This document shows, in pieces, positions 1-64,000 of a stretch of DNA of 64,000 bases. The stretch spans positions 13,945-77,944 of the forward strand of contig CAZHIA010000002.1 of the NCBI GenBank assembly GCA_964532425.1, given 5' to 3'. Every line of letters begins with the position of its first letter. Position 1 is the first letter of the stretch. The notes under the pieces are model-generated. The model did no database searches, was not told the origin of the DNA, and saw nothing but the letters and a program-made list of their open reading frames with translations. Source of the DNA: an uncultured Candidatus Saccharibacteria bacterium (GTDB lineage: Bacteria > Patescibacteriota > Doudnabacteria > UBA920). Both the position numbers and the translations under genes were made by a program.

Positions 1-204
1 ACTTGCCTGCTTCTCATAAGCGGCACGTTCGTTTCCAGCTTTATCGGCAACGAAATTATCATGACCGGCTTGCGCGGTGAGAAGAAGCTGACCGAAAGGA
101 CTGAGACCGAGATGCGGACCGAAGTCAGTGCCATTGCGGACATTAAGGAAAAACTGGACACGGTCCTGAAGCGATTGGATGAAATAGAAAAAAAGACGAA
201 ATGA
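1..204 (+). CDS. 3' end of an unknown protein (partial, continues upstream of window)
   Basis: Frame 1 is open from pos 1 to TGA at 202-204 (...LDEIEKKTK*); followed by hairpin terminator. Confidence 0.4.
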   Translation, partial: TCLLLISGTFVSSFIGNEIIMTGLRGEKKLTERTETEMRTEVSAIADIKEKLDTVLKRLDEIEKKTK

Positions 205-209
205 TTACG

Positions 210-232
210 CAGCCCGAAAGGGCTGCTTTTAA
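210..232 (+). terminator. intrinsic terminator
   Basis: cagcccgaaagggctg hairpin followed by cttttaaattt. Confidence 0.45.
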
Positions 233-461
233 ATTTACTAAGCCATGAGCCATGCTTATATTAATGTCAAATGACAAATATCAAATTACAAATCAATTTC
301 AAATTATATAATTTCAAATTTGACATTAGGATTTGATTTGAAATTTGATATTTAAAATTTGTCATTTAAGCCTTAAGAAATTACCAGAATTTCCCCTGTC
401 CAACACGGTGTTGACTAAACCTTTTTACTCAGTTATACTGCCCAATCCACAGGAGGAAACT

Positions 462-1178
462 ATGGGATCGCTCGTTATCACCCCCACCGACACAGACATC
501 TTTATCGCGCACAAGAAGCTGTATAGTTCGCTCCGCTACTGGTTGCTCGGGAAGGAGTATCATAATGCCTCCCGCGCCCTGAACTTCGCCGCCAAGTGGC
601 ATAACAAGGTCCGCAAGGACGGCAAGACTCCGGAATTCGACCACCAGCTGCGAATTTGCCACTATATCCGCACCCTGCCGAAGCTGCTGTACCCGGAAGA
701 GACCATCACCACCGGCCTGTTGCATGATGTGGTCGAAGACTATGACGTCACCATCAACCAGATTGCGGATCTGTTCGCTGACCGCGCATTTGCGATGCGG
801 GTCAGTCACTCCACCTGGCTGGTCACCAAAAAGAAAGACGGCGAAGGCAAGTCAGCGCAGTTCTACTACGGGGAAATGTCGTCCGACCCGATCGCTTCAA
901 TAGTCAAAGGCGCGGATCGCGGCCACAATTTCCAGACCATGGTCGAAGTCTTCACGCTCGAAAAGCAACGGGAGTACATCGCAGAAGCAGAAGCCTACAT
1001 TCTGCCGATGCTCAAACGAGCCCGCCGCCTGTTTCCCGAACAGGAACCGGCGTACGAAAACATCAAGCATGTTCTCGTCTCGCAGATCGAGCTGATCCGG
1101 CATATTCATGCCGCTGCAGCTGCCGCCAACCGGCAGCCGCGACAGGCGGTGCGCCGGCCAGCGAAGAAGGCGAAGTAG
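462..1178 (+). CDS. HD-domain phosphohydrolase, RelA/SpoT-type (p)ppGpp hydrolase-like
   Basis: AGGAGG at 451-456 then ATG 462; conserved H...LLHDVVED motif typical of RelA/SpoT HD domains; ORF track 345..1178 starts too early (inside upstream palindrome). Confidence 0.6.
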   Translation: MGSLVITPTDTDIFIAHKKLYSSLRYWLLGKEYHNASRALNFAAKWHNKVRKDGKTPEFDHQLRICHYIRTLPKLLYPEETITTGLLHDVVEDYDVTINQIADLFADRAFAMRVSHSTWLVTKKKDGEGKSAQFYYGEMSSDPIASIVKGADRGHNFQTMVEVFTLEKQREYIAEAEAYILPMLKRARRLFPEQEPAYENIKHVLVSQIELIRHIHAAAAAANRQPRQAVRRPAKKAK

Positions 1179-1280
1179 CAAACAAGCCGTCCCGACGCGT
1201 CTGGACGGCTTTTATCACAAGTATAAACCTCCAACGTCCAGTAGTATGGTAAGATGTAGTTGACTATTAACCGGATACCC

Positions 1281-1883
1281 ATGAACGGAACATTCAACAT
1301 CCTCGCGTTTTGCGGCAGCTTGCGCAAAGGTTCGTACAACATGTCACTCCTGCAAGCCGCACAAAAACTTGCTCCGGAAAATACCAAAATCGAAATATTC
1401 GATATCAGCACCTTCCCTTTGTTTAACCAGGATCTCGAACACAATATGCCTGCACCGGTGCTGGAATTCAAACAGAAAATCAAAGCTGCCGACGCCGTGC
1501 TTATTTCCTCGCCGGAATATAATTACTCAATCCCGGGCGTACTCAAGAATGCCATTGACTGGGCCTCGCGCCCATACGGCGACAGCGCGTTCGAGGACAA
1601 GCCGGTAGCCATTATGAGCACCTCTACCGGCATGCTGGGCGGGTCGCGCGCGCAATACCATCTGCGCCAGGTCTTCGTCTTTTTAAATGCCCACCTGCTC
1701 AACAAGCCGGAGGTCATTGTCCCGAATGCCGCGGAAAAATTCGACGAACAGGGCAGACTGAAAGACCTTAAGACGTGTGACAAAATTTCAGAGCTGCTTA
1801 CAGCCCTCTCTGCCTGGGCCGAACGCCTCCACACCCAGCCCCAGCCAGCCCGCCAGCAACAAAAGCAAACAGAAAAGAAATAA
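1281..1883 (+). CDS. NAD(P)H-dependent FMN reductase family oxidoreductase
   Basis: ILAFCGSLRKGSYN...VLISSPEYNYSIPGVLKNAIDW matches FMN_red family; ORF-track start 1260 is TTG, ATG at 1281 fits family N-terminus. Confidence 0.7.
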   Translation: MNGTFNILAFCGSLRKGSYNMSLLQAAQKLAPENTKIEIFDISTFPLFNQDLEHNMPAPVLEFKQKIKAADAVLISSPEYNYSIPGVLKNAIDWASRPYGDSAFEDKPVAIMSTSTGMLGGSRAQYHLRQVFVFLNAHLLNKPEVIVPNAAEKFDEQGRLKDLKTCDKISELLTALSAWAERLHTQPQPARQQQKQTEKK

Positions 1884-1887
1884 ATAA

Positions 1888-1920
1888 TCCCCTTGAGGAC
1901 GGTCCTCAAGGGGATTTTTG
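1888..1920. terminator. bidirectional intrinsic terminator
   Basis: atccccttgaggacggtcctcaaggggat hairpin + ttttg; convergent genes on both sides. Confidence 0.6.
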
Positions 1921-1928
1921 TATTCAAG

Positions 1929-2417
1929 TCATTGGAAACTTTTCAGCTGCCGTTCGATCTCGAGAATCTGATTCGTGATCGGAAACAGGCAAGCGTCGAC
2001 CAGGCGACGACTGACCATAAGTCCCTTTTGGGCGAACGCGCCGATCATTTCATCCACACAATCAATAGAACGTCCTTTGTACGTAAGACCAAGAGTGTTA
2101 CGGCTGGTCACCGACCAATTTCGTGGCAGTTCGATCGTTACTTTGGCAAAGGTAAGATCGCCACTGTACAGCCAATTAAACTCGAAAGCACAAACCAGAT
2201 AGCAAACACCTTCAAATGTTACCTGATGATCAATTGATCGGATCAGGAAAGGCTTGGCGTGGTACACGACCGGCAACGGATCCGGCTCGCGGGCCCTGGC
2301 CAGCTCCTTGGGCCCAGACACTGCTATGGGTGGCTTGGCAGGGGAAGGCTTTTCACTTATTGTCACTGCCGTCTTCCGATTATCCCTCTTGTCATCGAAC
2401 AACCTGATCAAATCCAT
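1929..2417 (-). CDS. hypothetical protein
   Basis: 162-aa ORF ending at bidirectional terminator; no recognised motif. Confidence 0.4.
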   Translation of the reverse strand: MDLIRLFDDKRDNRKTAVTISEKPSPAKPPIAVSGPKELARAREPDPLPVVYHAKPFLIRSIDHQVTFEGVCYLVCAFEFNWLYSGDLTFAKVTIELPRNWSVTSRNTLGLTYKGRSIDCVDEMIGAFAQKGLMVSRRLVDACLFPITNQILEIERQLKSFQ

Positions 2418-2475
2418 AGCCCCTCCTGTTTAGACTTGGTGTTACCGAAGGCTTGAAGGCAGCCTTCAAGGGGAT

Positions 2476-2856
2476 TCAAATTCCGCAACAAGTTTTCATA
2501 ATGAGAGTATGGATACCCCAAAACACCGATCCTATTCCGCATAACGCACCTCCCAAAGCGATCCCAGGAAACAGAATAGTTGGACTGTTCCAAAGCAAAT
2601 CCTGGAACCCTGACCATATCAGGCAGATCAGACTTTGATCCGGTGAGGCGACCCTCAGTCCATCCCGTCTGCCGTAACCAAAGGCCATAATCGTGAGCAC
2701 GCCATGTATCACCAAAAATAACTCAAGCCACCGGCAGGGAGTAATAGCCACCAACGCGCCCTCGAAAACAATTAACGCAAGATTTTCACGTGCGTACTTA
2801 ACTATGAGAGCAATCATTTTTCTTCTCCCATTTCTCATACTTCCAATGTGCTTCAA
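2476..2856 (-). CDS. hypothetical membrane protein (uncertain, overlaps next ORF)
   Basis: 126-aa hydrophobic ORF; overlaps 2798..3040 ORF in another frame, start uncertain. Confidence 0.25.
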   Translation of the reverse strand: MKHIGSMRNGRRKMIALIVKYARENLALIVFEGALVAITPCRWLELFLVIHGVLTIMAFGYGRRDGLRVASPDQSLICLIWSGFQDLLWNSPTILFPGIALGGALCGIGSVFWGIHTLIMKTCCGI

Positions 2857-3040
2857 TCAAAAATTGTGCACCCGGGAAACCGAACAAAAATACTAGTGCC
2901 AGGATCACAATTCCCAACCCTCCTTGCCGAGCCAGCTGCTTACCCAACTCACCCACTAGCAGCCAAATCACAACTCCAACATAGGCCGCATAAAGAGCCA
3001 ATCCAGCCAGAAGCGGCCTACGGTAATACCAGCGAGACAT
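2798..3040 (-). CDS. small membrane protein
   Basis: 80 aa, two predicted TM helices; AGGAGGAAGT SD immediately upstream of ATG on minus strand. Confidence 0.45.
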   Translation of the reverse strand: MSRWYYRRPLLAGLALYAAYVGVVIWLLVGELGKQLARQGGLGIVILALVFLFGFPGAQFLIEAHWKYEKWEKKNDCSHS

Positions 3041-3065
3041 ACTTCCTCCTCTAGTGTTGAATTTT

Positions 3066-3080
3066 GTTACATACTGTAAC
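3066..3080. promoter_or_regulatory. 15-bp palindrome GTTACAtacTGTAAC upstream of TrmB-family regulator gene (candidate operator)
   Basis: Perfect inverted repeat 120 bp upstream of 3199 start. Confidence 0.25.
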
Positions 3081-3198
3081 TCAGGAGTATATATTGTTGA
3101 TTTATTGTTGTAAATAATGTAGTATATAAAGTGTCAGAATGTACAACACTTTAACTTACCCCTAACCCCTATCTTTAGAAAAGAGAGCAGGATCGAGT

Positions 3199-3936
3199 AT
3201 GAGCATAGAGAACCTTCTCACCAACATCGGGCTTTCCAAGGTAGAATCCCAGGTATATTTGGCAGCTCTGGAACTCGGCACTTCCCTGCCGAAACATCTA
3301 GCCGAAAAGGCCGGCGTAAAACGGCCGACACTCTATGAACTGCTTCCCCGTCTGTTTGAGCATGGGTTATTGTCTGAAACCGTCATAGGCAAACGCAGAT
3401 TTTTAGTTGCAGAGGATCCTGAGGCTTTTCTCGATAAGAAGCAGTCCGAACTGCAACAATTGCAGCAGGCCGTGCCCCAGCTTCAATTATTATTGGCAAC
3501 GGCATCCATCAAGCCCAATATTATCTTTTATGAAGGAGTCGAGGGTTTAAAAAAAATCTATTTGGACAACCTGCGCGTTGGTCAGTCAACACTGGAGCTC
3601 GTCGGCATCGAACAGATCCAGCCGGAGATCGAGCGTTATATTGACCAGTACTACATTCCGCTGCGCGTGAAACGCAGGATCCCGCTCAAAATGCTCATCT
3701 CCGGAGAAGCCAAAACCGGTATTTGGAATTTAAAAAGCAACCCCGCACTGCTCAGGGAAGTTAAAACCATCGGTAAAGATGTTTGCCCGGTACCGCTCGA
3801 CTGCAACATTTATGGCGATAATGTCTCCTTCGCCCTCTACCGAAAGGATAGCGAACCGATTGGACTAATTATCAGGTCCAAAGAAATTGCGACGACCATG
3901 CGGTCTATTTACAATTTCCTCTGGGATAAGTCTTAA
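3199..3936 (+). CDS. TrmB-family transcriptional regulator (paralog 1)
   Basis: N-terminal HTH (VESQVYLAALELGTSLPKHLAEKAGVKRPTLYELLPRLFEHGLL) plus C-terminal TrmB-like domain; paralog at 37064. Confidence 0.65.
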   Translation: MSIENLLTNIGLSKVESQVYLAALELGTSLPKHLAEKAGVKRPTLYELLPRLFEHGLLSETVIGKRRFLVAEDPEAFLDKKQSELQQLQQAVPQLQLLLATASIKPNIIFYEGVEGLKKIYLDNLRVGQSTLELVGIEQIQPEIERYIDQYYIPLRVKRRIPLKMLISGEAKTGIWNLKSNPALLREVKTIGKDVCPVPLDCNIYGDNVSFALYRKDSEPIGLIIRSKEIATTMRSIYNFLWDKS

Positions 3937-4038
3937 ACCTCTCCCGGCGGTCAAAACGCTTGAACTTGATTTTTCCTGTCATTTCCCGTATACTTAACAA
4001 AGTCAATTACTACAGATGTAGGCCACACTCGAAAACAT

Positions 4039-4067
4039 GGCAGGCCACGGGCCTGCACTACATTCAT
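4039..4067. repeat. GGCAGGCCAnGGGCCTGCACTACAT element, copy 1 (hairpin GCAGGCC/GGCCTGC)
   Basis: 29-bp sequence repeated with 2 mismatches at 48619-48647; both ~100 bp upstream of a gene start. Confidence 0.5.
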
Positions 4068-4104
4068 AACGAGTCATTTAAACACATAATTATCGAAGGT
4101 GCGC

Positions 4105-4155
4105 GGTACCCATCAGCGTAATATCAGCGTACCTATCAGCGTTTTATCGGCGGTC
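4105..4155. repeat. four tandem ~11-bp repeats (c)c(c/t)ATCAGCGT(a) directly upstream of infB
   Basis: cccatcagcgta / atatcagcgta / cctatcagcgtt / ttatcggcggt. Confidence 0.5.
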
Positions 4156-4159
4156 ATTT

Positions 4160-6091
4160 ATGAATCTCTCTTCGCTTTCCTCAGAACTCAATATGTCCAT
4201 TCAAGAGCTTCGCTCGCAGGCGCGTGCGAAGGGATTTTTCATTTCCGACAAAGCGAACAAAATTGATAACTACCTTGCCAAAAAAATAGTAGAAGCCTTG
4301 CGGCCGGACGTTGCAGCCCGCCACCAGCCCCAGACCAATGGCAAGCCGAAAAAAGTTAAACTCCCCACTTTTATTAAAGTCCGCGACTTTGCCGTACTCT
4401 TAGAACTTCCCGTTACGAGTGTCATCAAAGTCCTCATCCAGAACGGAGTCATGGCCACCATTAACGAAGAGATCGATTTCGACACTGCCGCGATTGTGGC
4501 CGGCGATCTTGGATTCGAAGTGGAAAGCCAGGCTGACCAGTCTACCCAGGAAATCGGTCTTGGGTACTTGCAAGAAGTACTCAAAGCTGAAAAAGAAGAA
4601 GACCTGCGGCCCCGGCCGCCAATCGTCGCTATTATGGGACACGTCGACCACGGTAAGACCACCCTGCTCGACACCATCCGCAAGACCAATGTGGCGGCAG
4701 GGGAGTCCGGCGGCATTACCCAGCACATTGGTGCCTACCAGGTTAAAAAGAACGGCAAGACCATTACCTTTTTGGATACTCCGGGCCATGAAGCGTTTTC
4801 GGAAATGCGCGCCCGCGGCGCCAACGTGACCGACTTAATCGTATTGGTCGTAGCAGCCGATGACGGCGTGCGCCCGCAAACCCTGGAAGTCATCAATCGC
4901 GCCAAGTTTACCAACACGCCGATGATCGTGGCCATCAACAAGATCGACAAGCCCGAAGCCAACATCATGCGCGTCAAGCAGGAACTGGCCGGCCAGGGCG
5001 TGCTCACCGAAGAATGGGGTGGCAAAACCATCGCAGTGGAAATCTCCGCCAAGCAAGGCATTGGCCTCGACAATCTTTTGGAAATGATCCTGCTTACTGC
5101 CGAAATTGAGAACTTCCGCGCCAATCCACACGGCAAGACCATCGGTACTATCATCGAATCGAAAATGACCCATGGTAAGGGCTCGACTGCGTCCGTTATA
5201 GTCCAGAATGGCACACTCCGCGTGGGAGATATAATTGTAGCCGGCGCAGCCTATGGACGCATTCGCTCGCTCGATGACGAAAACGGCCGCAAGCTTAAGG
5301 AAGCCGGGCCGTCCTGTGCTGCGCAGATCTCGGGTTTTTCCGAAGTTCCGCAAGCGGGCGACATTCTTCAGACCATGCCAACTCTGGATGAAGCTAAACA
5401 AATCGCCATTGCCGCCCAGAAACGCGCCCAGAGCCACCGTTTGCATGCACGCCAAATCCTGCAAGGAGACGCGGAAAGCAAAACCTTGAATTTGATTATC
5501 AAAGCCGATGTCGCCGGTTCTTTGGAAGCCATTAAACAGTCCATTGGAAAACTGAAGAACGACGAAGTAAAGATCAATATCTTAAGCGAAGGCGTTGGTG
5601 AAGTGAACGAGTCGGATATTATGCTGGCAGACAACTCCAAAGCAAGCATTATTGCCTTCCGAAGCAAAGTAAACCCCAAAGCCGCAAATCTCGCCAAGCA
5701 AAAAAATACACTGGTCGACACGTATGATGTCATTTACGAGCTGATCGAAGATGTTACCTCAGCGGTCATTAAGATGTTCACGCCGGAATTGGAAAAGATC
5801 AGTTATGGCACGGCCAAGGTTCTTGCCATTTTCCGCACGGAAAAGAATCAAATGATCATCGGCGGCCGGGTCGAACAGGGCGAACTCCGCAAGAACGGGC
5901 AGATTGGCATCAACCGCGACGGCGCCGAAGTTGGCCGCGGAGAAATTTTAGAACTTCAGCACAGCAAGGTAGTCACCAAGAATGTCCAAAGCGGTGAAGA
6001 ATTCGGCATCAAGATTAAGACCAACGTGAAAATCAAGGAAGGGGACACTCTGGAGAGCTTCGAAGAAAAGATCAAGCAGAAGACACTGTAA
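4160..6091 (+). CDS. infB: translation initiation factor IF-2 (short-N-terminus form)
   Basis: GTP-binding motifs [27 protein letters not shown]; C-terminal IF-2 domains. Confidence 0.9.
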
Positions 6092-6130
6092 GATCACAGA
6101 TGCGCAGATAAGCACTGATTACACTGATTA

Positions 6131-6160
6131 AAAACTACCACCTTAGGTGGTAGTTTTTAA
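6131..6160 (+). terminator. hairpin + T-run after infB (partial terminator/attenuator)
   Basis: aactaccaccttaggtggtagtt + tttaa. Confidence 0.4.
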
Positions 6161-6353
6161 ATATAGACGAACCCTAATGAAAACTTTTCCTGTAGGAAGC
6201 AGATGGTTTCCATTCGTCAGCGATTATTCAGCCTGCCTGCCGGTAGGCAGGCGTACCAGTCAGCGACCCATCAGCGGTCTAGGACTTGCCATACCCGCGT
6301 TTTCCTGCTACACTGGTAAGTCAAATCTAAATTTTGCGTAGTATAATGTAACT

Positions 6354-6716
6354 ATGAAGCAACCAAAGAAAGACATAAACCGCATAGCCAAGGTCAATTC
6401 ACTTATAGAGCACGAGCTCGGACCGATTCTGCACGAACACTTGGAAGGCGAGCCTGGCCTCGTTACCATTTCCAAAGTCGAAACCAGCGGAGATATGCGC
6501 TGGGCTAAGATTTGGATCTCGATTTTCGGCGGGGATGACGAGAAAATCCTTAAGCTGATCCATGACAACATTTACGATATACAAGGTGCGCTCAATGAAC
6601 ATTTCACCACAAAGATTATTCCGCGGCTCCAATTCTTTTTAGATACGACGCCGCGCCATGCCCAGCATATTGACGAGCTGATCAGAGAAATAAAATCGGA
6701 AGACAAACACGACTGA
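6354..6716 (+). CDS. rbfA: ribosome-binding factor A
   Basis: 120 aa, RbfA-like sequence and conserved position after infB. Confidence 0.75.
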   Translation: MKQPKKDINRIAKVNSLIEHELGPILHEHLEGEPGLVTISKVETSGDMRWAKIWISIFGGDDEKILKLIHDNIYDIQGALNEHFTTKIIPRLQFFLDTTPRHAQHIDELIREIKSEDKHD

Positions 6717-6755
6717 GAATAAGAATATATTAAGGAAGCAGTCTTTTAGAATTGT

Positions 6756-7712
6756 ATGGCACTCGAATCCGAATTCCAGCAGGCCCGCGGCATCATTGAT
6801 GCATCCTCCGATATCATCCTCACCATGCATGAACGCATGGACGGCGACGACGGTGGCAGCCTCTTAGCAATGCGGGAGCATCTCACCGCCGCGGGCAAAC
6901 GGGTGACCTGTGTGATCAAGCGGGGAGTGCCGCCGCAGCTGAAATTCCTGCCGAACCATCATGAGATACAGGATGACGCCGACCGGAACGATTTTGACCT
7001 GCTCATCACCTTTGGCTGCGCAACATTGGACCGCACCGGCAGCAGCGCCATTGCCGGCCTTTCCTGCCCCATTCTCAATTTCGACCACCATCCTGACAAC
7101 AGCTACTTCGGCAAGGTTAATGTCGTCGACAAGCGCAAGTCATCGGTTGCAGAGCTCGTGTATGACTTCTTCACCTGGCACCAAATTCCTATAACGAAAA
7201 ATATGGCCGTCTGCCTGCTGACCGGCATCATTACGGACACCGGATCGTTCATGCACAGCAACACATCAGCTTCCACCCTCAAAGCTGCCGCCGAACTGAC
7301 CAAACGGGGAGCATTGGCAGACAAGATCATCAAGGAAACGTTCAAGAACAAAACACCACAGATCCTGCGGGCCTGGGGCCGGGCCATCGAGAACTCGTAT
7401 TACGATGCCGAGCATAAGATTATTTACTCGGTTGTGACTGAGGATGACCTCCACGACCTTGGACAGCTCCCGCCGGCCGCATTCGAAGGGTTTGCGGAAA
7501 CTTTAAATACCGTGCCTGAAGCGAAATTCGTCATGTTCCTTCGCCAGGACGGCAACCTCATTAAAGGAAGCTTGCGCACTGACAGCTTCAAGAATGTCGA
7601 TGTGGCCGCTATTGCCAAAGCTTTCGGCGGCGGGGGACACAAGCAGGCAGCCGGGTTCTCTGTAGCCGGCAAACTGGTCAAAGACGAAAACGGCATGTGG
7701 AGAGCCCAATAA
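6756..7712 (+). CDS. nrnA: DHH-family phosphoesterase (NrnA-like oligoribonuclease/pAp phosphatase)
   Basis: DHH and DHHA1 (GGGH) motifs; conserved infB-rbfA-nrnA order. Confidence 0.75.
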   Translation: MALESEFQQARGIIDASSDIILTMHERMDGDDGGSLLAMREHLTAAGKRVTCVIKRGVPPQLKFLPNHHEIQDDADRNDFDLLITFGCATLDRTGSSAIAGLSCPILNFDHHPDNSYFGKVNVVDKRKSSVAELVYDFFTWHQIPITKNMAVCLLTGIITDTGSFMHSNTSASTLKAAAELTKRGALADKIIKETFKNKTPQILRAWGRAIENSYYDAEHKIIYSVVTEDDLHDLGQLPPAAFEGFAETLNTVPEAKFVMFLRQDGNLIKGSLRTDSFKNVDVAAIAKAFGGGGHKQAAGFSVAGKLVKDENGMWRAQ

Positions 7713-7778
7713 ATATTCTGTCTCCGGCAGTGTGCAATCCGGCCCAGCGCCGGGGGTAGAATGGAGAGACGGATTCTA

Positions 7779-7961
7779 ATGATGATTGACCATGCGGTCC
7801 TGGGAACCGGACTGGGTGTCATGGGAGGTTTGCTGCTCAGCAAATTTTTACCGAAGAACGCGCCTCGCAAACTGCGCAAGGATGAGCTTAACTCCGCCGA
7901 AGATACCGCCAGGCGACAACGGAATGCTTCCGAAAGCATGTTCGATCCGCTCGAAGAGTGA
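7779..7961 (+). CDS. small hypothetical membrane protein
   Basis: GGAGAG SD 10 nt before ATG 7779; hydrophobic N-terminus. Confidence 0.3.
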   Translation: MMIDHAVLGTGLGVMGGLLLSKFLPKNAPRKLRKDELNSAEDTARRQRNASESMFDPLEE

Positions 7962-7983
7962 CATTACATAACCAGGAGGATGT

Positions 7984-8124
7984 ATGATTTGGAAGCTATA
8001 CCGGAAGATTGTCTATACATGTAAAAGTTTTTGGCACCGGCAGCCTTCCGTAGGCGCCCAATACATGCGATACCTGGACTACGAACAATCAAAACGAGTC
8101 GGCTGGACCATGTACCAGCGCTAA
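7984..8124 (+). CDS. small hypothetical protein (46 aa, Cys/Trp/Tyr-rich)
   Basis: AGGAGG SD 4 nt upstream of ATG; followed by terminator 8141-8173. Confidence 0.35.
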   Translation: MIWKLYRKIVYTCKSFWHRQPSVGAQYMRYLDYEQSKRVGWTMYQR

Positions 8125-8140
8125 CAATGAACACTACCGT

Positions 8141-8173
8141 CCTGAGCCCTTAAAGGTTCAGGCGGTTTTTTTA
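8141..8173 (+). terminator. intrinsic terminator
   Basis: cctgagcc/ggttcagg stem then 8-T run. Confidence 0.5.
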
Positions 8174-8320
8174 TGAGTATCAAATACGAGACCACTCTGC
8201 TTGTCCAGCTAAGGCCTATCTACCGGTTTCGACTCCGAGACTGCTCAGGCGCAAGGGGCAGAAGGCGATACAATTATGATAAATTCGGAGTATGCACTAA
8301 AAAAGGACGCGGGTGCGTCC

Positions 8321-8959
8321 TTAGAGGGTGGCCGGTGTGGCCGAGGGTTGGCTGAGTGCGGTATCGGTCTTGGGAGTGATGAATCCTAGCTCCCGAAAAT
8401 ACTGCAACAGCTGGCTGCTCTGGTAGGCGATGCGAACTCGGTAGCCGTGGTCATTGAGCAGATCAGGGCCGCCGGCTTCGCAGTCAAGCAGGGCGATAAT
8501 GGCGGCAATTTTCAATCCGGCAGATTCGGCAAGCTCGCAGATCTGCAGCGATGTAGTGCCGGTGACGATGATGTCTTCCACGAGTAGAACCGTGTCTCCT
8601 GGCTGAAAGTGGCCATCGACGTGGCGATTGTGGCCGTTAAACCCATGCAGGTTAAAACGGATAAGCTGACGGTTGAGGTCGTTGGCCATGAGAGCCGCGA
8701 TCGGCCCGATGCCACTGGAAACTTCGCCGAAGTGCTGAAATTTGATCCCGTTGGCCAGTTGCCAGAATTTGGAGAAGACCAGTTGGGTCGCTCCGGGATC
8801 GCCGAACAATTGGCGGAGATAAAAGTAATGGTCGACAGTGCGGGTATCGTGAGGGCTCAATCTAAACGTTCCCAATTCCAGGCAGCCGGTCGTAAAGATG
8901 GATCTAGCCAGCTGTTTTGAAGCCAGCGTGTGCTCGGAAATCGGCAGAGCAGAACCCAT
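8321..8959 (-). CDS. type I phosphoribosyltransferase (orotate PRTase-like)
   Basis: PRPP-binding motif TVLLVEDIIVTGTTSL. Confidence 0.55.
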   Translation of the reverse strand: MGSALPISEHTLASKQLARSIFTTGCLELGTFRLSPHDTRTVDHYFYLRQLFGDPGATQLVFSKFWQLANGIKFQHFGEVSSGIGPIAALMANDLNRQLIRFNLHGFNGHNRHVDGHFQPGDTVLLVEDIIVTGTTSLQICELAESAGLKIAAIIALLDCEAGGPDLLNDHGYRVRIAYQSSQLLQYFRELGFITPKTDTALSQPSATPATL

Positions 8960-9021
8960 GAAAGCCTCCTTTATTCTCTTGATATCGTACTCTCCCTGAA
9001 ACCAAACTGCAATAGGAGCAC

Positions 9022-9050
9022 TTGAAAAAAATAGCTCTAAGCGGTATAAT
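9022..9050 (+). promoter_or_regulatory. sigma70-like promoter of tRNA-Leu (TTGAAA-17-TATAAT)
   Basis: -35 9022-9027, 17-bp spacer, -10 9045-9050, 20 nt before tRNA. Confidence 0.5.
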
Positions 9051-9070
9051 AGATGAGCATTATATGAAAA

Positions 9071-9157
9071 GCCCGGGTGGCGAAATTGGCAGACGCACTA
9101 CCTTGAGGTGGTAGCGGCCGCAAGGCTGTGGGAGTTCGAATCTCCCCTCGGGCACCA
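9071..9157 (+). tRNA. tRNA-Leu (anticodon GAG), CCA encoded
   Basis: Cloverleaf with long variable arm; anticodon loop TTGAGGT; GTTCGAATC T-arm. Confidence 0.85.
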
Positions 9158-9158
9158 T

Positions 9159-9192
9159 GAAAAATACTCTACCTAAAGGTAGAGTATTTTTC
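9159..9192 (+). terminator. intrinsic terminator after tRNA-Leu
   Basis: aaaaatactctacc taaa ggtagagtattttt. Confidence 0.6.
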
Positions 9193-9266
9193 ATGGTGAG
9201 CAGAGGTTTAATAATTATACTTCCGGCTGTATTGAAAACATCATTTCATATCGCTATACTAGATTC

Positions 9267-9593
9267 ATGTCCACTACATTCAAAAGAACCACAGAAAACT
9301 TCATCTGCGGCAATTGCAAGAAAAAAGTCAAAGGCAACGGGTATACCAACCACTGCCCGTTTTGCCTCTGGAGCAAGCACGTGGACAACCATCCGGGCGA
9401 CCGAGCCAACACCTGCGGCGGCATGATGGAGCCGGTTAGTTATACCCTTGAAAAGAACCAATATCACATCATTTTCCGCTGCCAAAAGTGTGACACCTTC
9501 AAACGTAATAAATTTCAGGAAGGCGATAACTTCGAAGCTCTCTTAAAACTTGCCCAACAAACTGCGGATAAATTTTCAAAAAACACCCCTTGA
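9267..9593 (+). CDS. RNHCP-domain zinc-ribbon protein
   Basis: Y-T-N-H-C-P-F-C motif plus additional CxxC pairs, typical of RNHCP domain. Confidence 0.65.
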   Translation: MSTTFKRTTENFICGNCKKKVKGNGYTNHCPFCLWSKHVDNHPGDRANTCGGMMEPVSYTLEKNQYHIIFRCQKCDTFKRNKFQEGDNFEALLKLAQQTADKFSKNTP

Positions 9594-9611
9594 TGAACGA
9601 GGGGTGTTTTA
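9583..9611. terminator. bidirectional intrinsic terminator
   Basis: aaaaacacccctTGAtgaacgaggggtgtttt; overlaps stop of RNHCP gene. Confidence 0.6.
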
Positions 9612-9623
9612 ATGTACCGCAAG

Positions 9624-9893
9624 CTATTTAATCGTTCCTGGTCGGGTAGAGGGGGAAAGCTGTGGGGGAGCAGATTGCGGGGATGTTCGGTGGAGCATGA
9701 AATATATAACCATCAAAAATCCAACCAGAATACCAATAGCCAGACCGATCTCGATTTTAGAAACGCTCCGCCGGCCAGTGGAAACAGGAAAAACAGTCTG
9801 TTGAATTTGCGGCTGATTGGCCGATCCGGTAAGGATCGACTGGGAATTCCTAAAGTCAGCTGCATTCTCGTCGAATTCCTGGTTAGTGTCCAT
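9624..9893 (-). CDS. hypothetical small membrane protein downstream of pilin
   Basis: 89 aa, one TM helix; 4-nt gap to pilin gene. Confidence 0.4.
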   Translation of the reverse strand: MDTNQEFDENAADFRNSQSILTGSANQPQIQQTVFPVSTGRRSVSKIEIGLAIGILVGFLMVIYFMLHRTSPQSAPPQLSPSTRPGTIK

Positions 9894-9896
9894 ACG

Positions 9897-10499
9897 TTAG
9901 TTGCCCCCAACACAAAGAGTATAATTAGAATTCCAATGCCAACTGGCATTGGCACCAGTATATTTGCCCAAACAATAATTTACTAATGGCCCCAACTCAT
10001 ACCCGCCTGGATAAATGCCGTTAGGATTTGAGAATCTGGAAACATTGGAGTTATCCTCAAAAGCAGAAACCCCAACACCATAATACTGACCATTGCTCGT
10101 GGAAGGATTGTTGTAATAATAGTAACGATTGCTGTCATTGACCGGATCCTTGGGCATCTGGCTCATATATGGCTTGAGGGTATCAGCTAGCCAGCACCAG
10201 CGGTTGCACCAGCCGCATCCAGCCTGGGCAGCCACCACCGCCCCACCGTTAACAACAGGTCCGCCGCACGTGCCCGACCAATCCACGCTGTATGCATCGT
10301 CTGAAAGAGGATAGGTGCCATTATGGTCAGCCGCGTACAATTCCAGAGCCTTCGAGATTTGAGTAATATCCGTTGCACGCTTGGCATCACGGGCTTTCAC
10401 ACGGGCGCTGTTTAAAGCCACCATGACGGTACTCGCAAGTAAACCGATGATGGATATAACCACGAGCAGCTCGATGAGTGTAAAACCCTTTTGGCTCAT
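9897..10499 (-). CDS. type IV pilin (prepilin-type N-terminal cleavage/methylation domain)
   Basis: MSQKGFTLIELLVVISIIGLLA class III signal; Cys pairs in C-terminal part. Confidence 0.8.
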   Translation of the reverse strand: MSQKGFTLIELLVVISIIGLLASTVMVALNSARVKARDAKRATDITQISKALELYAADHNGTYPLSDDAYSVDWSGTCGGPVVNGGAVVAAQAGCGWCNRWCWLADTLKPYMSQMPKDPVNDSNRYYYYNNPSTSNGQYYGVGVSAFEDNSNVSRFSNPNGIYPGGYELGPLVNYCLGKYTGANASWHWNSNYTLCVGGN

Positions 10500-10673
10500 A
10501 AAAATTAGCCTGACATTCTATAAGCCATTATACCATGTAAGACAGTAATAACCGCATAATGTATAGAGTTTTTTACACCGGCCAAACAGTATATAGAGAG
10601 CTATAAAGTGGTTAAATATTACCTTGCTTCAAGTTGAAACGTAAGCCTAATTCCTATGTAATCTTGATCGATA

Positions 10674-10701
10674 TAGAAAAAACATTCCGTAAAGGGATGT
10701 T
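10674..10701 (-). terminator. intrinsic terminator at end of minus-strand tRNA cluster transcript
   Basis: minus strand reads acatccctttacggaatgt + ttttttc. Confidence 0.45.
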
Positions 10702-10709
10702 CTTTCATA

Positions 10710-11130
10710 TGGAGCGGCTAAGGGGAATTCCGCCTTGCGGCCCTGCAGGGCCGCTTCGTTGTCCAGGACAGGGGTACCCCTAAAATGCCTTCGGCATTTT
10801 TGGGGAATCCCCTGGGCAGCGCTGAAGTGCTATCCGTAGCACTTCAGCGGCGTTCGCTGCATCCCGCTCTGCTGAGCAGGATTAGCTCACTGCTGCCCGT
10901 TCGATTCCCCTTGCGCCGTATCAAAAAAGAAATTGCCCCACCCACAAGGGGTGAGGCACTTTCTTTTGGAGCGGCTAAGGGGAATTCATCGCGCTCGGCT
11001 TCTGCTGAAGCCTCACTTGTCCATGGGTTGCCAAAATGCTGCGCTAGCTCGCATTTTGGGTTGCTCGACTGCTACTTTTGCTGCAGCAAGAGTCTTGTCT
11101 CACTTCAACCCAGTTCGATTCCCCTTAGCC
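10710..11130. repeat. array of tRNA-Gly 3'-end fragments in alternating orientation
   Basis: TGGAGCGGCTAAGGGGAAT at 10710-10728 and 10967-10985 (minus sense); GTTCGATTCCCCTT(A/G)(G/C)CC at 10899-10917 and 11112-11130 (plus sense). GC-rich hairpin-laden spacers between them. Confidence 0.7.
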
Positions 11131-11180
11131 TATAATCTATCCAAAGAAAAATACTCCAGACAAGCTGGAGTATTTTTCTT

Positions 11181-11254
11181 TGGAGCGGCTAAGGGGAATC
11201 GAACCCCTATCCTCTCCATGGCAAGGAGAAGTTCTACCATTGAACCATAGCCGC
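11181..11254 (-). tRNA. tRNA-Gly (anticodon GCC), CCA encoded
   Basis: revcomp GCGGCTATGGTTCAATGGTAGAACTTCTCCTTGCCATGGAGAG...GGGGTTCGATTCCCCTTAGCCGCTCCA. Confidence 0.85.
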
Positions 11255-11317
11255 GTAACGTATAGATATTATACCAAATCTCTAAAATTTTACCAGCCTC
11301 ATTCCATGACCGCACGC

Positions 11318-11498
11318 TCGTTCGTGGCATGCCATGTACCTGATCGAAGCGAATGAAGGTGGCAGTGAACCATTCAGCTTTCGGCCTCAGGTACACTGCA
11401 CTCACCACTCACTTCGTTTAAGTACATAGCATTTCTTAAATCGATTGCTTCGGTATGGTTCGTGGCATGCCATGAACCCGAACGAAGTGAGTGGTTCG
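11318..11498. repeat. ~45-bp imperfect direct repeats (GTTCGTGGCATGCCATG(t/a)ACC...) abutting tRNA-Phe
   Basis: R1 11318-11362, R2 11454-11498; inverted CGAAGTGAGTGG segment between. Confidence 0.45.
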
Positions 11499-11573
11499 TG
11501 GTGCCGGAGGTCAGAATCGAACTGACGACACGACGCTCTTCAGGCGTCTGCTCTACCACTGAGCTACTCCGGC
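11499..11573 (-). tRNA. tRNA-Phe (anticodon GAA), CCA encoded
   Basis: revcomp GCCGGAGTAGCTCAGTGGTAGAGCAGACGCCTGAAGAGCGTC...GTTCGATTCTGACCTCCGGCACCA. Confidence 0.85.
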
Positions 11574-11763
11574 AAAATAAGATGAAAATTTGAGGGTGCA
11601 ACTCCAATTGCCCTAATGCTTACACTGCGCAGGGCACTACTCTACTGTCACTAAGCGGAAAACACTCGTTTATAATCACTTAAAGGAGAAGGGTCCTTGC
11701 ACTTCGAAGCCTTGGCGAAGAAGTGGTGGGCGATACAGGAATTTCACCCCGCACCATTTCTCG

Positions 11764-11840
11764 TGGTGGGTCCGACAGGATTCGAACCTGTGACCTCCTC
11801 GGTGTAAACGAGGCGCTCTAACCAGCTGAGCTACGAACCC
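11764..11840 (-). tRNA. tRNA-Val (anticodon TAC), CCA encoded
   Basis: revcomp GGGTTCGTAGCTCAGCTGGTTAGAGCGCCTCGTTTACACCGAGG...GGTTCGAATCCTGTCGGACCCACCA. Confidence 0.85.
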
Positions 11841-11896
11841 GTTTTACATATAATATCAAGCCCGAAGATATTTCACCAGAAATGGTGCAGGGCGGG

Positions 11897-11934
11897 CCTG
11901 TGACCTCCTCGGTGTAAACGAGGCGCTCTAACCA
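11897..11934 (-). pseudogene. 38-nt tRNA-Val fragment (duplicate of T-stem/anticodon-arm/D-loop segment)
   Basis: Identical to 11787-11824; flanks do not form acceptor or T arms. Confidence 0.6.
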
Positions 11935-12105
11935 TCCGCCTCCGCCAACAGGCGGATGGCGGATAACCGCCCAGGAGTCACAAAGGTTAGCTCAAGTACT
12001 ATAACAAAAACTGCCTTTCCTTGCAAGAGCCTATCCAGCCAAAATATGGCAAAAAAACCGCAATTGCGCTACACTAAGCGTAAGGTAAATCTTAATTGAA
12101 ACCAA

Positions 12106-12972
12106 ATGATCACCCAAGAGATGCTCAGCTATATCCGGGAGCAGCGCGCTGCCGGCCATAGCGATGAAGAAATCAGACAGCAACTTATAGCCTCCGGCTG
12201 GCAGCAGGCTGACATTGAGGAGGGTTTAAAAGCCCCGACAGGATCTACCGCCAGTTTCTCCGGTTCTGCCTCAGGTCCACTGCCTGGACTAGGAGCCTTG
12301 TTTTCTGAAGCCTGGCGCCTTTATAACCAAAGGTTTTGGCCTTTGATCGGCACCTACCTGGCTCCCATGCTGGTATTCTTTGGGGTCGGACTCCTCGCTG
12401 GCGCAGGTTTTGTCCTCAATAAAGCCACTGGAAATGTAATCAGCGGACCTATCGCGATCGTAATATTACTCATTGCCGTTGTTGCTGCCATTTATATCGG
12501 AGTCTGGGGGCAGGCCGCCATGCTTATAGCCATCCGGGACAGCAGCGAAAATATCCCAGTCAAGGAAGCATACAAGCGAGCACGTCCATTCATTGGCGCA
12601 TATTTTTCCACCTCGCTTCTGGCTGGACTGGCAGTCCTCGGAGGCTTTATCCTCTTCATTATCCCAGGCATCATTTTTGCCTTGTGGTTCTGCTTCGCCA
12701 CCTATGCCGTGGTCACCGATAACGTCTCCAATACTGCAGCATTAAAGTTCAGCAAATCCATAGTTAAAGGGCAGATGGGAGCGATCTTCTGGAGATTCCT
12801 GTTCATTGGCGTTCTCACTATCATTTTCAGCTGGCTCGTTACCGCCGCAGGCACTTCCATTCACAACGAACAGGTCGGGAGTCTACTCAATTCGATTTTC
12901 TCACTGTTCTGGTCTCCGTTGGCTGCGGTCTATGGCTTCCTTCTGTTCCAGCACGCGAAGAGCAGAAAATAA
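12106..12972 (+). CDS. hypothetical polytopic membrane protein
   Basis: 288 aa, multiple hydrophobic segments; ends at terminator. Confidence 0.5.
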   Translation: MITQEMLSYIREQRAAGHSDEEIRQQLIASGWQQADIEEGLKAPTGSTASFSGSASGPLPGLGALFSEAWRLYNQRFWPLIGTYLAPMLVFFGVGLLAGAGFVLNKATGNVISGPIAIVILLIAVVAAIYIGVWGQAAMLIAIRDSSENIPVKEAYKRARPFIGAYFSTSLLAGLAVLGGFILFIIPGIIFALWFCFATYAVVTDNVSNTAALKFSKSIVKGQMGAIFWRFLFIGVLTIIFSWLVTAAGTSIHNEQVGSLLNSIFSLFWSPLAAVYGFLLFQHAKSRK

Positions 12973-12985
12973 CTCGCTCATTAAC

Positions 12986-13016
12986 AGCCTGGGAAGAAAT
13001 TTCCAGGCTGTTTTTA
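12986..13016 (+). terminator. intrinsic terminator
   Basis: cagcctgg gaagaaattt ccaggctg + ttttt. Confidence 0.6.
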
Positions 13017-13093
13017 AATGGCTTAAATAAGCCATTTGTAAGCCAAAAGAAATTTTTTTTCTTTTATATAAGCAATATTTTGGTAAAACTGTC

Positions 13094-13122
13094 TTGAAAA
13101 AGAATCCAAAAAGAGGTATAAT
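13094..13122 (+). promoter_or_regulatory. consensus-like promoter TTGAAA-17-TATAAT
   Basis: -35 13094-13099, -10 13117-13122; followed at 13133-13155 by hairpin+T6 (agtgc tatttg gcact cttttttc). Confidence 0.4.
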
Positions 13123-13317
13123 TAATACAGAAAGTGCTATTTGGCACTCTTTTTTCATGAGAGGCTCGTAGCAACTTTCTGGTCTGTTAAATAGTATCCT
13201 TGCGTTCCTTAAAAACGAGGATAAAAACTAGCTTTCCTTAAGGTTTTGGCGTCTTCCGCGAAAGCGGGGGGCATAAAACCAGGGGAAGCCAGGGGAGAAA
13301 GGAGTTTTGATTAAATA

Positions 13318-14043
13318 ATGAAAGCTCTTTCACTCCTTCGGTCTGCCATCGATCACGGCACCATTGCTTCTGCAATAGCCTTGGTCTCGCTGGTTTCCGT
13401 GATTTATCCGGAAATCGGTTTAGCTTCTAGCTTACAGACCGGAGAGGAAAATGCTCTAGTTGTTGAAATCAAAGATCCCGCGTCCGTTCTCACACCAAAA
13501 CCTCAAGAAAAACTGGCGGAAATAACCGCCACCACTTCTGATACCAGTCTTACCTACGACCAGGTCATTAATAATGACCCGTTGGTAAACAACCTCCGCG
13601 AATACCTGAATTCCTACGGCTCGCCATTGGCTGTCTATGCCGACCAAATCGTGCAGCAGCCCAATTGGCAGAAAGCCTTGGCCATCAGTTTCGTGGAGAG
13701 CAATATGGGCAAATACTGCGCTGATAATAACTGCAGCGGCATCGGTGTCGCCCCGGGACATCCGTCCTGGCGCAAGTATGACACCAAGCTCGATTGGTTC
13801 AAGGACCTCTGCCAACTGCTCGATAAGCCCATCTACCAAAAGTACAACACTTTTGAAAAGATGAAAGGAGTTTATGTGCAGCCGGGAAGTGCTCAATGGG
13901 TTAATGGCGCAAAGAAAATTTACGCCGAACTCATGACGGTAGAGGAGCAATCCAACCAACAGCGCGTTGCCATGCAGCAACCGCACACGGTCACAATCGC
14001 AGCCGTAGAACAAGAAGCCCAACTTGCGGTTTTGAAGAAATAA
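13318..14043 (+). CDS. hypothetical secreted/membrane-anchored protein
   Basis: AAAGGAG SD; N-terminal hydrophobic signal-like segment; 241 aa. Confidence 0.5.
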   Translation: MKALSLLRSAIDHGTIASAIALVSLVSVIYPEIGLASSLQTGEENALVVEIKDPASVLTPKPQEKLAEITATTSDTSLTYDQVINNDPLVNNLREYLNSYGSPLAVYADQIVQQPNWQKALAISFVESNMGKYCADNNCSGIGVAPGHPSWRKYDTKLDWFKDLCQLLDKPIYQKYNTFEKMKGVYVQPGSAQWVNGAKKIYAELMTVEEQSNQQRVAMQQPHTVTIAAVEQEAQLAVLKK

Positions 14044-14049
14044 AAAAAA

Positions 14050-14082
14050 TCCCTCCGGTAACCCCGGAGGGATTTTTGTTTT
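14050..14082 (+). terminator. intrinsic terminator
   Basis: tccctccgg taacc ccggaggga + tttttgtttt. Confidence 0.65.
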
Positions 14083-14170
14083 ACTAACCTTTGAATTAAC
14101 CTCTGGCTAATCTATCCACGAGAATACAAAATTAAAAATCCCTCTCAATAAGGGATGTGTGTCGAATAAT

Positions 14171-14258
14171 TGGTGCCCAGGGAGGGAATCGAACCCTCAA
14201 TCCCTTGCGGGCGACAGATTTTAAGTCTGTAGCGTATACCAGTTCCGCCACCTGGGCA
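14171..14258 (-). tRNA. tRNA-Leu (anticodon TAA), CCA encoded
   Basis: revcomp GCCCAGGTGGCGGAACTGGTATACGCTACAGACTTAAAATCTGT...long variable arm...GGGTTCGATTCCCTCCCTGGGCACCA. Confidence 0.85.
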
Positions 14259-14324
14259 ATAGAAATCCATCCAGACTTCGCAAAACCTTAGTTGGTGTTA
14301 GCCAGAAGAAGCCTTAGCGAAGCC

Positions 14325-14400
14325 TGGAGGTGCGGGCGGGATTTGCACCCGCGAATGGCGGTTTTGCAGACCGCAGTGTTAGCTACTTCACCACCGCACC
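14325..14400 (-). tRNA. tRNA-Cys (anticodon GCA), CCA encoded
   Basis: revcomp GGTGCGGTGGTGAAGTAGC...CGGTCTGCAAAACCG...GCGGGTGCAAATCCCGCCCGCACCTCCA. Confidence 0.8.
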
Positions 14401-14630
14401 ATAGACAAAAGGTTAGCTTTTATATTTTACTCGGTATCTGCAATTCTGACAACCCCAACCATTATTCACAGCTTCAATGTTTTCTGATTGACAGAACAAG
14501 AACAATCCCTCATACTTACCCCATGAACCAAAAGATCCAATCCAACATTTCCTATTTCTGGCACTACAAGCTTTCTCCGGGAAAGTTGGTTTTGGAAATG
14601 TCCGCATAGTACTCCACTCACATTTCAAAA

Positions 14631-14662
14631 CAGCTTTCTCGGGTCCGAGAAAGCTGTTTTTT
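14631..14662 (+). terminator. intrinsic terminator (plus strand) with no upstream ORF
   Basis: cagctttctcgggtccgagaaagctg + tttttt. Confidence 0.5.
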
Positions 14663-14678
14663 ATTTATATACCATCAC

Positions 14679-14716
14679 CCCTCCATGGTCCCCATCGGGA
14701 TGGGGACCATGGAGGG
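14679..14716. repeat. 38-bp perfect palindrome P1 (CCCTCCATGGTCCCCATC-GG-GATGGGGACCATGGAGGG)
   Basis: Inverted copy at 15695-15732 (centre CC); degenerate copy at 47554-47577. Confidence 0.8.
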
Positions 14717-14845
14717 AACCATATATTATAGATAAACATTAACCATCCGATCATGTCATTCTCCACCCTGCAAAGCCTAAAGTTTTGGTACCGCTCCTCC
14801 TCAGGCACCTGAAGGCTGTTTTCCATTGTTTGTTGGAAATCATAA

Positions 14846-14883
14846 AACGCCCTCCAGGTTCGCCTGGAGGGCGTTTTTGTTTC
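14846..14883 (+). terminator. hairpin + T-run in leader 25 nt upstream of gene 14906 (attenuator-like)
   Basis: aacgccctccaggttcgcctggagggcgtt + tttttgtttcc. Confidence 0.5.
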
Positions 14884-14905
14884 CATCAATTTCAAAGGGG
14901 GAATT

Positions 14906-15685
14906 ATGAATCACGCTCAATACTACGTTCCGCTTCAAAAGAGTCGGGACCTGCTCGCATCACGAAGCGGCCTGCGCCAACAAGTGGAGGACTTCTGGTT
15001 GTCGCGCGGCTGGGGCTTGCCGCCCCAGCAGATCAGTAGGGGACGCAACATTTCCGTGCTTGCCCGACAGCTGGTCACCTTTCGCATGGAGGAAGCTTTG
15101 TTTGTGACAATGAGCAAACAGGCCGGACTCGAACCGGTGCTGGCCGGCTATTCGGCAGACAAGCATAGTTCACAGTCACGACTCAAACAGAGCTACCTGA
15201 GTCCGAAATTCATCGAGGGTCGCAATAAGAACAACGAACTCATTATCCGTCGGGACAAATTAACTGCCAAGAGCTGGCACGGTACTCCGCTCCATTGCAT
15301 CACACTCGACAAGAAAGGCGGTACCAGCCTGGTCGACTACCACCAAAGCATTCTCGACCGGGCCAGTCCGGGAACACTCCGCTGCGATGTCAGCGAATGG
15401 TATACCAATATCCCATGGAACGATCGGTACATAGCCCTCATGTCCTGGTTTATTGCCCACGCCGTGCTTTTCGAGGACTATCACGGAGGGGAATCGGGGC
15501 CCGGACTTTCGGCGCTAACCCGGCAGCGGTTTGAACCGGCCTTTCACCAAGCAACCCGGATGTTCGGTGTTAGCCCAATCATAACCCCGCTTCCATGGTG
15601 GAATGAGTTGTCCTACTACCCCCAAGATGCGGACTGGCAACGCCTTGGTATTATTCCGCAGGAGCTACTGCAAGCGGTCGCGTAG
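14906..15685 (+). CDS. hypothetical protein (no recognised family), bracketed by P1/P2 palindromes
   Basis: AAAGGGGG SD 5 nt before ATG; 259 aa; GC-richer than neighbours. Confidence 0.55.
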   Translation: MNHAQYYVPLQKSRDLLASRSGLRQQVEDFWLSRGWGLPPQQISRGRNISVLARQLVTFRMEEALFVTMSKQAGLEPVLAGYSADKHSSQSRLKQSYLSPKFIEGRNKNNELIIRRDKLTAKSWHGTPLHCITLDKKGGTSLVDYHQSILDRASPGTLRCDVSEWYTNIPWNDRYIALMSWFIAHAVLFEDYHGGESGPGLSALTRQRFEPAFHQATRMFGVSPIITPLPWWNELSYYPQDADWQRLGIIPQELLQAVA

Positions 15686-15694
15686 TAAGTCAAT

Positions 15695-15732
15695 CCCTCC
15701 ATGGTCCCCATCCCGATGGGGACCATGGAGGG
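15695..15732. repeat. 38-bp palindrome P2 (reverse-complement orientation of P1)
   Basis: CCCTCCATGGTCCCCATC-CC-GATGGGGACCATGGAGGG; 10 nt after stop of 14906 gene. Confidence 0.8.
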
Positions 15733-15759
15733 ACACCATTATAAATAATATATCCTCAT

Positions 15760-16719
15760 ATGTTTACAATAGCATCATTCATCAACCAATTGTGCGCCTT
15801 AGGCAGCCGCCAAGGAAAAACAGAAACTTTGGCAAAGAAGCACATCATCAACATTCTCCAAAAAAACTCTGTGCCATTCTTGCTGCAGGAATTTACCACC
15901 CTGATCCCCGACTACAAACATTCACGACTGACAGCAGACAGGAAAACCATTCTGGCAGAACCCTGTTGCTTTACGAGCGGTACCATTACCAACAAAAGCA
16001 ATATAATCAGCTCCCTTATTAGTTCGCAAAAAAATCTTATTGATCCAAATATCAACTTCAATCCAAAATGTGACCTTATATCACGCAGCAATCACTACTT
16101 TGCGCCGGCTTTTGCCATAGCGAGAAGAGATTTGAAAGATATCCTAAATGCAAAACAAGTTACCGGGGTCGTGCGCGTCAAGAAACTCCACCATCGTTCC
16201 GCCAACATCCTTATCGGCAACATCCATAACCCGCGCTCGATTGTTTTTACCCACTATGATTCCCTTGGTCCCGGCGCCTGTGACAATGCTTCGGGGGTGG
16301 CGGCAGTCATAACTGCTATTACGAACCAGCCTCAGCTGCTCGTCACCTCCCTGTTTGTTATTGCAGGAAATGAAGAGATTTCCTTTGATTTCCCAGTCTA
16401 TTGGGGCCATGGTTACCGAATTTTCGAGCAAAAATACAATAACCTGCTTAAGAAAACCAAAAAAATCATTGTCATCGACTCGGTTGGAATAGGGAAAACA
16501 GTCAGAGTGAAGGGAAAAAAGCTGCTTTCATTGGGCTTTCCTCTGGTAGCGATCAAACAATTAGCCCAGAAAACCTCAATGATTACAGGAGATTTTGGTA
16601 AATTAATGGCAGTTTACCACTCGGAAGGCGATATTCCTGAGGTTTTAGACATGAATGAGGTAGATAATGCAGCACAATTCATTATAAAATCCTTGAAATA
16701 CTCAATATCTAAAGGTTAA
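15760..16719 (+). CDS. M28-family zinc peptidase (aminopeptidase-like)
   Basis: Metal-ligand pattern THYDSLGPGACDNASG ... IAGNEEIS ... VIDSVG ... VYHSEGD. Confidence 0.6.
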   Translation: MFTIASFINQLCALGSRQGKTETLAKKHIINILQKNSVPFLLQEFTTLIPDYKHSRLTADRKTILAEPCCFTSGTITNKSNIISSLISSQKNLIDPNINFNPKCDLISRSNHYFAPAFAIARRDLKDILNAKQVTGVVRVKKLHHRSANILIGNIHNPRSIVFTHYDSLGPGACDNASGVAAVITAITNQPQLLVTSLFVIAGNEEISFDFPVYWGHGYRIFEQKYNNLLKKTKKIIVIDSVGIGKTVRVKGKKLLSLGFPLVAIKQLAQKTSMITGDFGKLMAVYHSEGDIPEVLDMNEVDNAAQFIIKSLKYSISKG

Positions 16720-16741
16720 AATGAAAAATCCCTCATAATTC

Positions 16742-16770
16742 TTTACAAATTAATAAAAATATGCTAAAAT
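16742..16770 (+). promoter_or_regulatory. promoter TTTACA-17-TAAAAT for HTH/giant-fibre operon
   Basis: -35 16742-16747, -10 16765-16770; 5'UTR hairpin gaaatcc...ggatttc at 16808-16831 containing TATAGGAT. Confidence 0.45.
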
Positions 16771-16871
16771 ATAAGTATAAAAGTATCGGATAGCCAAAAA
16801 GTATTCGGAAATCCCAAAAATATAGGATTTCTGGCTAATTCGAAACAAAAATCAAAATAAAAATTACATAC

Positions 16872-17123
16872 ATGTCCGAGCAGGAACGGCTGACGTTCCT
16901 GGCTTCTAAAGACCTGCTTTCCATTAGTGAAGCAGCCAAGTTGACCCCGTATTCAGGGGAATATTTAAGTCTTTTAGCCAGAAATGGACGATTGCCGGCC
17001 ATTAAGATCGCAAGAAATTGGCTTACTACGCGTAAGGCCGTTTTGTCGTACCTGCAGGAACAACAACAAAAGCACCAGAATATTGTCGAACAACTCAGAC
17101 AGCTGCAGGAGGAGGTTATATGA
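16872..17123 (+). CDS. excisionase-family helix-turn-helix DNA-binding protein
   Basis: [47 protein letters not shown] resembles HTH_17/excisionase-type DNA-binding domain; stop overlaps next start (ATGA). Confidence 0.55.
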
Positions 17124-20100
17124 AGACCAAATTCCTGTTTGCTTGGATGTGCGGCACGCTGGTTCTCGCCGAACTCTTAGTGTCTTTCAGGGCCGCTCAA
17201 GATCAGCTCGTTACGTTTATTCCCCATGCGGTACACCGGGCGGTGCCGACCATTTTCCAAGATGCATCAAACTTTGTCTCCTTTTCCGAACGGATGGCTG
17301 GAGAAAAAAACCGGTTGTTGGTACAATTAGGATTTACGATTGAAAATGATCTGCAACATACCGGCCTCATAGCCAAATCTTTCCGTAACGATTCGGTTGA
17401 ACCATACCGCGCCATGGCAAATGCCATTCAAACCGGAATTCGGAAGCAAGCAAAAGACATAGAGTATGCTACCAGGTATGGCACGATTACCCTTAAAATG
17501 TGGAAGAGCTTCTTAGCCTGGGAAAACCAAGCAGTGGTAACTGCGGGCAACTGGGCATCATCAGATCTTAGGACTGACATTACGGCGCCATATCAAACCG
17601 GAGCTGTAGCAATCAGGCAAGGGTTATACGAACAGTCCCGGCAGGTTGGTAGGTTCTGGCAGGGAATAGTAGAAAACGCCGGTTCAATCGACATTGCAGT
17701 CAATGGCTTAGGGGAGCAACCGAATTTACCGCAACGGCTTGTTGCTACTAACGTTTTTCATCTCAAAAAACAAACTGAGGCCACAAATTCAACCCCTCAA
17801 CTTTCCCTTAACGCTCAAAACGGAAAAGTCCTTGCAGCCAAAACTTCGACAAACACGAATACTGGCAAACCAGTAGCACAACCTACATACCAGCCGGGCG
17901 ATACCATGGCTATGGTCAACCAGCGATTGGATGAATACACCCAATTCTTAGCTAGCTTTGGGTATGGGGTGAATGGGAATAATGGGTCGAATGGGGTGAA
18001 TACGACCAATCAGGCATCGGGAAATCAAACCACGGTCATCAACAATGTTCCGCTCGTTACCTATGTCCCGTCCAACCAATCGCAGAACTTCTCTGGTGGC
18101 TCCCTGGCCGGCTTTACCCAGCTTGGGGCAGACGGGTTGACCGTTTCCACCGCCAGAATCAACTCCAGTTTAAATCTTTCAGGCCCGGCCACACTCTCAT
18201 CACTGACGGTGAGTGGTTTGTCCTCTCTTGCTACAACTACGGTCACCGGCACCCTGACTGCAGAACATTTTGTCGGCGACGGAAGCGGCCTAACCGGCTT
18301 ACCCAGTGGTTCGCAATGGACCACCAGCGGAAGCGATATTTATTACAACAGCGGGAATGTCAGTATCGGAACAACTACACCGACTGCAAAATTCCAGGTT
18401 GATGGGACCTCTTATCTTGGATCTAATGCATCACAAGTTGCTAGTTATTTATCCGGTTGGGCCACAGCTGAAGCGTTCGTATACGGTCACACTAGCGGTA
18501 CCGATACCAGCTGGTACGAACGAAACGGTTTATATGTAGTAGAAGAAGATCATTCAGTGGATTCAAACACCCCTTATGTATATGGGGCCACCATTCAAGG
18601 AAACGGATATGGAACCGGTGATTATTCGGAAATTGCAGGTTTAAAAGTGTGGGGAACCGTAAACAACTCCACGACAATGTCCAATCAATATAGCAGTTTA
18701 TACGGGATTCAGACTTTTGGTGGAGCATATGACGATTCATCGGTTCAAAACGCTTATGGAGTTTGGTCAACCGGCGTCTACAACGGCAATTCAAATGTGA
18801 ATAACTTGTACGCCATATATTCCAGAAGGGCCGGCTATAGTCCCGGAGGCAAAGTAAATAACAGTTACGGAGTTTATATACAAAATCCAGTAGGGGGTGC
18901 TACTGGTAATAATTATGGATTGTTTTTGGATAACATGTCGGCCGGCACATCGACAAATTTTTCTATATATTCCGCTGGAGGTACCAGTTATTTTGCCGGC
19001 AGCATAGGAGTCGGCACAACTTCTCCTGTCGCGAGTTTGACAATAAAAGGAAGTGGTGGAACAAATCCGTTTGTGATTGCGTCATCGGCCGGGTCGACTT
19101 TATTAGCAGTTACACAGTCCGGCAACGTTGGTATAAACACTTCAACCCCGGCTTTCAAATTGGATGTTAATGGCATAATAAATGCTACTGCCCTGTACGT
19201 GAATGGCTCGCCTTACATTGGCAGCCAGTGGGCCACGAACGGATCGAGTGTCTACTACAATGGCGGCAATGTTGGCATTGGGACGACAACGCCGCAAGCC
19301 AAGCTCGAAGTTGACGCTACCGTAACCCCGACAGGAAGCGAGCTGGTGAGTAACGGTTCGTTCACCGGTGGAACTGCAGGGTGGACGCTTGGGTCCAATG
19401 TCAGTTATGGCACGAATAATGTCGTGAGCACCTACGCTGGCGGTGACCCATCGTTAAGTACGAATTTTAATACGGAAGCTGGTAAAACTTATTTGCTTAC
19501 CTTTACTGTTTCCAATGCCAACGCGAATTCATATTTGTATTTCTACTTGGACAACAACCGGCTTTCTTATAATTCGGGCCAAGTCTCGAATCAGACGTAT
19601 AGCGTGGCTTTTAAAACCGACTTTACCGGAACCGAAACAATACATTTTGACCAATGGAATTACACGAATGGGGAGACGTGGACTTTAGATAATGTATCCA
19701 TTAAGGAAATAAATCCCACAAAACCCTCTCTGCTCGTTAAAAATTATAATGGTGAGACGGTTCTTTCCGCTGGCGGGGATTTATATGGGAATACCGTATT
19801 CGGATCAGCTGCACTGAGCTCAAACACCACCGGTGGTAATAATCTCGCCTTAGGCAATAGAGCATTATTGTCCAATACGTCCGGCTGGGAAAATATAGCG
19901 TTAGGTGCGAATGCTTTATTCGCAAATACAACAGGAACGCATAACATTGCTGTTGGTCCGGCGCTGGCTAGCAACACGACAGGTGATGACAATTATGCGT
20001 TTGGAATCGGTTCCATGGCTAATAACACGAGCGGCAGCGCTAATATTGCCTTGGGACACATGACGCTTAACAGCAATCAAACAGGAAGTTTTAACATAGC

Positions 20101-23100
20101 TGTCGGAGCGGGTTCTTTATGGGATATGACTGGTGGTACCAATGTAACAGGGATTATAACCGGAACCGCGTGGGGACGGTCAGCTTATCCTTTTCCGTCA
20201 ATTTTCCGCGGAACACAAAAACAACTTGACAGTTCAGTACTTATTGGGCCACGAGCAACAACCGGTGTCAACAGCGATTCCGCATCTATGCTTACAAATG
20301 TTGTGGCGATAAACGGTATGGCCACACAGAGCAACCAGGTCGTCATCGGCAATAGCGCTACTCAGCAAATGATATTGTATGGCAATGTCGGGATTGGGAC
20401 CACTACCCCTTCCGCGACTTTGCATATAGAGGGAGCTCAGCCGCAGATTTTATCCAAAGCCACGGACCCGGCACAATCAGCTTCCTGGTCCCTGACAACT
20501 CCCGGCAACAACGTCTCATTCACGGCATACCAATATGGCAGCAGTTATGTCGGTACGTATTTGGGATTGAACGCTACCGGAGTTTCGGTACTTCGCGCCG
20601 CAGGCGGATCGGCAGGCATGGTCATCAACGAAGAATCCAACGCACCTATTTTGTTCGGCACCAGCAACCACGAACAAATGCGCATCGAGGGCGGCGGCAA
20701 TGTAGGCATTGGTATTACCGTACCCCAGGCCAAACTGCATGTATCCGGAGGCAATGTCCTGTTTGAAACCGGTAATGTCAGCATTGGCACCACCACAACA
20801 CCCAGCAAATTATTAGTCCAAGGAGCAACCGTTGACCCCACCGCTCCAGTCTTGAGCGTACTGAACCATTCAGCTGCAAATGTATTGACTGTGCTCGATA
20901 GTGGTAATATCGGTATTGGCACCACCACTCCTTCCCAGCTTTTGACGGTAGGCAATAATAACCAATTTACTGTGAGTACCACTGGTGCTGTAACCGGGCT
21001 TAGCTTTACGGATGTAAATGGTTCGCAAATGGGCGGCGGTGTATTAAATGTAGCCGGAGGAGGCAACGCGACTTATATTAATTCTTCCGGCATCAGTTTG
21101 CAGACCGGCAGCAGTATGAGGATTTTATGGAACGGCCAAAGCGTGGGATTGTCGAGCGGCGCGTCAGGAAAGCTTTATGTTGGTAACGGGACTATTGGTG
21201 ATTATTCGGGAACTTTAATCGCCGGCAACGTCGGCATCGGGACGACATCACCATCACAATTACTTGCGGTGGGAAATAATAATCAGGTCACGGTAGATTC
21301 GAATGGCTTGATTACAATGACAAAACCGAGCAGCGCTTTACCCGCAACGTATTTATATTTTAAAGTGCCAGGTTCCGCGGATTGGGGCGTATCGTTGGGC
21401 GCTGAAACTATTCCGAATTGGTATTTTGGTAGAGCGTCTACCCGCCAGACATCGGACTATTTTTGGAGAGCTAACTGGAATACCGCAGGCGTTGCGGTGA
21501 ACACATTCCAGAATGCGGATTCGGGTAACGGCTACGGTGGGGCTGCACTGACTACTATGAATATTCAAGGCATAACAAATCAGACGGGGGATTTGTTTGC
21601 AATTAGCACTTCCAGCTCGAGCCCAATGGGTAATTTGTTTAAGGTCCAGCAAAACGGGAATGTCGGGATTGGGACGACGAGTCCTATTGTAAAATTAGAT
21701 GTCTGGGGAAATTTGAATGTTGCAACGTCTTCCACATCGACTTTGTATGTAGATGCGGGCACAGGCAGGGTGGGGATTGGGAAGAATAATCCGAGCTATG
21801 CACTGGATGTAACGGGTCCAATACGTTCGACCAGTAATATTTACGGCGGCTGGGCAATGCTCCAACGCTTAGTCGATTCTGACAATAATTCTTATTACGT
21901 TAACCCCGACGCCAACGGCAGTGGATTTTCCGCAGTTTTAGCCGGCAACGTCGGCATTGGCACCACCACACCTAACCAAACTTTGGAAGTTGTTGGTAGT
22001 TTCGGGATTAGCAATGGGAGTAACAATACCAGGGTTGTCATGACTCCGGTATTCGCCAACACGTTGCAATTCAGTTATGGCGGTACGGGGGCTAACATTG
22101 GCAGCCTTACCAATGGTTCCTACTTATTGTTAGGTCCATCGGGCAGCACTACCACTCCGGTATACGCCTTTACCAATGACGCCAATACCGGCATTGGCAC
22201 TGCAGGGAACAGCAGTGACACCATCAGTTTAATTACCGCTGGCTCCAGCAGGGTATTTATTGATGCTCTTGGGAATGTCGGCATCGGGACGACGACACCA
22301 AAGGCAACACTGCATGTGGAGGGATCGCTAAATATAAACAACGGATCAATTACGCACACGACAAGCACCAATTTGACCACTATTGATTATTTACAGGTCG
22401 GGGCGAGCGGGTTTGAGACAGACGCCGGCATGGTGACATGGACAGATATGCCGGTGACGGCAAGCTCTGCCACTACCACGATTTTAAGCTACACCGCTTC
22501 TATGAACGGCGCGCCAGTGTTAACGGTGTATGCCAACGGCGACGGTGCGGGCGGCATCCAGAATGCGGCGGTCGGCATCGGCACCACTACGCCAACCTTA
22601 GGACCCTTAACGGTCAGTAACGGCGCTTATGTTACTGCCGGCGGAACCTGGACCAACTCTTCTGATAGGAATAAGAAAGAGAACTTTACCGATGTAGACC
22701 CGTTCGAGGTCCTGCAAAAAATCAACTTGCTTAGCATTCAACAGTGGAACTACAAGAACGAAACCGCTTCCACTACGCACATCGGCCCGGTCGCACAGGA
22801 CTTTTACGATAAGTTCCACCTGGGCGGCAGCGACCTTTCGATTTCCACTATCGACCCTGCCGGTGTGGCACTCTTAGGCATGCAGGGCTTTAGCAAAATT
22901 TTTGGATTGCAAGGCAACTTAAACGGCAGTTTATCATCCACCACCCCCATAACTATCACCCGCCAAGTTAACTTTGCTGGCGACACCGTGGGTGAGGCTA
23001 AAATTTTAGCCGGCGCAACCTCAGTCAGAGTGAATTTTGACCAGCCGTACGAGTATCAGCCAATTGTTACCCTAACACCTTTGGACTTCGTTGACGGCGC

Positions 23101-23536
23101 ATACCGCGTGACCGCAGCAGATGCCAGTGGCTTTACCATTGAGCTGCAGAAAATCCAAAGCATAGATGCCTCATTTAACTGGCATGCATTCGGCGGCAAA
23201 GGTACGCAGCTAACCGTATCCAACGGCAGCAAATCGAAAATAATTTTGGTGCCTGCAGGCAAAGGCCAAGTCGGCCAAACCAATCCCGCACTTACTGTAA
23301 CAACCGGAAACGGTTCCCCGCAGCCGACTACTACCACAACCGAAAACGAGAATAAAGGCACGGTAGCCGGCGCAAACACCGGAACTGAAGAACAACCGGC
23401 AACCGGAATTACGGAACCTGCAGCGAAGACTGATGGCACCATCACGACTCCGGAGCCGGCAGGAACCTCAACTCCTGACACCGGCACACAGGAAACTGCC
23501 AGCCCGGAAACCCCGACTGGGACGGCGGGGGAATAG
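17120..23536 (+). CDS. giant membrane-anchored fibre protein: tail-fibre-like G-I-G-T-T-T-P repeats, CBM-like module, Hep_Hag-like repeats, C-terminal Peptidase_S74-like intramolecular chaperone domain, Thr/Pro/Glu-rich tail
   Basis: GGAGGAGG SD; N-terminal TM helix; about 14 copies of GNVGIGTT(T/S)PxAKLxV; [12 protein letters not shown] module; SDRNKKENF...[10 protein letters not shown] near C-terminus. Confidence 0.85.
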
Positions 23537-23593
23537 GACTGGTAGGATGAATGGGTGAGATGAGTCCAATAGGGTAGATAAGAATAATAAGAT

Positions 23594-23670
23594 CTATAGG
23601 ATTGATAATTAATATAGGATGAATAGGAAGTATAGGATGTATAGGTCCTATCAAACCTATTTATCTTATA
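23594..23670. repeat. TAGGAT-word repeat tract (7-8-bp periodic)
   Basis: tataggattgataattaatataggatgaataggaagtataggatgtataggtcctat; 14-mer ATAGGATGAATAGG repeated at 24315-24328. Confidence 0.6.
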
Positions 23671-23676
23671 AAGCCT

Positions 23677-24309
23677 ATGGGTGGTTATAGGGATTTAAAA
23701 TCTTTCCAAGGAACGGAGATTATTTTTGATTTGACTGTGGAATTTTTATCCCGCTATATAAAAAATAACCGCAAGCTTTGGGAACAGATGGAAGGAGCCG
23801 CACGGAGCGGCAAGCAAAATTTAGCTGAAGGTTCAAAATACATGAACACTTCCCGCGCCTCTGAAATCAGGTTGATTGAGGTTAACCGTGGCAGCTTGGA
23901 AGAACTCTTGCTTGACTACGAAGATTGTCTGCGCAAGAATCATTTACCCATTTGGAGCATGCAGGACCACCGCGTGACCAAAATCAGGAAACTAGCTTAT
24001 GCTCCCAATAAGTCCTATAAAACCTATTTATCCTATTTGGAAAATCTAGAAACAGCTGCCAATTGTTTAATTACCATCATCAATCAAACTAACTATCTCT
24101 TAGACCGGCAAATGAGAAGCCTGAAAACCGATGTAATTGAAAAGGGCGACATGAGGGAAAGACTGTCACAAGAACGCAATGCATTTAAGAAAACTCAACT
24201 AGCCAACCCCGGACCATCGCTCGACGAATTTCTAAAAGGGTTCGGAATGAAACGTTTAGAAAACGGCCAAGTGATAAAAATTGAGGAATATGATTCAAAG
24301 AAACAATAA
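23677..24309 (+). CDS. four-helix-bundle protein (23S rRNA intervening-sequence protein family), extended C-terminus
   Basis: YRDLKSFQ...QNLAEGSKY...RLIEVNRGSLEEL pattern; paralog at 39760. Confidence 0.5.
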   Translation: MGGYRDLKSFQGTEIIFDLTVEFLSRYIKNNRKLWEQMEGAARSGKQNLAEGSKYMNTSRASEIRLIEVNRGSLEELLLDYEDCLRKNHLPIWSMQDHRVTKIRKLAYAPNKSYKTYLSYLENLETAANCLITIINQTNYLLDRQMRSLKTDVIEKGDMRERLSQERNAFKKTQLANPGPSLDEFLKGFGMKRLENGQVIKIEEYDSKKQ

Positions 24310-24319
24310 GACAAATAGG

Positions 24320-26452
24320 ATGAATAGGTCAGATATGACCAATAAGACCTATAGGACGTATAAGACCTTTATTGCTGCAATGATTGCGGCTGTTTTTCTG
24401 CTGCCCGGTTTTTCTGCCCAGGCTGCAATGATAAAAAAACAGCCGAATAATTTGGGACTGAAAGCTTATTGGAATTTTGACGAAGGCAAGGGGATAAAGG
24501 CTGGGGATTTTAGCGGGAATGGCAACAAAGGAACCCTATCCAACACCACCTGGACTAATGGCAAGCACGGCAAGGCTTTAAATTTTAACGGCAGCAACAG
24601 CGCCATGTCAGTTGCCAGCTACACTAACATGAGCCCAGGCGCCAACAACTTTTCTATAGCTTTTTGGATCAAAACTTCGGGCTATGGCGATTTAATTATA
24701 GGTGCGGACGGCAATGCGGGCACCACGCTGCAAGGCTACGGCCTGGCTATTCCTTTCGGCTGGGGCTGTGCCACACCCGGCCAGCTGTATTTTAATTTTT
24801 CTAATGGCGCTGCACGCGAAGTAGGTTTTTGTTCCAGCAGTATCATTAACGATGGTGGCTGGCATCATGTTTCTATAACTGTCACCCGCGGCGATAAAGT
24901 AAAATTTTACATAGACGGCAACTTGGACAACTCCTTAAACACTACCTTAAACGGTTCCGTACTCCTCCACCATTTCAGCATAGGACAAATTGCCTGGCAA
25001 GGCTGGCTGAACGGATTAATGGATGATATCCGCCTTTATAACCGCGCGTTGTCCGCAAGCGAGGCACTCACCTTATATCAAAGCGGCCAGGAAACCATAG
25101 GTGGCAACCAGGCTGGCCGCGGGACAGACGGTTTAGTAGGGTATTGGTCATTGAATGCCAGTGATGTTTCAGGATCGTCAGCAACCGATGCCAGCGGCAA
25201 AGGCAGAACCTTAACACTATTTAACGGTCCTGCAGCAGCCACTGGACGGTTTGGGCAGGCTTTGTCTTTTAACGGCAGTACGCAGTACGCCAGCACGAGC
25301 AATGCTTTTTCCGAAATCGGCGTGAGCAACCAGGCTTACACGGTTTCAGCCTGGGTCAAAATAGCGCAGGGCAAAACCCAGGGCGATATAATTCATACTT
25401 CCAGTTTGTCAAACGGTTCAGGCTGGTGTTTGGCGCCGCTTAAAATCAACGGCTCAAAAATTGAAACCACCAGCTGGAGTTCCGGTGATGTTACAATTTC
25501 CGGTAATACCACTTTAAAAGCCGATGCTTGGTATTTTTTGGCCGCCACCTGGTCTGCTTCCGGCGGACTACGCGCCTATGTTAATGGAAATTTAGATGCC
25601 TCGACAACTCAGAACACTTATACCGCCAGCGGAGTATCTAATTATATATTTTTGGGCGGGCACGGCGGAGGCTGCGCTTCTGACCGCGGCTATTTTACCG
25701 GAACTATAGATGAACCGCGGGTTTATAGTCGCGCTTTATCACAAACCGAATTAACCGCGCTTTATAATCTTGGCAAAAAAACCGAGAACACCTCACCAAC
25801 ATCGCGCTTAAATGACGGACTCATTGGCTACTGGAACTTTAACGGCGCGAATATGACGGACACACTTGCTTTAGACTCATCCGGTAACGGTTATACCGCC
25901 ACTCTTGCCGGTAACACCGCCAAAGCCATCGGCAAAATAGGGCAAGGGTTATATTTTGACGGCAGCGGCGATTACGTGGCAGTACCTTATACGGCGGCTT
26001 TGGCGCCTGCAAGCGCCATCAGTTATGGCGCTTGGTTTAAATCCTCCGATGTTTCCGCCAATACGCGCATTATTTCCAAAACCGAATTTGGCGGGTTTAA
26101 CCTAGGGCTCAACGACACGGTTTCCGGCATATCCGCCACCGTCAATACAACAAACGGGGGTTATCATTATGTAAATTACCCATCGCCGCAAAACAATCGC
26201 TGGTACCACGCGTTTGTCACCTATGACGGCAGCAATGTGAGTCTGTATGTGGATGGGCAGCTAGCCAGCAGCACGCCAGCTACCGGATTAGCCAACTTCA
26301 CCCGCACCAACCCTTTATGCATCGGGTCAGAACCCAATTCAACAGCGTGCACGTACGGCAACTATTTGACGGGCTTAATTGATGAAGTGCGCATTTATAA
26401 CCGCGCTCTGGCACCGGCTGAGGTTAAACAATTATACATAATGGGAAAATAG
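24320..26452 (+). CDS. secreted protein with three tandem LamG-like (concanavalin A-like lectin) domains
   Basis: Signal peptide ...AAVFLLPGFSAQA; three repeats each ending D(D/E)(I/V/P)R(L/I/V)YNRAL(S/A)..E(L/V)..LY; start ambiguous (24290/24320/24335). Confidence 0.7.
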   Translation: MNRSDMTNKTYRTYKTFIAAMIAAVFLLPGFSAQAAMIKKQPNNLGLKAYWNFDEGKGIKAGDFSGNGNKGTLSNTTWTNGKHGKALNFNGSNSAMSVASYTNMSPGANNFSIAFWIKTSGYGDLIIGADGNAGTTLQGYGLAIPFGWGCATPGQLYFNFSNGAAREVGFCSSSIINDGGWHHVSITVTRGDKVKFYIDGNLDNSLNTTLNGSVLLHHFSIGQIAWQGWLNGLMDDIRLYNRALSASEALTLYQSGQETIGGNQAGRGTDGLVGYWSLNASDVSGSSATDASGKGRTLTLFNGPAAATGRFGQALSFNGSTQYASTSNAFSEIGVSNQAYTVSAWVKIAQGKTQGDIIHTSSLSNGSGWCLAPLKINGSKIETTSWSSGDVTISGNTTLKADAWYFLAATWSASGGLRAYVNGNLDASTTQNTYTASGVSNYIFLGGHGGGCASDRGYFTGTIDEPRVYSRALSQTELTALYNLGKKTENTSPTSRLNDGLIGYWNFNGANMTDTLALDSSGNGYTATLAGNTAKAIGKIGQGLYFDGSGDYVAVPYTAALAPASAISYGAWFKSSDVSANTRIISKTEFGGFNLGLNDTVSGISATVNTTNGGYHYVNYPSPQNNRWYHAFVTYDGSNVSLYVDGQLASSTPATGLANFTRTNPLCIGSEPNSTACTYGNYLTGLIDEVRIYNRALAPAEVKQLYIMGK

Positions 26453-26509
26453 AACTACGAAGCTACAAATAGGGGACACTACAAAAAACTACGAAATCCC
26501 AAACAACGA

Positions 26510-26543
26510 AAACACCCCGACAAAAAGTCGGGGTGTTTTTCTT
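26510..26543. terminator. bidirectional intrinsic terminator (LamG operon / rpsA)
   Basis: acaccccgac aaaaa gtcggggtgt + ttttctt. Confidence 0.65.
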
Positions 26544-26547
26544 AGTT

Positions 26548-27774
26548 TTACGCTGCCGCTTCTTCCGTTTTTTCCTCTACAGCCTTTTCTTCCTTCTCAG
26601 CTTTCTTCGGCGGCTCCTGCAAAGCTTTCAAAGACAGCCCTAAGCGGTGTTCAGCCGGCTCGATGGAGATAACCTTGAAATCGCATTCCTGGCCGGGCTT
26701 TAAGACCTCTTCAGGATTCTTAATAGCCTGGTGGGACAGTTCCATAATGTGGGCAAGGCCCTGAATGTCCTTGTCGAGTTCAACGAAGACTCCGAACGGC
26801 ATGATCTTGGTGACTTTACCATTCACCACCTGGCCGATCTGGTACTTCTTCACGGCTTCCAACCAGGGATCCTGCTGCAATTGCTTGATAGACAGGGAAA
26901 CACGGCCCTTGTCGATGGAAATAATCTTAGCTTGCACTTTCTGGCCGACTTTGACGATATCCTTGGGATTCTCGATGCGCTGCCAGGCCAGTTCACTGAT
27001 GTGGACCAAGCCTTCCAAGTCGCCGAATTTGACGAAAGCACCGAAATCAACCACGCCGGTCACCATACCATCAACCACGTCGCCGATCTTGAGCTTGGAG
27101 AGGCGTTCTTCCACTTCCTTCTCGAAGACAGCCTTTTCGGAAACAATCAGTTTTTCTTCAGTAGAATCAGCGGTGATAATCTGGACATCAAACGGCTGGC
27201 CGACATAGCTCTGCAAGACAGAGAGAATCTTGTTCTTGTCGCCATCTTCCACGCGGGGATAGTGCTCGAGGCTCAACTGGGACACGGGCAAGAAACCCAT
27301 GACATTGTTGATCTCGACCATGAGACCGCCTTTGTTGGCTTCCAAAATCTTGGTGCGGACAACTTCCTTGCTGTCCATCTTGGCCTTGAGGGTCTGCCAG
27401 ACGCGTTCCTGGCCAGCTTGGCGCAGGGACAGTTCGACAATACCTTCCTTGTTCTCGGGCTCAACCACAGAAACAAAGATTTGGTCACCGGGCTTGAGGC
27501 TGGCCAGAGTCGCTTCGTCATCATACAGCTCGCGGCCGCGGACCACGCCGACACCGTAGCCTTCCAGGTCAACATAGACCTCGTTCTTGCCCACGGAAAT
27601 GAGCGTTCCCTCGACCATGTCGCCGGGCTTTAAAACCTTGATCTCAACGCCGGATGACAGTAAATCCTGCATGGTTTCGGCTTTGGCCGCTTCTGCCGGG
27701 ATATTCTGCTGGAGCAGTTGGGTAGGGGTTTGGGGGGTAGTTAATTCTTCCATTGAAATTCCTTTACTAACCAT
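26548..27774 (-). CDS. rpsA: 30S ribosomal protein S1
   Basis: Multiple S1 RNA-binding repeats (GxxVxGxVxxI..fGaFV). Confidence 0.9.
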   Translation of the reverse strand: MVSKGISMEELTTPQTPTQLLQQNIPAEAAKAETMQDLLSSGVEIKVLKPGDMVEGTLISVGKNEVYVDLEGYGVGVVRGRELYDDEATLASLKPGDQIFVSVVEPENKEGIVELSLRQAGQERVWQTLKAKMDSKEVVRTKILEANKGGLMVEINNVMGFLPVSQLSLEHYPRVEDGDKNKILSVLQSYVGQPFDVQIITADSTEEKLIVSEKAVFEKEVEERLSKLKIGDVVDGMVTGVVDFGAFVKFGDLEGLVHISELAWQRIENPKDIVKVGQKVQAKIISIDKGRVSLSIKQLQQDPWLEAVKKYQIGQVVNGKVTKIMPFGVFVELDKDIQGLAHIMELSHQAIKNPEEVLKPGQECDFKVISIEPAEHRLGLSLKALQEPPKKAEKEEKAVEEKTEEAAA

Positions 27775-27968
27775 TAAAGAATCGAGTATAAAAAAACAAC
27801 GATCCTAAATCGCTGTACAACCAGTACTGAGTAGGATATGCGATGATAATGGTTAATTGTTAACAGCGCCTATTACTTGGACCTGCCTGGGATTAATATT
27901 ATTTACTTAAGGCGCTTTACGCCAGACAAGTGGTGCCATTATAGCATTTTCCTTGAATTCTGTCACTG

Positions 27969-27999
27969 TTGACAAAAGTTCTTAAATATTCCATATTAT
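27969..27999 (+). promoter_or_regulatory. promoter-like TTGACA-19-TATTAT upstream of 28025
   Basis: -35 27969-27974; AAGGAGG SD at 28012-28018. Confidence 0.35.
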
Positions 28000-28024
28000 A
28001 CTGATAGATATAAGGAGGCATGTT

Positions 28025-28297
28025 ATGCGAGTTCGCGATAGCGAAGTCTGCCGTGATGGCCAAATCATGGCCTGGATACTACTCTGCTGTGTACCAGCTG
28101 TTTTCATGTTCGAGATCCCTTTCGTAGGCATCGCATGGTTGACCGCTGTAGTCATCATCACCACCCTGATCGGTAACACAGTCGGAGCTTGGGCAGGTAC
28201 GACTTTTTTTATCCTCGCGTACCCACTGACCGTCGTCATCTTCATCGCCTGTATCAAAAAGCCGCTCGCGCGCCGCGAAATCCATCTCTGGAATTAG
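28025..28297 (+). CDS. small membrane protein
   Basis: AAGGAGG SD; two TM helices; 90 aa. Confidence 0.45.
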   Translation: MRVRDSEVCRDGQIMAWILLCCVPAVFMFEIPFVGIAWLTAVVIITTLIGNTVGAWAGTTFFILAYPLTVVIFIACIKKPLARREIHLWN

Positions 28298-28564
28298 AAT
28301 GGACCACATCCACAGAACCCTGGTCTTGCTTGCCGGGGTTTTTTGTTTCCATTGATTTTTGATCGTTAAAATCACGAACGGATAATGTCCGCCCCTATGC
28401 GAAAAAACATCTGAATTATGCGGTAAAATATGGTCTTTTTTGCTGTCTTTTCCTTCACTTTTTGGCCAAAAACATGTATAATTTAAGAACGGATTTAAGA
28501 TTAAAGAATAAGGATTTCAGATAAAAAAACTTAAATCCTCAATCTGAAATCTTCCAACTTTTCC

Positions 28565-29191
28565 ATGCAAATACAATATTTCGGCCTGTCTAGTTTCAAA
28601 ATCACAACCAAGGAAGCGGTAGTTGCCACTGACCCGTTCCATAAGGATTCCGGCCTGGTACCGCCCCGGGGAGCTGCTGATATTATCATCCTGTCTCAAA
28701 AGGAAAAGAACCTTTATTCTGCCGTTTCTGGGTTTTCCGGTGACCCATTTATGATGGATACGCCGGGGGAATACGATGTTAAAGGTGTAACCGTCACCGG
28801 AATTCCGCTTAAGCAAGAGGATAAATATGTCACGGTCGAACTTATCGAAAGCGAGGATATCAGGATCCTGAACCTTTCCCATATCAAGGAATGGAACATG
28901 AAGGAAGACGAAGTGGAAGAATTGGGGGAGATAGACATTCTCATCCTGCCGGTCGGTGGCAACACTGTCCTCTCCGCCGCTGCCGCAGCCAAAGTGGTCA
29001 ACGAAATCGAACCGAAAGTTGTCATTCCCTCGCACTACAAAATGAAAGAATTAATTCTGGACCTCGATCCGCTCGAGAAATTCATCAAGGAAATGGGCGG
29101 TAAGAACGAATCCATGGACAAGCTGACCCTCAAGAAGAAAGACCTGGCCGAAGAGGGGACGAAGGTTGTGGTGTTGGAACCGTTAAGATAG
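28565..29191 (+). CDS. MBL-fold metallo-hydrolase-like protein
   Basis: 208 aa; ...ILILPVGGN...VVIPSHY pattern of metal-dependent hydrolases (beta-lactamase fold). Confidence 0.5.
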   Translation: MQIQYFGLSSFKITTKEAVVATDPFHKDSGLVPPRGAADIIILSQKEKNLYSAVSGFSGDPFMMDTPGEYDVKGVTVTGIPLKQEDKYVTVELIESEDIRILNLSHIKEWNMKEDEVEELGEIDILILPVGGNTVLSAAAAAKVVNEIEPKVVIPSHYKMKELILDLDPLEKFIKEMGGKNESMDKLTLKKKDLAEEGTKVVVLEPLR

Positions 29192-29272
29192 TTAAAAGTT
29201 CAAAGTGAAAAGTTCAAAGTTACTTACAAACCAAGCAATTTTTAATTTTGAATTTTAAATTTTGAATTTACC
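29192..29272. repeat. word-built AT-rich palindromic spacer (TTCAAA words)
   Basis: aagttcaaagtgaaaagttcaaagtt ... aattttgaattttaaattttgaattt. Confidence 0.5.
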
Positions 29273-29482
29273 ATGTCTTGGCTTGAGCGCATTCGGAAAA
29301 AATCACACGATGAAAAAGTTAAACTGATCTGGATCATTTGCGGTTGGACCGCTGCCGTGCTGGTCATTGTCTGGATCGTCTCGGCACATTATGCCAAAAG
29401 ACTCCCGACCGACCCATCCCTGTTTACCACCCTTGGACAAAGTTTCCATGATTTAAAGCAAAACTTTAACAATAACCATTGA
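29273..29482 (+). CDS. small membrane protein
   Basis: 69 aa, one TM helix; flanked by word-palindromes. Confidence 0.35.
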   Translation: MSWLERIRKKSHDEKVKLIWIICGWTAAVLVIVWIVSAHYAKRLPTDPSLFTTLGQSFHDLKQNFNNNH

Positions 29483-29580
29483 CCTTTAACATTTGACATT
29501 TGACAGGGCAGGCCACTGCTTGCTTCGCTGAAGCGAGCCTACACTACGGTCAAAGGTCAAATGTCACATGTTAAATGTAA
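29477..29580. repeat. word-built palindromic spacer (TGACATTT/TTAACA words) upstream of gyrA, contains GGCAGGCCAC motif
   Basis: ccattgacctttaacatttgacatttgaca ... ggtcaaaggtcaaatgtcacatgttaaatgt. Confidence 0.5.
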
Positions 29581-29587
29581 TAACGAA

Positions 29588-32053
29588 ATGCCCAAAGACT
29601 CCAAAACACCCCTCTCAGACAATGTCGGATTGATCCGACCGCGGACCATCGAGTCGGAAATGCAGGAGAGCTACCTGGACTACGCCATGAGTGTGATTGT
29701 CCAGCGCGCCCTGCCTGATGTCCGCGATGGTATCAAGCCAGTACACCGCCGCATCCTCTATGTCATGCATGAGCTCGGCTTGCGCCACAGCGCCAAATTC
29801 CGCAAATCCGCAGCTGTGGTCGGTGACGTGCTTGGTAAATATCACCCGCACGGCGATATTGCCGTATATGATTCCATGGTGCACATGGCGCAGACTTTTG
29901 CCATGCGCTACCCGCTCATCGACGGCCAAGGAAACTTCGGTTCCATGGACGGCGACGGTGCGGCTGCCATGCGGTACACCGAAGCCAGAATGTCGGCCCT
30001 CGCCGAAGAACTATTGACGGATATCGACAAAGACACCATCGACTGGCGCGATAACTACGATGCTACCCGGAAAGAACCTATTGTCCTGCCCGGCAAAGTT
30101 CCAAATCTGCTCCTCAACGGTACGCTCGGCATTGCCGTCGGTATGGCGACTGACATCCCGCCCCATAATTTGAGCGAGCTTTGCGATGCCATCGTCGCGC
30201 TTATTGAAGACCCGGATGTGACCGTGGAAGATTTATTGCAGTTCATCAAAGGGCCGGATTTCCCGACTGGCGGCATTATTTATGATATCAACGCCATCAA
30301 GAACGCCTATGCGACCGGCAAGGGTAGTATTGTTATGCGCGCCAAGACCGAAATTGTCGAGACCAAGACCGGCGCCTTCCAGATCCTCATCCATGAAATC
30401 CCGTACCGCGTCAACAAGGCCACCTTGCTCGAAAAGATTGCCGAACTGGTACGGGACAAAAAACTCGAAGGCATCCGCGACGTGCGCGACGAATCAGACA
30501 AGGACGGCGTCCGCGTGGTTGTCGACCTCAAGAAGGAAGCACTGCCGAACAAAATCCTCAACCAACTCTTCTCCTACACCCAGCTGCAGGAAACCTTCCA
30601 CATGAACATGTTGGCCCTGGTGGACGGCATCGAACCGCACGTACTGAACCTCAAGACCGTGCTGGAAAAGTATTTGGAACACCGCCAGATCGTCGTCCGC
30701 CGCCGCACCGAGTACGAACTCAGGAAAGCCAAGGAACGCGCCCACATTTTGGAAGGCTTGTCCAAGGCGCTCGACCACATCGACGAGATCATCAACACCA
30801 TCAAGAAAAGTCCGACCAAGGAAGAAGCCAAGGTCAACTTGATGAAGAAGTTCAAGTTTACCGAGATTCAGACTGACGCCATTTTAGAAATGCGCCTGCA
30901 GACCCTGGCTGGTTTGGAACGCAAGAAGATCGAGGACGAGTTGAAGGAAAAGAAAGCTCTCATCGCCGAACTCGAAGGCATTCTGCAGTCCAAGAAGAAG
31001 ATCCTTGGCATCATCAAAAAAGAAGTGACCGACCTTAAGGACCGCTTCGGCGACGAACGCCGCACGGCCGTGGTCAAGAACGCAGTCGGCACCTTCTCGG
31101 CTGAAGACCTGATTCCGGAAGAAAGTGTTATTATCACCATCACCAAGTCCGGCTACGTCAAGCGCCTCGCTCCGGACACCTACCGTTTGCAAAGCCGCGG
31201 CGGCAAAGGTGTTATTGGCCAGACCCTCAAGGAAGAGGATGCGGTGGACAAGCTGCTCTCGGCCAACACCCACGATGATATCCTGTTCTTTACCAACAAA
31301 GGCCGCGTCTTCCAGACCAAGGTGTATGAACTGCCCGAAGGCAGCCGCACCAGCCGCGGCCAGGCCCTGGTCAACTTCCTCCAGCTCGGGGCAGGGGAAA
31401 TCGCCACTTCGGTCCTGACCTTAGGTAAGAAAGACGACGCCAAATTCCTGGTCATGGCCACCAGAAACGGCCTTATCAAGAAGACGCCTCGCGAAGAGTT
31501 CACGAAGGTCCGCCGCTCCGGCATGATTGCCATCACCCTCAAGTCCGACGATGAACTCAAGTGGGTAGAATGCTCGGCCGGCGACGACCAGATTATACTC
31601 TCGACCGAAAATGGCCAGGCTATCCGCTTCAAGGAAAAGGATGTTCGCCCCATGGGCAGGAACGCCTCCGGTGTGACCGGTATGCGCCTTAAAAAAGACG
31701 ACAAGATCATCAGCATGGACGTTATCCGCAAGGATGTCGATGTGAAGAACCTGGAAGTGCTGGTTATTACCGAAAATGGCCTTGGCAAGAAGACCGACTT
31801 GTCCTTCTACAAAATCCAGAATCGCGCCGGCAGCGGCATCAAGACGCTGAAGGTCACCCCGAAGACCGGGCGCATCGTGTCCATGTACATCCTCGACAGC
31901 AAAGAAGAACACGACCTGGTCATGATCAGCAAGGCCGGCCAGACCATCCGCACCCCGCTCAACTCCGTTTCCACTTTGGGCCGGGCTACGCAAGGAGTCA
32001 GGGTTATGAGACTCGACGATGGAGACAAGGTTGCCAGTGCCACGATCATCTAA
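29588..32053 (+). CDS. gyrA: DNA gyrase subunit A
   Basis: [27 protein letters not shown], active-site Tyr region (AAMRYTE), C-terminal beta-pinwheel repeats; ATG 29588 chosen over 29561 (which lies in the palindrome). Confidence 0.9.
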
Positions 32054-32062
32054 TGTTTTCTC

Positions 32063-32099
32063 GTAGGGGACGGTCGCGACCGTCCCCTACATTTTTTTA
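32063..32099 (+). terminator. intrinsic terminator after gyrA
   Basis: gtaggggacggtcgcgaccgtcccctac + atttttttat. Confidence 0.7.
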
Positions 32100-32103
32100 T
32101 CAC

Positions 32104-32697
32104 ATGATCACTACCATCATTTTCGACTTCGGCGGCGTCATCGCCACAGACACCATCGATTTATTCGAACAAAAGTTTCAATTCAACCGCTTACCGCCGA
32201 AAAAACGCGTCATATATGAGAATGCTGTCAAACAGTGCGAGCTCGGCCGTATCAGTAGGCAAGGGTTATTTGTAGTTATGCGGGAAATATTTACTCCCCA
32301 TCTCAGTACAACAGAAATAGAACGCTGGTTGCTCGACCATGCCAAAACCCTTCCTCCCTACCGACTAATCGGCAAGCTGCGCAAAAACTACCGCATCATG
32401 ATCATTTCCAACAACTTCAAACATTGGCCGGCCAAAATGTGCAAAAGCTTAGACATCACACTTACCGGCATCCCGTTCGTCAACTCCGCCCTTATTGGCA
32501 GCCGCAAACAGGATGGTGCTGCCTTCCGCTATGCGATAAAAGAATACAAACTGGACCCCTCATCCTGTGTATTCATCGACGACCGGCCGTACAACATAAA
32601 ACCGGCCAAACATTTGGAGTTTAAAACCATTTTATATAAAGGCAATATTACTGATCTCAAATCCCAACTTAAAAAAGCCGGAATTACAACCCTTTAA
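32104..32697 (+). CDS. HAD-superfamily hydrolase
   Basis: IIFDFGGVI motif I (DxG) at N-terminus; start placed after terminator. Confidence 0.55.
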   Translation: MITTIIFDFGGVIATDTIDLFEQKFQFNRLPPKKRVIYENAVKQCELGRISRQGLFVVMREIFTPHLSTTEIERWLLDHAKTLPPYRLIGKLRKNYRIMIISNNFKHWPAKMCKSLDITLTGIPFVNSALIGSRKQDGAAFRYAIKEYKLDPSSCVFIDDRPYNIKPAKHLEFKTILYKGNITDLKSQLKKAGITTL

Positions 32698-32733
32698 AAG
32701 AACCGGGGAATGTTTTATAATACCCTAAGCTAT

Positions 32734-32809
32734 GGGCGTATAGCTCAGTTGGTAGAGCGGACGTCTTATACACGTCTGGTCCTAGGTTCGAGTCCTAGTA
32801 CGCCCACCA
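32734..32809 (+). tRNA. tRNA with anticodon TAT (tRNA-Ile UAU, AUA-decoding), CCA encoded
   Basis: GGGCGTATAGCTCAGTTGGTAGAGCGGACGTCTTATACACGTCTGGTCCTAGGTTCGAGTCCTAGTACGCCCACCA; anticodon loop CTTATAC. Confidence 0.8.
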
Positions 32810-32825
32810 CTGACAAACCTTGTAA

Positions 32826-32849
32826 ACTCCCCTGAAGGGGAGTTTTTTG
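32826..32849 (+). terminator. intrinsic terminator after tRNA
   Basis: actcccc tgaa ggggagt + tttttg. Confidence 0.65.
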
Positions 32850-32886
32850 GTATAATATAAATGTCAAAACACTGATAGAAACAAAA

Positions 32887-34503
32887 ATGCCTCTGAAAAA
32901 GAATTTAAGTATTGCGGTACTTATTTTGGTGGCGGCCATGCTGGTCGCCAGCGTTTTTGCGTTCAAAGGAAGCCAGCAACCACCGATCCAACAACCACTG
33001 TCACAGGACGAGGTCGCCAAACTGGTCAAGCCTTCCGTGGTCCGCATTATCAGCCACATTACCGGGCATGTCACCATACCCGCGTTTGATTTTAACACCT
33101 CCGACCTATCCTTCGCTCCTATTCCCGGCAAAACCTTCAAAGATGAAGATGTGAATGAGTATTACTCAGGGAGCGGGTTCATTGTCAATCCTGACGGCTA
33201 CATCGTAACCAACTCCCACGTGGTCTCATTGGAAACCCTAAAAAACGACTACATTGAACAGATTGGGGAGAAAGTTATTGATGACAAAACAAAAGACCTG
33301 ACCGACGCCCAGCTGTTGGAGATTTTCAAGGACCGGGAGACGGCGTTTGACTTCCAGAACCGGCTGGTAGCGTTCGTCAAAAGCCGCAGCACGTTCAAAC
33401 TCACTTCAACCATAACCGTTCTCAACCCCACTTCCCAATACGAATCCCTTAAAGACCTTATCGCATTTGGCTTTCCCGCCACCACAGTCAGCGTAAACGA
33501 CAATTATTGGGATGATGAAAAAGATGTGGCATTGATCCACATCAACCAAAAAGACTTGCCAGCCATGGCGATCGGTGATTCGGCAGCTGCCAATGTCGGC
33601 GAACGCATTGTCGTGTTCGGTTTCCCGGCCACGGCGGAATTCAACAGCAGAAACCCGCTTGAATCGACCTTTACCCAGGGGATTATTAGCGCGAGCAAAT
33701 ATTCGGAAGGCAAGGACTTTTCCATTCTCCAGACCGACGCAAAAATATCAGAAGGCTCAAGCGGCGGCCCGTTACTGGACAATACAGGCAACGCCATCGG
33801 CATCATCACGTTTCAAACCGGGTCCGGAAACCGGGACGCAGGCGATAATTTTGCCTTTGCCCTGCCCACACAGCTGATTACCACCATGCTGGACAAAAAC
33901 GGCGTTACAAACCAGCCGGGCAGCTACTATCAGCATTTTCAGCAAGGCCTGTTCCTCTACCACGCAGGCATGTGCCAGGAAGCATTGAAAGAACTCGCCG
34001 CAGCCGCGGCCAATTCCGCCTTTGGGGCGGACCGAGCTACCAAGCCGTATGTCGAAAAATGCGGGCAACTGATCGCGAGCGGAAAATCCGTAGATACGAC
34101 ATGGCAGCGCAATTTAAGCAAACTCAAGACAGTCAACGGATTCGCCTGGTTTGTCATACTCGGCAGACTACTGTTGGTTGCCATCGGCATGTGGTGCATC
34201 ACTATCTTGGTCAAACAAATGAACCGAGATGAGCAGGAGATCACTGTCATTTCAGAAAGTCTGGCGGAAGAAAAGCGGCTCGCCGCGCGTTTATTGGAAG
34301 AGCTGGGCAAGCGGGGCATTATACTTCCCGTGCCCGATGAAGAAATCCACGCCGAGCACCGGATAGCCCTGGATATCCCTCACCCCCACCTCCAGGAATT
34401 CGTTCAGGAAGCCAGGTCAGTTGGATTAAAAGATGAGCAGATCGCGGAAGAATTGAAGAAGGTCAGTTGGGATCCCGGTGAGATTGCCGCCGCCTTAAAA
34501 TAG
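32887..34503 (+). CDS. trypsin-like serine protease (S1 family) with C-terminal TM/extra domain
   Basis: N-terminal signal anchor; catalytic triad contexts TNSHVV, DVALI, SEGSSGGPLL. Confidence 0.75.
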   Translation: MPLKKNLSIAVLILVAAMLVASVFAFKGSQQPPIQQPLSQDEVAKLVKPSVVRIISHITGHVTIPAFDFNTSDLSFAPIPGKTFKDEDVNEYYSGSGFIVNPDGYIVTNSHVVSLETLKNDYIEQIGEKVIDDKTKDLTDAQLLEIFKDRETAFDFQNRLVAFVKSRSTFKLTSTITVLNPTSQYESLKDLIAFGFPATTVSVNDNYWDDEKDVALIHINQKDLPAMAIGDSAAANVGERIVVFGFPATAEFNSRNPLESTFTQGIISASKYSEGKDFSILQTDAKISEGSSGGPLLDNTGNAIGIITFQTGSGNRDAGDNFAFALPTQLITTMLDKNGVTNQPGSYYQHFQQGLFLYHAGMCQEALKELAAAAANSAFGADRATKPYVEKCGQLIASGKSVDTTWQRNLSKLKTVNGFAWFVILGRLLLVAIGMWCITILVKQMNRDEQEITVISESLAEEKRLAARLLEELGKRGIILPVPDEEIHAEHRIALDIPHPHLQEFVQEARSVGLKDEQIAEELKKVSWDPGEIAAALK

Positions 34504-34518
34504 CAGTATACTACCCGC

Positions 34519-34710
34519 ATGCCTGCAGGAGGATCGTTCGTTCTTAAGCTGGACACCATTGCCGCCGCCGCTGCCCAGCTGCTGCAGTGGCTTGATTCCG
34601 CCTACCGGATGCTATCACCAATGGCCTGGGAACTCATTCTCACGCTCTTTGCCCTCTTAGCATACCTGGTCTACCAAAGCTACCGGAACCCTTCGGATGA
34701 AGAAACCTAA
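34519..34710 (+). CDS. small membrane protein
   Basis: 63 aa, one TM helix; 16 nt after protease stop. Confidence 0.35.
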   Translation: MPAGGSFVLKLDTIAAAAAQLLQWLDSAYRMLSPMAWELILTLFALLAYLVYQSYRNPSDEET

Positions 34711-34752
34711 AAACTGGACACCTGATCCTGTTAAGAACACCTCATAACCTTT

Positions 34753-34786
34753 CCCCGCCACCTCGCACGGTGGCGGGGTTTTATAT
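34753..34786 (+). terminator. intrinsic terminator
   Basis: ccccgccacc tcgcac ggtggcgggg + ttttatat. Confidence 0.7.
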
Positions 34787-34790
34787 ATTA

Positions 34791-34870
34791 TTCCTACGAA
34801 CTTACGAATTACTCGAACTGCGAATAACGCACTAGTTCGTATCTCGCTTTTGTTCGTAAGTTCGTAGGAA
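34791..34870. repeat. word-built palindrome (TACGAA/TTCGTA words)
   Basis: ttcctacgaacttacgaattactcgaa ... ttcgtaagttcgtaggaa. Confidence 0.55.
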
Positions 34871-35013
34871 CTGAGCCATCCATTTCAGATAAAAGATACT
34901 CTTATGACTTTATTATCTCCTTATAGGCCAAGTTGACATCGAAACGGATTAAGATTATCCTGACCTGTAGCGCAAAAACGGTTAGACCGTCAGTAAATAT
35001 GTAAGGAGGGATA

Positions 35014-35442
35014 ATGAAACAGATCGCATTAATGGCACTGGTCGTACTCGGTTCCTGCTCGGCGATTTCATGCATAGCCTGGCATTCAGGGCCGGTCCAC
35101 GGCGGAGCAGGAGGCATTGCCGTTCCAGGAAAGATATGGCGGACGAAGAAAGACACCCTAAATCTTCAGACCGTCGAAGGGGTGGTGACCAAAGCCGAAC
35201 CCATGCTGCTTACCACCACGCTCACCGACCTAAGCGGAGCAGCCGCCACCAGCCAGAACGTCAGCCCGCCGCTCGACGCCGTTCGACTCACTTTTGAAGA
35301 CAACACGACCATGGTCTTTGTCGGGGCCGAAGCCCGTATATTCGAACCTAAAAAGTACCACGAGATCGAGTTTGTAACAGAAGGAACCATAAACCGCATC
35401 CGCGGTCTCGCGATTGAAGGGAAGGAGATAAAACTCCGCTGA
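35014..35442 (+). CDS. hypothetical secreted protein
   Basis: AAGGAGGG SD; signal peptide with Cys (lipoprotein-like LGSCSA). Confidence 0.5.
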   Translation: MKQIALMALVVLGSCSAISCIAWHSGPVHGGAGGIAVPGKIWRTKKDTLNLQTVEGVVTKAEPMLLTTTLTDLSGAAATSQNVSPPLDAVRLTFEDNTTMVFVGAEARIFEPKKYHEIEFVTEGTINRIRGLAIEGKEIKLR

Positions 35443-35466
35443 CCACCTCCGGGTGGTCTTTTTATA
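35441..35466 (+). terminator. intrinsic terminator
   Basis: gaccacc tccg ggtggtc + tttttat. Confidence 0.6.
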
Positions 35467-35589
35467 TAGATGAGAATTGAAGAACGTAGATCAGGAGCGG
35501 ACCGAAATATAGTCCATTAAAAATATAATTTTGGCCAGGAACATCCGTCTGTTGTACTGCAACTCTTAATTACAAGGAGCTTCCCATAT

Positions 35590-36114
35590 ATGCCTAATGT
35601 TGTCGGTGTTTTCCGCGATACCCATGCGGCTGAGCAGGCGATTACCCAGCTGCGTGAAAACGGGGTGGCGGATAAGAATATTTCGTTTGCATTTATTAAC
35701 AAAGAAGGAAAAACCGAAACCCAAACCGCAACCGGGGAACATGTGGCCTCAGGAGCCGCATCCGGCATCGGCACCGGAGCTATTATCGGGGCGATTGCCG
35801 GCCTGGCGGTGGCAAACGGGATCCTGCCAGGACTTGGAACAATTTTTGTAGGCGGTGCGCTCGCCACCAGCCTAGGCCTCACCGGCGCAGCAGCCACCAC
35901 CGCAGCCGGAGCCATTACCGGCGCAGCAGCAGGCGGGGTTATTGGCGCATTTACCGGCCTGGGCATGAAAGATGAAGATGCCCGTCGCTATGAAGAACGG
36001 GTAAAAAACGGTGACGTGGTCGTCATTGCCCACACGGATGATCCGGATGCAAAAACCGTTATGGAACAGCATGGTGCCGAAGATGTCAATGAATATGAAA
36101 CTACAACTGCATAA
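35590..36114 (+). CDS. general stress protein 17M-like / glycine-zipper membrane protein
   Basis: AAGGAG SD; N-terminal VGVFRDTHAAEQAITQL domain, Gly/Ala-rich zipper, acidic C-terminus. Confidence 0.45.
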   Translation: MPNVVGVFRDTHAAEQAITQLRENGVADKNISFAFINKEGKTETQTATGEHVASGAASGIGTGAIIGAIAGLAVANGILPGLGTIFVGGALATSLGLTGAAATTAAGAITGAAAGGVIGAFTGLGMKDEDARRYEERVKNGDVVVIAHTDDPDAKTVMEQHGAEDVNEYETTTA

Positions 36115-36115
36115 A

Positions 36116-36148
36116 AAACGGCTACCTGGTTCCAGGTAGCCGTTTTGT
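36116..36148. terminator. bidirectional intrinsic terminator
   Basis: acggctacctgg ttcc aggtagccgt + tttg. Confidence 0.6.
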
Positions 36149-36612
36149 CATTTGATGCCGCCATTTCGGCGGCTCTCAATTTCCATGAACCTGGCAATGA
36201 CCTGGTAATGGGAAAATCCCACATCAGCCGGATTAAGTTCGCGTGGCCGTACCAGTGCAATTCCATGCACCTCAGTTGGATTTGGCCGAAGAGCAGGCCA
36301 CGAAGCGAGGCGGAGCACATACACCTGCGAAATATGCCTACCCGGGCGAGGATCGAGATTTTCAAGCTCCATAAAGAACTCTAAATCTCCCTGATCGGAC
36401 ACCAGTAGTCCAAGCTCTTCGCGCAACTCGCGGCAGCACGCGCTCTCAAAAGTCAGATCACCCGGTTCCACGTGGCCGCCCGGCAATACCAACTTGTCGA
36501 GGAACGGCTCTGTCCCGCGCCGTATCAGCAGCACGCGGCCATCCGGAACCACAATCAAGCAATCCACCGTGTGCACAATGGGAGCTGTGGCGTTATAAGA
36601 ACGAGACATCAA
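36148..36612 (-). CDS. NUDIX hydrolase
   Basis: Nudix box GGHVEPGDLTFESACCRELREELGL. Confidence 0.75.
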   Translation of the reverse strand: MMSRSYNATAPIVHTVDCLIVVPDGRVLLIRRGTEPFLDKLVLPGGHVEPGDLTFESACCRELREELGLLVSDQGDLEFFMELENLDPRPGRHISQVYVLRLASWPALRPNPTEVHGIALVRPRELNPADVGFSHYQVIARFMEIESRRNGGIK

Positions 36613-36905
36613 CCACCCCTCCTTTCCATGAGATCATTCTGCTCTTTTTTCTTCTTCATCTCCCAAGGCGTAATGCCAATTTGCCATTCAGGATACAACA
36701 GCTGCCCGCAACTCGGGCACCGCAGGGAGTAGTGCCACTGGCCGTCACAATCCTCGCGCATGACAATGTCATCCAGAGTGATCTCAATAACTGCAAAACA
36801 GCCATCCACCCGGTTGAGCCCTCCAGCCCAGGCACAGACCGGGTGGGCGCAGCGCACCTTTACAGTCCAGGGAGCAGGGGACTTGCCTTCCAGTATCGTT
36901 GCCAT
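36609..36905 (-). CDS. hypothetical Cys-rich zinc-ribbon protein
   Basis: 98 aa with CxxC...CPSCG; 4-nt overlap (ATGA) with NUDIX gene. Confidence 0.45.
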   Translation of the reverse strand: MATILEGKSPAPWTVKVRCAHPVCAWAGGLNRVDGCFAVIEITLDDIVMREDCDGQWHYSLRCPSCGQLLYPEWQIGITPWEMKKKKEQNDLMERRGG

Positions 36906-37041
36906 AATCCTCCTTTACTCTTTTAATGAGCCTCACATTTGCAGTATTGCACAGGTGGGGAATAAAAGTGGATAACTTTTCGGTGTTTGTTTGCAAGAAA
37001 ATATTAAAACCTTTAAAGTAAAAGGGTAATTGAGTGTAAAT

Positions 37042-37062
37042 TATTACGAAATTTTTCGTAAT
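37042..37062. promoter_or_regulatory. perfect palindrome ATTACGAAAtTTTCGTAAT immediately upstream of TrmB paralog 2 (candidate operator)
   Basis: ends 2 nt before ATG 37064; same TACGAA word as palindrome 34791-34870. Confidence 0.35.
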
Positions 37063-37063
37063 T

Positions 37064-37831
37064 ATGGTAGATTTCTCTCAAAACAAGGAGATCTCAGAGG
37101 TACTGGCTGGCTTTGGTCTGCATGATACAGACCAGCGGGTATATCTCGCTGCGCTTCCACTCGGACAAACCAATCTGGTTCCTCTGGCCCAAGCTGCATC
37201 ACTGCCGCTGACCACCGTCCAATCCATCGCCCAACGCCTGGAAAGACGGGGATTTTTCCTCGTAAGCAAAAAAGGATCACGCTCTACTTACGAGGCGGCC
37301 GACCCCGCCATGCTCGAACAGATCTTGTCGCGGCAAACCCGGGATCTCAAAGCCATAACCCCGCTGCTGGCCAGCCTAAAAGAACACAAAGGTGGGGAGG
37401 CGGGCATCCGCGTCTACCGCGGCGAGCGCATGCGCGATATTTTTTATGAGATTTTAAACAGCCGGGAAAAAATAGTTTATGAGATAGTCTCAGCCAAGGA
37501 CATCCAGGCTATCATGGGGGAAAAATTGCACTTCAGCAGACGGCGGGTTGAAAAGGGTATCCACTTAAAGAGCCTGCGTATTGAAAACAAGGAGATTAAG
37601 AAATACTCGCCCCGCATCCACGCCAAAGAACTGCGCGAGGCGCGCTTTCTGCCTAAGGAATTGGCTTTTAAGACCTCAATCATCCTTTGGGGAACCAGTA
37701 TTGCCTACTTTACTACCTACGAAGAAGGCCTGGCCTGGACCGTGCAGAGCAATGCCATGGCCGAGAGTTTCAAGCAACTGTTCAACCTGTTATGGATGAT
37801 CAGCCGACCAATGATCACCCTGAAAGAATAA
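37064..37831 (+). CDS. TrmB-family transcriptional regulator (paralog 2)
   Basis: HTH (DQRVYLAALPLGQTNLVPLAQAASLPLTTVQSIAQRLERRGFF) and TrmB C-domain; similar to 3199 gene. Confidence 0.65.
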   Translation: MVDFSQNKEISEVLAGFGLHDTDQRVYLAALPLGQTNLVPLAQAASLPLTTVQSIAQRLERRGFFLVSKKGSRSTYEAADPAMLEQILSRQTRDLKAITPLLASLKEHKGGEAGIRVYRGERMRDIFYEILNSREKIVYEIVSAKDIQAIMGEKLHFSRRRVEKGIHLKSLRIENKEIKKYSPRIHAKELREARFLPKELAFKTSIILWGTSIAYFTTYEEGLAWTVQSNAMAESFKQLFNLLWMISRPMITLKE

Positions 37832-37856
37832 TCTTAAGAATTTTTTTTTTGCTCTT

Positions 37857-37894
37857 TGTGGGGAAGCACTCACAATTGTGAGTGCTTCCCCACA
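37857..37894. repeat. 38-bp perfect palindrome TGTGGGGAAGCACTCACAA|TTGTGAGTGCTTCCCCACA
   Basis: preceded by T10 run, followed by AAAA; not a canonical terminator on either strand. Confidence 0.7.
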
Positions 37895-38025
37895 AAATTC
37901 AATCGCATATTATTTGTTATAAGATGCACTTATACAACCCCCTCTAAAAGCAAACTGAAATTGTATGCCCCATAATAAAAAGCCTACTAAAGCCAAAAAA
38001 GGCTCGTTCGGCGAAGATTGAGGTG

Positions 38026-38259
38026 CTACTGGCGGGTAAATACGGCCAGACCGAGCAAGGTGCAGCCAGCAAGTCTCGCGGAGAGATTGTAGGCGCCTGG
38101 CAGAAATAGACCTGTGCTCACACAGATTAAAGCAAGGCCTATATAACCCAGGGCAACATACATCCTATGCGGCTCATGCAGATGGTCGTACCACATCCAT
38201 ATCTTTTTCATATAGCCTCCTTCCAGAGACAGCATACCGACACCAAAAAAAGTCCGCAA
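38026..38259 (-). CDS. small membrane protein
   Basis: 77 aa, two TM helices. Confidence 0.35.
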   Translation of the reverse strand: MRTFFGVGMLSLEGGYMKKIWMWYDHLHEPHRMYVALGYIGLALICVSTGLFLPGAYNLSARLAGCTLLGLAVFTRQ

Positions 38260-38262
38260 GCC

Positions 38263-38291
38263 TAGACAACCTCTGAAAAATTTGCTATAAT
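38263..38291 (+). promoter_or_regulatory. promoter TAGACA-17-(TG)cTATAAT
   Basis: -35 38263-38268, extended -10 38284-38291. Confidence 0.4.
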
Positions 38292-38297
38292 ATATAT

Positions 38298-38525
38298 AGA
38301 AAAGTTCCTTTCACTCTGCTGCCAACTAGGTAACAGGGCGGAAACAAAAATCAAATAGCAAAATCCACCACTTATCCAATGTAGTCCCGACATTTTGTCG
38401 GGATGACCTTATTGCCCCACTGTACCGGGGCAAAGAGTTGACCAGTGTTTTTGGCTCAATTCACAGTTGTTCTTAGAACTTTTCTATAAAAACCCCCTCC
38501 GCACTTTCCGGGGGTTTTTAATTTT
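38298..38525 (+). ncRNA. candidate small non-coding RNA (promoter to intrinsic terminator, no ORF longer than 12 aa)
   Basis: hairpins gtcccgacattttgtcgggat and ttgccccactgtaccggggcaa, then terminator. Confidence 0.3.
38491..38525 (+). terminator. intrinsic terminator
   Basis: ccccc...ggggg stem + tttttaatttt. Confidence 0.55.
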
Positions 38526-38599
38526 GTTGATTTGGTATAAAATATAAAAGCTTAAAAATTAATATGCAAATCAACAGATTAGAACAAATTTACAAATAA

Positions 38600-38658
38600 C
38601 TACAGATCAAAATCCATCTGTAGATATCTGTATTTCTACATCCATCTGCATATCTGTT
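38600..38658. repeat. word-built palindrome (CTACAGAT/ATCTGTAG words)
   Basis: ctacagatcaaaatccatctgtagatatctgtatttctacatccatctgcatatctgtt. Confidence 0.5.
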
Positions 38659-38664
38659 AACCAT

Positions 38665-38943
38665 ATGGACCAAGAAGACATCAAAGACCTGTTTGAAGAG
38701 AAGTACGAAGATCGCATCGGAATGAACTACCAGGAATGGCTGGAACAGGGACCGCAAAATGAAGCCGAAGCCTACGCCCGCCTGCAGGAAATTGACGACG
38801 AGCTGACCAGCACCTATGAAGAATGGTATGAAGCTGTCGGCGAAAAGAAAGACGAGATGGAAGAACACCGGGACCGGTTAAAAGCCGAGTATGATCTAAT
38901 CGAAGAATCGTTCGGACTTGAGGCAGGGGATAAGGGATGGTAA
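38665..38943 (+). CDS. hypothetical acidic protein
   Basis: 92 aa, Glu/Asp-rich, helical-looking. Confidence 0.45.
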   Translation: MDQEDIKDLFEEKYEDRIGMNYQEWLEQGPQNEAEAYARLQEIDDELTSTYEEWYEAVGEKKDEMEEHRDRLKAEYDLIEESFGLEAGDKGW

Positions 38944-38947
38944 GTTA

Positions 38948-39050
38948 AATGACAAAAATTAAAAAAATGACATAATTGACAAAATGTAAACACCCGACTG
39001 CTATCTATTTTTTGTCAATTTTGTTCAATTATGTCATTTATGTCAATTAC
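38948..39050. repeat. TTGACAAAA-family ~100-bp inverted-repeat element, copy A
   Basis: aaatgacaaaaattaaaaaaatgacataattgacaaaatg ... ttttttgtcaattttgttcaattatgtcatttatgtcaatt. Confidence 0.65.
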
Positions 39051-39053
39051 CCT

Positions 39054-39719
39054 ATGCTCTACGTTTTAGCTACTCCAATTGGAAACTTAAAAGATATCAC
39101 CCTTCGCGCAATTGAAACCTTGAAAAGTTGTGATTTTGTGATTGCCGAAAATCCCAGCTATACCAAGCGCTTGCTGGACCACTTTGAGATCGGCCAAAAA
39201 AAGACCATGCAATTCGCCGAGCATAATGAGCAGAAAGTGCTGCCAGGACTTATTGGCTTGCTGGAAAAGCAGAACGGCTGCCTGCTGACTGATGCGGGTA
39301 CGCCGGGAATTTCCGATCCAGGCTTCCGGCTCGTGCGGGAATGCGTGCAGGAAAATATCCAAGTAGTTCCCATCCCCGGGGCTAGCGCAGCCATTACCGC
39401 GCTGTGTGCATCAGGCCTGCCGACCGACAAATTCCTGTTCTTCGGCTTTTTACCCAAAACCGAGATCAAAGTCATGAAAGCCATGGTCGAAGCCAAGACC
39501 ATCGAAGCCACGGCAGTGTTCTACGAATCCCCTGAACGTATTATAAAAACGATTAGTTTTGTAAAAAAAGCCTACCCCGGATGCAATGTCGTCATTGCGC
39601 GAGAGCTGACTAAAATGCATGAAGAGTTTATCCGCGGAACAGCCACAGAAGTCTTGGGAATTCTCCAGAAAAAAGGTAAAGTGAAGGGGGAGATTGTGGT
39701 GCTCGTTTCATTTAAATGA
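39054..39719 (+). CDS. rsmI: 16S rRNA (cytidine1402-2'-O)-methyltransferase
   Basis: LYVLATPIGNLKDITLRAIETLKSCDFVIAEN tetrapyrrole-methylase-family RsmI N-terminus; ORF-track start 38976 lies inside repeat. Confidence 0.8.
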   Translation: MLYVLATPIGNLKDITLRAIETLKSCDFVIAENPSYTKRLLDHFEIGQKKTMQFAEHNEQKVLPGLIGLLEKQNGCLLTDAGTPGISDPGFRLVRECVQENIQVVPIPGASAAITALCASGLPTDKFLFFGFLPKTEIKVMKAMVEAKTIEATAVFYESPERIIKTISFVKKAYPGCNVVIARELTKMHEEFIRGTATEVLGILQKKGKVKGEIVVLVSFK

Positions 39720-40158
39720 TTTAAATGATTGACACGATTTAAATGAATAGCACAAACAAATGGACCACAATGATTTAACGAAACGAACAAAAAATTTCGC
39801 TGTTAAGATCATCGAGCTGGCAAAATATCTAGAAGAGTATTGTGGCAACACTGGGAGAAAAATAGGAGATCAATTACTACGATCAGGTACGAGAGTTTAT
39901 GCCAACTATAGGGCCGCTTGCAGATGCAAGTCGGCAAAAGATTTTATCTCTAAAATAGGAACAGTGGTAGAAGAATCTGATGAATCACTAGGGTGGCTAG
40001 AGTTAATTGACGCAGCTAATTTAATTCCTCATTATATGCTTGAAGAACTGCTAAGAGAAACAAATGAGATCACTGCTATAATGAACGCCTCAAAAACAAC
40101 TGCGATCAGAAATGTAAAGCGTGACAGACCTTAATCATGTCAATCATTTAAATCATTT
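39714..40158. mobile_element. 445-bp cassette with perfect 21-bp terminal inverted repeats carrying a 4HB gene
   Basis: AAATGATTTAAATGATTGACA (39714-39734) and exact reverse complement TGTCAATCATTTAAATCATTT (40138-40158); left TIR overlaps rsmI stop codon. Confidence 0.45.
39760..40134 (+). CDS. four-helix-bundle protein (23S rRNA intervening-sequence protein family)
   Basis: FAVKIIELAKYL...GDQLLRSGTRVYANYRAA...AKDFISKIGTVVEESDESLGWLELI matches family pattern. Confidence 0.7.
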   Translation: MDHNDLTKRTKNFAVKIIELAKYLEEYCGNTGRKIGDQLLRSGTRVYANYRAACRCKSAKDFISKIGTVVEESDESLGWLELIDAANLIPHYMLEELLRETNEITAIMNASKTTAIRNVKRDRP

Positions 40159-40176
40159 AATTCTTGTCAATCTTTT

Positions 40177-40887
40177 ATGTCCGGACATTCCAAATGGGCC
40201 CAAATCAAACGAACAAAAGGCGTACTCGACCAGAAGCGCGGGCTTTTGTTTTCCAAACTTTCGAAAAAGATCAGTATTGCGGTCAAGGAAGGCGGCAGCC
40301 CGGACCCGGGTGTTAATTACAAACTGAAAAGTGCTATTGAATACGCCAAAGGCCAGGGGATGCCGAACGATAATATTGAACGGGCGATCAAGAACACAGC
40401 CAATGCCGGCGAGATCAAAGAAGTGGCCTACGAAGGTTACGGCCCGTACGGTACCGCTTTTTTGGTGGAAGCAGCCACTGACAACCCGAATCGCACCACA
40501 AATAACGTCAAGCATATTTTTTCCAAACATGGAGGTAATATGGGCGCCCAAGGCTCTGTAGCCTGGCAGTTCACCACCAAAGGACAAATTCTTGTTGAAC
40601 GTGACGAAAAGATTTCTGATATCGAAATGGCAGCCATCGACGCCGGAGCTGACGATGTACGCGAATCGGCGGAAGGTCTGGAAGTGTATACTGCACCGAA
40701 CGACCTGATCAAGGTTAAAGAAGCGCTCATTGCAGCCGGGGCTAAAGTAGCCCAGGCCGATATTATCAAAGAATCCAGCCAGGGTACTGACCTCACCGAA
40801 GACCAAAAACCGAAGGTTGACGCTCTGTTTGCCGAGCTCGAGAATGATGAGGATGTGATCGCCGTCCATACGAGCGCTAACCTTTAA
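40177..40887 (+). CDS. yebC: YebC/PmpR-family DNA-binding transcriptional regulator
   Basis: MSGHSKWAQIKRTKG N-terminus and full-length family similarity. Confidence 0.85.
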   Translation: MSGHSKWAQIKRTKGVLDQKRGLLFSKLSKKISIAVKEGGSPDPGVNYKLKSAIEYAKGQGMPNDNIERAIKNTANAGEIKEVAYEGYGPYGTAFLVEAATDNPNRTTNNVKHIFSKHGGNMGAQGSVAWQFTTKGQILVERDEKISDIEMAAIDAGADDVRESAEGLEVYTAPNDLIKVKEALIAAGAKVAQADIIKESSQGTDLTEDQKPKVDALFAELENDEDVIAVHTSANL

Positions 40888-40895
40888 TCAGGTAG

Positions 40896-40975
40896 TACAT
40901 TTGACCATTAACCATTAACAATTAAACAGGCCATTGCCATCCGGTCAAAAGTCAATGGTTAATTGTTAAATGTTT
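40896..40975. repeat. word-built AT-rich spacer (TTGACC/TTAACA words)
   Basis: catttgaccattaaccattaacaattaaac ... ggtcaaaagtcaatggttaattgttaaatg. Confidence 0.45.
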
Positions 40976-40977
40976 AT

Positions 40978-41493
40978 ATGAACATTCTTGGCATCGACCC
41001 AGGGACCGCAACAACCGGATATGGCGTGATTACCCCCACCAAGCGGATGGGGGAGTTTGGGTTAGTTGATTTCGGAGTCGTGGAAACCGATAAGCACCTG
41101 ACCGATGCCGAGCGGCTCGCCATGCTGGCTGAAGATTTGGAAATTTTGATCAAAAAATACAAACCTGCCTGCGTAGGCGTGGAAAAATTATACTTTGAGA
41201 CCAACCAGAAAACAGCCATGACCGTGTCCCAAGCCAGGGGAGTTGTACTGCTCACCGCGCAGCGCGCTATGATTCCTATTTTAGAATTCACACCGCTTCA
41301 AGTAAAAAATTTCATTTGCGGGTACGGCAAGGCGGAAAAGAAACAGGTGCAATTTATCATACAAAGAACTTTTAAACTGAAAATAGCTCCCAAGCCGGAT
41401 GACGCCGCGGATGCGCTGGCGATTGCGCTCTATGCGGGACACATGTTTGCAAAAAAAGAACTGTTTGACCCCATACAGAAGAAGCGTGTATAA
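40978..41493 (+). CDS. ruvC: crossover junction endodeoxyribonuclease RuvC
   Basis: ILGIDPGTATTGYGV..., catalytic D/E residues, DAADALAIA C-terminal motif. Confidence 0.85.
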   Translation: MNILGIDPGTATTGYGVITPTKRMGEFGLVDFGVVETDKHLTDAERLAMLAEDLEILIKKYKPACVGVEKLYFETNQKTAMTVSQARGVVLLTAQRAMIPILEFTPLQVKNFICGYGKAEKKQVQFIIQRTFKLKIAPKPDDAADALAIALYAGHMFAKKELFDPIQKKRV

Positions 41494-41732
41494 ATTCTTT
41501 TGAAAGAATTTCCACAACTTTGACTAGACACAAAAAATCCTCATTGTTATAATGCGCTTACAGCTGCCTTTCGGGCAGCTTCACCCAAGCACCAATGTTT
41601 TTGAATACTTGATGAGTTTCATTGGCGGATAGCCAGTCATCCCTCATCACTCCATTTAAAAATTTTGGTACCCGGGTAAAAAACTAAAATTCAACCCTCA
41701 ATCTGAAAGATCGAGGCAAGGAGAATATACCC

Positions 41733-41864
41733 ATGTTCATGGATGATGAAGATACCAATACTGGTGTCGACGGCGGCATGCCTGCTGATGATACTACTCC
41801 CGAAGAAACCGCTCCTGAAGCCGGCGCAGAAGAAGCTCCTCACGAGCCCGAGCCGGGAATGTAA
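41733..41864 (+). CDS. small acidic peptide (43 aa)
   Basis: AAGGAGA SD 8 nt upstream; MFMDDEDTNTGVDGGMPADDTTPEE...; terminator immediately after. Confidence 0.3.
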   Translation: MFMDDEDTNTGVDGGMPADDTTPEETAPEAGAEEAPHEPEPGM

Positions 41865-41880
41865 TCTCGTTGCAATAGAA

Positions 41881-41915
41881 AACCCCCTCTTACGAGGGGG
41901 TTTTGTTTATTTTTG
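41881..41915. terminator. bidirectional intrinsic terminator
   Basis: ccccctc ttac gaggggg + ttttgtttatttttg; tyrS converges from opposite strand. Confidence 0.7.
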
Positions 41916-41978
41916 CGGGCAGCCAATGGCTGCCCCTACACAATTCACCGAATACAGGATTTATTTTTTCACTTCATA

Positions 41979-43160
41979 TTATTTGATCCGTACGAATCGG
42001 CGCTTGCCGACTTGGATCAGATATTCCATCTTGCCATCAAGCTCGATCGTATGATCCTGAGCAGTCCGCTCGTTAACCTTTACACCATTCTGCTGCAAGA
42101 GCCTCCGACTTTCCGATTTACTGGCAGCGAGGCTGACAACCACTAATAGCTCTGAAAGTTGGTAACTGCCGGATTTCATTTTCTTGAGCGGAATATCCTG
42201 CGGCAACTCGCCTTTGCTGAATTGGGAAACAAAAGCGTCGCGCGCCGCGGCTGCCGCTTTCTCGCCGTGATACAGTTTGGCAATCTCAAGGGCCAGTTCC
42301 AATTTTTGATCGCGCGGATTGGCATGACTCGCAATCACCTCGTCGATGCGCGACAATGGCACGCGGGTAGCAAGCAGAAAATACTTCTTGATCAGATTAT
42401 CCGGAATACTCATGGCCTTGCCGAACATATCAGTGGGGGAGTCGGTCAGATTAATGACATTACCCCAGGAAGATGACATCTTGCGGCCGTCAGTACCTTC
42501 AAGCAAGGTCATGGTCAACACGTCCTGCTGTTCCATTTTATAGGCCTTCTGAATAGACCGGCCTGCCAGTAGGTTAAAGCGCTGGTCAGTGCCGCCCAGC
42601 TCCACATCCGCTTTAATAGCTACGGAATCATACCCTTGCATTAAAGGATATAACAGTTCGCGCAACGAAACCCTCTTTCCTTCCTTCATGCGCTTACTGA
42701 TATTCTCGCGTGCTTCGAATTCGTGCAAGCCAAACAAATCAGCCAATCTGCCAATTTCCGCAAAGCCGAGCTTCTTAAGCCATTTGGAATTATAATGGGT
42801 TTCTGTTTTGGTCTTATCCAAAATCTTGAACGCCTGAGCGAAGTAGCTCTTCAGGTTTTTCTTGATCGTCGCCTCGTCAAGCATTGGACGTTCCGAATCC
42901 TTGTCCGAGGTATCGCCAATTTGTCCGGTAAAATCACCTACAATAAACACCACCTTGTGCCCAAGTTCCTGGAACGTACGGAGTTTCCAAAGGACAACAG
43001 CCCGCCCGATATGAATATTCGGACTGGTTGGGTCTATCCCCAGCTTGACCCGCAGCTTCTTTTTAGAACGCAGGGCGGCAGCCAGGTGATCACGGTCAAT
43101 AACCTCCTCGACCCCGCGGGTAAGTAATTCTTCAATTTGCTGGTCACTTATTTTAATCAT
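41979..43160 (-). CDS. tyrS: tyrosine--tRNA ligase
   Basis: HIGH-type motif (PNIHIGRAV), KMSSS motif, C-terminal S4 domain. Confidence 0.85.
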   Translation of the reverse strand: MIKISDQQIEELLTRGVEEVIDRDHLAAALRSKKKLRVKLGIDPTSPNIHIGRAVVLWKLRTFQELGHKVVFIVGDFTGQIGDTSDKDSERPMLDEATIKKNLKSYFAQAFKILDKTKTETHYNSKWLKKLGFAEIGRLADLFGLHEFEARENISKRMKEGKRVSLRELLYPLMQGYDSVAIKADVELGGTDQRFNLLAGRSIQKAYKMEQQDVLTMTLLEGTDGRKMSSSWGNVINLTDSPTDMFGKAMSIPDNLIKKYFLLATRVPLSRIDEVIASHANPRDQKLELALEIAKLYHGEKAAAAARDAFVSQFSKGELPQDIPLKKMKSGSYQLSELLVVVSLAASKSESRRLLQQNGVKVNERTAQDHTIELDGKMEYLIQVGKRRFVRIK

Positions 43161-43374
43161 ATTCGTATTATATCAGGATTTGACGTATGGGTAATCTTAA
43201 ATACATTGTATTAGATATAATCCGAATCTACAAATGATATCCCTGCCTACCGGCAGGCAGGCATATACCCCGAATCGAATGCGGGGGCATTCGGGGCATA
43301 TGGATTGTTTATATTCGGGTCATTAGGATTATTTTATACTAGTCTTTCCGCCATAAAAAAGGTATAATGTCAAT

Positions 43375-46230
43375 ATGAAAATCTACAATTACGAAACTCG
43401 GCCTGCCGTAAAATCACGGGCCAAAAGGCATTTTTTTCACTTTCCAAAATTCCTGCCGAATAATTTTCGAGGGTGGATGACACTCATTGTTCGCATCGCT
43501 GCTGTTGGAATTGTGGTCGCCGCGGCATTATTCCTGTATTACAGCCGAGGATTACCCGATCCAAACAAGCTTCTTGAGCGGAATGTTCCGGAATCTACCA
43601 AAATCCTCGCCCGCGACGGCAGTCTGTTGTATGAGATCCATGGCGAAATTAAACGCACCCAGGTAACACTGGACCAGATCTCTCCGTTCCTGCCCCAAGC
43701 CACCATAGCCATTGAAGACAAGGATTTCTACCGCCACAAGGGTATTTCAGTAACCGGTATAGCCCGCTCTGCCTTGATAGACTTGATCACGCTGCATAAA
43801 TCCCAAGGTGCCAGTACCATTACCCAACAACTGGTCAAGAACGCGATTCTCACCAAAGACAAGTCTTGGGACCGCAAGATCCGCGAAGCCATCCTCGCTG
43901 TTGCACTTGATGCCCGCTACTCGAAAAATGAGATTCTCCAGATGTACCTGAATGAGATTCCCTACGGCCGAAATGCCTATGGAGTGGAGGCCGCCGCGCA
44001 ATCCTATTTCGGCAAGCCGGCCAAGGACCTGGATTTGGCGGAAAGCGCTTACCTAGCTTCCCTCCCGCAAGCGACAACCTACTACAACCCGTACGGATCC
44101 CACCGTGACGCCCTTGATGCGCGCAAGAACACCGTGCTGACCAAAATGCGTGAACAAGGATACATTACCGCGGACCAGGAACAAAAAGCCAAGGCTGAGA
44201 AAGTCGACTTCAAACAGACAACGACCGGCATTATTGCTCCACACTTTGTCATGTACGTCCAGGATTATCTTGCCGAACGTTATGGTGAAAAAACCCTCGA
44301 GGAGGGTGGTTTGAAAGTAACCACCACACTGGATCCCAAATTGCAGCAAATTGCCGAACAGGCGGTAAAAGACAATATGGACAAGGATGCCACCAAGTAT
44401 AACGCGCACAATGCAGCACTGGTAGCGATAGACCCCAAAACCGGGCAAATTTTGGCTATGGTGGGAAGCAAGGACTACTTCGGCGATCCAGAGCCGGCCG
44501 GTTGCACCCCGGGGAAAAATTGCTTATTCGAACCAAACTTTAATGTCGCTGATTCCGAACGCCAACCCGGTTCTAGTTTTAAACCTTATGTCTATGTAAC
44601 TGCCTTCAAAAAAGATTTCAAATATTCCCCCGCATCCCTGCTCATGGATGTCACGACTGACTTTGGTACCTATGGCGGCAAAGATTACACCCCGCACAAC
44701 TATAACGGACAAAGCTACGGGCCGGTATCCATGCGTAAAGCCCTGGCCGGCAGCTTGAACGTTCCGGCTGTCAAAACTTTGGCGTTGGTCGGCGTCGACA
44801 ACGCCACACAAACCGCACACGACCTTGGTATCACCTCGCCGCTACAGGATTGCGGATTATCCCTCGTGCTGGGTGGATGCGAGGTCAAATTAGTTGACCA
44901 TGTCAGCGCTTTTTCTGCCATTGCCAACGAGGGTTTGCGCAACGATAAAACCGCTATTTTAAAAGTGGAGGATCGCAACGGAAAAGCTTTGGAAGAATAC
45001 CAGGACAACCCACACCAAGTACTCGATCCACAGGCGGCATATGAGCTAATCAGCATCATGACCGATAACAATGCTCGCAGTTATATCTTCGGCTCCAATT
45101 CGCCGCTTATTCTGCCTGATCGCGTCGTAGCTGCTAAGACCGGTACTACCCAGAACTGGCACGATGGCTGGACTGTGGGCTTCACCCCGTCTTTAGCTGC
45201 AGGCGTCTGGGCGGGCAACAACGACGGCACCCTGCTCAAAAAGGGAGCGGATGGTGTGTTTGTGGCTGCTCCGATCTGGAATGAATTCATGAAGAATGCC
45301 CTCAAAGGAACCCCAGCCGAAGAATTCAAAGTGCCTGATGGGATCCAAAAAGTCACGGTAGATGAAGTCTCAGGAAAACTGCCTACTCAGTTCACTCCAT
45401 CAACCAAAGTTGAAACATTCGCCAGTTATTCGGTACCGACCGATTACGACCCGGTACACATTACGGTCGCCATGGATTCCCAAACCAACCTGCCGGCTGA
45501 TTCTTCTACGCCGCCGGACCGCATCGTAAACAAAATTTATACGGTCTTCCATAGCGAGCGGCCGAATAGCCCGAATTGGGAAGATCCAGTCGTCGCCTGG
45601 GCCCAGGCTAATGGCTATGAGTATCCCACCGGGACCATCACCGTGCCCCCGCCACAACCGAGCAATGGCGGGGATAGTGGTGTAACAACGGACATTGTTT
45701 CCCCGAACGACGGATCATTCATTTCTGTGTTCCCATTCCAATTGGTTGCAGTTGCTGATTCTCCCAACACCATAGCCCGACTCGATCTGTCCATTGATGG
45801 GCAATTTTACAAGACTGTTACCGGGCAGCCTTACACCTTTACTATTGATAAGCAGTTGCCAGACGGCCCGCACACCCTGGCTATCCGGGCCACGGACAAA
45901 TCCGGCTATACGAACGACACCAGCATTACCATCACGGTCACCACTACCAAACCCGCTTTGAACCTTACCGAGCCATCAGGAACCATTACCGGTTTTCCCA
46001 CTACACTGACCGCAGAGAGCAACAATTTGTATAGCCAGGTTATGTTCTACTACCAGCCGGATAAAGGCCAGCCAAAACTGCTCGGGCAAGCCTCCAATGT
46101 CAGCCACTTCGGCGACACCTATCAATACCAACTGCTTTGGTCCGAACGCCCGGCACCGGGTAACTACCGAGTGTATGCGCAGACTGACCAAGGAGTGACA
46201 TCGTCGAAAGTAAAAGTGACAGTTCCGTAA
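43375..46230 (+). CDS. class A penicillin-binding protein (transglycosylase + transpeptidase) with C-terminal Ig-like domains
   Basis: GT51 motifs (EDKDFYRHKG, QGASTITQQL), transpeptidase SSFKP, KTGTT; N-terminal TM anchor. Confidence 0.9.
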   Translation: MKIYNYETRPAVKSRAKRHFFHFPKFLPNNFRGWMTLIVRIAAVGIVVAAALFLYYSRGLPDPNKLLERNVPESTKILARDGSLLYEIHGEIKRTQVTLDQISPFLPQATIAIEDKDFYRHKGISVTGIARSALIDLITLHKSQGASTITQQLVKNAILTKDKSWDRKIREAILAVALDARYSKNEILQMYLNEIPYGRNAYGVEAAAQSYFGKPAKDLDLAESAYLASLPQATTYYNPYGSHRDALDARKNTVLTKMREQGYITADQEQKAKAEKVDFKQTTTGIIAPHFVMYVQDYLAERYGEKTLEEGGLKVTTTLDPKLQQIAEQAVKDNMDKDATKYNAHNAALVAIDPKTGQILAMVGSKDYFGDPEPAGCTPGKNCLFEPNFNVADSERQPGSSFKPYVYVTAFKKDFKYSPASLLMDVTTDFGTYGGKDYTPHNYNGQSYGPVSMRKALAGSLNVPAVKTLALVGVDNATQTAHDLGITSPLQDCGLSLVLGGCEVKLVDHVSAFSAIANEGLRNDKTAILKVEDRNGKALEEYQDNPHQVLDPQAAYELISIMTDNNARSYIFGSNSPLILPDRVVAAKTGTTQNWHDGWTVGFTPSLAAGVWAGNNDGTLLKKGADGVFVAAPIWNEFMKNALKGTPAEEFKVPDGIQKVTVDEVSGKLPTQFTPSTKVETFASYSVPTDYDPVHITVAMDSQTNLPADSSTPPDRIVNKIYTVFHSERPNSPNWEDPVVAWAQANGYEYPTGTITVPPPQPSNGGDSGVTTDIVSPNDGSFISVFPFQLVAVADSPNTIARLDLSIDGQFYKTVTGQPYTFTIDKQLPDGPHTLAIRATDKSGYTNDTSITITVTTTKPALNLTEPSGTITGFPTTLTAESNNLYSQVMFYYQPDKGQPKLLGQASNVSHFGDTYQYQLLWSERPAPGNYRVYAQTDQGVTSSKVKVTVP

Positions 46231-46335
46231 TTAATTGACAAAAATGACAAAATTGATCAAAATTGACAAAATTATACTGCAATCCTGTTCTCCATTTTTG
46301 TCAATTTTGTCAATTTTTTAAATTTTGTTCAATTC
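46231..46335. repeat. TTGACAAAA-family inverted-repeat element, copy B
   Basis: aattgacaaaaatgacaaaattgatcaaaattgacaaaatt ... atttttgtcaattttgtcaattttttaaattttgttcaatt. Confidence 0.7.
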
Positions 46336-46339
46336 TACT

Positions 46340-47521
46340 ATGCCTTTCCTCCTCATCCTCACTTTCCTCCTTACTCCTGCCTACGCGGCGCGTTTTAGCG
46401 TGTTTGGCTTGCCGACCGATGTGCTCATGGTATGGGTCGGTGTCTTCTGGATCGCGGCCATTGCCTGGTTTACAACCAGAAAATTGTGGGGGGAATTCTT
46501 TGCTTTTCTGAAAACATTCGAACGGCCAATTCTCCTGCCAATCCTGCTATTCTCTCTGGCAGGAGTTTTCGCGCTCGATGTTCACGGGTTTGACCTCAAG
46601 AAGACAGGGCAGTTTTTAGTGCTCTTCTTACAACCAGTTTCTGTCTTTTTTATTTCCTCTTTCATATTTCGAAAGACCCCAAAGGCCAAACATACATTCC
46701 TAACCGCCTGTTCCATACTCCTAGCGGTTATGGGGCTGTTCGCTATCCTGCAATACTTCACCCGTATTGGACTGCCGGCCGCGTATTGGGGTAATAGCAT
46801 AGAACCAAAGCGCGCCTTGGGATTCTTTGGCCACCCGAACTTCTATGCGTTATTCGCAGCGCCGCTATTGGCACTATTGTTACCGGATGTACGATTAAAA
46901 CTACAAGAGGCAAGGAAACACAGCGCTCCGATCATTATGTGGGTTATTGGAGTGGTTGGACTGCTACTGTCCCTATCCCGTGCCGGCTGGCTGGGCTTGG
47001 GAGTAACTGTTCTACTGTATGCGATCATAGCAGGGGACAAGCGGATCCGAAGCGGTCTCGGTATTATCGCGCTAGTCGGAATATTAATCGTTAGCCTCAA
47101 TACCAACCTTCGATGGAGAATCCTTCTACCGCTGCATGGAGAAAAATCAGCCGTCTCGCGCATTTCGTTATGGAATACGGGATGGAAGGGGGTTAAGGAA
47201 GCGCCCATCAGCGGGCTTGGCCTGGCTGGTTTTTCCCGGCAATGGCCTATACTCAACACTGACCCCAACCTCGATACCCATAATTACCCGCACAATATCT
47301 TTCTCGATGTCTGGGTAGAGACCGGGTTGCTAGGGTTGATAAGTTTTATTTGGCTGCTTGGTGTTTTCCTCTGGCGTGGATATTCCAACCGAAACGACCT
47401 ATGGAAATTTTCAGTGGCTTTGTTTTTGACCGCTCTGCTCGTACAAGGACAGGTTGATAATCCATACTTTAAAAATGATTTGGCGATGGTCTTTTGGATG
47501 ATGTTAGCCCTGGCTGTATAA
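46340..47521 (+). CDS. O-antigen ligase/polymerase-family membrane protein
   Basis: Polytopic; SLSRAGWLGLGVTVLLY Wzy_C-like segment; ATG 46340 preferred over TTG 46325 inside repeat. Confidence 0.65.
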   Translation: MPFLLILTFLLTPAYAARFSVFGLPTDVLMVWVGVFWIAAIAWFTTRKLWGEFFAFLKTFERPILLPILLFSLAGVFALDVHGFDLKKTGQFLVLFLQPVSVFFISSFIFRKTPKAKHTFLTACSILLAVMGLFAILQYFTRIGLPAAYWGNSIEPKRALGFFGHPNFYALFAAPLLALLLPDVRLKLQEARKHSAPIIMWVIGVVGLLLSLSRAGWLGLGVTVLLYAIIAGDKRIRSGLGIIALVGILIVSLNTNLRWRILLPLHGEKSAVSRISLWNTGWKGVKEAPISGLGLAGFSRQWPILNTDPNLDTHNYPHNIFLDVWVETGLLGLISFIWLLGVFLWRGYSNRNDLWKFSVALFLTALLVQGQVDNPYFKNDLAMVFWMMLALAV

Positions 47522-47553
47522 CCACAGCACCCAAAGCGCTGCTGAGGAAGGCT

Positions 47554-47577
47554 CCCTCCATGGTCCCCATGGGGGGA
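47554..47577. repeat. degenerate copy (P3) of the P1/P2 palindrome
   Basis: CCCTCCATGGTCCCCATGGGGGGA, shares first 17 nt with P1. Confidence 0.6.
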
Positions 47578-47621
47578 ATTTGATATTTGGCTTATTTATT
47601 ATTGCTGTTTATACTATAGGT

Positions 47622-48479
47622 ATGAACAAACCACTTTTTTCCAAATTAGCCAAAGTCACGCTTTTGATCGTTTTTTGGGTTGTAGTCGTATTTATCGGCT
47701 GGCAGGCCATGAAAAAACCGGCTTTGACCGGCGACTGGCAGCCCCAATTGGCAGTGCCTTCTACCGCCGAATTTCACGACGACTTGGTGACTATCCACAA
47801 CGTACGCAATTTCCGCTACGGACCGGGAAAAGAATCAGACACTCATCCTGCGTATTATGATAAAACCTATGACCTGCGGAAAATCAAACAGATTTGGTAT
47901 GTGACCGAACCATTTAACGAAAATAAGACGGCCGCTCACACCTTCCTGTCGTTCGAATTTAATAATGGAGATTTTTTAGCGATCACAATTGAAGCCCGCA
48001 AGACCAAAGACCAAACCTATAGTATTTGGAAGGGGATGCTCCACACGTATCCGCTCATGTATATTGCGGCGGACGAGCGTGATGTGGTTCTGGTTCGGGC
48101 CAATTTACGCAAAGACAATGTCTACGCGTACCCAGTCAAACTCAGCAAGCCGGAAAATGCCCGGGTACTACTGGTTGATATGTTGGAGCGCATGAATAAT
48201 CTCTTAGTCCACCCAACCTGGTACAACACCTTCTGGGCCAATTGTACGTCCAGTATTGCTTACCATGTTAACCGCATCACCCCGCACCGTATTTCCATGT
48301 GGTCATGGCAATTGTGGCTGACCGCTTCGGCTGATGAACTGGCTTTAAAACATGGGTTATTGGATACCAACCTTCCTATAGAACAAGCCCGGCAACAATA
48401 CTTTATTACTGAACGCTCGCAAAAAGTCGGGGATGTGGAAGGATATTCGAAGTTGATCAGGGAGTTTGAGAAGAAATAG
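47622..48479 (+). CDS. DUF4105/Lnb-N-terminal-domain-like membrane-anchored protein
   Basis: N-terminal TM; AHTFLSFEF...YSIWKGMLHTYPLMYIAADERD pattern; family assignment from memory. Confidence 0.5.
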   Translation: MNKPLFSKLAKVTLLIVFWVVVVFIGWQAMKKPALTGDWQPQLAVPSTAEFHDDLVTIHNVRNFRYGPGKESDTHPAYYDKTYDLRKIKQIWYVTEPFNENKTAAHTFLSFEFNNGDFLAITIEARKTKDQTYSIWKGMLHTYPLMYIAADERDVVLVRANLRKDNVYAYPVKLSKPENARVLLVDMLERMNNLLVHPTWYNTFWANCTSSIAYHVNRITPHRISMWSWQLWLTASADELALKHGLLDTNLPIEQARQQYFITERSQKVGDVEGYSKLIREFEKK

Positions 48480-48618
48480 AAAAATAAAAAAATAGAAAAT
48501 TCAAAAATTCAGATCTTCGAAGGTGTAGGGGCGGCCAGCGGCCGCCCGATAACCAAAAGCTAGTAGTTTCCCTTACAAAATTTTAAAATCTTTCTATTTT
48601 TTTATCTTTTTATTTATT

Positions 48619-48647
48619 GGCAGGCCAAGGGCCTGCACTACATGCAT
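48619..48647. repeat. GGCAGGCCAnGGGCCTGCACTACAT element, copy 2
   Basis: matches 4039-4067 at 27/29 positions. Confidence 0.5.
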
Positions 48648-48649
48648 CC

Positions 48650-49204
48650 ATGCCTCCACTTATCATAAATCTCCCCCTCCCCGAATATACCATCGAAACA
48701 CAACCTAATTACCAGACTATCGGAAAAAAGATCGATGACACTCTCGAAAAGAACTTCTTTGGTAAACAAATTGCCATTCGCGCACTCAGTCTCACTGACC
48801 ATCCACAGTTAACTATGGATGAATTCGTTGATATCATCGTCAAGACTGGTACGGATAAGTACGATCCCAGCCGTAAAGGAGTAGGGAATGAAGACTTTGA
48901 GCCGTATAATGTCGACTTGCAAGCCGGTTTTGGCACGGTGGGAAAAGATCTGGCCGGAGAGGGAGCCGATATTATCCAAAAGTTCTACGAAAACGCATTA
49001 CTCGATCGCGGTTACCGACTCAGGATCGATCTTTTGGTGGTATACGATCTCAACCAGCTCACCAAGGCAGAAAAAGTTGATCTTTCAAAACCCGGTGTCC
49101 ACCCTCGCCTAGAGCCGTACCTGTTCCGGTTCAAGGACCCTGAGCACAGACCCGAAGCGTTGCTTGGTATTATAAAACTACTAAGTAAAACACCTGCTTT
49201 CTAG
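48650..49204 (+). CDS. hypothetical protein
   Basis: In-frame ATG after the repeat (ORF track starts at TTG 48617); 184 aa; terminator overlaps stop. Confidence 0.45.
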   Translation: MPPLIINLPLPEYTIETQPNYQTIGKKIDDTLEKNFFGKQIAIRALSLTDHPQLTMDEFVDIIVKTGTDKYDPSRKGVGNEDFEPYNVDLQAGFGTVGKDLAGEGADIIQKFYENALLDRGYRLRIDLLVVYDLNQLTKAEKVDLSKPGVHPRLEPYLFRFKDPEHRPEALLGIIKLLSKTPAF

Positions 49205-49216
49205 CAGGTGTTTTAT
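49190..49216 (+). terminator. intrinsic terminator
   Basis: acacctgc tttcta gcaggtgt + tttat. Confidence 0.5.
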
Positions 49217-49249
49217 GTGTAGAGAACAGTAGATTGTGGATTACTTAGG

Positions 49250-49549
49250 TTAATGTATATGTTCGAATAACTCAGGCAAGGTAAGATGTATTCCTAATAA
49301 TTCAGGATCATTATAAATATCCAATCTTTTGCCAAAGGCCTGTTTAGTTGCCTGGAAAATATACTCCCTCACACCGCTTTGCAGCTGTTTGGCTTCGCGG
49401 CATATGGCAGCATATTTCGAGATGTCTTCCTGATTCTTTAAGACCCCTTCTTGTACATATGCCTCCACAAGCTGACGAAACGGGCCGGTGAACGGAGAAA
49501 GATCAAGCACCGGCTCGTTTTCCCGTGTAGGCGAAAAGGTTTCAGCCAT
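49250..49549 (-). CDS. hypothetical protein
   Basis: 99-aa ORF, 12 nt downstream of peroxiredoxin gene on same strand. Confidence 0.4.
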   Translation of the reverse strand: MAETFSPTRENEPVLDLSPFTGPFRQLVEAYVQEGVLKNQEDISKYAAICREAKQLQSGVREYIFQATKQAFGKRLDIYNDPELLGIHLTLPELFEHIH

Positions 49550-49561
49550 AGAGAATGGTGA

Positions 49562-50146
49562 TTAAATCTTCCCCACTAACTCATCGCTTTTCTTTAATGC
49601 CGCCTTATCAGGCGTCCAACTGGCCGGACAGACTTCGCCATTATGACTGGCTACATACTGGGCTGCCTGAATTTTGCGGAGGAGTTCCTGGGCCGAACGG
49701 CCAATACTGTTATCGTTTACCTCCACGGCCTTAATCACACCTTCTGGGTCGACGATGAATGTACCGCGCAGCGCCTGGCCTTCTTCCTCAATATACACCC
49801 CGAGTGTCTTTGACAGCTTGCCGTTCGTGTCCGCGGCCATGGGGAATTCCACCGTCTTGATGGCAGGCGACATATCATGCCAGGCCATATGGGCATACGC
49901 GGTATCCGTACTCACACTTACCACTTCAGCACCTATCTTTTGGAACTCTCCATACATGGAAGCTAATTCCTGCAGCTCAGTCGGGCAAACAAAAGTGAAA
50001 TCTGCCGGATAGAAGAACAATACCAGCCATTTGCCGCGAAGGCTGGAAAGTTTGAGTAGCCCTAATTTTCCACTATGGTACATATTAAGTTCAACATCCG
50101 GCAACTGGCTACCGACGAGCGGAGTGGGATAAAATGATTGATCCAT
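49562..50146 (-). CDS. 2-Cys peroxiredoxin (AhpC/Prx1 family)
   Basis: Peroxidatic Cys motif FTFVCPTEL; resolving Cys near C-terminus (GEVCPASW). Confidence 0.85.
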   Translation of the reverse strand: MDQSFYPTPLVGSQLPDVELNMYHSGKLGLLKLSSLRGKWLVLFFYPADFTFVCPTELQELASMYGEFQKIGAEVVSVSTDTAYAHMAWHDMSPAIKTVEFPMAADTNGKLSKTLGVYIEEEGQALRGTFIVDPEGVIKAVEVNDNSIGRSAQELLRKIQAAQYVASHNGEVCPASWTPDKAALKKSDELVGKI

Positions 50147-50308
50147 ATTGTTTTCTAATTTAAGATTAAATTATTTTAAATTATAGATTTGGTATAAAAA
50201 GGCGTCATTCTGAGGGAGTGCAGCCGACCGAAGAATCTCATTTGAGATCCTTCGTCCCTCAGATGCATTCGGGACTCAGGATGACGCCGGGAAAAGTGTT
50301 AATTATTT

Positions 50309-50779
50309 CTATTTTCTCAACCGAATCACGATCTTCCGGTGCGGTTCATGGCCAATGCTTTCCGTGTACACTTCCGGGTTATGTTCTTGTAAGTAGGCGT
50401 GTATAAAGCGGCGCTCGTAGTTCGGCATGGATTCTAAACTGACGCTCTTCCCAGTCCGTTTGACCTGCTCAGCTGCCTGTTTGGCGGTCTCCTTCAAATA
50501 CCACTCTCGCTTGCGCTTGTAATCATCCACATCCAGGCTGAAACGGAACTGTTGGTCAGGCGGCAACTGGCGGGCGACAACACCCTGCACCACCACCTGC
50601 AAGGCGTGAAGCGTGGCACCCTGCCTGCCAATAAGCAGGTAGGAATCAGGTGAAGAAATGTTAAAAATCAAACCCTTGGTAATGCTATCTTCGAATTCAA
50701 CTTCGCCCGGAACGCCTATCTTTCCAAGCACGTCAATAATTAAAGCTTTTACTTTATCGATTTTTTCGTAGTCGGTCAT
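50309..50779 (-). CDS. khpB: Jag/KhpB RNA-binding protein (KH + R3H domains)
   Basis: R3H motif ERRFIHAYL; conserved position after yidC. Confidence 0.7.
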   Translation of the reverse strand: MTDYEKIDKVKALIIDVLGKIGVPGEVEFEDSITKGLIFNISSPDSYLLIGRQGATLHALQVVVQGVVARQLPPDQQFRFSLDVDDYKRKREWYLKETAKQAAEQVKRTGKSVSLESMPNYERRFIHAYLQEHNPEVYTESIGHEPHRKIVIRLRK

Positions 50780-50780
50780 G

Positions 50781-50845
50781 ATTGTAACATTTAACAGTTA
50801 ACATTTGATCCGCCGCGGCGGATCAATTGTCAAAGGTCAATTGTT
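50781..50845. repeat. word-built palindromic spacer with 20-bp perfect core TGATCCGCCGCGGCGGATCA
   Basis: taacatttaacagttaacatttgatccgccgcggcggatcaattgtcaaaggtcaattgtt between yidC stop and jag start. Confidence 0.6.
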
Positions 50846-51577
50846 GGTCGATGAGGGTTGCTTTCTCATCATATAGTATTGCTGGGCGACGGCAAAAAGT
50901 GTAGTTACGATCCAGTACAGCGGCAAACCAGCCGGTAATTTCAAAGCCACAAAAACGCTTACCAGCGGCAGGACATAGGTGGTTTGTATGCGCATAGCCG
51001 CAGCGGTCGCATCTTGTCCTGGTTGCGCCGGCATCATCATTTTGGATTGCCAGAACTGTGCAAAGCCGGCTAGGAGGGCAAAAATCAGGCTCGGGATATA
51101 GAATTTACCCCCGGCAAGCAGCGCGGGTTTGGAAAGATCGACGATATGGAGGAAATAAGGACTGATTGATCCAGGGTTGGGTACGAAGGAATATAATCCG
51201 GTAATATCATGGCTGCCAAGGGCCAGCCTGAACACTTGAAAAAGAGCTAGTAGGATAGGAATTTGGATCAAAACCGGCAGACAAGAAGAAAAAGGGTTAA
51301 TCTTATGCTCTTTATAAAGTTCCATCATCGCCCGAGCCTGCCCTTCCTTGTCGTCCTTGTATTTTTCTTTGACAGCATTTAATTTCGGCTGCAAGTCATT
51401 CATAGCCTTTTGGCTTTTGAGTGACTTATGAAAACTAGGAGCTAAAATCAAACGAATAACAATCGTTAGGAGAATAATAACAATTCCAATATCATGCCCG
51501 GGAATAACACGGTAAAATCCGATAAGTAAGTTTAGGAGCGGCCGGTAAATTATCTCGTGATACAAAAATGTGATCAT
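50837..51577 (-). CDS. yidC: membrane protein insertase YidC (short form)
   Basis: 5 TM-type YidC/Oxa1 core; conserved rnpA-yidD-yidC order. Confidence 0.8.
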   Translation of the reverse strand: MITFLYHEIIYRPLLNLLIGFYRVIPGHDIGIVIILLTIVIRLILAPSFHKSLKSQKAMNDLQPKLNAVKEKYKDDKEGQARAMMELYKEHKINPFSSCLPVLIQIPILLALFQVFRLALGSHDITGLYSFVPNPGSISPYFLHIVDLSKPALLAGGKFYIPSLIFALLAGFAQFWQSKMMMPAQPGQDATAAAMRIQTTYVLPLVSVFVALKLPAGLPLYWIVTTLFAVAQQYYMMRKQPSSTNN

Positions 51578-51635
51578 AATAAGTAGTTTTCAATTTTCGT
51601 TGTTTACACCCCCTCATTCCTGTCAGTGACTGGGC

Positions 51636-51893
51636 CTAGGGCACCAAATCAACCGATGGTTGTGCGAAAGGATTACATTTAATAACTCTTTTTAAAGAAA
51701 GTAAAAACCCCTTGCCTAATCCATGCTTTTTCAAAGCTTGTTTGGAATATTCACTGCAGGTGGGGTAATACCGGCAATACCCATGCGGATACCTACCTTT
51801 CAACCAACCATGGTCAGGGGAGAGGGTGTGCTGGTATAGGGTAATCATGCCAACAAATAGCGTGGTTGGCAATCTTTTTAGGATATTCCACAT
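51636..51893 (-). CDS. yidD: membrane protein insertion efficiency factor YidD
   Basis: YQHTLSPD...CRYYPTCSEYSKQAL...CNPF family signature. Confidence 0.8.
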   Translation of the reverse strand: MWNILKRLPTTLFVGMITLYQHTLSPDHGWLKGRYPHGYCRYYPTCSEYSKQALKKHGLGKGFLLSLKRVIKCNPFAQPSVDLVP

Positions 51894-51896
51894 GTG

Positions 51897-52232
51897 TTAA
51901 CGTATTAATTTCGAGTTGTGTATAAGTTGTGTAAAAGCGGATAACAACTCGTTTTTCCCCAATTTTGAAGCATTCGGCTTCACAATAACCGCATAGTCTC
52001 CATGGTTTAAACCGTCAAAGTTGATGCGAATATATTCCCGAAGAGTCCTTTTAAACCAATTTCGCTTTACCGCGCTTTTGGAAACTTTGGTGGAAACTAT
52101 TACCGTAAACCGCTTTATTTCAGGGTTAAACCGATATTTTATTGTTAAATAAGGGTTAAAAAAACCCCGCCCCCTGGCAAACACAGCTTTAATGTCCTTG
52201 CTCTTAGCGAGACGGTGAGTTTTTTTCAACAT
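51897..52232 (-). CDS. rnpA: ribonuclease P protein component
   Basis: 111 aa basic protein with RnpA-like RNR motif region (KRNWFKRTLRE); position after rpmH. Confidence 0.8.
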   Translation of the reverse strand: MLKKTHRLAKSKDIKAVFARGRGFFNPYLTIKYRFNPEIKRFTVIVSTKVSKSAVKRNWFKRTLREYIRINFDGLNHGDYAVIVKPNASKLGKNELLSAFTQLIHNSKLIR

Positions 52233-52238
52233 ATTCGT

Positions 52239-52373
52239 TTAAACAGTGAGTTTTTTTCTGCCTTTAAGACGTCTGTTAGCCAGGACGTTTCTACCGCCTT
52301 TAGTCTGCATGCGTGTGCGAAATCCATGCCTTCTGCTGCGTCTCTGGGCTTTGGGTTGGTAGGTTCTCTTCAT
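52239..52373 (-). CDS. rpmH: 50S ribosomal protein L34
   Basis: Hand translation of minus strand: [44 protein letters not shown]; not in ORF track (<60 aa). Confidence 0.85.
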
Positions 52374-52487
52374 GGTCTTTCCTATATATCAATTTAGTTA
52401 ATATTCTCGGCTAATTATACTAAAAAAAACTACCATAGTCAACTCTTCATAACAATATAAACCAGGTATCCAATCATTAAACACACA

Positions 52488-52601
52488 TTATCCACAACAT
52501 ATAAACAGCTAAGTCAATTATCCTTATATCTATGAGGTTTTTTAGTGCATTTACATGTTGATAACTCCCTGTTAGAATGAGGTATCGATAGGATATCCAC
52601 A
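52488..52601. promoter_or_regulatory. DnaA boxes upstream of dnaA
   Basis: TTATCCACA 52488-52496 (perfect), TTATCCTTA 52518-52526, TTATCAACA (minus) 52556-52564, ATATCCACA 52593-52601. Confidence 0.55.
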
Positions 52602-52655
52602 AGTTATTTCGAATTTTTCAAAGGAAACCCAAATTCAATTGCAAATTTTGCCTGT

Positions 52656-54026
52656 ATGAACAACCAACAACTCTGGCAAGCCATTCTGGGAAGTCTTGAA
52701 GTCTCGTTAAGCAAGGCTAATTTTAACACATGGTTTAAAAATACCAATATTGTTCAACGAGGGGATGATTATATTATTATTGGCGTACCAAGTGCTTTTA
52801 ACCGCGACTGGATTGCCGCCAAATACCACCATGAGATGTTAAAAGCACTAAAAACTATTGCCCCAGAGATAAAGGAAATTAGATACCAATTAGGAAACCA
52901 AACCCCCACCCCTCAAGCACAACCCACCGTTCAGCAAAATCGGCCACCCCAACACCCAGAGCAATCCACTCAACCGTACCGGTCCGGCGAGCAAGCTGTT
53001 ATTCCCACAACCGGTTTAAACCCCAAATATACATTTGAGACCCTTATTATAGGCAAAAACAACGAACTCGCCCACGCCGCATGTGTGGCGGTCGCTAAAA
53101 ACCCTGGGACCCAGTATAACCCTTTATTTATTTATGGTGGGGTGGGATTAGGTAAAACCCACATGATGCAGGCCGTCGGCCATAGACTGCTTCAGACGAG
53201 CAGCCGAACCAGGATCTTGTATGTAACGAGTGAAAAATTCACAAACGACTACATTACCGCGATCAGCCAAAAACGCTTCGAGGAATTCAAGAAAAATTAC
53301 CGCGATGTTGATGCGTTATTAGTTGACGATATTCAATTTTTAGCTGGGAAAGAAGGAATTCAAGAGGAGTTTTTCCACACCTTTAACGAACTTCGGGATA
53401 AAGGTAAGCAAATCATTCTCACTTCAGACCGTCCACCAAAAGAAATCCCTTCTATTGAACAACGGCTTATCTCCCGGTTTGAATGGGGGATGGTAGCTGA
53501 TATTCAAGCCCCTGACTTGGAAACCAGGATGGCGATTTTACGCACCAAAATGGAAAAGCGAGGTGTGGTTATTAGCGAGGATATTCTTTTCTATATAGCG
53601 GAGAATATTCAAAGCAATGTCCGTGAATTGGAAGGTGCATTAAACCGCCTCGCTGTCTACCAGCAAATGGAAAATCGCGGATTAGTTCTTGAACAAGCCA
53701 AAAATATCCTTGCCAGTATTGTTGGCGCAAAGAAAAAAGTTACCTCCATTAAAAAAATAGCTGAATCTGTTGCGGAATTTTACAACATTACCATGGAAGA
53801 TTTGGTTAAACAGTCCAGAAAAAAGGAATTTGTAAAACCAAGGCAGATTGCCATGTATTTGATCAGAAAAGAATTGGATAATTCCTTCCCATCTATTGGA
53901 GACTTCTTTGGTGGCAGGGACCACACTACTGTCATGCATGCAGTGGAAAAAATCGAGTTGATGGTGAATCAGAAGGATTCATTCAAACAAGAAGTGGATT
54001 TAATTCTGGATAAACTGTATACATAG
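52656..54026 (+). CDS. dnaA: chromosomal replication initiator protein DnaA
   Basis: AAA+ Walker A GGVGLGKTHM, sensor motifs, C-terminal DNA-binding domain. Confidence 0.9.
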   Translation: MNNQQLWQAILGSLEVSLSKANFNTWFKNTNIVQRGDDYIIIGVPSAFNRDWIAAKYHHEMLKALKTIAPEIKEIRYQLGNQTPTPQAQPTVQQNRPPQHPEQSTQPYRSGEQAVIPTTGLNPKYTFETLIIGKNNELAHAACVAVAKNPGTQYNPLFIYGGVGLGKTHMMQAVGHRLLQTSSRTRILYVTSEKFTNDYITAISQKRFEEFKKNYRDVDALLVDDIQFLAGKEGIQEEFFHTFNELRDKGKQIILTSDRPPKEIPSIEQRLISRFEWGMVADIQAPDLETRMAILRTKMEKRGVVISEDILFYIAENIQSNVRELEGALNRLAVYQQMENRGLVLEQAKNILASIVGAKKKVTSIKKIAESVAEFYNITMEDLVKQSRKKEFVKPRQIAMYLIRKELDNSFPSIGDFFGGRDHTTVMHAVEKIELMVNQKDSFKQEVDLILDKLYT

Positions 54027-54284
54027 CATGGGAAAAGTGGTTGATAGGCATGGAATAAAAGTTGGATAAGTTGTGTGAAAAACTTCAAACAAACCGCCTC
54101 TAGCAGGATACACACTAAGATACCCACAACCAGTACCAAGTTATCCACGGAAAAACACAGACTTATCTACAGGATTACTTTTAAAATCATGTGATGAATA
54201 CGGATAAAACCAACTATTCCACAAATCAACAAGGCTTATTATCACTATTGTTATGTATTTAAATTATTTATTTATAAATAATAT
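54027..54284. promoter_or_regulatory. candidate oriC: DnaA-box cluster plus AT-rich unwinding element in dnaA-dnaN spacer
   Basis: TTATCCACG 54141-54149, TTATCTACA 54164-54172, TTATCCAAC (minus) 54062-54070, TATTCCACA 54215-54223, aTACCCACA 54120-54128; AT-rich 54241-54284. Confidence 0.55.
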
Positions 54285-55385
54285 ATGAAAGTAATCTGCA
54301 CCCAAGAAAACCTAAAAGGAGGTTTGGCAGTGGTGGGGAGAATTATCTCTCCAAGCAACACACTCCCTATCTTGAACAATATATTGATCAAGACAGAGAA
54401 TGGGATGTTGAAAATTTCTTCAACCAACCTTGAGGTGGCGATTACTACACAAATTAGATGCAAGGTGGAAGAAGATGGTGAAGTAACAGTCTTTGCCAAA
54501 ACCATCACTGATTTGGTGAATAATCTTCCGAATAAGAATATTACCTTAGAAACAGAGAATCTAAATCTGCATATCGAAGCAGATAATTTTCACACCTCAA
54601 TAAAAACCTTACCAGCTGAGGAGTTTCCTCTCATTCCACAAATTGAAGGGAGGGAAACATTTAAAATCCCTGCCCAGGCTTTGAAACGGTCTATAGACCA
54701 AGTTGTGTTCGCAGCATCAACTAATCAAACTCAACCAGAGATTTCCGGGGTGTTTTTAGGAACTCAGGACAATGAGTTGCGTCTCGTAGCAACTGATCGG
54801 TACCGTTTGGCTGAAAAAAGGCTAGCTCTCGCCCAAAAAACCAATCATCCCACTGAAGTGATAGTGCCGCAAAAAACCATTGCCGAACTAGCTCGAATTA
54901 TCGGAAACCAGGAAGGTGAGGTAGAGATTACCCTTGCTGATACTCAGATTTCCATGGTTTTTAACCAAACTCAAATCATTAGCCGCCTGATTGACGGCCA
55001 ATATCCCCCCTATCAACAGATTATCCCCGAGCAATTTATTACCACTGTTGCCACCCAAAAACAACCACTTATTAATGCGTTAAAAGCTGGAAGTATTTTC
55101 AGCCAGAATAATAACAGTATTTTTATCGAGTATGGTACAAATGAGCAGAATTTACGGATTACTGCCGAATCTCAGGAATTAGGTAAGAGTGTTGTGGATC
55201 TTCCTTCCAAGGTTGAAGGAGAGTCTGGTAAACTCATATTAAACCATCGGTATGTGTTAGATTGCCTTTCCGCAATCGAGAGCCAAGAGGTGGTGGTTAA
55301 AATGATTAATGATAGTTCCCCAGCGATTATCGTACCAGAAGACCAGTCGAATTATACATACCTTGTAATGCCAATTAAAAGTTAA
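54285..55385 (+). CDS. dnaN: DNA polymerase III subunit beta
   Basis: 366 aa, three-domain beta-clamp pattern; follows dnaA. Confidence 0.9.
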   Translation: MKVICTQENLKGGLAVVGRIISPSNTLPILNNILIKTENGMLKISSTNLEVAITTQIRCKVEEDGEVTVFAKTITDLVNNLPNKNITLETENLNLHIEADNFHTSIKTLPAEEFPLIPQIEGRETFKIPAQALKRSIDQVVFAASTNQTQPEISGVFLGTQDNELRLVATDRYRLAEKRLALAQKTNHPTEVIVPQKTIAELARIIGNQEGEVEITLADTQISMVFNQTQIISRLIDGQYPPYQQIIPEQFITTVATQKQPLINALKAGSIFSQNNNSIFIEYGTNEQNLRITAESQELGKSVVDLPSKVEGESGKLILNHRYVLDCLSAIESQEVVVKMINDSSPAIIVPEDQSNYTYLVMPIKS

Positions 55386-55486
55386 TCAACATAATTCGAA
55401 TTCCCCGAATGAATACAATCCGAATGATCCAAATATAATCATTTGGGGCATTCGGAAGGAATTCGTAGATTCGGATTATATACCTT
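55386..55486. repeat. word-built palindrome (CGAAT/ATTCG words)
   Basis: aattcgaattccccgaatgaatacaatccgaatgatcc ... ggggcattcggaaggaattcgtagattcggatt. Confidence 0.55.
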
Positions 55487-56569
55487 ATGAAGATTAAGAA
55501 TATCCAGATTAAGAATTTTCGCAATTACCCGAACCTTAACATTGATATCACCAGTGATGTGGTGGTGCTTTCCGGTCCGAATGCTGTGGGGAAAACCAAC
55601 CTACTTGAATCAATTTATTTTGCCTCGTTATTCAAATCATTCCGCGATGATACGGAATTTATCTTCTTGAAAGACTTTACGAGCGCTGAAATAAGAGTCA
55701 AGCTCGATAAAAAACAAGAAGATCATATTTTGGAGATCTTTTTGGAAAAACGCGACAAAATTTACGCCAATTTTGTGATTGATGGTGTTAAAATGAAGCG
55801 CCGTGAAGCACAGGGTTATGTGAGTGTGGTTATTTTTGACCCAACTGATGTTGATATGTTCAGTAAAACACCTGAAACCAGGCGTAAGTATTTAAACATG
55901 GTGCTGTCCCAAAAGGATTTGAAGTACCTTGAGAATATAACCCAGTATAAAAAAATCCTGTATCAGAAGAATAAACTGCTTGGTGATATGCGAGCTGGCC
56001 GTTCCACTGGTAGTGATTTGCAATCCTGGAACGAACAATTGGTAGCGGTTGGTAGCGAGATAGTGTTAAGCCGGCGCCAGTTCATCAACTACCTTAATAA
56101 CAATATTGCGGAAGTATACACTACTATTTCCGGCTTCCACCGTCCGGTGGAAGTGCAATATGAAAGTTACGAAGGTGAGACGGTTGCTGAAATTGCTGAA
56201 AATATGCAACATAAACTCGCCACTTATTCCGAAAAAGAACGGCTTATTGCCACTTGTTTGGTTGGGCCACACCGTGATGATTTCTTCCTAAAAAGCGATG
56301 GATTGTATTTGTCACCATTTTCTTCTCGTGGTGAACTGCGCAGTCAAGTGTTGGCTTTGAAGATTTTAGAGCTTGAATATCTCAGTCGTGGCGACGACAA
56401 ACCGATACTACTCTTGGATGATGTGTTGTCTGAATTGGATGAGACCCGTAGAACTTTCCTGCTCCGTTACCTGCAGGGAAAGTTTCAAACCTTTATTACG
56501 ACCACACACCCGCTTGAGATGCCAGCCCAGCATATTACACTGACGCCTGCCGTAGCTGAAGAAGAGTAA
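55487..56569 (+). CDS. recF: DNA replication/repair protein RecF
   Basis: Walker A GPNAVGKTNLLE; SMC-like signature LLLDDVLSELD. Confidence 0.9.
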   Translation: MKIKNIQIKNFRNYPNLNIDITSDVVVLSGPNAVGKTNLLESIYFASLFKSFRDDTEFIFLKDFTSAEIRVKLDKKQEDHILEIFLEKRDKIYANFVIDGVKMKRREAQGYVSVVIFDPTDVDMFSKTPETRRKYLNMVLSQKDLKYLENITQYKKILYQKNKLLGDMRAGRSTGSDLQSWNEQLVAVGSEIVLSRRQFINYLNNNIAEVYTTISGFHRPVEVQYESYEGETVAEIAENMQHKLATYSEKERLIATCLVGPHRDDFFLKSDGLYLSPFSSRGELRSQVLALKILELEYLSRGDDKPILLLDDVLSELDETRRTFLLRYLQGKFQTFITTTHPLEMPAQHITLTPAVAEEE

Positions 56570-56668
56570 ATATATCGAATCAACGAATTAACCGAATCTA
56601 CGAAGGGCTACAAATTCGAAATTTCATAGTTATTCGTTGATTCGTACCTTTCGCAGATTCGATATATT
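56570..56668. repeat. word-built palindrome (CGAAT words)
   Basis: atatatcgaatcaacgaattaaccgaatctacgaa ... ttcgttgattcgtacctttcgcagattcgatatatt. Confidence 0.6.
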
Positions 56669-56702
56669 ACGATACCTTTAAAATATTTACAAAAAAACAG
56701 AA

Positions 56703-57008
56703 ATGAAAAAGTTTTATGACTTCAATACGGTTGGGGACTTGATTCCCAAAATGCTGCAAGAACGGCATTTAGGGGAAATTGTAGAAGAACAACGGGTATT
56801 AAGGACTTGGGAGCGGGTGGCCCCTGGTTTTTTAACCGAATCAACTGAACAAACAAAAGCTATTGAATTCAAAAAGGGGAGACTGGTTATTGCTTGTTTA
56901 TCCGATGAATTGGCTCGAAAAATCATTGGACTTGTAGAACAGATTACCCAGGCAATCAATGAGGTGCTTGGTAAGAAAATGGTTTTTGTGATTCATGTAG
57001 AATACTAA
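56703..57008 (+). CDS. DUF721-domain protein (DciA-like position after recF)
   Basis: 101 aa; RVLRTWERVAPGFLTE pattern and conserved synteny. Confidence 0.55.
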   Translation: MKKFYDFNTVGDLIPKMLQERHLGEIVEEQRVLRTWERVAPGFLTESTEQTKAIEFKKGRLVIACLSDELARKIIGLVEQITQAINEVLGKKMVFVIHVEY

Positions 57009-57745
57009 TGTCTTATTTTCTCAGTCCAGAAAAAATTACCATCAACGGCCAATTGTCATTTTCCGGGGATGAAGCGGATCATATCCTGCTCTCACGGAGA
57101 CTGAAGACAGGGGAACGATTTTATCTGCAGGATCCGGCTGGACAGCGCTTTTTAGTCGAATTAGTCGCATCAGACAAAAAATCGCTCACTGTCAGGGCGC
57201 TCAAGCAAATACCAGTACCTCAGGAGTTACCGTATGTGTTAGTGTTATACCAGGCATTAGTTGCAGAAAAGGCGTGGGACTTTATCCTTCAGAAGGAAAC
57301 TGAGCTGGGTGTTTCTGAGATTGTTCTGTTTAACGCAAAAAATACCGCCACCAAGCTGCGTAAGGAGCAGTTCCAACAGAAGTTACCACGTTGGAACAAA
57401 ATCCTTTGGGAAGCGGCAAAACAGTGCGACCGGGCCAAAATTCCAACCCTGCAGTATGTCGAAAATCTGGAGGGTGTACTGGTACAAAGTGTGGAATGCG
57501 GCCAATTACTGGTCTTGGATTCTACAGGAACACGCTTGCATGCTGGTATGTATGATTCCCCGCTGTCTAAAATCGGTATTGTAGTCGGCCCGGAGGGAGG
57601 GTTTGCAGAAGATGAGGTTCAATCTCTCACTAAACAGAAAAATTCACGGTGTGTTTCGGTGGCACCGTTCGTGCTTCGAGCAGAGACTGCGGCTGTGGCC
57701 GGTATCGCCGCGGTGGAAAATATCATACCGCAGCACCGTGAATAA
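57008..57745 (+). CDS. rsmE: 16S rRNA (uracil1498-N3)-methyltransferase
   Basis: PUA-like N-terminus, SPOUT C-terminus with VVGPEGGFAEDEV. Confidence 0.75.
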   Translation: MSYFLSPEKITINGQLSFSGDEADHILLSRRLKTGERFYLQDPAGQRFLVELVASDKKSLTVRALKQIPVPQELPYVLVLYQALVAEKAWDFILQKETELGVSEIVLFNAKNTATKLRKEQFQQKLPRWNKILWEAAKQCDRAKIPTLQYVENLEGVLVQSVECGQLLVLDSTGTRLHAGMYDSPLSKIGIVVGPEGGFAEDEVQSLTKQKNSRCVSVAPFVLRAETAAVAGIAAVENIIPQHRE

Positions 57746-57861
57746 AATGAATTTTACAAACCCCCGCTCATATATGAGCGGGGGTTCTTTGTAACAGTTT
57801 TCTTGTTGAACTTCGTCAAAAAAATATAGAGTAGAAATATAAATTTGGCCGGAGAATAATT

Positions 57862-58758
57862 ATGGGAAAATTCTCAATTGTTAAAAAACTATTATTAGGT
57901 TTGGTGGCAGGGATGGTGTTTGTTTCAGTAAGTGGCGGATCTGTTCGTTATAATACACCCCACGCAGCCGCAAATAATTTTTCTGGAGCATATATTCTTC
58001 TTTCAGAGTATTATCGGCTCCCAGGACAATCATTTACGGTCTTTGGACACGGATTTCCCGTCCATGAAGTGGTTTCTGTAAGTTTTGCTGGAACAAACCA
58101 AAATGTAACCACATCGGGTTCGGGTGATTTTTCTACAAGTTTTACCGTCCCGTTCAGTGAAATTAATTCCACTGCAGCGGTTGTGGTACGCGGGGACTCT
58201 TCCGGAGCCCGTTCAGCGAACTTATCGGTGGGTAATTTCTACCCCAATGTGAGCCCGAATACATACAATGTGCTTCCTGGTGGGCAGGTGTTTTTTTCCG
58301 GAAACGGGTTTGCACCAAACGAGCCAGTAATCATTACCGGAGGGGATGGAATGAATGCGTCAACTACCGCGGACAGTGGTGGAAATATTGTAACCTCTCC
58401 CATTACCCTTCCATACCAGGGAGGTAAACAAGTGTTTGTCTTTACTGGCCAGTTGAGTCGGGTGGTAACTCGTGTTGAAATAGATGTCAGAGATTTACAT
58501 CCTTGGATAGATCTCGCCCCGTATTATAGTGTCGCGGGTGCCACTCTCACCGTACAAGGCCATGGGTTTGGGGCCAGTGAGCCGGTGGTGGTAATGTTTG
58601 AAGGAGTGGTCAAGAATACGTATACGACAAACAACACAGGAGATTTTACCGGTTCATTTGTCGTGCCATCTGGAAGTCCGGGATTCAAAACAATCAGCGC
58701 CAGTGGAGCCTCAACTCATACCGGTGCCACCCAGCAGTTTACTCAGGCAGTGAAATGA
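57862..58758 (+). CDS. secreted protein with three tandem ~90-aa Ig-like repeats
   Basis: Signal anchor; repeated pattern GHGF..E.V.V.F.G....T...GDF(T/S).SF.VP three times. Confidence 0.5.
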   Translation: MGKFSIVKKLLLGLVAGMVFVSVSGGSVRYNTPHAAANNFSGAYILLSEYYRLPGQSFTVFGHGFPVHEVVSVSFAGTNQNVTTSGSGDFSTSFTVPFSEINSTAAVVVRGDSSGARSANLSVGNFYPNVSPNTYNVLPGGQVFFSGNGFAPNEPVIITGGDGMNASTTADSGGNIVTSPITLPYQGGKQVFVFTGQLSRVVTRVEIDVRDLHPWIDLAPYYSVAGATLTVQGHGFGASEPVVVMFEGVVKNTYTTNNTGDFTGSFVVPSGSPGFKTISASGASTHTGATQQFTQAVK

Positions 58759-58759
58759 T

Positions 58760-58787
58760 AAAAAAACCCGCTTCGGCGGGTTTTTTA
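58760..58787. terminator. bidirectional intrinsic terminator
   Basis: aaaaaaa cccgc ttcg gcggg tttttt. Confidence 0.75.
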
Positions 58788-58800
58788 AGGCTTTGGTTTA

Positions 58801-59229
58801 TTAGGAGCTGCTTTTGACTTTTTTGACTAATTCGCTTGAACTTTGAATTTTGCCGCTGTGTCCAATATTGAATTCCATTTTGATACCCAAGCGGTTACAT
58901 AGTTCATACTCGGGAATATTGTCCGCTTTGCGGTCCCCACCGTTGGCGAAAATATCAGGTTTCAGCTTTTCCAATTCCGCACACACTGACATGTCTGAAG
59001 TGTTTTCCGGGTGGTTGGTGATGATGACTTCGTCAACGTACCGGATTGCCGAAACAATAATAGCCCGTTCGTTTTCACCCATGAATACAAACCCTTTTTT
59101 CTTTCGGAGCCAATTATCGTTATTCATGATTACAATAAGGCGATCACCAAGAGCTTTGGCTTCCTTCATCATCTCGACATGGCCGATGTGGATTGGATCA
59201 AACCCTCCAGAAACAGCGACAGTAGTCAT
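58801..59229 (-). CDS. cytidylyltransferase-like nucleotidyltransferase (RfaE domain II/TagD-like)
   Basis: VSGGFDPIHIGHVEM (H/T)IGH motif; 142 aa. Confidence 0.6.
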   Translation of the reverse strand: MTTVAVSGGFDPIHIGHVEMMKEAKALGDRLIVIMNNDNWLRKKKGFVFMGENERAIIVSAIRYVDEVIITNHPENTSDMSVCAELEKLKPDIFANGGDRKADNIPEYELCNRLGIKMEFNIGHSGKIQSSSELVKKVKSSS

Positions 59230-59240
59230 AAAGATATAAG

Positions 59241-59807
59241 TTATTGGTGCGTTAAGTGTGTTGGGTTACTTAAGTTTCCTTCCTTGGCAAAATTGGAATT
59301 CTTTTCATACAGATCAAGCACTTGCTTTTCGATCCTGCCCGGGTGGGGAACGTTCTCGAATTCAAACCGTTCCTGGGTACCCGCAGTCTGGATATAGACG
59401 TTTCCATAGTCAAACAAGGTCCCAAAAATACCAGTGGTTTCACTGGTGACATCTTCGATCTTGTCGATATGGAGCTCAGAGATGGTGTGGGAAAATAACC
59501 CAACCTGGTAAATATCAACGACGCGTAGGCTGGTAATGATCTGAATATTGAGGTAGTACATGATCCAGATAAGGAACACGCTCAACATGAGGCACATGGT
59601 GTACAACTGGGTGCATAAAGTGGTGACAACACCGATTTGGCCATCGAACAATCCCGGCAGGTTTACCGGGGCTTTCCATTCAAAAACCACTAACGCCACG
59701 GCAAAGACCGCCCAAATTAACAATTTGAGCATCAGGCGAATCCAGTGTTCGCGGACTACCAGATAGATTTCCTCCTCGTCTAGCTGGCTGGGGAATAGTT
59801 TGCGCAT
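59241..59807 (-). CDS. membrane protein with bacterial PH-like domain (YdbS/YdbT-like)
   Basis: Two TM helices followed by ~100-aa soluble domain; family assignment tentative. Confidence 0.45.
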   Translation of the reverse strand: MRKLFPSQLDEEEIYLVVREHWIRLMLKLLIWAVFAVALVVFEWKAPVNLPGLFDGQIGVVTTLCTQLYTMCLMLSVFLIWIMYYLNIQIITSLRVVDIYQVGLFSHTISELHIDKIEDVTSETTGIFGTLFDYGNVYIQTAGTQERFEFENVPHPGRIEKQVLDLYEKNSNFAKEGNLSNPTHLTHQ

Positions 59808-59813
59808 ATAAAA

Positions 59814-60026
59814 TTAGGAACCAATAGTATGTAGCGTAATATACGACTGCTGAAGCAGTCCCAAAAAAATAATCCCATAGAACACTGCCACCACCAAACT
59901 TACCATGGGGCTTCTCCCATAGCGGAGCAAAATGTACACGGCGAACAAGGAGAAAAATGTTAGTATCCCTGTAATGGCATAATAAATGCCGGCGATGATG
60001 AGTATGGCTGGGTTGGAATAGTCCAT
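59814..60026 (-). CDS. small membrane protein
   Basis: 70 aa, two TM helices; 6-nt gap to downstream gene. Confidence 0.4.
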   Translation of the reverse strand: MDYSNPAILIIAGIYYAITGILTFFSLFAVYILLRYGRSPMVSLVVAVFYGIIFLGLLQQSYITLHTIGS

Positions 60027-60030
60027 AGGT

Positions 60031-60127
60031 TAATTGACAAAATTGATATAATTGACAAAAATGAGCAAAAATTTGGGCCCATTAATTTTGTCAATTTTGT
60101 TCAATTTTTTAAATTTTGTTCAATTAC
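60031..60127. repeat. TTGACAAAA-family inverted-repeat element, copy C
   Basis: taattgacaaaattgatataattgacaaaaatgagcaaaaattt ggg ccc attaattttgtcaattttgttcaattttttaaattttgttcaattac; right arm near-identical to copy B right arm. Confidence 0.7.
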
Positions 60128-61179
60128 AAAAGTGTTTTTTGTTTTCCCGGGTACTCTTTCCCTAAATGCTGGTAGGCTAGTTCAGTGGCTTCCCGTCCTT
60201 TGGGGGTGCGGGAAATAAAGCCGAGGCGGATAAGAAACGGCTCTAGGACATCTGTGATGGTGTCTTCTTCTTCACCGGTGGCAGCCGCTAGGGTATTGAG
60301 TCCGACCGGGCCACCTTTGAATTTATCGATGAGGGTTTCGAGAATACGACGGTCGTTTTTATCAAGTCCTAACGGATCGACTCCAAGCAGGTTGAGAGCC
60401 TCTCGGGCGGTATCTGCTTCAATTGTATCATGGCCATTCACTTGGGCAAAATCACGGACGCGTTTTAGTAGCCGGTTGGCGATGCGAGGGGTGAACCTGC
60501 TGCGGCGGGCTAGCTCGCGACTGGCCTCTTCCGTAATTTTGGCCCGTAAAATTGCACTGCTTCTGGTAATGATCTTAGTCAGGTCGTCTTCTGTATAGTA
60601 TTCCAGGCGGTACAGCGCGCCAAAACGATCGCGGAGCGGAGAGGATATTAATCCAACGCGGGTAGTGGCGCCGATAAGGGTGAACTTTGGCAGTTCCATG
60701 CGAATAGAGCGGGCTCCTGGGCCTTTGCCAAGCACAATATCAAGAACATAATCCTCCATGGCAGGATAGAGGACCTCTTCAACTACCTTGTTGAGCCGGT
60801 GAATCTCGTCAATAAAGAGTACGTCTCCTTCGCTGAGGTTGGTAAGCAGGGAAGCCAGGTCGCCGGCCCGCTCGATAGCTGGGCCTGAGGTGACTTTGAT
60901 GTTGACACCCATCTCACGGGAAATAATGAAAGCCAATGTGGTTTTACCGAGTCCTGGTGGCCCGTACAGCAGGAGGTGCTCCAGGTATTCATTGCGTTGT
61001 TTGGCGGCTTGAATGAGAATATTCAAGTTTTGCTTTATCTCGTCCTGGCCGACATATTCAGATAGCGTTGCGGGCCGGAGGTTTTGGTCGAAAATCCGGT
61101 CTTCAGCACTGCTTGCTGAGGCGTCGACCGGGGAAAGCTCTTCGCTGTTATTTTCTTGTGGGGTGGTGGATTTGATCAT
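60124..61179 (-). CDS. ruvB: Holliday junction branch migration DNA helicase RuvB
   Basis: Walker [15 protein letters not shown], Walker [10 protein letters not shown], sensor motifs. Confidence 0.9.
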
Positions 61180-61285
61180 AATCTACAGAACTACGGATAA
61201 TGCGAATCTACGGATAACTACGGAAAAATGGCTCCTTCTGTAGTTTTTTGTAGCGGACCCTTTCCGTAGTTTGTGTAGTTGTATT
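61180..61285. repeat. word-built palindrome (CTACGGA/TCCGTAG words)
   Basis: atctacagaactacggataatgcgaatctacggataactacggaaaaatgg ... ctgtagttttttgtagcggaccctttccgtagtttgtgtag. Confidence 0.55.
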
Positions 61286-61355
61286 TTACTATATTCCAGT
61301 AATTGACGCGAGGGAAAAACAGCCGTAAGATAAGGTTAAATCAAGTAATTATTTT

Positions 61356-62870
61356 ATGAAAAAATATCACTACCTCATCTTTACCTTGCTTTTTTTAGCC
61401 GCGGGATGCAGCAGGCACGCTCAAGTGCCATCGAGTGGTACCGGGAGCCAAGTTACTCCTACTTCTACCTCATCAACCACCCAAGACATTGTTGGTTGGA
61501 AGTCGTACAACAACACTGTTTATGGATTTGAATTTAAATATCCCTCCACATGGGAAGTCCAGAATAGTAGTGAGACTGGGATTAATGTAGTTGATCCGCA
61601 GCATCGCGATACAGAGTTGGTTTCGGTCTCTGTAACCGGAGCTGATCCTGAAAATTCTTTGCGGGCGCAGAATCAGATTACCAGCAGTACAACAATCCAA
61701 ATACAAGGGGAAACAGCTAAAAAATTCAGCGGTGAAAGCGCGGTGAGTGGACGACAAGCGGTCTTCGTGGCCATTCCCCATAATGGCATGTACTACACTA
61801 TTGTTGCCCCTTCTGATACGGCCAGTCAATTTATATCGAGTTTTTCCTTCATTCCCGCAGTGAGCCAGGCTGGTTGGGTATATGAGAACCGGTATGTGAA
61901 AGTCATGATCCCTACCGGGTGGGCAGCGAAAGAGGCGAGTCAGGTGATCGATTATAATAACTGTGCCACCAAACAGAACTGTTCCCCTTCGATAAAAACC
62001 GGGCCGAACCCAGCCGCAGTGAATATCACCAAAGGGAAATATATTCTCTACGTCAATACCCGCGCGAGCCAGGCGAGCGGGGTAGAGGGTGGGAGATTTG
62101 AGGAGTTTGCAGGCGGGGCGCCGAGCGTGGATGCATTAATTGTCGATCATCCAGGTGGTCCATGTGGTACGCCGACAACCGCCACGGTCACCGTGAACGG
62201 TCAAACTATGAATCGGGTGGATTACTATATTTCCTCCGATGAGCAGAATGGGACTTGCCGAAAGATAGCCTCCAAAAAGCCGGTGTGGTATTTCTCTGTG
62301 GTTGGCGGAGGTATAAACTATTACAATATCCCACATCTTACCGGACCAGACGGTTGGGTAGTGACCATGGCGTATGATAGTAAGGATCCTAAATCCTTTC
62401 CGGCACAAAATGACCCCAGCCTTGAGACTGCTTTATCGGAAATGTCTGGGATCTTAAAAACTCTGACCATCAAAGCTCCAACCCCTTACATTCCCGACGT
62501 GTCTCAATCAATGAGTGATTTGAAGAATACGTATTGGTCAGAAGGGTTTTATGAGGGGTTGAACTCGCCGATTGTGAATTGCACGGAGAGTCTTGTTATC
62601 AAGAAAGATAAGGTGCATGCAACCTTTTACATGGAAACGTCCAGTTCAGACGGAAAGGCTGCCTATTCCCCATCAGAGCTGAGTAACCGCATTGAAGCTC
62701 TTCAAAATATCTTAAGCTCCCATGGCTGGTCAAAATGCAACAGTGCGGTGCCGAATGGGATTAGTATGACTGATGTATATAAAAAAGGGAATGAGCTGGT
62801 AAATCTCAATAAACCGATTAATCCCAGCGCTTTCCCTGGCGTTGATCTCTATTTCTTTCAGCTCGAGTAA
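61356..62870 (+). CDS. hypothetical lipoprotein
   Basis: Lipobox LFLAAGC at residues 13-19; 504 aa; Ser/Thr-rich linker. Confidence 0.55.
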   Translation: MKKYHYLIFTLLFLAAGCSRHAQVPSSGTGSQVTPTSTSSTTQDIVGWKSYNNTVYGFEFKYPSTWEVQNSSETGINVVDPQHRDTELVSVSVTGADPENSLRAQNQITSSTTIQIQGETAKKFSGESAVSGRQAVFVAIPHNGMYYTIVAPSDTASQFISSFSFIPAVSQAGWVYENRYVKVMIPTGWAAKEASQVIDYNNCATKQNCSPSIKTGPNPAAVNITKGKYILYVNTRASQASGVEGGRFEEFAGGAPSVDALIVDHPGGPCGTPTTATVTVNGQTMNRVDYYISSDEQNGTCRKIASKKPVWYFSVVGGGINYYNIPHLTGPDGWVVTMAYDSKDPKSFPAQNDPSLETALSEMSGILKTLTIKAPTPYIPDVSQSMSDLKNTYWSEGFYEGLNSPIVNCTESLVIKKDKVHATFYMETSSSDGKAAYSPSELSNRIEALQNILSSHGWSKCNSAVPNGISMTDVYKKGNELVNLNKPINPSAFPGVDLYFFQLE

Positions 62871-62888
62871 TTGGGGAGATGGTTTAAA

Positions 62889-62916
62889 AACCCGAGAACA
62901 AGTCTCGGGTTTTTAT
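62889..62916. terminator. bidirectional intrinsic terminator
   Basis: aaaaa cccgaga acaag tctcggg ttttt. Confidence 0.7.
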
Positions 62917-62925
62917 TATGCAGCT

Positions 62926-64000
62926 TTAGTTTGCTTTGATGGTTTGAGTGTTGGTTTGAGGTGTCGCTGTGGGTGGGGTAGTGGGGTTTGAAGTTTGTGT
63001 TGCGGCGGCTTGAGTGGAGGAAGCGAAACCTTCTTCCTTGTGGAAGAGTGCTGGTGGCAGGTAAACGGAGTTGAATGTCGAAGTTGCGGCAGTTCCATCT
63101 TTAATTACCACCCTGGTCCAACTGGCTTTCATGGAGCCGTCGGCCTTGCGATCCCATTGTTTGGGTTTTTCCAAATTGACCTGGCGGCTATCTTTGGTTC
63201 CGTAGAAATCAAAAACCAGTGTGTTGGTGTCTTTAAGATATGGCCAGACCAGAATGGAGCCGGGTGTGTCGTTAACAAATTTTAAATCAACCACTCCTGG
63301 GTAGATGGTCGCATCTGTTCCTTGGGGTGCATAGTAGGAAACAGCATAAGCATGGTTGCGACGCTGGGTAATAGGGAGGCCGGCCTGCATGGCTGCCCGG
63401 AACGTAGTCGAAGAGACCTGGCATAATCCACCGCCAAATTCCGGAACTGTTCCGGATTTTTTTATGACCAGTTCCGGCAGGAAGTCATGTTCTCCATCAA
63501 CTGGACCGAGATATTTATTGAAACTAAATTCCTGTCCTGGAGCAATAATAACACCGGTCATTTTTTGCACTCCGACTTTAATATTGTGCCTGCGGTTGCT
63601 GGGACTGCCTTTAAAGTTTGATTCGCCGCGCGCAATGAGTTCCGTAATGCCGAGATTGTTGGTGTCCGCGAGCAAGGTATGCGGGGTAGATGTATTCACG
63701 GAAAGCGGGCTTGAAGTGGCTCCTGCATCCAAGGCGGCCAATGCCTGGAAAGTGGAAGTGTATGCGTCCACCATCATCCCGTCCTGGGGAGGAGCAAACG
63801 AAGCGGCGCGACCATCTTCAATCACGAGGCGAGGTTCTATCGCTGGTACATCAATTTGATTGGCGAGGCCTCGAATAAACGAGTAGACCAAGGCTGGCTG
63901 GTAGCGGTAAGTTTGGCCTGTTTGGCTGCTTGTGTTGACAGGGCTGCCTAAGTACTGGCTGAGCAGGTTCTGGGGTGAAAATTCCAGCGAAGCAACAAGG
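62926..64000 (-). CDS. VanW-domain protein (partial; N-terminus beyond window end)
   Basis: GQEFSFNKYLGP...GGGLCQVSSTTFRAAMQAGLPITQRRNHAY VanW signature; Thr/Pro-rich C-terminal tail. Confidence 0.65.
   Translation of the reverse strand, partial: LVASLEFSPQNLLSQYLGSPVNTSSQTGQTYRYQPALVYSFIRGLANQIDVPAIEPRLVIEDGRAASFAPPQDGMMVDAYTSTFQALAALDAGATSSPLSVNTSTPHTLLADTNNLGITELIARGESNFKGSPSNRRHNIKVGVQKMTGVIIAPGQEFSFNKYLGPVDGEHDFLPELVIKKSGTVPEFGGGLCQVSSTTFRAAMQAGLPITQRRNHAYAVSYYAPQGTDATIYPGVVDLKFVNDTPGSILVWPYLKDTNTLVFDFYGTKDSRQVNLEKPKQWDRKADGSMKASWTRVVIKDGTAATSTFNSVYLPPALFHKEEGFASSTQAAATQTSNPTTPPTATPQTNTQTIKAN

Follow-up and report, generated by a model that had tools for sequence, protein, structure and literature searches.

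Exactly three ~100-bp palindromic copies of one repeat family lie in the 64-kb window (the whole stretch of DNA analysed here, 64,000 nucleotides), as found with an nhmmer profile of the family run on both strands (E 1e-12 to 1e-18). We interpret them, with a probability of about 0.5, as members of an old, still turning-over family of non-autonomous MITE-like 'foldback' repeats whose arms are arrays of DNA recognition words. The three loci, here called copies A, B and C, were re-found where the initial annotation had placed them. They measure 96-104 bp, have a G+C content of 21-23%, contain no ORF and are all intergenic (Table 1). Each element consists of four TTGACA(A/T)AAT words of 9-10 nt (~9.5 bp), TTGACAAAAT-like, a short centre and four inverted words, with the termini TAATTGAC...GTCAATTA. 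The centre is CTGCAG-like in the family consensus and 11-23 nt long in the window copies; that of copy C does contain the GGGCCC described earlier. Of ten exact TTGACAAAA 9-mers in the window, nine fall inside the three copies; this confinement, as opposed to a scattered distribution, led us to reject a role as DNA-uptake sequence.

Table 1. Positions of the three TTGACAAAA-family copies, of the codons that border them and of other word-array palindromes in the window.
Feature	Position	Strand	Sequence or words	Remarks
Stop TAA of upstream 92-aa gene	38941-38943	+		4 nt ahead of copy A
Copy A, left arm	38948-38985		AATGACAAAAATTAAAAAAATGACATAATTGACAAAAT	words forward; nhmmer match 38944-39050, E 2e-18
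Copy A, centre	38986-39008		GTAAACACCCGACTGCTATCTAT	holds ACTGC, remnant of the family's CTGCAG-like centre
Copy A, right arm	39009-39049			words inverted; rsmI start codon 5 nt beyond terminal CAATT
True rsmI ATG (MLYVLATPIGN...)	39054-39056	+		no Shine-Dalgarno upstream; relatives' rsmI start at aligned ATG
Copy B, left arm	46231-46274			directly 3' of PBP stop TAA 46228-46230; nhmmer E 1e-16 to 1e-18
Copy B, centre	46275-46294		TACTGCAATCCTGTTCTCCA	
Copy B, right arm	46295-46334		TTTTTTAAA word included	'type 2'
ATG of Wzy_C/O-antigen-ligase-like gene	46340-46342	+		5 nt past copy B
ATG of 70-aa membrane ORF	60024-60026	-		5 nt from copy C terminal CAATT
Copy C, left arm	60031-60073			perfect extended -10 TGATATAAT at 60044-60052, + strand, directed to centre
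Copy C, centre	60074-60084		TGGGCCCATTA	
Copy C, right arm	60085-60126			final three bases 60124-60126 are the ruvB stop codon, minus strand
Other palindrome	23613-23671		ATAGGATG	ends at ATG 23677 of weak PF05635-like ORF
Other palindrome	29192-29270		AAAGTTCAAAG	ends at ATG 29273; nzgw384 ortholog junction has a solo TTGACAAAA-family arm instead
Other palindrome	29460-29570		TTGACC/TTTGACA	G+C-rich centre; upstream of gyrA; nzgw384 ortholog junction has a complete TTGACAAAA-family element
Other palindrome	40897-40973		CATTAAC / GTTAAT	ends just ahead of ruvC ATG 40978
Other palindrome	48471-48618		ATAGAAAAA	G+C-rich hairpin at centre
Other palindrome	50786-50845		AACATTT/CAATTGAC around CCGCCGCGGCGG	orthologous L153 element partly similar, (CAATTGA)x3
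Other palindrome	56569-56668		CGAATC/ACGAAT	downstream of recF

The family extends beyond the window. An alignment of about 18 full copies, drawn from the window and nine Patescibacteria MAGs, runs the whole length through four words, centre and four words, and irregular features such as TTTTTTAAATTTTGTTCAATT and ATGTCATTTTTGTCAATTA are common to different copies; solo arms of the family also occur. In a genome scan, copies were found in MAGs labelled Saccharibacteria, Doudnabacteria and 'Patescibacteria group'. These labels do not demonstrate spread across classes, since the 'Saccharibacteria' MAG CAZQFQ01 shares synteny with the window (and, at one junction, has the same sequence as locus L124) and proteins of the closest named relative, 'Candidatus Doudnabacteria' MAG nzgw384, are 72-88% identical in amino acids; we therefore dropped the idea of deep conservation across CPR classes. 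The window copies are only 62-71% identical overall among themselves, and copies of other genomes reach 78-80%. Being no closer than the copies of other genomes, they show no sign of a recent burst. The viral contigs searched held no exact match to a 21-mer, which leaves a phage or viral vector without support, and exact-protein look-ups for the rsmI and Wzy-like gene products returned no match.

The comparison of orthologous intergenic regions, which the initial annotation had proposed, shows that in relatives these junctions are either empty or occupied by structurally similar palindromes of other families. Empty junctions consist of a stop codon, 4-8 nt and an ATG. At the PBP-to-ligase junction, where the window holds copy B, the loci L118, L124 and L153 of relatives hold palindromes of unrelated sequence, word-built in the first two (CTAATTA, GGAAATAA) and lacking obvious words in L153, while L156, L122/L158 and L146-148 have only TAA, 4-8 nt and ATG. 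Upstream of rsmI, other families stand in L153, L124 and L121. Conversely, two junctions that hold other families in the window are occupied by TTGACAAAA-family sequence in nzgw384, and an ATCAGCG family is common to nzgw384 and the window at different genes. When the window sequence CCGTAA|element|CTACTATG is set against CCTTAA CTCC ATG of L156 (CCTTAACTCCATG), the filled site reconstructs the empty one. An independent short-read assembly of the same sample agrees in its own way, its Logan contigs ending inside copies A, B and C, as expected for repeats that exceed the assembly k-mer length.

Homologous ~100-bp copies at unrelated junctions in several related genomes are hallmarks of mobility, and with the same family found at other junctions in relatives, the element behaves as a small mobile repeat and not as a conserved regulatory site or RNA structure. 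No target-site duplication was seen in the comparison of filled and empty sites, where the palindromic TTAA/AATT termini could hide one, and the flanks of other copies share no direct repeat. Paralogous flanks were considered for the L153 copy and rejected, its upstream gene encoding an unrelated 469-aa protein. Among about 30 window proteins scanned against Pfam there was no transposase, integrase or Y1/HUH protein, and the loci from relatives contained no arm pair flanking a gene, which would have been a candidate autonomous copy. With neither target-site duplication nor transposase in the window, the family is MITE-like and not a demonstrated MITE. The earlier label of a dispersed MITE- or REP-like family thus holds for a dispersed repeat with mobility hallmarks, and not for a demonstrated MITE or a strict REP.

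Conservation resides in the words of each arm. The right arms of copies B and C are nearly identical, as first noted, matching in 39 of 42 aligned columns if one 1-nt indel is counted, and the inverted right arm of copy A matches the left arm of copy B at 38 of 44 positions (93% over 40 nt). Within a single element, the two arms are less complementary, at 31/41 to 36/45 or about 76-81%. Pairing scores point the same way: own arms score 19.6 versus 20.9 for arms from different copies, and an arm's own partner has a mean rank of 10.8 of 18. No co-variation is seen between the arms: each keeps its words independently, and inter-arm pairing is not maintained. We suggest that the arms act as double-stranded DNA, forming binding-site arrays recognised by a protein responsible for copying or moving the element. 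Subterminal repeat arrays work as protein-binding arrays in the ends of many transposons.

The elements occupy very short stop-to-start spacers, leaving ~5 nt ahead of an ATG devoid of a Shine-Dalgarno (SD) sequence. All three window copies show the order stop codon, element, 5 nt, ATG, in same-strand gene pairs. The location at gene boundaries claimed in the initial annotation is therefore sound for the three loci, and copy C does include the ruvB stop. Two details needed revision: copy A does not overlap the start of rsmI, the TTG at 38976 being a mechanical ORF artefact within the element and the real ATG lying at 39054, and copy B begins immediately past the PBP stop codon instead of on it. 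A survey of 400 junctions in the window and its relatives gave 19 long A+T-rich palindromes, of which 15 lay between tandem and four between divergent genes, and the 67 convergent junctions had none; by simple arithmetic, the chance probability of zero convergent cases among 19 is ~0.03. The element would be tolerated only where a gene start follows. Locus L013 has a family copy between divergent genes, and in L102 two consecutive junctions hold copies that bracket rpsN (S14), with rpsH (S8) immediately following the second copy. No common function connects the genes beside the copies (rsmI, Wzy-like, ruvB, S14/S8, pilin, PBP2-like upstream of an apparent folD), and several are housekeeping genes in conserved synteny (rsmI, PBP, ruvB, S14/S8).

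This placement raises the question of expression signals. TTGACA is the sigma70 -35 hexamer, and every family copy contains inward-directed -35/-10 matches scoring 8-11 out of 12 (10/12 in all three window copies). The bidirectional promoter activity suggested earlier is matched by such consensus hits in both arms; all of them, however, point inward, with no bias to the downstream gene. Selection for a directional promoter gave a negative result, promoter-likeness being unbiased between sense and antisense, and the strongest motif, TGATATAAT of copy C, is directed antisense into ruvB. The -35 reading of TTGACA may also matter less than was assumed, for the clear promoters of this genome are of the extended -10 type, TGnTATAAT: of its nine perfect occurrences in the window, eight fall in non-coding DNA ahead of genes or a tRNA, including one within copy C. 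The family word TGACA(A/T)AAT resembles this motif, being one or two mismatches away. As the words are like both -35 and extended -10 motifs, all directed inward, promoter activity is possible, and we regard it as putative. An SD sequence is absent at 48 of 60 ATG starts, several genes have TATAAT followed by 6 nt and ATG, and ribosomal protein S1 is encoded in the window. An outward leaderless promoter was rejected: at the TATAAT position of TATAAT-N6-ATG promoters the elements have GTCAAT or TTCAAT, lacking the A at position 2 and any -35 or TG partner.

In the mechanism we envisage, each word would double as a -35 (TTGACA) and a near extended -10 (TGnCAWAAT) directed to the centre. Since the word combines both, transcription starting in the stop-proximal arm could cross the element into the downstream gene and derive a U-rich, SD-less leader from the other arm, and read-through transcripts from upstream would hold both arms and fold into a hairpin. 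Terminator activity, also proposed in the initial annotation, finds no such basis: copies A, B and C all fail the consensus of an intrinsic terminator (G+C-rich stem-loop and T-run), and classical terminators of this kind are present at convergent junctions of the same window.

These observations could also describe a non-mobile host cis-regulatory module, a symmetric promoter/insulator cassette under selection in which inward words drive the downstream gene or both divergent genes while the hairpin or converging polymerases stop read-through. Every copy adjoins a gene start and none is found at a convergent junction, the extended -10 to which the family word comes within one or two mismatches is the genome's real promoter type, and the -35/-10 score is 8-11 of 12 in every copy. 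The L013 copy between divergent genes fits such a cassette, as do the copies around rpsN and rpsH, where a pure terminator would be harmful. In addition, one arm is kept at an orthologous junction, after the same PBP2-like gene, in three MAGs with 56-77% amino-acid identity in this gene, which looks like long-term retention, possibly through function, and not like selfish turnover. (An RNA gene suspected beside the solo arms of L006, L074 and L077 on the basis of a conserved TTCTCCGCCCACCAC was rejected; it is the 3' end of the PBP2-like gene.) Against this, orthologous junctions of close relatives are empty or filled with unrelated words, which is unexpected for a conserved regulatory site, promoter-likeness has no sense bias, most other word families of the class have no sigma-70-like hexamers, and the terminator consensus is absent. 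We consider a fixed cassette unlikely.

At least eight families of word-array palindromes, the TTGACAAAA family among them, are present in the window, and all behave alike (Table 1). A wider and more speculative proposal, to which we give low credence, is that the TTGACAAAA elements represent the most recognisable family of an undescribed, lineage-wide Patescibacteria system. Interchangeable word-array palindromes would replace intercistronic spacers as modular promoter/insulator units, supplying individual genes, in a very compact genome that mostly lacks SD sequences, with short or unstructured leaders of their own, even beside S14/S8; they would be written or moved without target duplication, maybe in connection with array-enclosed genes of PF05635 (Avd/23S-IVS-like four-helix-bundle).

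Part of this diversity has a local source. Several related junction palindromes contain perfect tandem units, (TTATTTCC)x6 in L124/L007 and (CAATTGA)x3 in L153, together with AGTACTC repeats in L121, so that slippage clearly contributes to the word-array palindrome class. Taken further, a word within an A+T-rich spacer could be amplified by replication slippage and the resulting array copied in inverted orientation through intrastrand template switching, in which case likeness between loci would reflect convergence on promoter-like words. The yidC-jag junction speaks for such an origin, the orthologous elements of the window and L153 sharing some words in different copy numbers, as does the near-perfect palindrome at L153 13671-13741. 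Yet ~100 nt of ordered, partly irregular sequence, including the centre, are common to copies at unrelated loci and genomes, and own arms are no more complementary than arms of different copies, the opposite of what template switching predicts. For the TTGACAAAA family, we find a purely local origin hard to credit.

Structured RNA fares worse. An intercistronic hairpin could serve as terminator, RNase III site or mRNA stabiliser, like E. coli REP or NEMIS/Correia hairpins. The intercistronic position is suitable, and the predicted hairpins of the three copies are significantly stable (-22 to -29 kcal/mol), each folding better than 200 of 200 dinucleotide shuffles (z -2.9 to -6.8). Some members of this family and of others, for example L153 20737-20795 and the window palindromes at 48471-48618 and 50786-50845, also have a central G+C-rich mini-hairpin followed by T's. 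However, the three copies lack a G+C stem with U-tract, and large internal loops form where 'type 2' words (TTTAAAAAA) face TGACA words. Sense and antisense fold equally well, the sense strand being more stable in 8 of 17 copies, and Rfam returned only sub-threshold generic hairpin noise and no known RNA family. With strand asymmetry and arm co-variation both negative, selection at the RNA level was rejected, and neither the compensatory changes nor the curated match that define a structured RNA family were found; we judge this explanation improbable.

OmpR/PhoB-type response regulators (pho boxes) bind direct TGTCA/TTNACA-like hexamer repeats 10-11 bp apart, and operator arrays for one such transcription factor would account for direct TTGACA/TGTCAA hexamer repeats with a 9-11-bp period in which sequence is conserved rather than pairing, but the uniform 100-bp unit with defined ends and conserved centre, the functionally unrelated flanking genes and a placement that varies between close relatives, with no conserved regulon of orthologous targets seen, make this very improbable.

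Patescibacteria (CPR) have tiny, gene-dense genomes in which hardly any work has been done on promoters, translation signals or mobile DNA, and our literature search on small repeats in this group found nothing. In the present lineage, signals for gene expression have an unexpected source of rapid change: word-built palindromes of ~60-150 bp from many families fill many of the stop-to-start spacers and are gained, lost or swapped between close relatives, even at junctions beside the S14 and S8 genes. These repeats are also a practical cause of fragmented CPR assemblies, contigs breaking exactly there. Should promoters be present in the elements, emerging Patescibacteria genetics would gain useful parts; should the elements be moved by a new mechanism, they would interest the mobile-DNA field.

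Among known systems, the Correia elements of Neisseria (CREE/NEMIS), as outlined in PMC2649163 and PMC10969869, are A+T-rich intergenic sequences of ~100-150 bp with inverted ends, mostly immediately upstream of genes; they can create a promoter at one end or at both and form hairpins that RNase III binds or cleaves, and their locations vary between related genomes. TTGACAAAA elements are likewise short, A+T-rich, inverted at their ends, upstream of genes and variable in location. Correia elements have simple TIRs of ~26 bp, duplicate a TA target and carry an IHF site within a conserved core (see also PMC10969869), whereas a TTGACAAAA arm is wholly a tandem array of 9-10-bp words around a centre of only 11-23 nt, with no TSD; its promoter-like motifs point inward, not outward, and there is no sequence similarity. 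More generally, prokaryotic MITEs are <500 bp, A+T-rich and intergenic, with inverted ends, stably folding transcripts and often sigma-70-like promoters (PMC10969869). TTGACAAAA elements share size, composition, position, inverted ends, stable folding and sigma-70-like matches, are non-coding, and occur in multiple dispersed copies at locations differing between related genomes. They differ in having no flanking direct repeats as target duplication and no parent IS or transposase with matching ends found among the window proteins scanned, and in arms (terminal inverted repeats) of ~40 nt made of sub-repeats, as against 4-30 bp for usual MITE TIRs.

REP/BIME and ERIC/IRU are extragenic or intercistronic palindromic repeats at operon gene boundaries, inserted without target duplication, and in these respects the TTGACAAAA elements are similar. 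REPs, however, are 20-40-nt palindromes with a conserved GTAG head and usually a RAYT gene, and ERIC is a single conserved 127-bp family with no word arrays; the TTGACAAAA unit is ~100 nt of 9-10-nt words and has no GTAG head, and no Y1_Tnp/RAYT was present among the window proteins scanned. In integrons, each mobile gene cassette carries at its 3' end a palindromic attC site with R''/R' cores (RYYYAAC...GTTRRRY), and an IntI gene is present; the TTGACAAAA elements have the termini given above and housekeeping flanks, with no integrase found among the window proteins scanned. The STRR of heterocystous cyanobacteria, intergenic tandem arrays of 7-nt-class words with several families per genome, are plain direct arrays in a different lineage, unlike the inverted pairs in stop-to-start spacers described here.

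A PF05635 gene of the window (39760-40134) is enclosed by inverted word arrays (TTAAATGATT), and tblastn found no further PF05635 cassettes in the loci from relatives. The arrangement recalls the 23S rRNA IVS, a PF05635 ORF enclosed by a stem, and by this analogy hairpin insertions and the PF05635 family may possibly be linked; the three TTGACAAAA copies, unlike the IVS, have no ORF and lie outside rRNA.

A further architectural parallel is eukaryotic, and our literature search found no bacterial counterpart. Foldback (FB-type) transposons and the ends of CACTA, hAT and Mutator/Foldback elements have long inverted arms composed of short tandem sub-repeats, with little or no centre between them. 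They are kilobase-scale and tied to known transposases, whereas TTGACAAAA elements are bacterial and only ~100 bp. The arms of the latter are nevertheless also long, inverted and built of short tandem sub-repeats around a small centre, and in the Foldback and subterminal arrays such sub-repeats serve as multiple transposase-binding sites.

All three elements were found in the window as the initial annotation had described them. Every arm of copies A, B and C comprises four words of 9-10 nt with the form (A/T)TTGA(N)CA(A/T)AAT, and the centre between the arms spans 11-23 nt. All but one of the window's ten exact TTGACAAAA 9-mers fall inside these copies, a family profile HMM run over the 64 kb matches exactly the same three places (E 1e-12 to 1e-18), and the folding of each copy beats 200/200 dinucleotide shuffles; the pattern is well beyond chance. 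The near-identity reported for the B and C right arms was borne out (39/42 aligned columns match, including one 1-nt indel), and the copy A right arm is a near-perfect inverse of the copy B left arm (38/44; 93% over 40 nt).

Each copy lies between two genes of the same strand, in the order stop codon, element, and an ATG 5 nt past the terminal CAATT. The ORF-track start of rsmI (38976) does overlap copy A, as previously noted, but is an artefact: the true start is ATG 39054 (MLYVLATPIGN), and the aligned ATG begins rsmI in relatives too. No Shine-Dalgarno sequence precedes the ATGs following copies A, B and C, which is typical of this genome: in the window, no such motif is found at 48 of the 60 ATG starts, 28 of these 48 with T at position -1. 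At four genes (6354, 9267, 41979 on the minus strand, and 43375) TATAAT or TATACT is followed by 6 nt and ATG, a geometry that suggests leaderless mRNAs.

Window coordinates of the elements and of other features
Feature	Position	Strand	Context
Copy A arms (refined)	38948-38985, 39009-39049		92-aa ORF / rsmI
Copy B arms (refined)	46231-46274, 46295-46334		class A PBP / Wzy_C-type membrane protein
Copy C arms (refined)	60031-60073, 60085-60126	minus	ruvB / 70-aa membrane ORF (minus-strand gene pair)
Other word-family palindrome	263-366
Other word-family palindrome	23613-23671
Other word-family palindrome	29192-29270
Other word-family palindrome	29460-29570
Other word-family palindrome	40897-40973
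Other word-family palindrome	48471-48618
Other word-family palindrome	50786-50845
Other word-family palindrome	55386-55486
Other word-family palindrome	56569-56668
Other word-family palindrome	about 61180-61300
PF05635 gene, 124 aa	39760-40134		between rsmI and yebC-like gene
Inverted TTAAATGATT-word arrays	39712-39746, 40133-40177		enclose PF05635 gene
PF05635-like ORF, 210 aa	23677-24309		22.6 bits, under Pfam cut-off (region 23590-24400)
Probable replication origin region	50309-56569
dnaA	52656-54026	plus
dnaN	54285-55385	plus
recF	55487-56569	plus
DnaA-box-like TTATCCAC sequences	within 54027-54284
CCCTCCATGGTCCCCATCGGGATGGGGACCATGGAGGG, 39-nt near-perfect palindrome	14679-14717, 15694-15733		flank ORF on both sides
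ORF without Pfam match	14906-15685
CCCTCCATGGTCCCCATCGGGATGGGGACCATGGAGGG half copy	47554-47574
tRNA-Ile, anticodon TAT (UAU)	32734-32809
Exact 38-nt duplication	11787-11824, 11897-11934		tRNA cluster; 110 nt apart
tRNA-Val	11764-11840	minus	contains first 38-nt duplicate
2138-aa ORF	17120-23536

When one genome per species was scanned with the family pattern, more than 112 loci came up; the element architecture is shared by about 22 of them, all in Patescibacteria MAGs. Two of these MAGs share synteny with the window: nzgw384 ('Candidatus Doudnabacteria'; protein identity 72-88%) and CAZQFQ01, which is labelled Saccharibacteria and at one junction is identical to metagenome contig L124. Conservation across CPR classes was accordingly dropped, and the family is assigned to one Doudnabacteria-like lineage. 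An alignment of 18 full copies over ~100 nt (consensus TAATTGACAAAAATGACAAAATTGACAAAATTGACAAAATT - AGGCTGCAGTCTA - TTTTTGTCAATTTTGTTCAATTATGTCATTTTTGTCAATTA) shows the element to be a discrete unit, whose ends are defined and whose centre is a near-palindromic CTGCAG. Overall identity is 62-71% among the window copies and reaches 78-80% against copies from other genomes; since the former are no closer to each other than to the latter, the family is old.

The comparison of orthologous intergenic regions that had been proposed as a check was carried out on 47 syntenic loci from a protein-anchored metagenome scan (TyrRS identity 50-83%), and it found the junctions of relatives either empty or occupied by other families. 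Where the window has copy B, between the PBP and Wzy genes, the palindrome is built of CTAATTA words in L118 and of GGAAATAA words in L124, and L153 has another, unrelated one, whereas L156, L122/L158 and L146-148 read simply TAA, 4-8 nt, ATG. Without copy B the window reads CCGTAA|CTACTATG and the empty site of L156 is CCTTAACTCCATG; the match shows that the element was inserted cleanly, with no visible duplication of the target. The junction before rsmI is occupied by three further word families in L153, L124 and L121, and two adjacent junctions carry AAAGTTCAAAG and TTTGACA palindromes in the window versus, in nzgw384, a lone TTGACAAAA arm and one complete element. The ATCAGCG family is common to both genomes, yet upstream of different genes. 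The family itself occurs once, in L153, across ~550 kb of sequence from relatives. Consecutive junctions are filled in other MAGs, for example those flanking rpsN (S14), where the second immediately precedes rpsH (S8), and those flanking a pilin gene; an arm after the stop of the same PBP2-like gene (56-77% identical) is kept in three MAGs, a similarity partly forced by the search pattern. One independent Logan contig of the source sample starts inside copy A and finishes inside copy B, and another terminates inside copy C, the behaviour of a repeat exceeding the assembly k-mer.

We favour, at a probability of about 0.5, a MITE-like family of foldback repeats whose arms would be arrays of putative DNA recognition words and which would be copied into new stop-to-start spacers, tolerated there perhaps through promoter-like words that read through. 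What holds that figure down is that neither a transposase (among the window proteins scanned) nor a target duplication nor any recent, near-identical copy could be found.

The first rival, a promoter/insulator cassette maintained by selection, seems unlikely. As to promoter potential in general, a consensus scan finds 10/12 sigma-70-like sites in each of copies A, B and C. They result from the 9.5-bp period, which places the TTGACA of one word 17 bp before the CAAAAT of the second word after it. Promoters that are evident in the genome belong to the extended -10 type: all but one of the nine perfect TGnTATAAT motifs of the window are non-coding, upstream of genes or a tRNA (tRNA-Gly), one of them within the copy C left arm, and the family word TGACA(A/T)AAT differs from this motif by one or two mismatches. 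With regard to the bidirectional promoter activity suggested initially, such motifs lie in both arms and all face the centre. The 17 copies whose gene context is known show no preference for the downstream gene (extended -10, 3 vs 5; -35/-10, 7 vs 6), and nothing in the sequence marks promoter activity as the selected function. The best motif of copy C points antisense, into ruvB. Promoter activity remains plausible and could explain why once-adjacent, probably coupled genes can accept 100 bp between them, even beside ribosomal protein genes.

The second rival, an improbable one, is that the elements arose purely locally, through slippage and template switching. As to the wider class of palindromes, at least eight further word families in the window have the same layout. 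Among 400 junctions in the window and relatives, a strict definition yields 19 long A+T-rich palindromes, 15 at tandem, 4 at divergent and none at the 67 convergent junctions (chance of zero ~0.03 by our own arithmetic). Some members contain perfect tandem units, (TTATTTCC)x6 in one arm of the L124 PBP-to-Wzy palindrome (L124 6990-7065 / L007) and (CAATTGA)x3 at L153 4799-4873, so local slippage also shapes these palindromes; such units indicate that slippage has recently expanded them, and the stretch immediately before start codons may vary in length. The gene for a '23S rRNA intervening sequence protein' (four-helix-bundle, Avd-like) and its enclosing arrays (39712-40177) look like an inserted cassette, since in L118, which has no such gene, rsmI and yebC-like are 4 nt apart. 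A ATAGGATG-word palindrome precedes the weaker PF05635-like ORF, and similar words follow inside the next ORF's start.

A structured RNA is more doubtful still. Own arms pair no better than foreign arms (mean score 19.6 vs 20.9; own partner ranked on average 10.8 of 18), contrary to expectation if the hairpin mattered. In 'type 2' arms, which carry a different word, TTTAAAAAA words face TGACA words, giving large internal loops. Sense RNA has no stability advantage over antisense RNA, being the stronger fold in 8 of the 17 copies (mean difference +0.6 kcal/mol), and an Rfam search with the elements returned nothing matching. The suggested terminator activity found no backing: no consensus terminator occurs in copies A, B and C, and textbook G+C-stem/T-run terminators stand at convergent junctions of the same window. 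Together these results identify the conserved object as the arm word sequence on DNA, not an RNA structure; that the words form a transcription-factor operator array is very improbable.

Other features were recorded. Minus-strand genes of the probable origin region run jag-like, yidC-like, yidD-like, rnpA; the cumulative GC skew is minimal at ~52-54 kb, and copies A, B and C all lie within 14 kb of this minimum. The CCCTCCATGGTCCCCATCGGGATGGGGACCATGGAGGG palindromes form a distinct G+C-rich repeat. The gyrA-like gene of nzgw384 has a ~1.6-kb insertion (L109 reverse complement 5106-6682), absent at window 29940/29941 and possibly an intein, intron or mobile insertion of another kind. A tRNA-Ile with anticodon UAU is uncommon among bacteria. 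The second 38-nt duplicate looks like a partial tRNA pseudo-copy, and the 2138-aa ORF encodes at least nine copies of a 10-residue-type protein repeat, with DNA-level repeat families D1-D5.

The fast turnover of many word families is of greater interest than the single TTGACAAAA family. The literature searched gave no account of repeats like these in Patescibacteria, an absence that is no proof of novelty. Of the initial MITE/REP-like assignment, the MITE-like part stands, in that the elements are dispersed and differ in location; no target-site duplication of the MITE kind is visible, and the features that define REP/RAYT elements, attC sites and intrinsic terminators are lacking. In anatomy they resemble eukaryotic Foldback-type ends, with arms of tandem sub-repeats, while closest in behaviour are prokaryotic MITEs in general (PMC10969869) and the Correia/NEMIS elements of Neisseria (PMC2649163).

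Follow-up and report, generated by a model that had tools for sequence, protein, structure and literature searches.

A 445-bp segment of bacterial DNA (positions 39714-40158 of the 64-kb stretch analysed here, hereafter the window), in which two arrays, each of five 9-bp repeats and one the mirror image of the other, enclose a small four-helix-bundle (4HB) gene, is likely, with a probability that we put at roughly 60%, to be one copy of a widespread family of palindromic gene cassettes, which is of the same kind as the intervening sequences (IVSs) of rRNA genes, and which here occupies a spacer of an mRNA operon. Comparison of the sequences of related genomes shows the segment to be a real insertion, acquired independently of the host lineage, and the same architecture is found around relatives of the 4HB gene across many bacterial phyla. 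No earlier description of such an array-flanked 4HB architecture was found in the openly searchable literature.

The initial annotation of this locus had placed a 21-bp terminal inverted repeat (TIR), AAATGATTTAAATGATTGACA, at 39714-39734, with its exact reverse complement at 40138-40158, and had also placed the left TIR over the rsmI stop codon and the right TIR between the 4HB stop codon and yebC. All these positions proved correct: the rsmI stop codon (TGA, 39717-39719) lies inside the left arm, the 4HB stop codon is at 40132-40134, and the yebC ATG (40177) is 18 nt past the 21-mer. With up to three mismatches allowed, AAATGATTTAAATGATTGACA has only these two matches in the window; moreover, a 21-nt repeat arose in 0 of 100 dinucleotide-preserving shuffles, which rules out a chance origin of the repeats. 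The inverted repeat is in fact longer than 21 nt, the pairing extending over 28 nt with 96% identity (Table 1). The extra partial copies of the repeat that had been noticed around its ends are indeed present; however, they are not debris, but regular units of five-unit tandem arrays, each unit of the window cassette being a 9-bp word of the form ATTTAAATG or ATTGACAnG. The cassette fills the rsmI-yebC spacer exactly. Only 5 nt separate the right arm from the yebC ATG, and the innermost unit of this arm overlaps the 4HB stop codon; the rsmI stop codon comes from the left arm, where unit 1 meets unit 2. Unit 1 itself is the native end of rsmI (TCA TTT AAA, Ser-Phe-Lys), and an alignment shows that the terminus ...TTT/TTC AAA is conserved in three relatives, L208, L209 and L210. 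The 4HB gene is in the same sense as rsmI and yebC, and its neighbours encode RsmI, YebC, RuvC and TyrRS (tyrS), the rsmI-yebC-ruvC run being as first annotated.

Table 1. Coordinates of the cassette, its host genes and the gene-less hairpins in the window.
Feature	Position	Strand	Description
Host gene rsmI	39054..39719	+	16S rRNA C1402 2'-O-methyltransferase, TIGR00096
Left arm	39710..39754	+	five tandem 9-bp units, starts 39710, 39719, 39728, 39737, 39746
Left-arm units		+	ATTTAAATG (39710), ATTTAAATG (39719), ATTGACACG (39728), ATTTAAATG (39737), degenerate AATAGCACA (39746)
4HB gene	39760..40134	+	124 aa, PF05635 / TIGR02436, "23S rRNA intervening sequence protein" (S23p)
Right arm	40127..40171	-	five 9-bp units on the reverse strand
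Right-arm outer units		-	ATTGACAAG (40171-40163), AATTAAATG (40162-40154), ATTTAAATG (40153-40145)
Right-arm inner units		-	ATTGACATG (40144-40136), degenerate ATTAAGGTC (40135-40127, innermost)
Predicted long-range RNA stem	39712..40160	+	39712-39739 with 40133-40160, 27/28
Host gene yebC	40177..40887	+	followed by ruvC (40978-41493)
Gene-less hairpin H1	38946..39048		forward 9-bp array, 25-nt loop, reverse array; forward units AAATGACAA, AAATTAAAA, AAATGACAT, AATTGACAA
Gene-less hairpin H2	46233..46334		five cores, loop ATACTGCAATCCTGTTCTCC, five cores
Gene-less hairpin H3	60032..60125		five cores, loop TGGGCCCATT, five cores

The assignment of the enclosed gene to the four-helix-bundle, 23S-IVS family, which had been made from the letters alone, is borne out by profile searches, in which the protein scored above the curated cut-offs of both PF05635 (46.2 bits against 33.8) and TIGR02436 (64.6 bits against 24). 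Proteins of this family, variously called 23S-rRNA-IVS, S23p or 4HB proteins, have been on record since 1993 and are very common, and we know of no function for them except that of Avd, the accessory variability determinant of diversity-generating retroelements (DGRs). With the protein of the window as the only query, 5,532 clusters at 50% identity are detected, some 1,300 clusters having E <= 1e-10, and an alignment of 39 homologues contains 32 invariant columns. No second 4HB gene was found in the 64-kb window. A phage vector for the cassette finds no support, as a phage collection contained no 4HB homologue and IMG/VR only two weak ones. The AlphaFold2 model of the protein comprises four helices with a mean pLDDT of 94.9, and Foldseek matches it to 2RLD (TM-score 0.81-0.89) and 2GSC (0.78-0.82), and also to the Avd structures 4DWL and 8UB7. 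The latter matches, together with the homology of PF05635 to Avd and its rank as the commonest family beside DGR reverse transcriptases (PMC10053308), would suit an orphan Avd, i.e. a DGR accessory protein to which the repeats are unrelated. This is very improbable, however, since no reverse transcriptase adjoins the gene among rsmI, yebC, ruvC and tyrS, nor lies beside it at any CPR-type locus, and the best match in structure as well as in sequence (E = 8e-21) is the non-DGR protein 2RLD. The solved relatives 2RLD, 2GSC and 4DWL have five chains each and are homopentamers, which is the state given in PMC4990558 and bioRxiv 10.1101/2023.10.23.563531; by analogy with these, we infer that the protein of the window would form a homopentameric toroid.

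That a repeat-bounded cassette with a 4HB gene had been inserted between rsmI and yebC was first proposed from the window alone, with the suggestion that empty junctions be sought in relatives, and such junctions do exist. In L208, whose YebC is 88% identical to that of the window, the rsmI|yebC spacer is 29 nt long, and in L210/L211 (YebC 86%) it is 71 nt long and holds an unrelated hairpin; neither contains a 4HB gene, and the rsmI-4HB-yebC arrangement is not universal. A further relative, L209 (YebC 88%), carries a different 4HB gene at the same point, with 52% identity and with units of 8 bp (AAATTAAC, AAATTCAC, AAATTTAC). The closest 4HB homologues, with 65-71% identity, are all bounded by like arrays but belong to operons of other kinds, and related cassettes occupy at least five other genomic contexts, including dnaK|dnaJ (L003), a polysaccharide cluster (L004), the region upstream of rsmI (L006) and pilB|pilC (L212). 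The similarities of host and 4HB proteins are incongruent: at the same site, the window and L209 share 88% identity in YebC but 52% in the 4HB protein, whereas at different sites the window and L006 share 79% and 66%, respectively. One might still suppose that an ancient, vertically inherited regulatory palindrome of rsmI-yebC, an operator or attenuator, happens to enclose a small gene, given the exact fit of the cassette to the spacer and the 4HB gene that L209 has at that spot too; yet with two equally close relatives lacking the cassette, with an L209 gene so divergent and bounded by other units, and with the nearer homologues in unrelated operons, this supposition is already contradicted, and we give it hardly any credence. 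One identical protein, P0041, was found on 21 contigs, in all of them as pilB|4HB|pilC, so that these contigs represent one stable locus sampled repeatedly, and no recent transposition was seen among them.

The design of the window cassette is of considerable generality. Inverted tandem arrays flank the gene in 42 non-redundant 4HB homologues, some of them from cyanobacteria in culture. The downstream array is missing in 8 of the 42, so that not every cassette can have a closing stem. The units vary from 7 to 9 bp around a common core GATT, and the number of in-phase cores per arm at these 42 loci has a mode of 5, compared with mostly 1-2 in null windows. Arrays of 7-bp and of 9-bp units both have a median of 5 cores (exactly 5 in 23 of 41 and in 12 of 18 arms, respectively), while their spans differ, being 30 nt for the former and 37 nt for the latter. 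Most of 86 homologue loci are above the null in flanking tandem and inverted repeats; the inverted-repeat score, which never exceeds 10 in the null, reaches 23 in the window and ~30 at GATTGCC-type loci. The type of repeat unit tracks the protein clade, but host taxon and GC content are confounding factors in this relationship. Furthermore, of 25 non-redundant loci between co-directional gene pairs, 24 have the cassette in the sense of the host operon (p = 1.5e-6). Planktothrix, Gloeocapsa PCC 7428 and Chlorohelix are cultured carriers of the same design; the units are GATTTTA at GLO7428_RS25575 of Gloeocapsa PCC 7428 and GATTTAC/GATTTTG at NMG84_RS21765 of Planktothrix agardhii. The 4HB gene thus comes nearly always with a fixed cis-architecture, namely two inverted five-repeat arrays with a lineage-varying unit, and in sense orientation.

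These regularities bear directly on the description of the cassette as non-autonomous and MITE-like in the initial annotation, according to which it would be a classical DNA transposon, whose TIRs are acted upon by a transposase from elsewhere and whose 4HB gene is passive cargo. The TIRs (21-28 nt) and the small size (445 bp) stand, and the presence or absence of the cassette among relatives and the ~100-bp gene-less versions in the same window also speak for such an element. The label itself is not established: the cassette carries a conserved 124-aa gene, where a MITE has no coding capacity, a passive DNA transposon predicts no such bias in orientation, and no transposase gene adjoins any of the ~90 loci examined. 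In addition, the repeats accompany one gene family across phyla, the number of units (five) is conserved while their length is not, and the unit changes together with the protein lineage, which is unexpected of cargo and makes the 4HB gene unlike a passive passenger. By eye, no target-site duplication is visible at the junctions (GTTTC|...|CTTTT, without a direct repeat), in a single comparison of occupied and empty sites whose boundaries are blurred because left-arm unit 1 is host coding sequence. Within the 64 kb, the exact 21-mer pair is unique, the related hairpins are three in number, non-identical and gene-less, and no transposase was seen. We regard a passively mobilized transposon as quite unlikely.

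The three gene-less hairpins of the window (H1-H3, Table 1) are made of similar arrays, with arms that are only ~80% complementary. H1 fills the spacer between a 92-aa ORF and rsmI, the very spacer that carries the 4HB cassette in L006, and H2 fills the one that separates a penicillin-binding-protein gene, whose stop codon is at 46228-46230, from the following gene, whose ATG is at 46340. A loop motif, ACTGC, is common to H1, H2, L007, L009 and L130 and is absent from the cassette, which indicates that the hairpins are not simple deletion products. At four loci (L004, L007, L130 and L222), complete hairpins directly adjoin the 4HB gene. All this, as well as the excess of gene-less (three) over gene-bearing (one) copies in the window, would agree with another course of events, in which the hairpin, an intercistronic palindrome of host or selfish nature with its own conserved loop, is primary, and the 4HB gene invaded the loop secondarily; gene conversion between arrays would carry the gene from one hairpin to the next, a form of homing without an endonuclease. 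On the other hand, the arms are short (~45 bp) and only ~80% alike between copies, and hence poor substrates for homologous recombination; the units of the window hairpins (ATTGACAAA type) differ from those of the cassette; and in the relatives whose rsmI|yebC spacer is empty, no such array hairpin occurs there. We consider this course of events improbable. When the genome contigs were scanned with the degenerate array pattern ATTKAMANRATTKAMANRATTKA, a 4HB gene was present in 0 of the 120 loci listed, and the matches listed were mostly chance or unrelated AT-rich sequences, along with incidental gene-less hairpins. Neither the arms nor the hairpins are matched by any Rfam family. The hairpins represent an array-hairpin family that shapes the intergenic spacers of streamlined CPR genomes.

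Returning to the cassette as an IVS-like element, its predicted terminal RNA stem is present in both the minimum-free-energy and the centroid folds, and it is this stem alone that is noteworthy, the fold of the whole element having no extra stability over shuffles (z = -1.14). Complementarity is greater within than between elements only for the 9-bp and GATTTGC types, and not for GATTGCC; as near-identical units are complementary by construction, and GATTGCC lacks the within-element excess, the stem may be a by-product. A scan of positions 38600-40500 returned five promoter-like sites, compared with 3.4 expected, and no terminator, and none of the TTGACA words in the units, when checked by hand, stands at σ70 spacing from any -10-like word. 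We propose that the cassette lacks an internal promoter and would be expressed by read-through from the host operon, which would explain its near-absolute sense orientation. In the transcript, the arms would pair into a stem of ~28 bp that places the stop codon of the upstream gene close to the start codon of the downstream one, and that would be a plausible substrate of RNase III, as in rRNA IVSs, making the insertion cheap for the operon. The five-fold arrays would be the putative binding site of the homopentameric 4HB protein, with one GATT/ATT core per subunit, and such binding might serve autoregulation and/or the maintenance and spread of the cassette and of gene-less hairpins with the same unit. 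Movement at the DNA level would most likely proceed by recombination into unit-like sequences or pre-existing gene-less hairpins.

The arms of the cassette probably form an RNA stem and bind the pentameric 4HB protein. Recognition of the repeats by the 4HB protein itself appears to fit better than a MITE-like element with passive cargo, because there are five cores per arm at any unit length and the relatives of known structure form homopentamers. The correspondence of five cores to a pentamer is one of number only. For a family annotated as of unknown function, this provides a concrete, testable hypothesis, namely that of a pentamer reading a five-fold repeat. More tentatively, and with the odds still against it, it is possible that all parts hold jointly, i.e. 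that a PF05635 pentamer reads five-fold GATT arrays, that the cassette and its arrays constitute an unrecognised class of selfish elements, and that the protein is their own maintenance or mobility factor. If the pentamer does read the arrays, its target would probably be RNA or DNA in single-stranded form, each subunit reading one unit, and the 4HB protein would be the factor by which the element is maintained or moved, not its cargo. If such a class of selfish operon-spacer cassettes is real, it would take in the ORF-bearing rRNA IVSs, the array hairpins without a gene that occur in CPR genomes, and at least some of the cyanobacterial heptamer arrays.

Several known systems invite comparison. 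Correia/NEMIS elements of Neisseria, other MITEs, REP/BIME and the Rickettsia palindromic elements are small, repeat-bounded palindromes that are intergenic and co-transcribed, and Correia elements are cut by RNase III. It is H1-H3 that most closely resemble palindromes of the Correia/REP type. Unlike in these systems, however, no TA or other target duplication was seen, the arms are tandem arrays of 7-9-bp units where those systems have a unique terminal repeat, a conserved protein gene is present in one member, and no cognate transposase or RAYT-type enzyme was identified. Tandem heptanucleotide repeats (STRR) were reportedly described in the intergenic regions of cyanobacteria by Mazel et al. 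in 1990, with the units CCCCAGT, TTGGTCA and CAACAGT. They resemble the arrays in being intergenic tandem heptamers, but their published units are not identical to the array units; the Planktothrix cassette has CCCCAAT x6 beside GTAAATC x4-6, and no link between STRR and 4HB genes was found in the literature. As to the proposed mechanism, TRAP on the trp leader RNA is a homo-oligomeric ring in which each subunit binds one short single-stranded RNA repeat, the number of repeats equalling that of subunits; it can serve as a mechanistic analogy only, having an unrelated fold and 11 triplets as opposed to five units of 7-9 nt. Avd assembles into a homopentameric barrel, to which a defined RNA element binds (bioRxiv 10.1101/2023.10.23.563531). 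It has a four-helix-bundle fold homologous to that of the window protein, at an identity of only ~11%, but the window gene has no reverse transcriptase beside it, and the RNA bound by Avd is not a five-fold tandem repeat.

The rRNA IVSs, which lie within rRNA genes, in helix 25 or 45 of 23S or in 16S, are the kind of element to which we would assign the cassette. ORF-bearing 23S rRNA IVSs are named for Leptospira, Coxiella burnetii, Xanthomonas and Brucella in PMC4990558, which cites Ralph & McClelland 1993 and Afseth 1995. The IVS of Coxiella is 428-444 nt long and has a 28-bp terminal stem, in which RNase III cuts, a sense S23p ORF and, immediately before this ORF, the heptamer GACAGAT (GATGACA when rotated) in 2-3 tandem copies (PMC4990558), while Salmonella has gene-less IVS hairpins of ~100 nt (PMC2672173). 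The cassette differs in lying between two protein-coding genes of an mRNA operon and not in an rRNA gene (Rfam detected no rRNA in the window or at 20 related loci), in having explicit five-unit arrays on both sides as its arms, and in that its ORF is well conserved whereas the ORF of Coxiella is decaying. It shares with the rRNA IVSs the protein family (S23p/PF05635), the size (445 nt as compared with 428-444 nt), the terminal inverted repeats with a stem of ~28 bp, the sense orientation of the ORF relative to the host transcript, the GA(T)GACA core of the short repeats that stand in tandem immediately before the ORF, the patchy distribution and the occurrence of short, gene-less versions. 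This comparison links the intervening sequences of rRNA to elements of ordinary mRNA operons, tRNA clusters and defence-system operons.

The cassette of 445 bp between rsmI and yebC carries a gene for a four-helix-bundle (4HB) protein between two inverted arms. The initial annotation had described it as a 21-bp inverted repeat enclosing a 4HB gene, which was borne out by its positions, by shuffled sequences and by the PF05635 and TIGR02436 profiles (see table). AAATGATTTAAATGATTGACA and its reverse complement are the sole two matches in the 64-kb window when up to three mismatches are allowed, 100 dinucleotide-preserving shuffles gave 0 matches, and the inverted repeat reaches 28 nt with one mismatch (39712-39739 versus 40133-40160). 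The left arm contains the rsmI stop codon, and the yebC start codon lies 5 nt past the end of the right arm. What matters more than the 21-mer is that both arms are tandem arrays of five 9-bp units each (ATTTAAATG or ATTGACAnG); the extra partial copies of the repeat word noted earlier are indeed present, as the units at the outer and inner ends of the two arrays. On the minus strand, a 238-aa antisense ORF (40153-40869) that covers nearly all of yebC, and is longer than it, is almost certainly spurious. The only Rfam family matched in the window was tRNA, with no rRNA genes; five of the seven tRNA genes (9071-14400 and 32734-32806) form two minus-strand groups, at 11184-11840 and 14174-14400.

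Coordinates and contexts of the cassettes, arrays and hairpins (window unless a locus is named)
Feature	Coordinates	Strand	Context
Left inverted repeat, AAATGATTTAAATGATTGACA	39714-39734	+	
Right inverted repeat, exact reverse complement of AAATGATTTAAATGATTGACA	40138-40158		
4HB ORF, 124 aa	39760-40134		PF05635 and TIGR02436, scores over both cut-offs
RsmI gene	39054-39719		upstream neighbour
YebC gene	40177-40887		downstream neighbour; RuvC gene also in neighbourhood
Hairpin H1	38946-39048		spacer that carries a cassette in L006; loop gACTGCt
Hairpin H2	46233-46334		convergent array pair, gene-less; loop tACTGCa
Hairpin H3	60032-60125		convergent array pair, gene-less
L007 hairpin	~957-1030		loop tACTGCa
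L009 hairpin	~820-900		loop tACTGCg
L130 hairpin			upstream of gene; loop aACTGCa
L003 cassette, 4HB 65-71% identity			between dnaK and gene upstream of dnaJ
L004 cassette, 4HB 65-71% identity			within polysaccharide gene cluster
L006 cassette, 4HB 65-71% identity			between 91-aa ORF and rsmI
Further cassette, 4HB 65-71% identity			upstream of T2SSE ATPase gene
L212 cassette, 4HB 65-71% identity			between pilB and pilC
L222, Planktothrix agardhii plasmid NZ_LR882964.1	1712-2540		DISARM drmD / 4HB / MmeI-type enzyme
L223, Gloeocapsa PCC 7428 pGLO7428.03			DUF1156 / 4HB / Swt1-family HEPN
L224, Chlorohelix plasmid			DUF1156 / 4HB / Swt1-family HEPN
L082 arrays	~2080-2180 and ~4650-4750		Verrucomicrobia UBA1629
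L067 arrays			Poribacteria
L105/L108 arrays			Chitinispirillales
L027/L030/L102/L120 arrays			'bacterium GMC4.concoct.297'

The rsmI|yebC junction was compared with that of the closest relatives by YebC. The spacer is 29 nt long and without a 4HB gene in L208 (YebC 88% identity), and 71 nt long with an unrelated small hairpin in L210 and L211 (86%); the empty junctions that the initial annotation proposed to look for thus exist, and together with cassettes in other contexts they support its reading of a mobile, repeat-bounded cassette. L209 (YebC 88%) has a 4HB gene at exactly the window's insertion point, with arms of 8-bp units (AAATTAAC, AAATTCAC, AAATTTAC). The native rsmI end (...TCA TTT AAA, Ser-Phe-Lys) is common to 4/4 aligned genomes, which makes the first left-arm unit host sequence; both cassettes start directly after it, each providing the rsmI stop codon. 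At this same site the window and L209 share 88% identity in YebC and 52% in the 4HB protein, whereas the window and L006, whose cassette lies upstream of rsmI, share 79% and 66%; the nearest homologue of the window 4HB protein (71%) is encoded between dnaK and dnaJ of another genome. The cassette is an insertion, and the histories of host and cassette are incongruent. A vertically inherited regulatory palindrome is ruled out by these incongruent similarities and by the 71% homologue at dnaK/dnaJ. The empty spacers of L210 (3930-4000) and L211 (458-528) hold a different small palindrome, tgcctatttatgggc...gcccataaatgggca; palindromes of several kinds apparently tend to insert there. RsmI of L209 (2793-3569) and of L006 (5420-6238) has an extra 36-51 residues after ~residue 45 that are missing from the window RsmI, a length polymorphism within a housekeeping methyltransferase. 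A PaaX_M-domain gene lies near the locus in L208 (815-1318; also a weak Cas2 match) and in L006 (1-210).

All homologues of 65-71% identity are flanked by inverted arrays with 9-bp units as in the window, and arrays and gene mostly take up the entire gap between the stop codon of the upstream gene and the start codon of the next one. In L152 (3878-4694) and L154, a 4HB cassette with units GATTTAAG/GATTTTAG lies between clustered tRNA genes that all point the same way. This setting, a stable-RNA operon, is intermediate between the intervening sequences (IVSs) of rRNA and mRNA operons. An identical 35-nt sequence, catgtcaatcattttccaccaaaggcggatctgcct, on both sides of the 4HB gene of L007 (~1010-1045 and 1461-1497) could be a long duplication from the gene's entry into a hairpin already there, or else a scar left by recombination.

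A metagenome scan yielded 80 additional 4HB loci (45-72% identity), most of which had flanking tandem- and inverted-repeat scores above those of control windows taken from the same loci; the inverted score was always <=10 in the null, 23 in the window and ~30 at many loci. Units vary by protein clade, an effect confounded with host taxon: the CPR clade has 9-bp ATTGACAnn or ATTTAAAnn and 8-bp AATTAACA units, others have 7-bp GATTGCC, GATTTGC, GATTTTC or GATTTAA units, and all retain a GATT/ATT core. Among 42 non-redundant loci (<80% identity), the commonest in-phase core count per arm was five, against mainly 1-2 in control windows; upstream arms had exactly five cores in 21/42 and four to seven in 33/42. 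The median was five for both the 7-bp arrays (exactly five in 23/41 arms) and the 9-bp arrays (12/18), which span 30 nt versus 37 nt, and the conserved property is core count, not length. Median gaps are 18 nt from array end to start codon and 6 nt from stop codon to array start; the downstream array is missing in 8/42 loci, the upstream one being the more constant. The cassette is in sense in 24/25 non-redundant loci with co-directional neighbours (p = 1.5e-6), a count that excludes the window, mis-scored by the ORF proxy because of the antisense ORF over yebC (25/26 with it). GATTTAC, GATTTTA or GATTTTG arrays flank all three cassettes on complete replicons of cultured organisms (Planktothrix, Gloeocapsa, Chlorohelix), so the design is not a metagenome assembly artefact. 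These three lie within defence-system operons, and the order DUF1156/4HB/Swt1-HEPN is common to two of them from different phyla. Two complete hairpins flank the Planktothrix copy, and their heptamer runs, CCCCAAT x6 and GTAAATC x4-6 among them, are reminiscent of cyanobacterial STRR repeats.

The 4HB family is large, with 5,532 clusters at 50% identity (E <= 1e-3), and the good conservation of the subfamily (32 invariant columns among 39 sequences) indicates that the gene is under selection. AlphaFold2 predicted a four-helix bundle with confidence (mean pLDDT 94.9), with 2RLD (BT_0352) and 2GSC (Xcc0516) as top sequence and fold matches and, more distantly, Avd, the accessory protein of diversity-generating retroelements (DGRs; 4DWL, and 8UB7 within the DGR ribonucleoprotein); each of these entries either contains five chains or is reported to be a homopentamer. 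For Avd, the RNA element that it binds has been defined (bioRxiv 10.1101/2023.10.23.563531).

A stringent scan of the 64 kb found eight arrays, all within four convergent pairs: the cassette, H1, H2 and H3. Comparable hairpins without a gene are also present in further CPR genomes (L009, L031, L036), and no 9-bp-type arrays were found in the syntenic stretches of L208-L210, so the hairpins, too, differ between lineages. Gene-less hairpins of different genomes share a loop motif, (T)ACTGC(A), that is missing from the gene-bearing cassette; judging from this motif, they may be an element or small RNA of their own rather than deletion derivatives. Non-CPR phyla, too, have array hairpins, or long arrays, built of 9-bp units with a GATT core (among them GGATTGACA, GGATTTACA, GATTTAAAA and CGATTGAAA/CGATTGATA), and the stretch examined around them holds no 4HB gene.

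As promoter signal in the cassette region was not above chance and orientation is almost always sense, the cassette would be expressed by host-operon transcription reading through it. Once transcribed, the two arms are predicted to pair into one stem, which would put the upstream stop and downstream start codons at its base and be a putative RNase III substrate, as documented for rRNA IVSs. Near-identical units are complementary by construction; complementarity was 15.5 within versus 10.3 between elements for the 9-bp type, and no higher within than between elements for the GATTGCC type. Because count rather than length is conserved, the unit follows the clade and the upstream array is more constant, the five-fold arrays are a candidate binding site of a putatively pentameric 4HB protein. 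The alternative offered at the outset, that the 4HB protein recognises the repeats, is a more promising idea than a miniature inverted-repeat transposable element (MITE). Movement appears rare, since an identical 4HB protein on 21 contigs has the same neighbours in 21/21; no target duplication was seen at cassette junctions, nor a mobility enzyme at the loci examined. The window and L209 cassettes sit at one and the same place, following the unit-like TCATTTAAA in rsmI, and the L006 cassette occupies the window's H1 spacer, which suggests DNA entry through recombination at unit-like sequences or pre-existing hairpins.

Its size and inverted repeats make the cassette similar to a MITE, but it is protein-coding and strongly oriented, and no target duplication was seen at its junctions; that label is not supported. 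A DGR component was rejected, as no reverse transcriptase adjoins the cassette. Neither the five-fold array architecture nor mRNA operon-spacer cassettes nor gene-less array hairpins turned up in our literature search; PF05635 ORFs in CPR bacteria were previously known from insertions in 16S and 23S (PMC11270868). The nearest known system is the ORF-bearing IVS of 23S rRNA, which has in common with the window cassette the protein family, size, terminal stem, sense ORF and tandem short repeats. In the Coxiella IVS (428-444 nt), the terminal stem is 28 bp long and the S23p ORF is in sense, directly preceded by 2-3 tandem heptamers GACAGAT, with RNase III cutting at the first repeat (PMC4990558); GACAGAT rotates to GATGACA, comparable to GATTGACA of the window cassette. 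Unlike an IVS, which is defined by its place within an rRNA gene, the window cassette lies outside any. It is best read as an element of the IVS type that lives outside rRNA and whose five-fold arrays appear to be a general architecture of the family, and, although we infer all of the mechanistic steps, a thirty-year-old question on 4HB proteins becomes directly testable.
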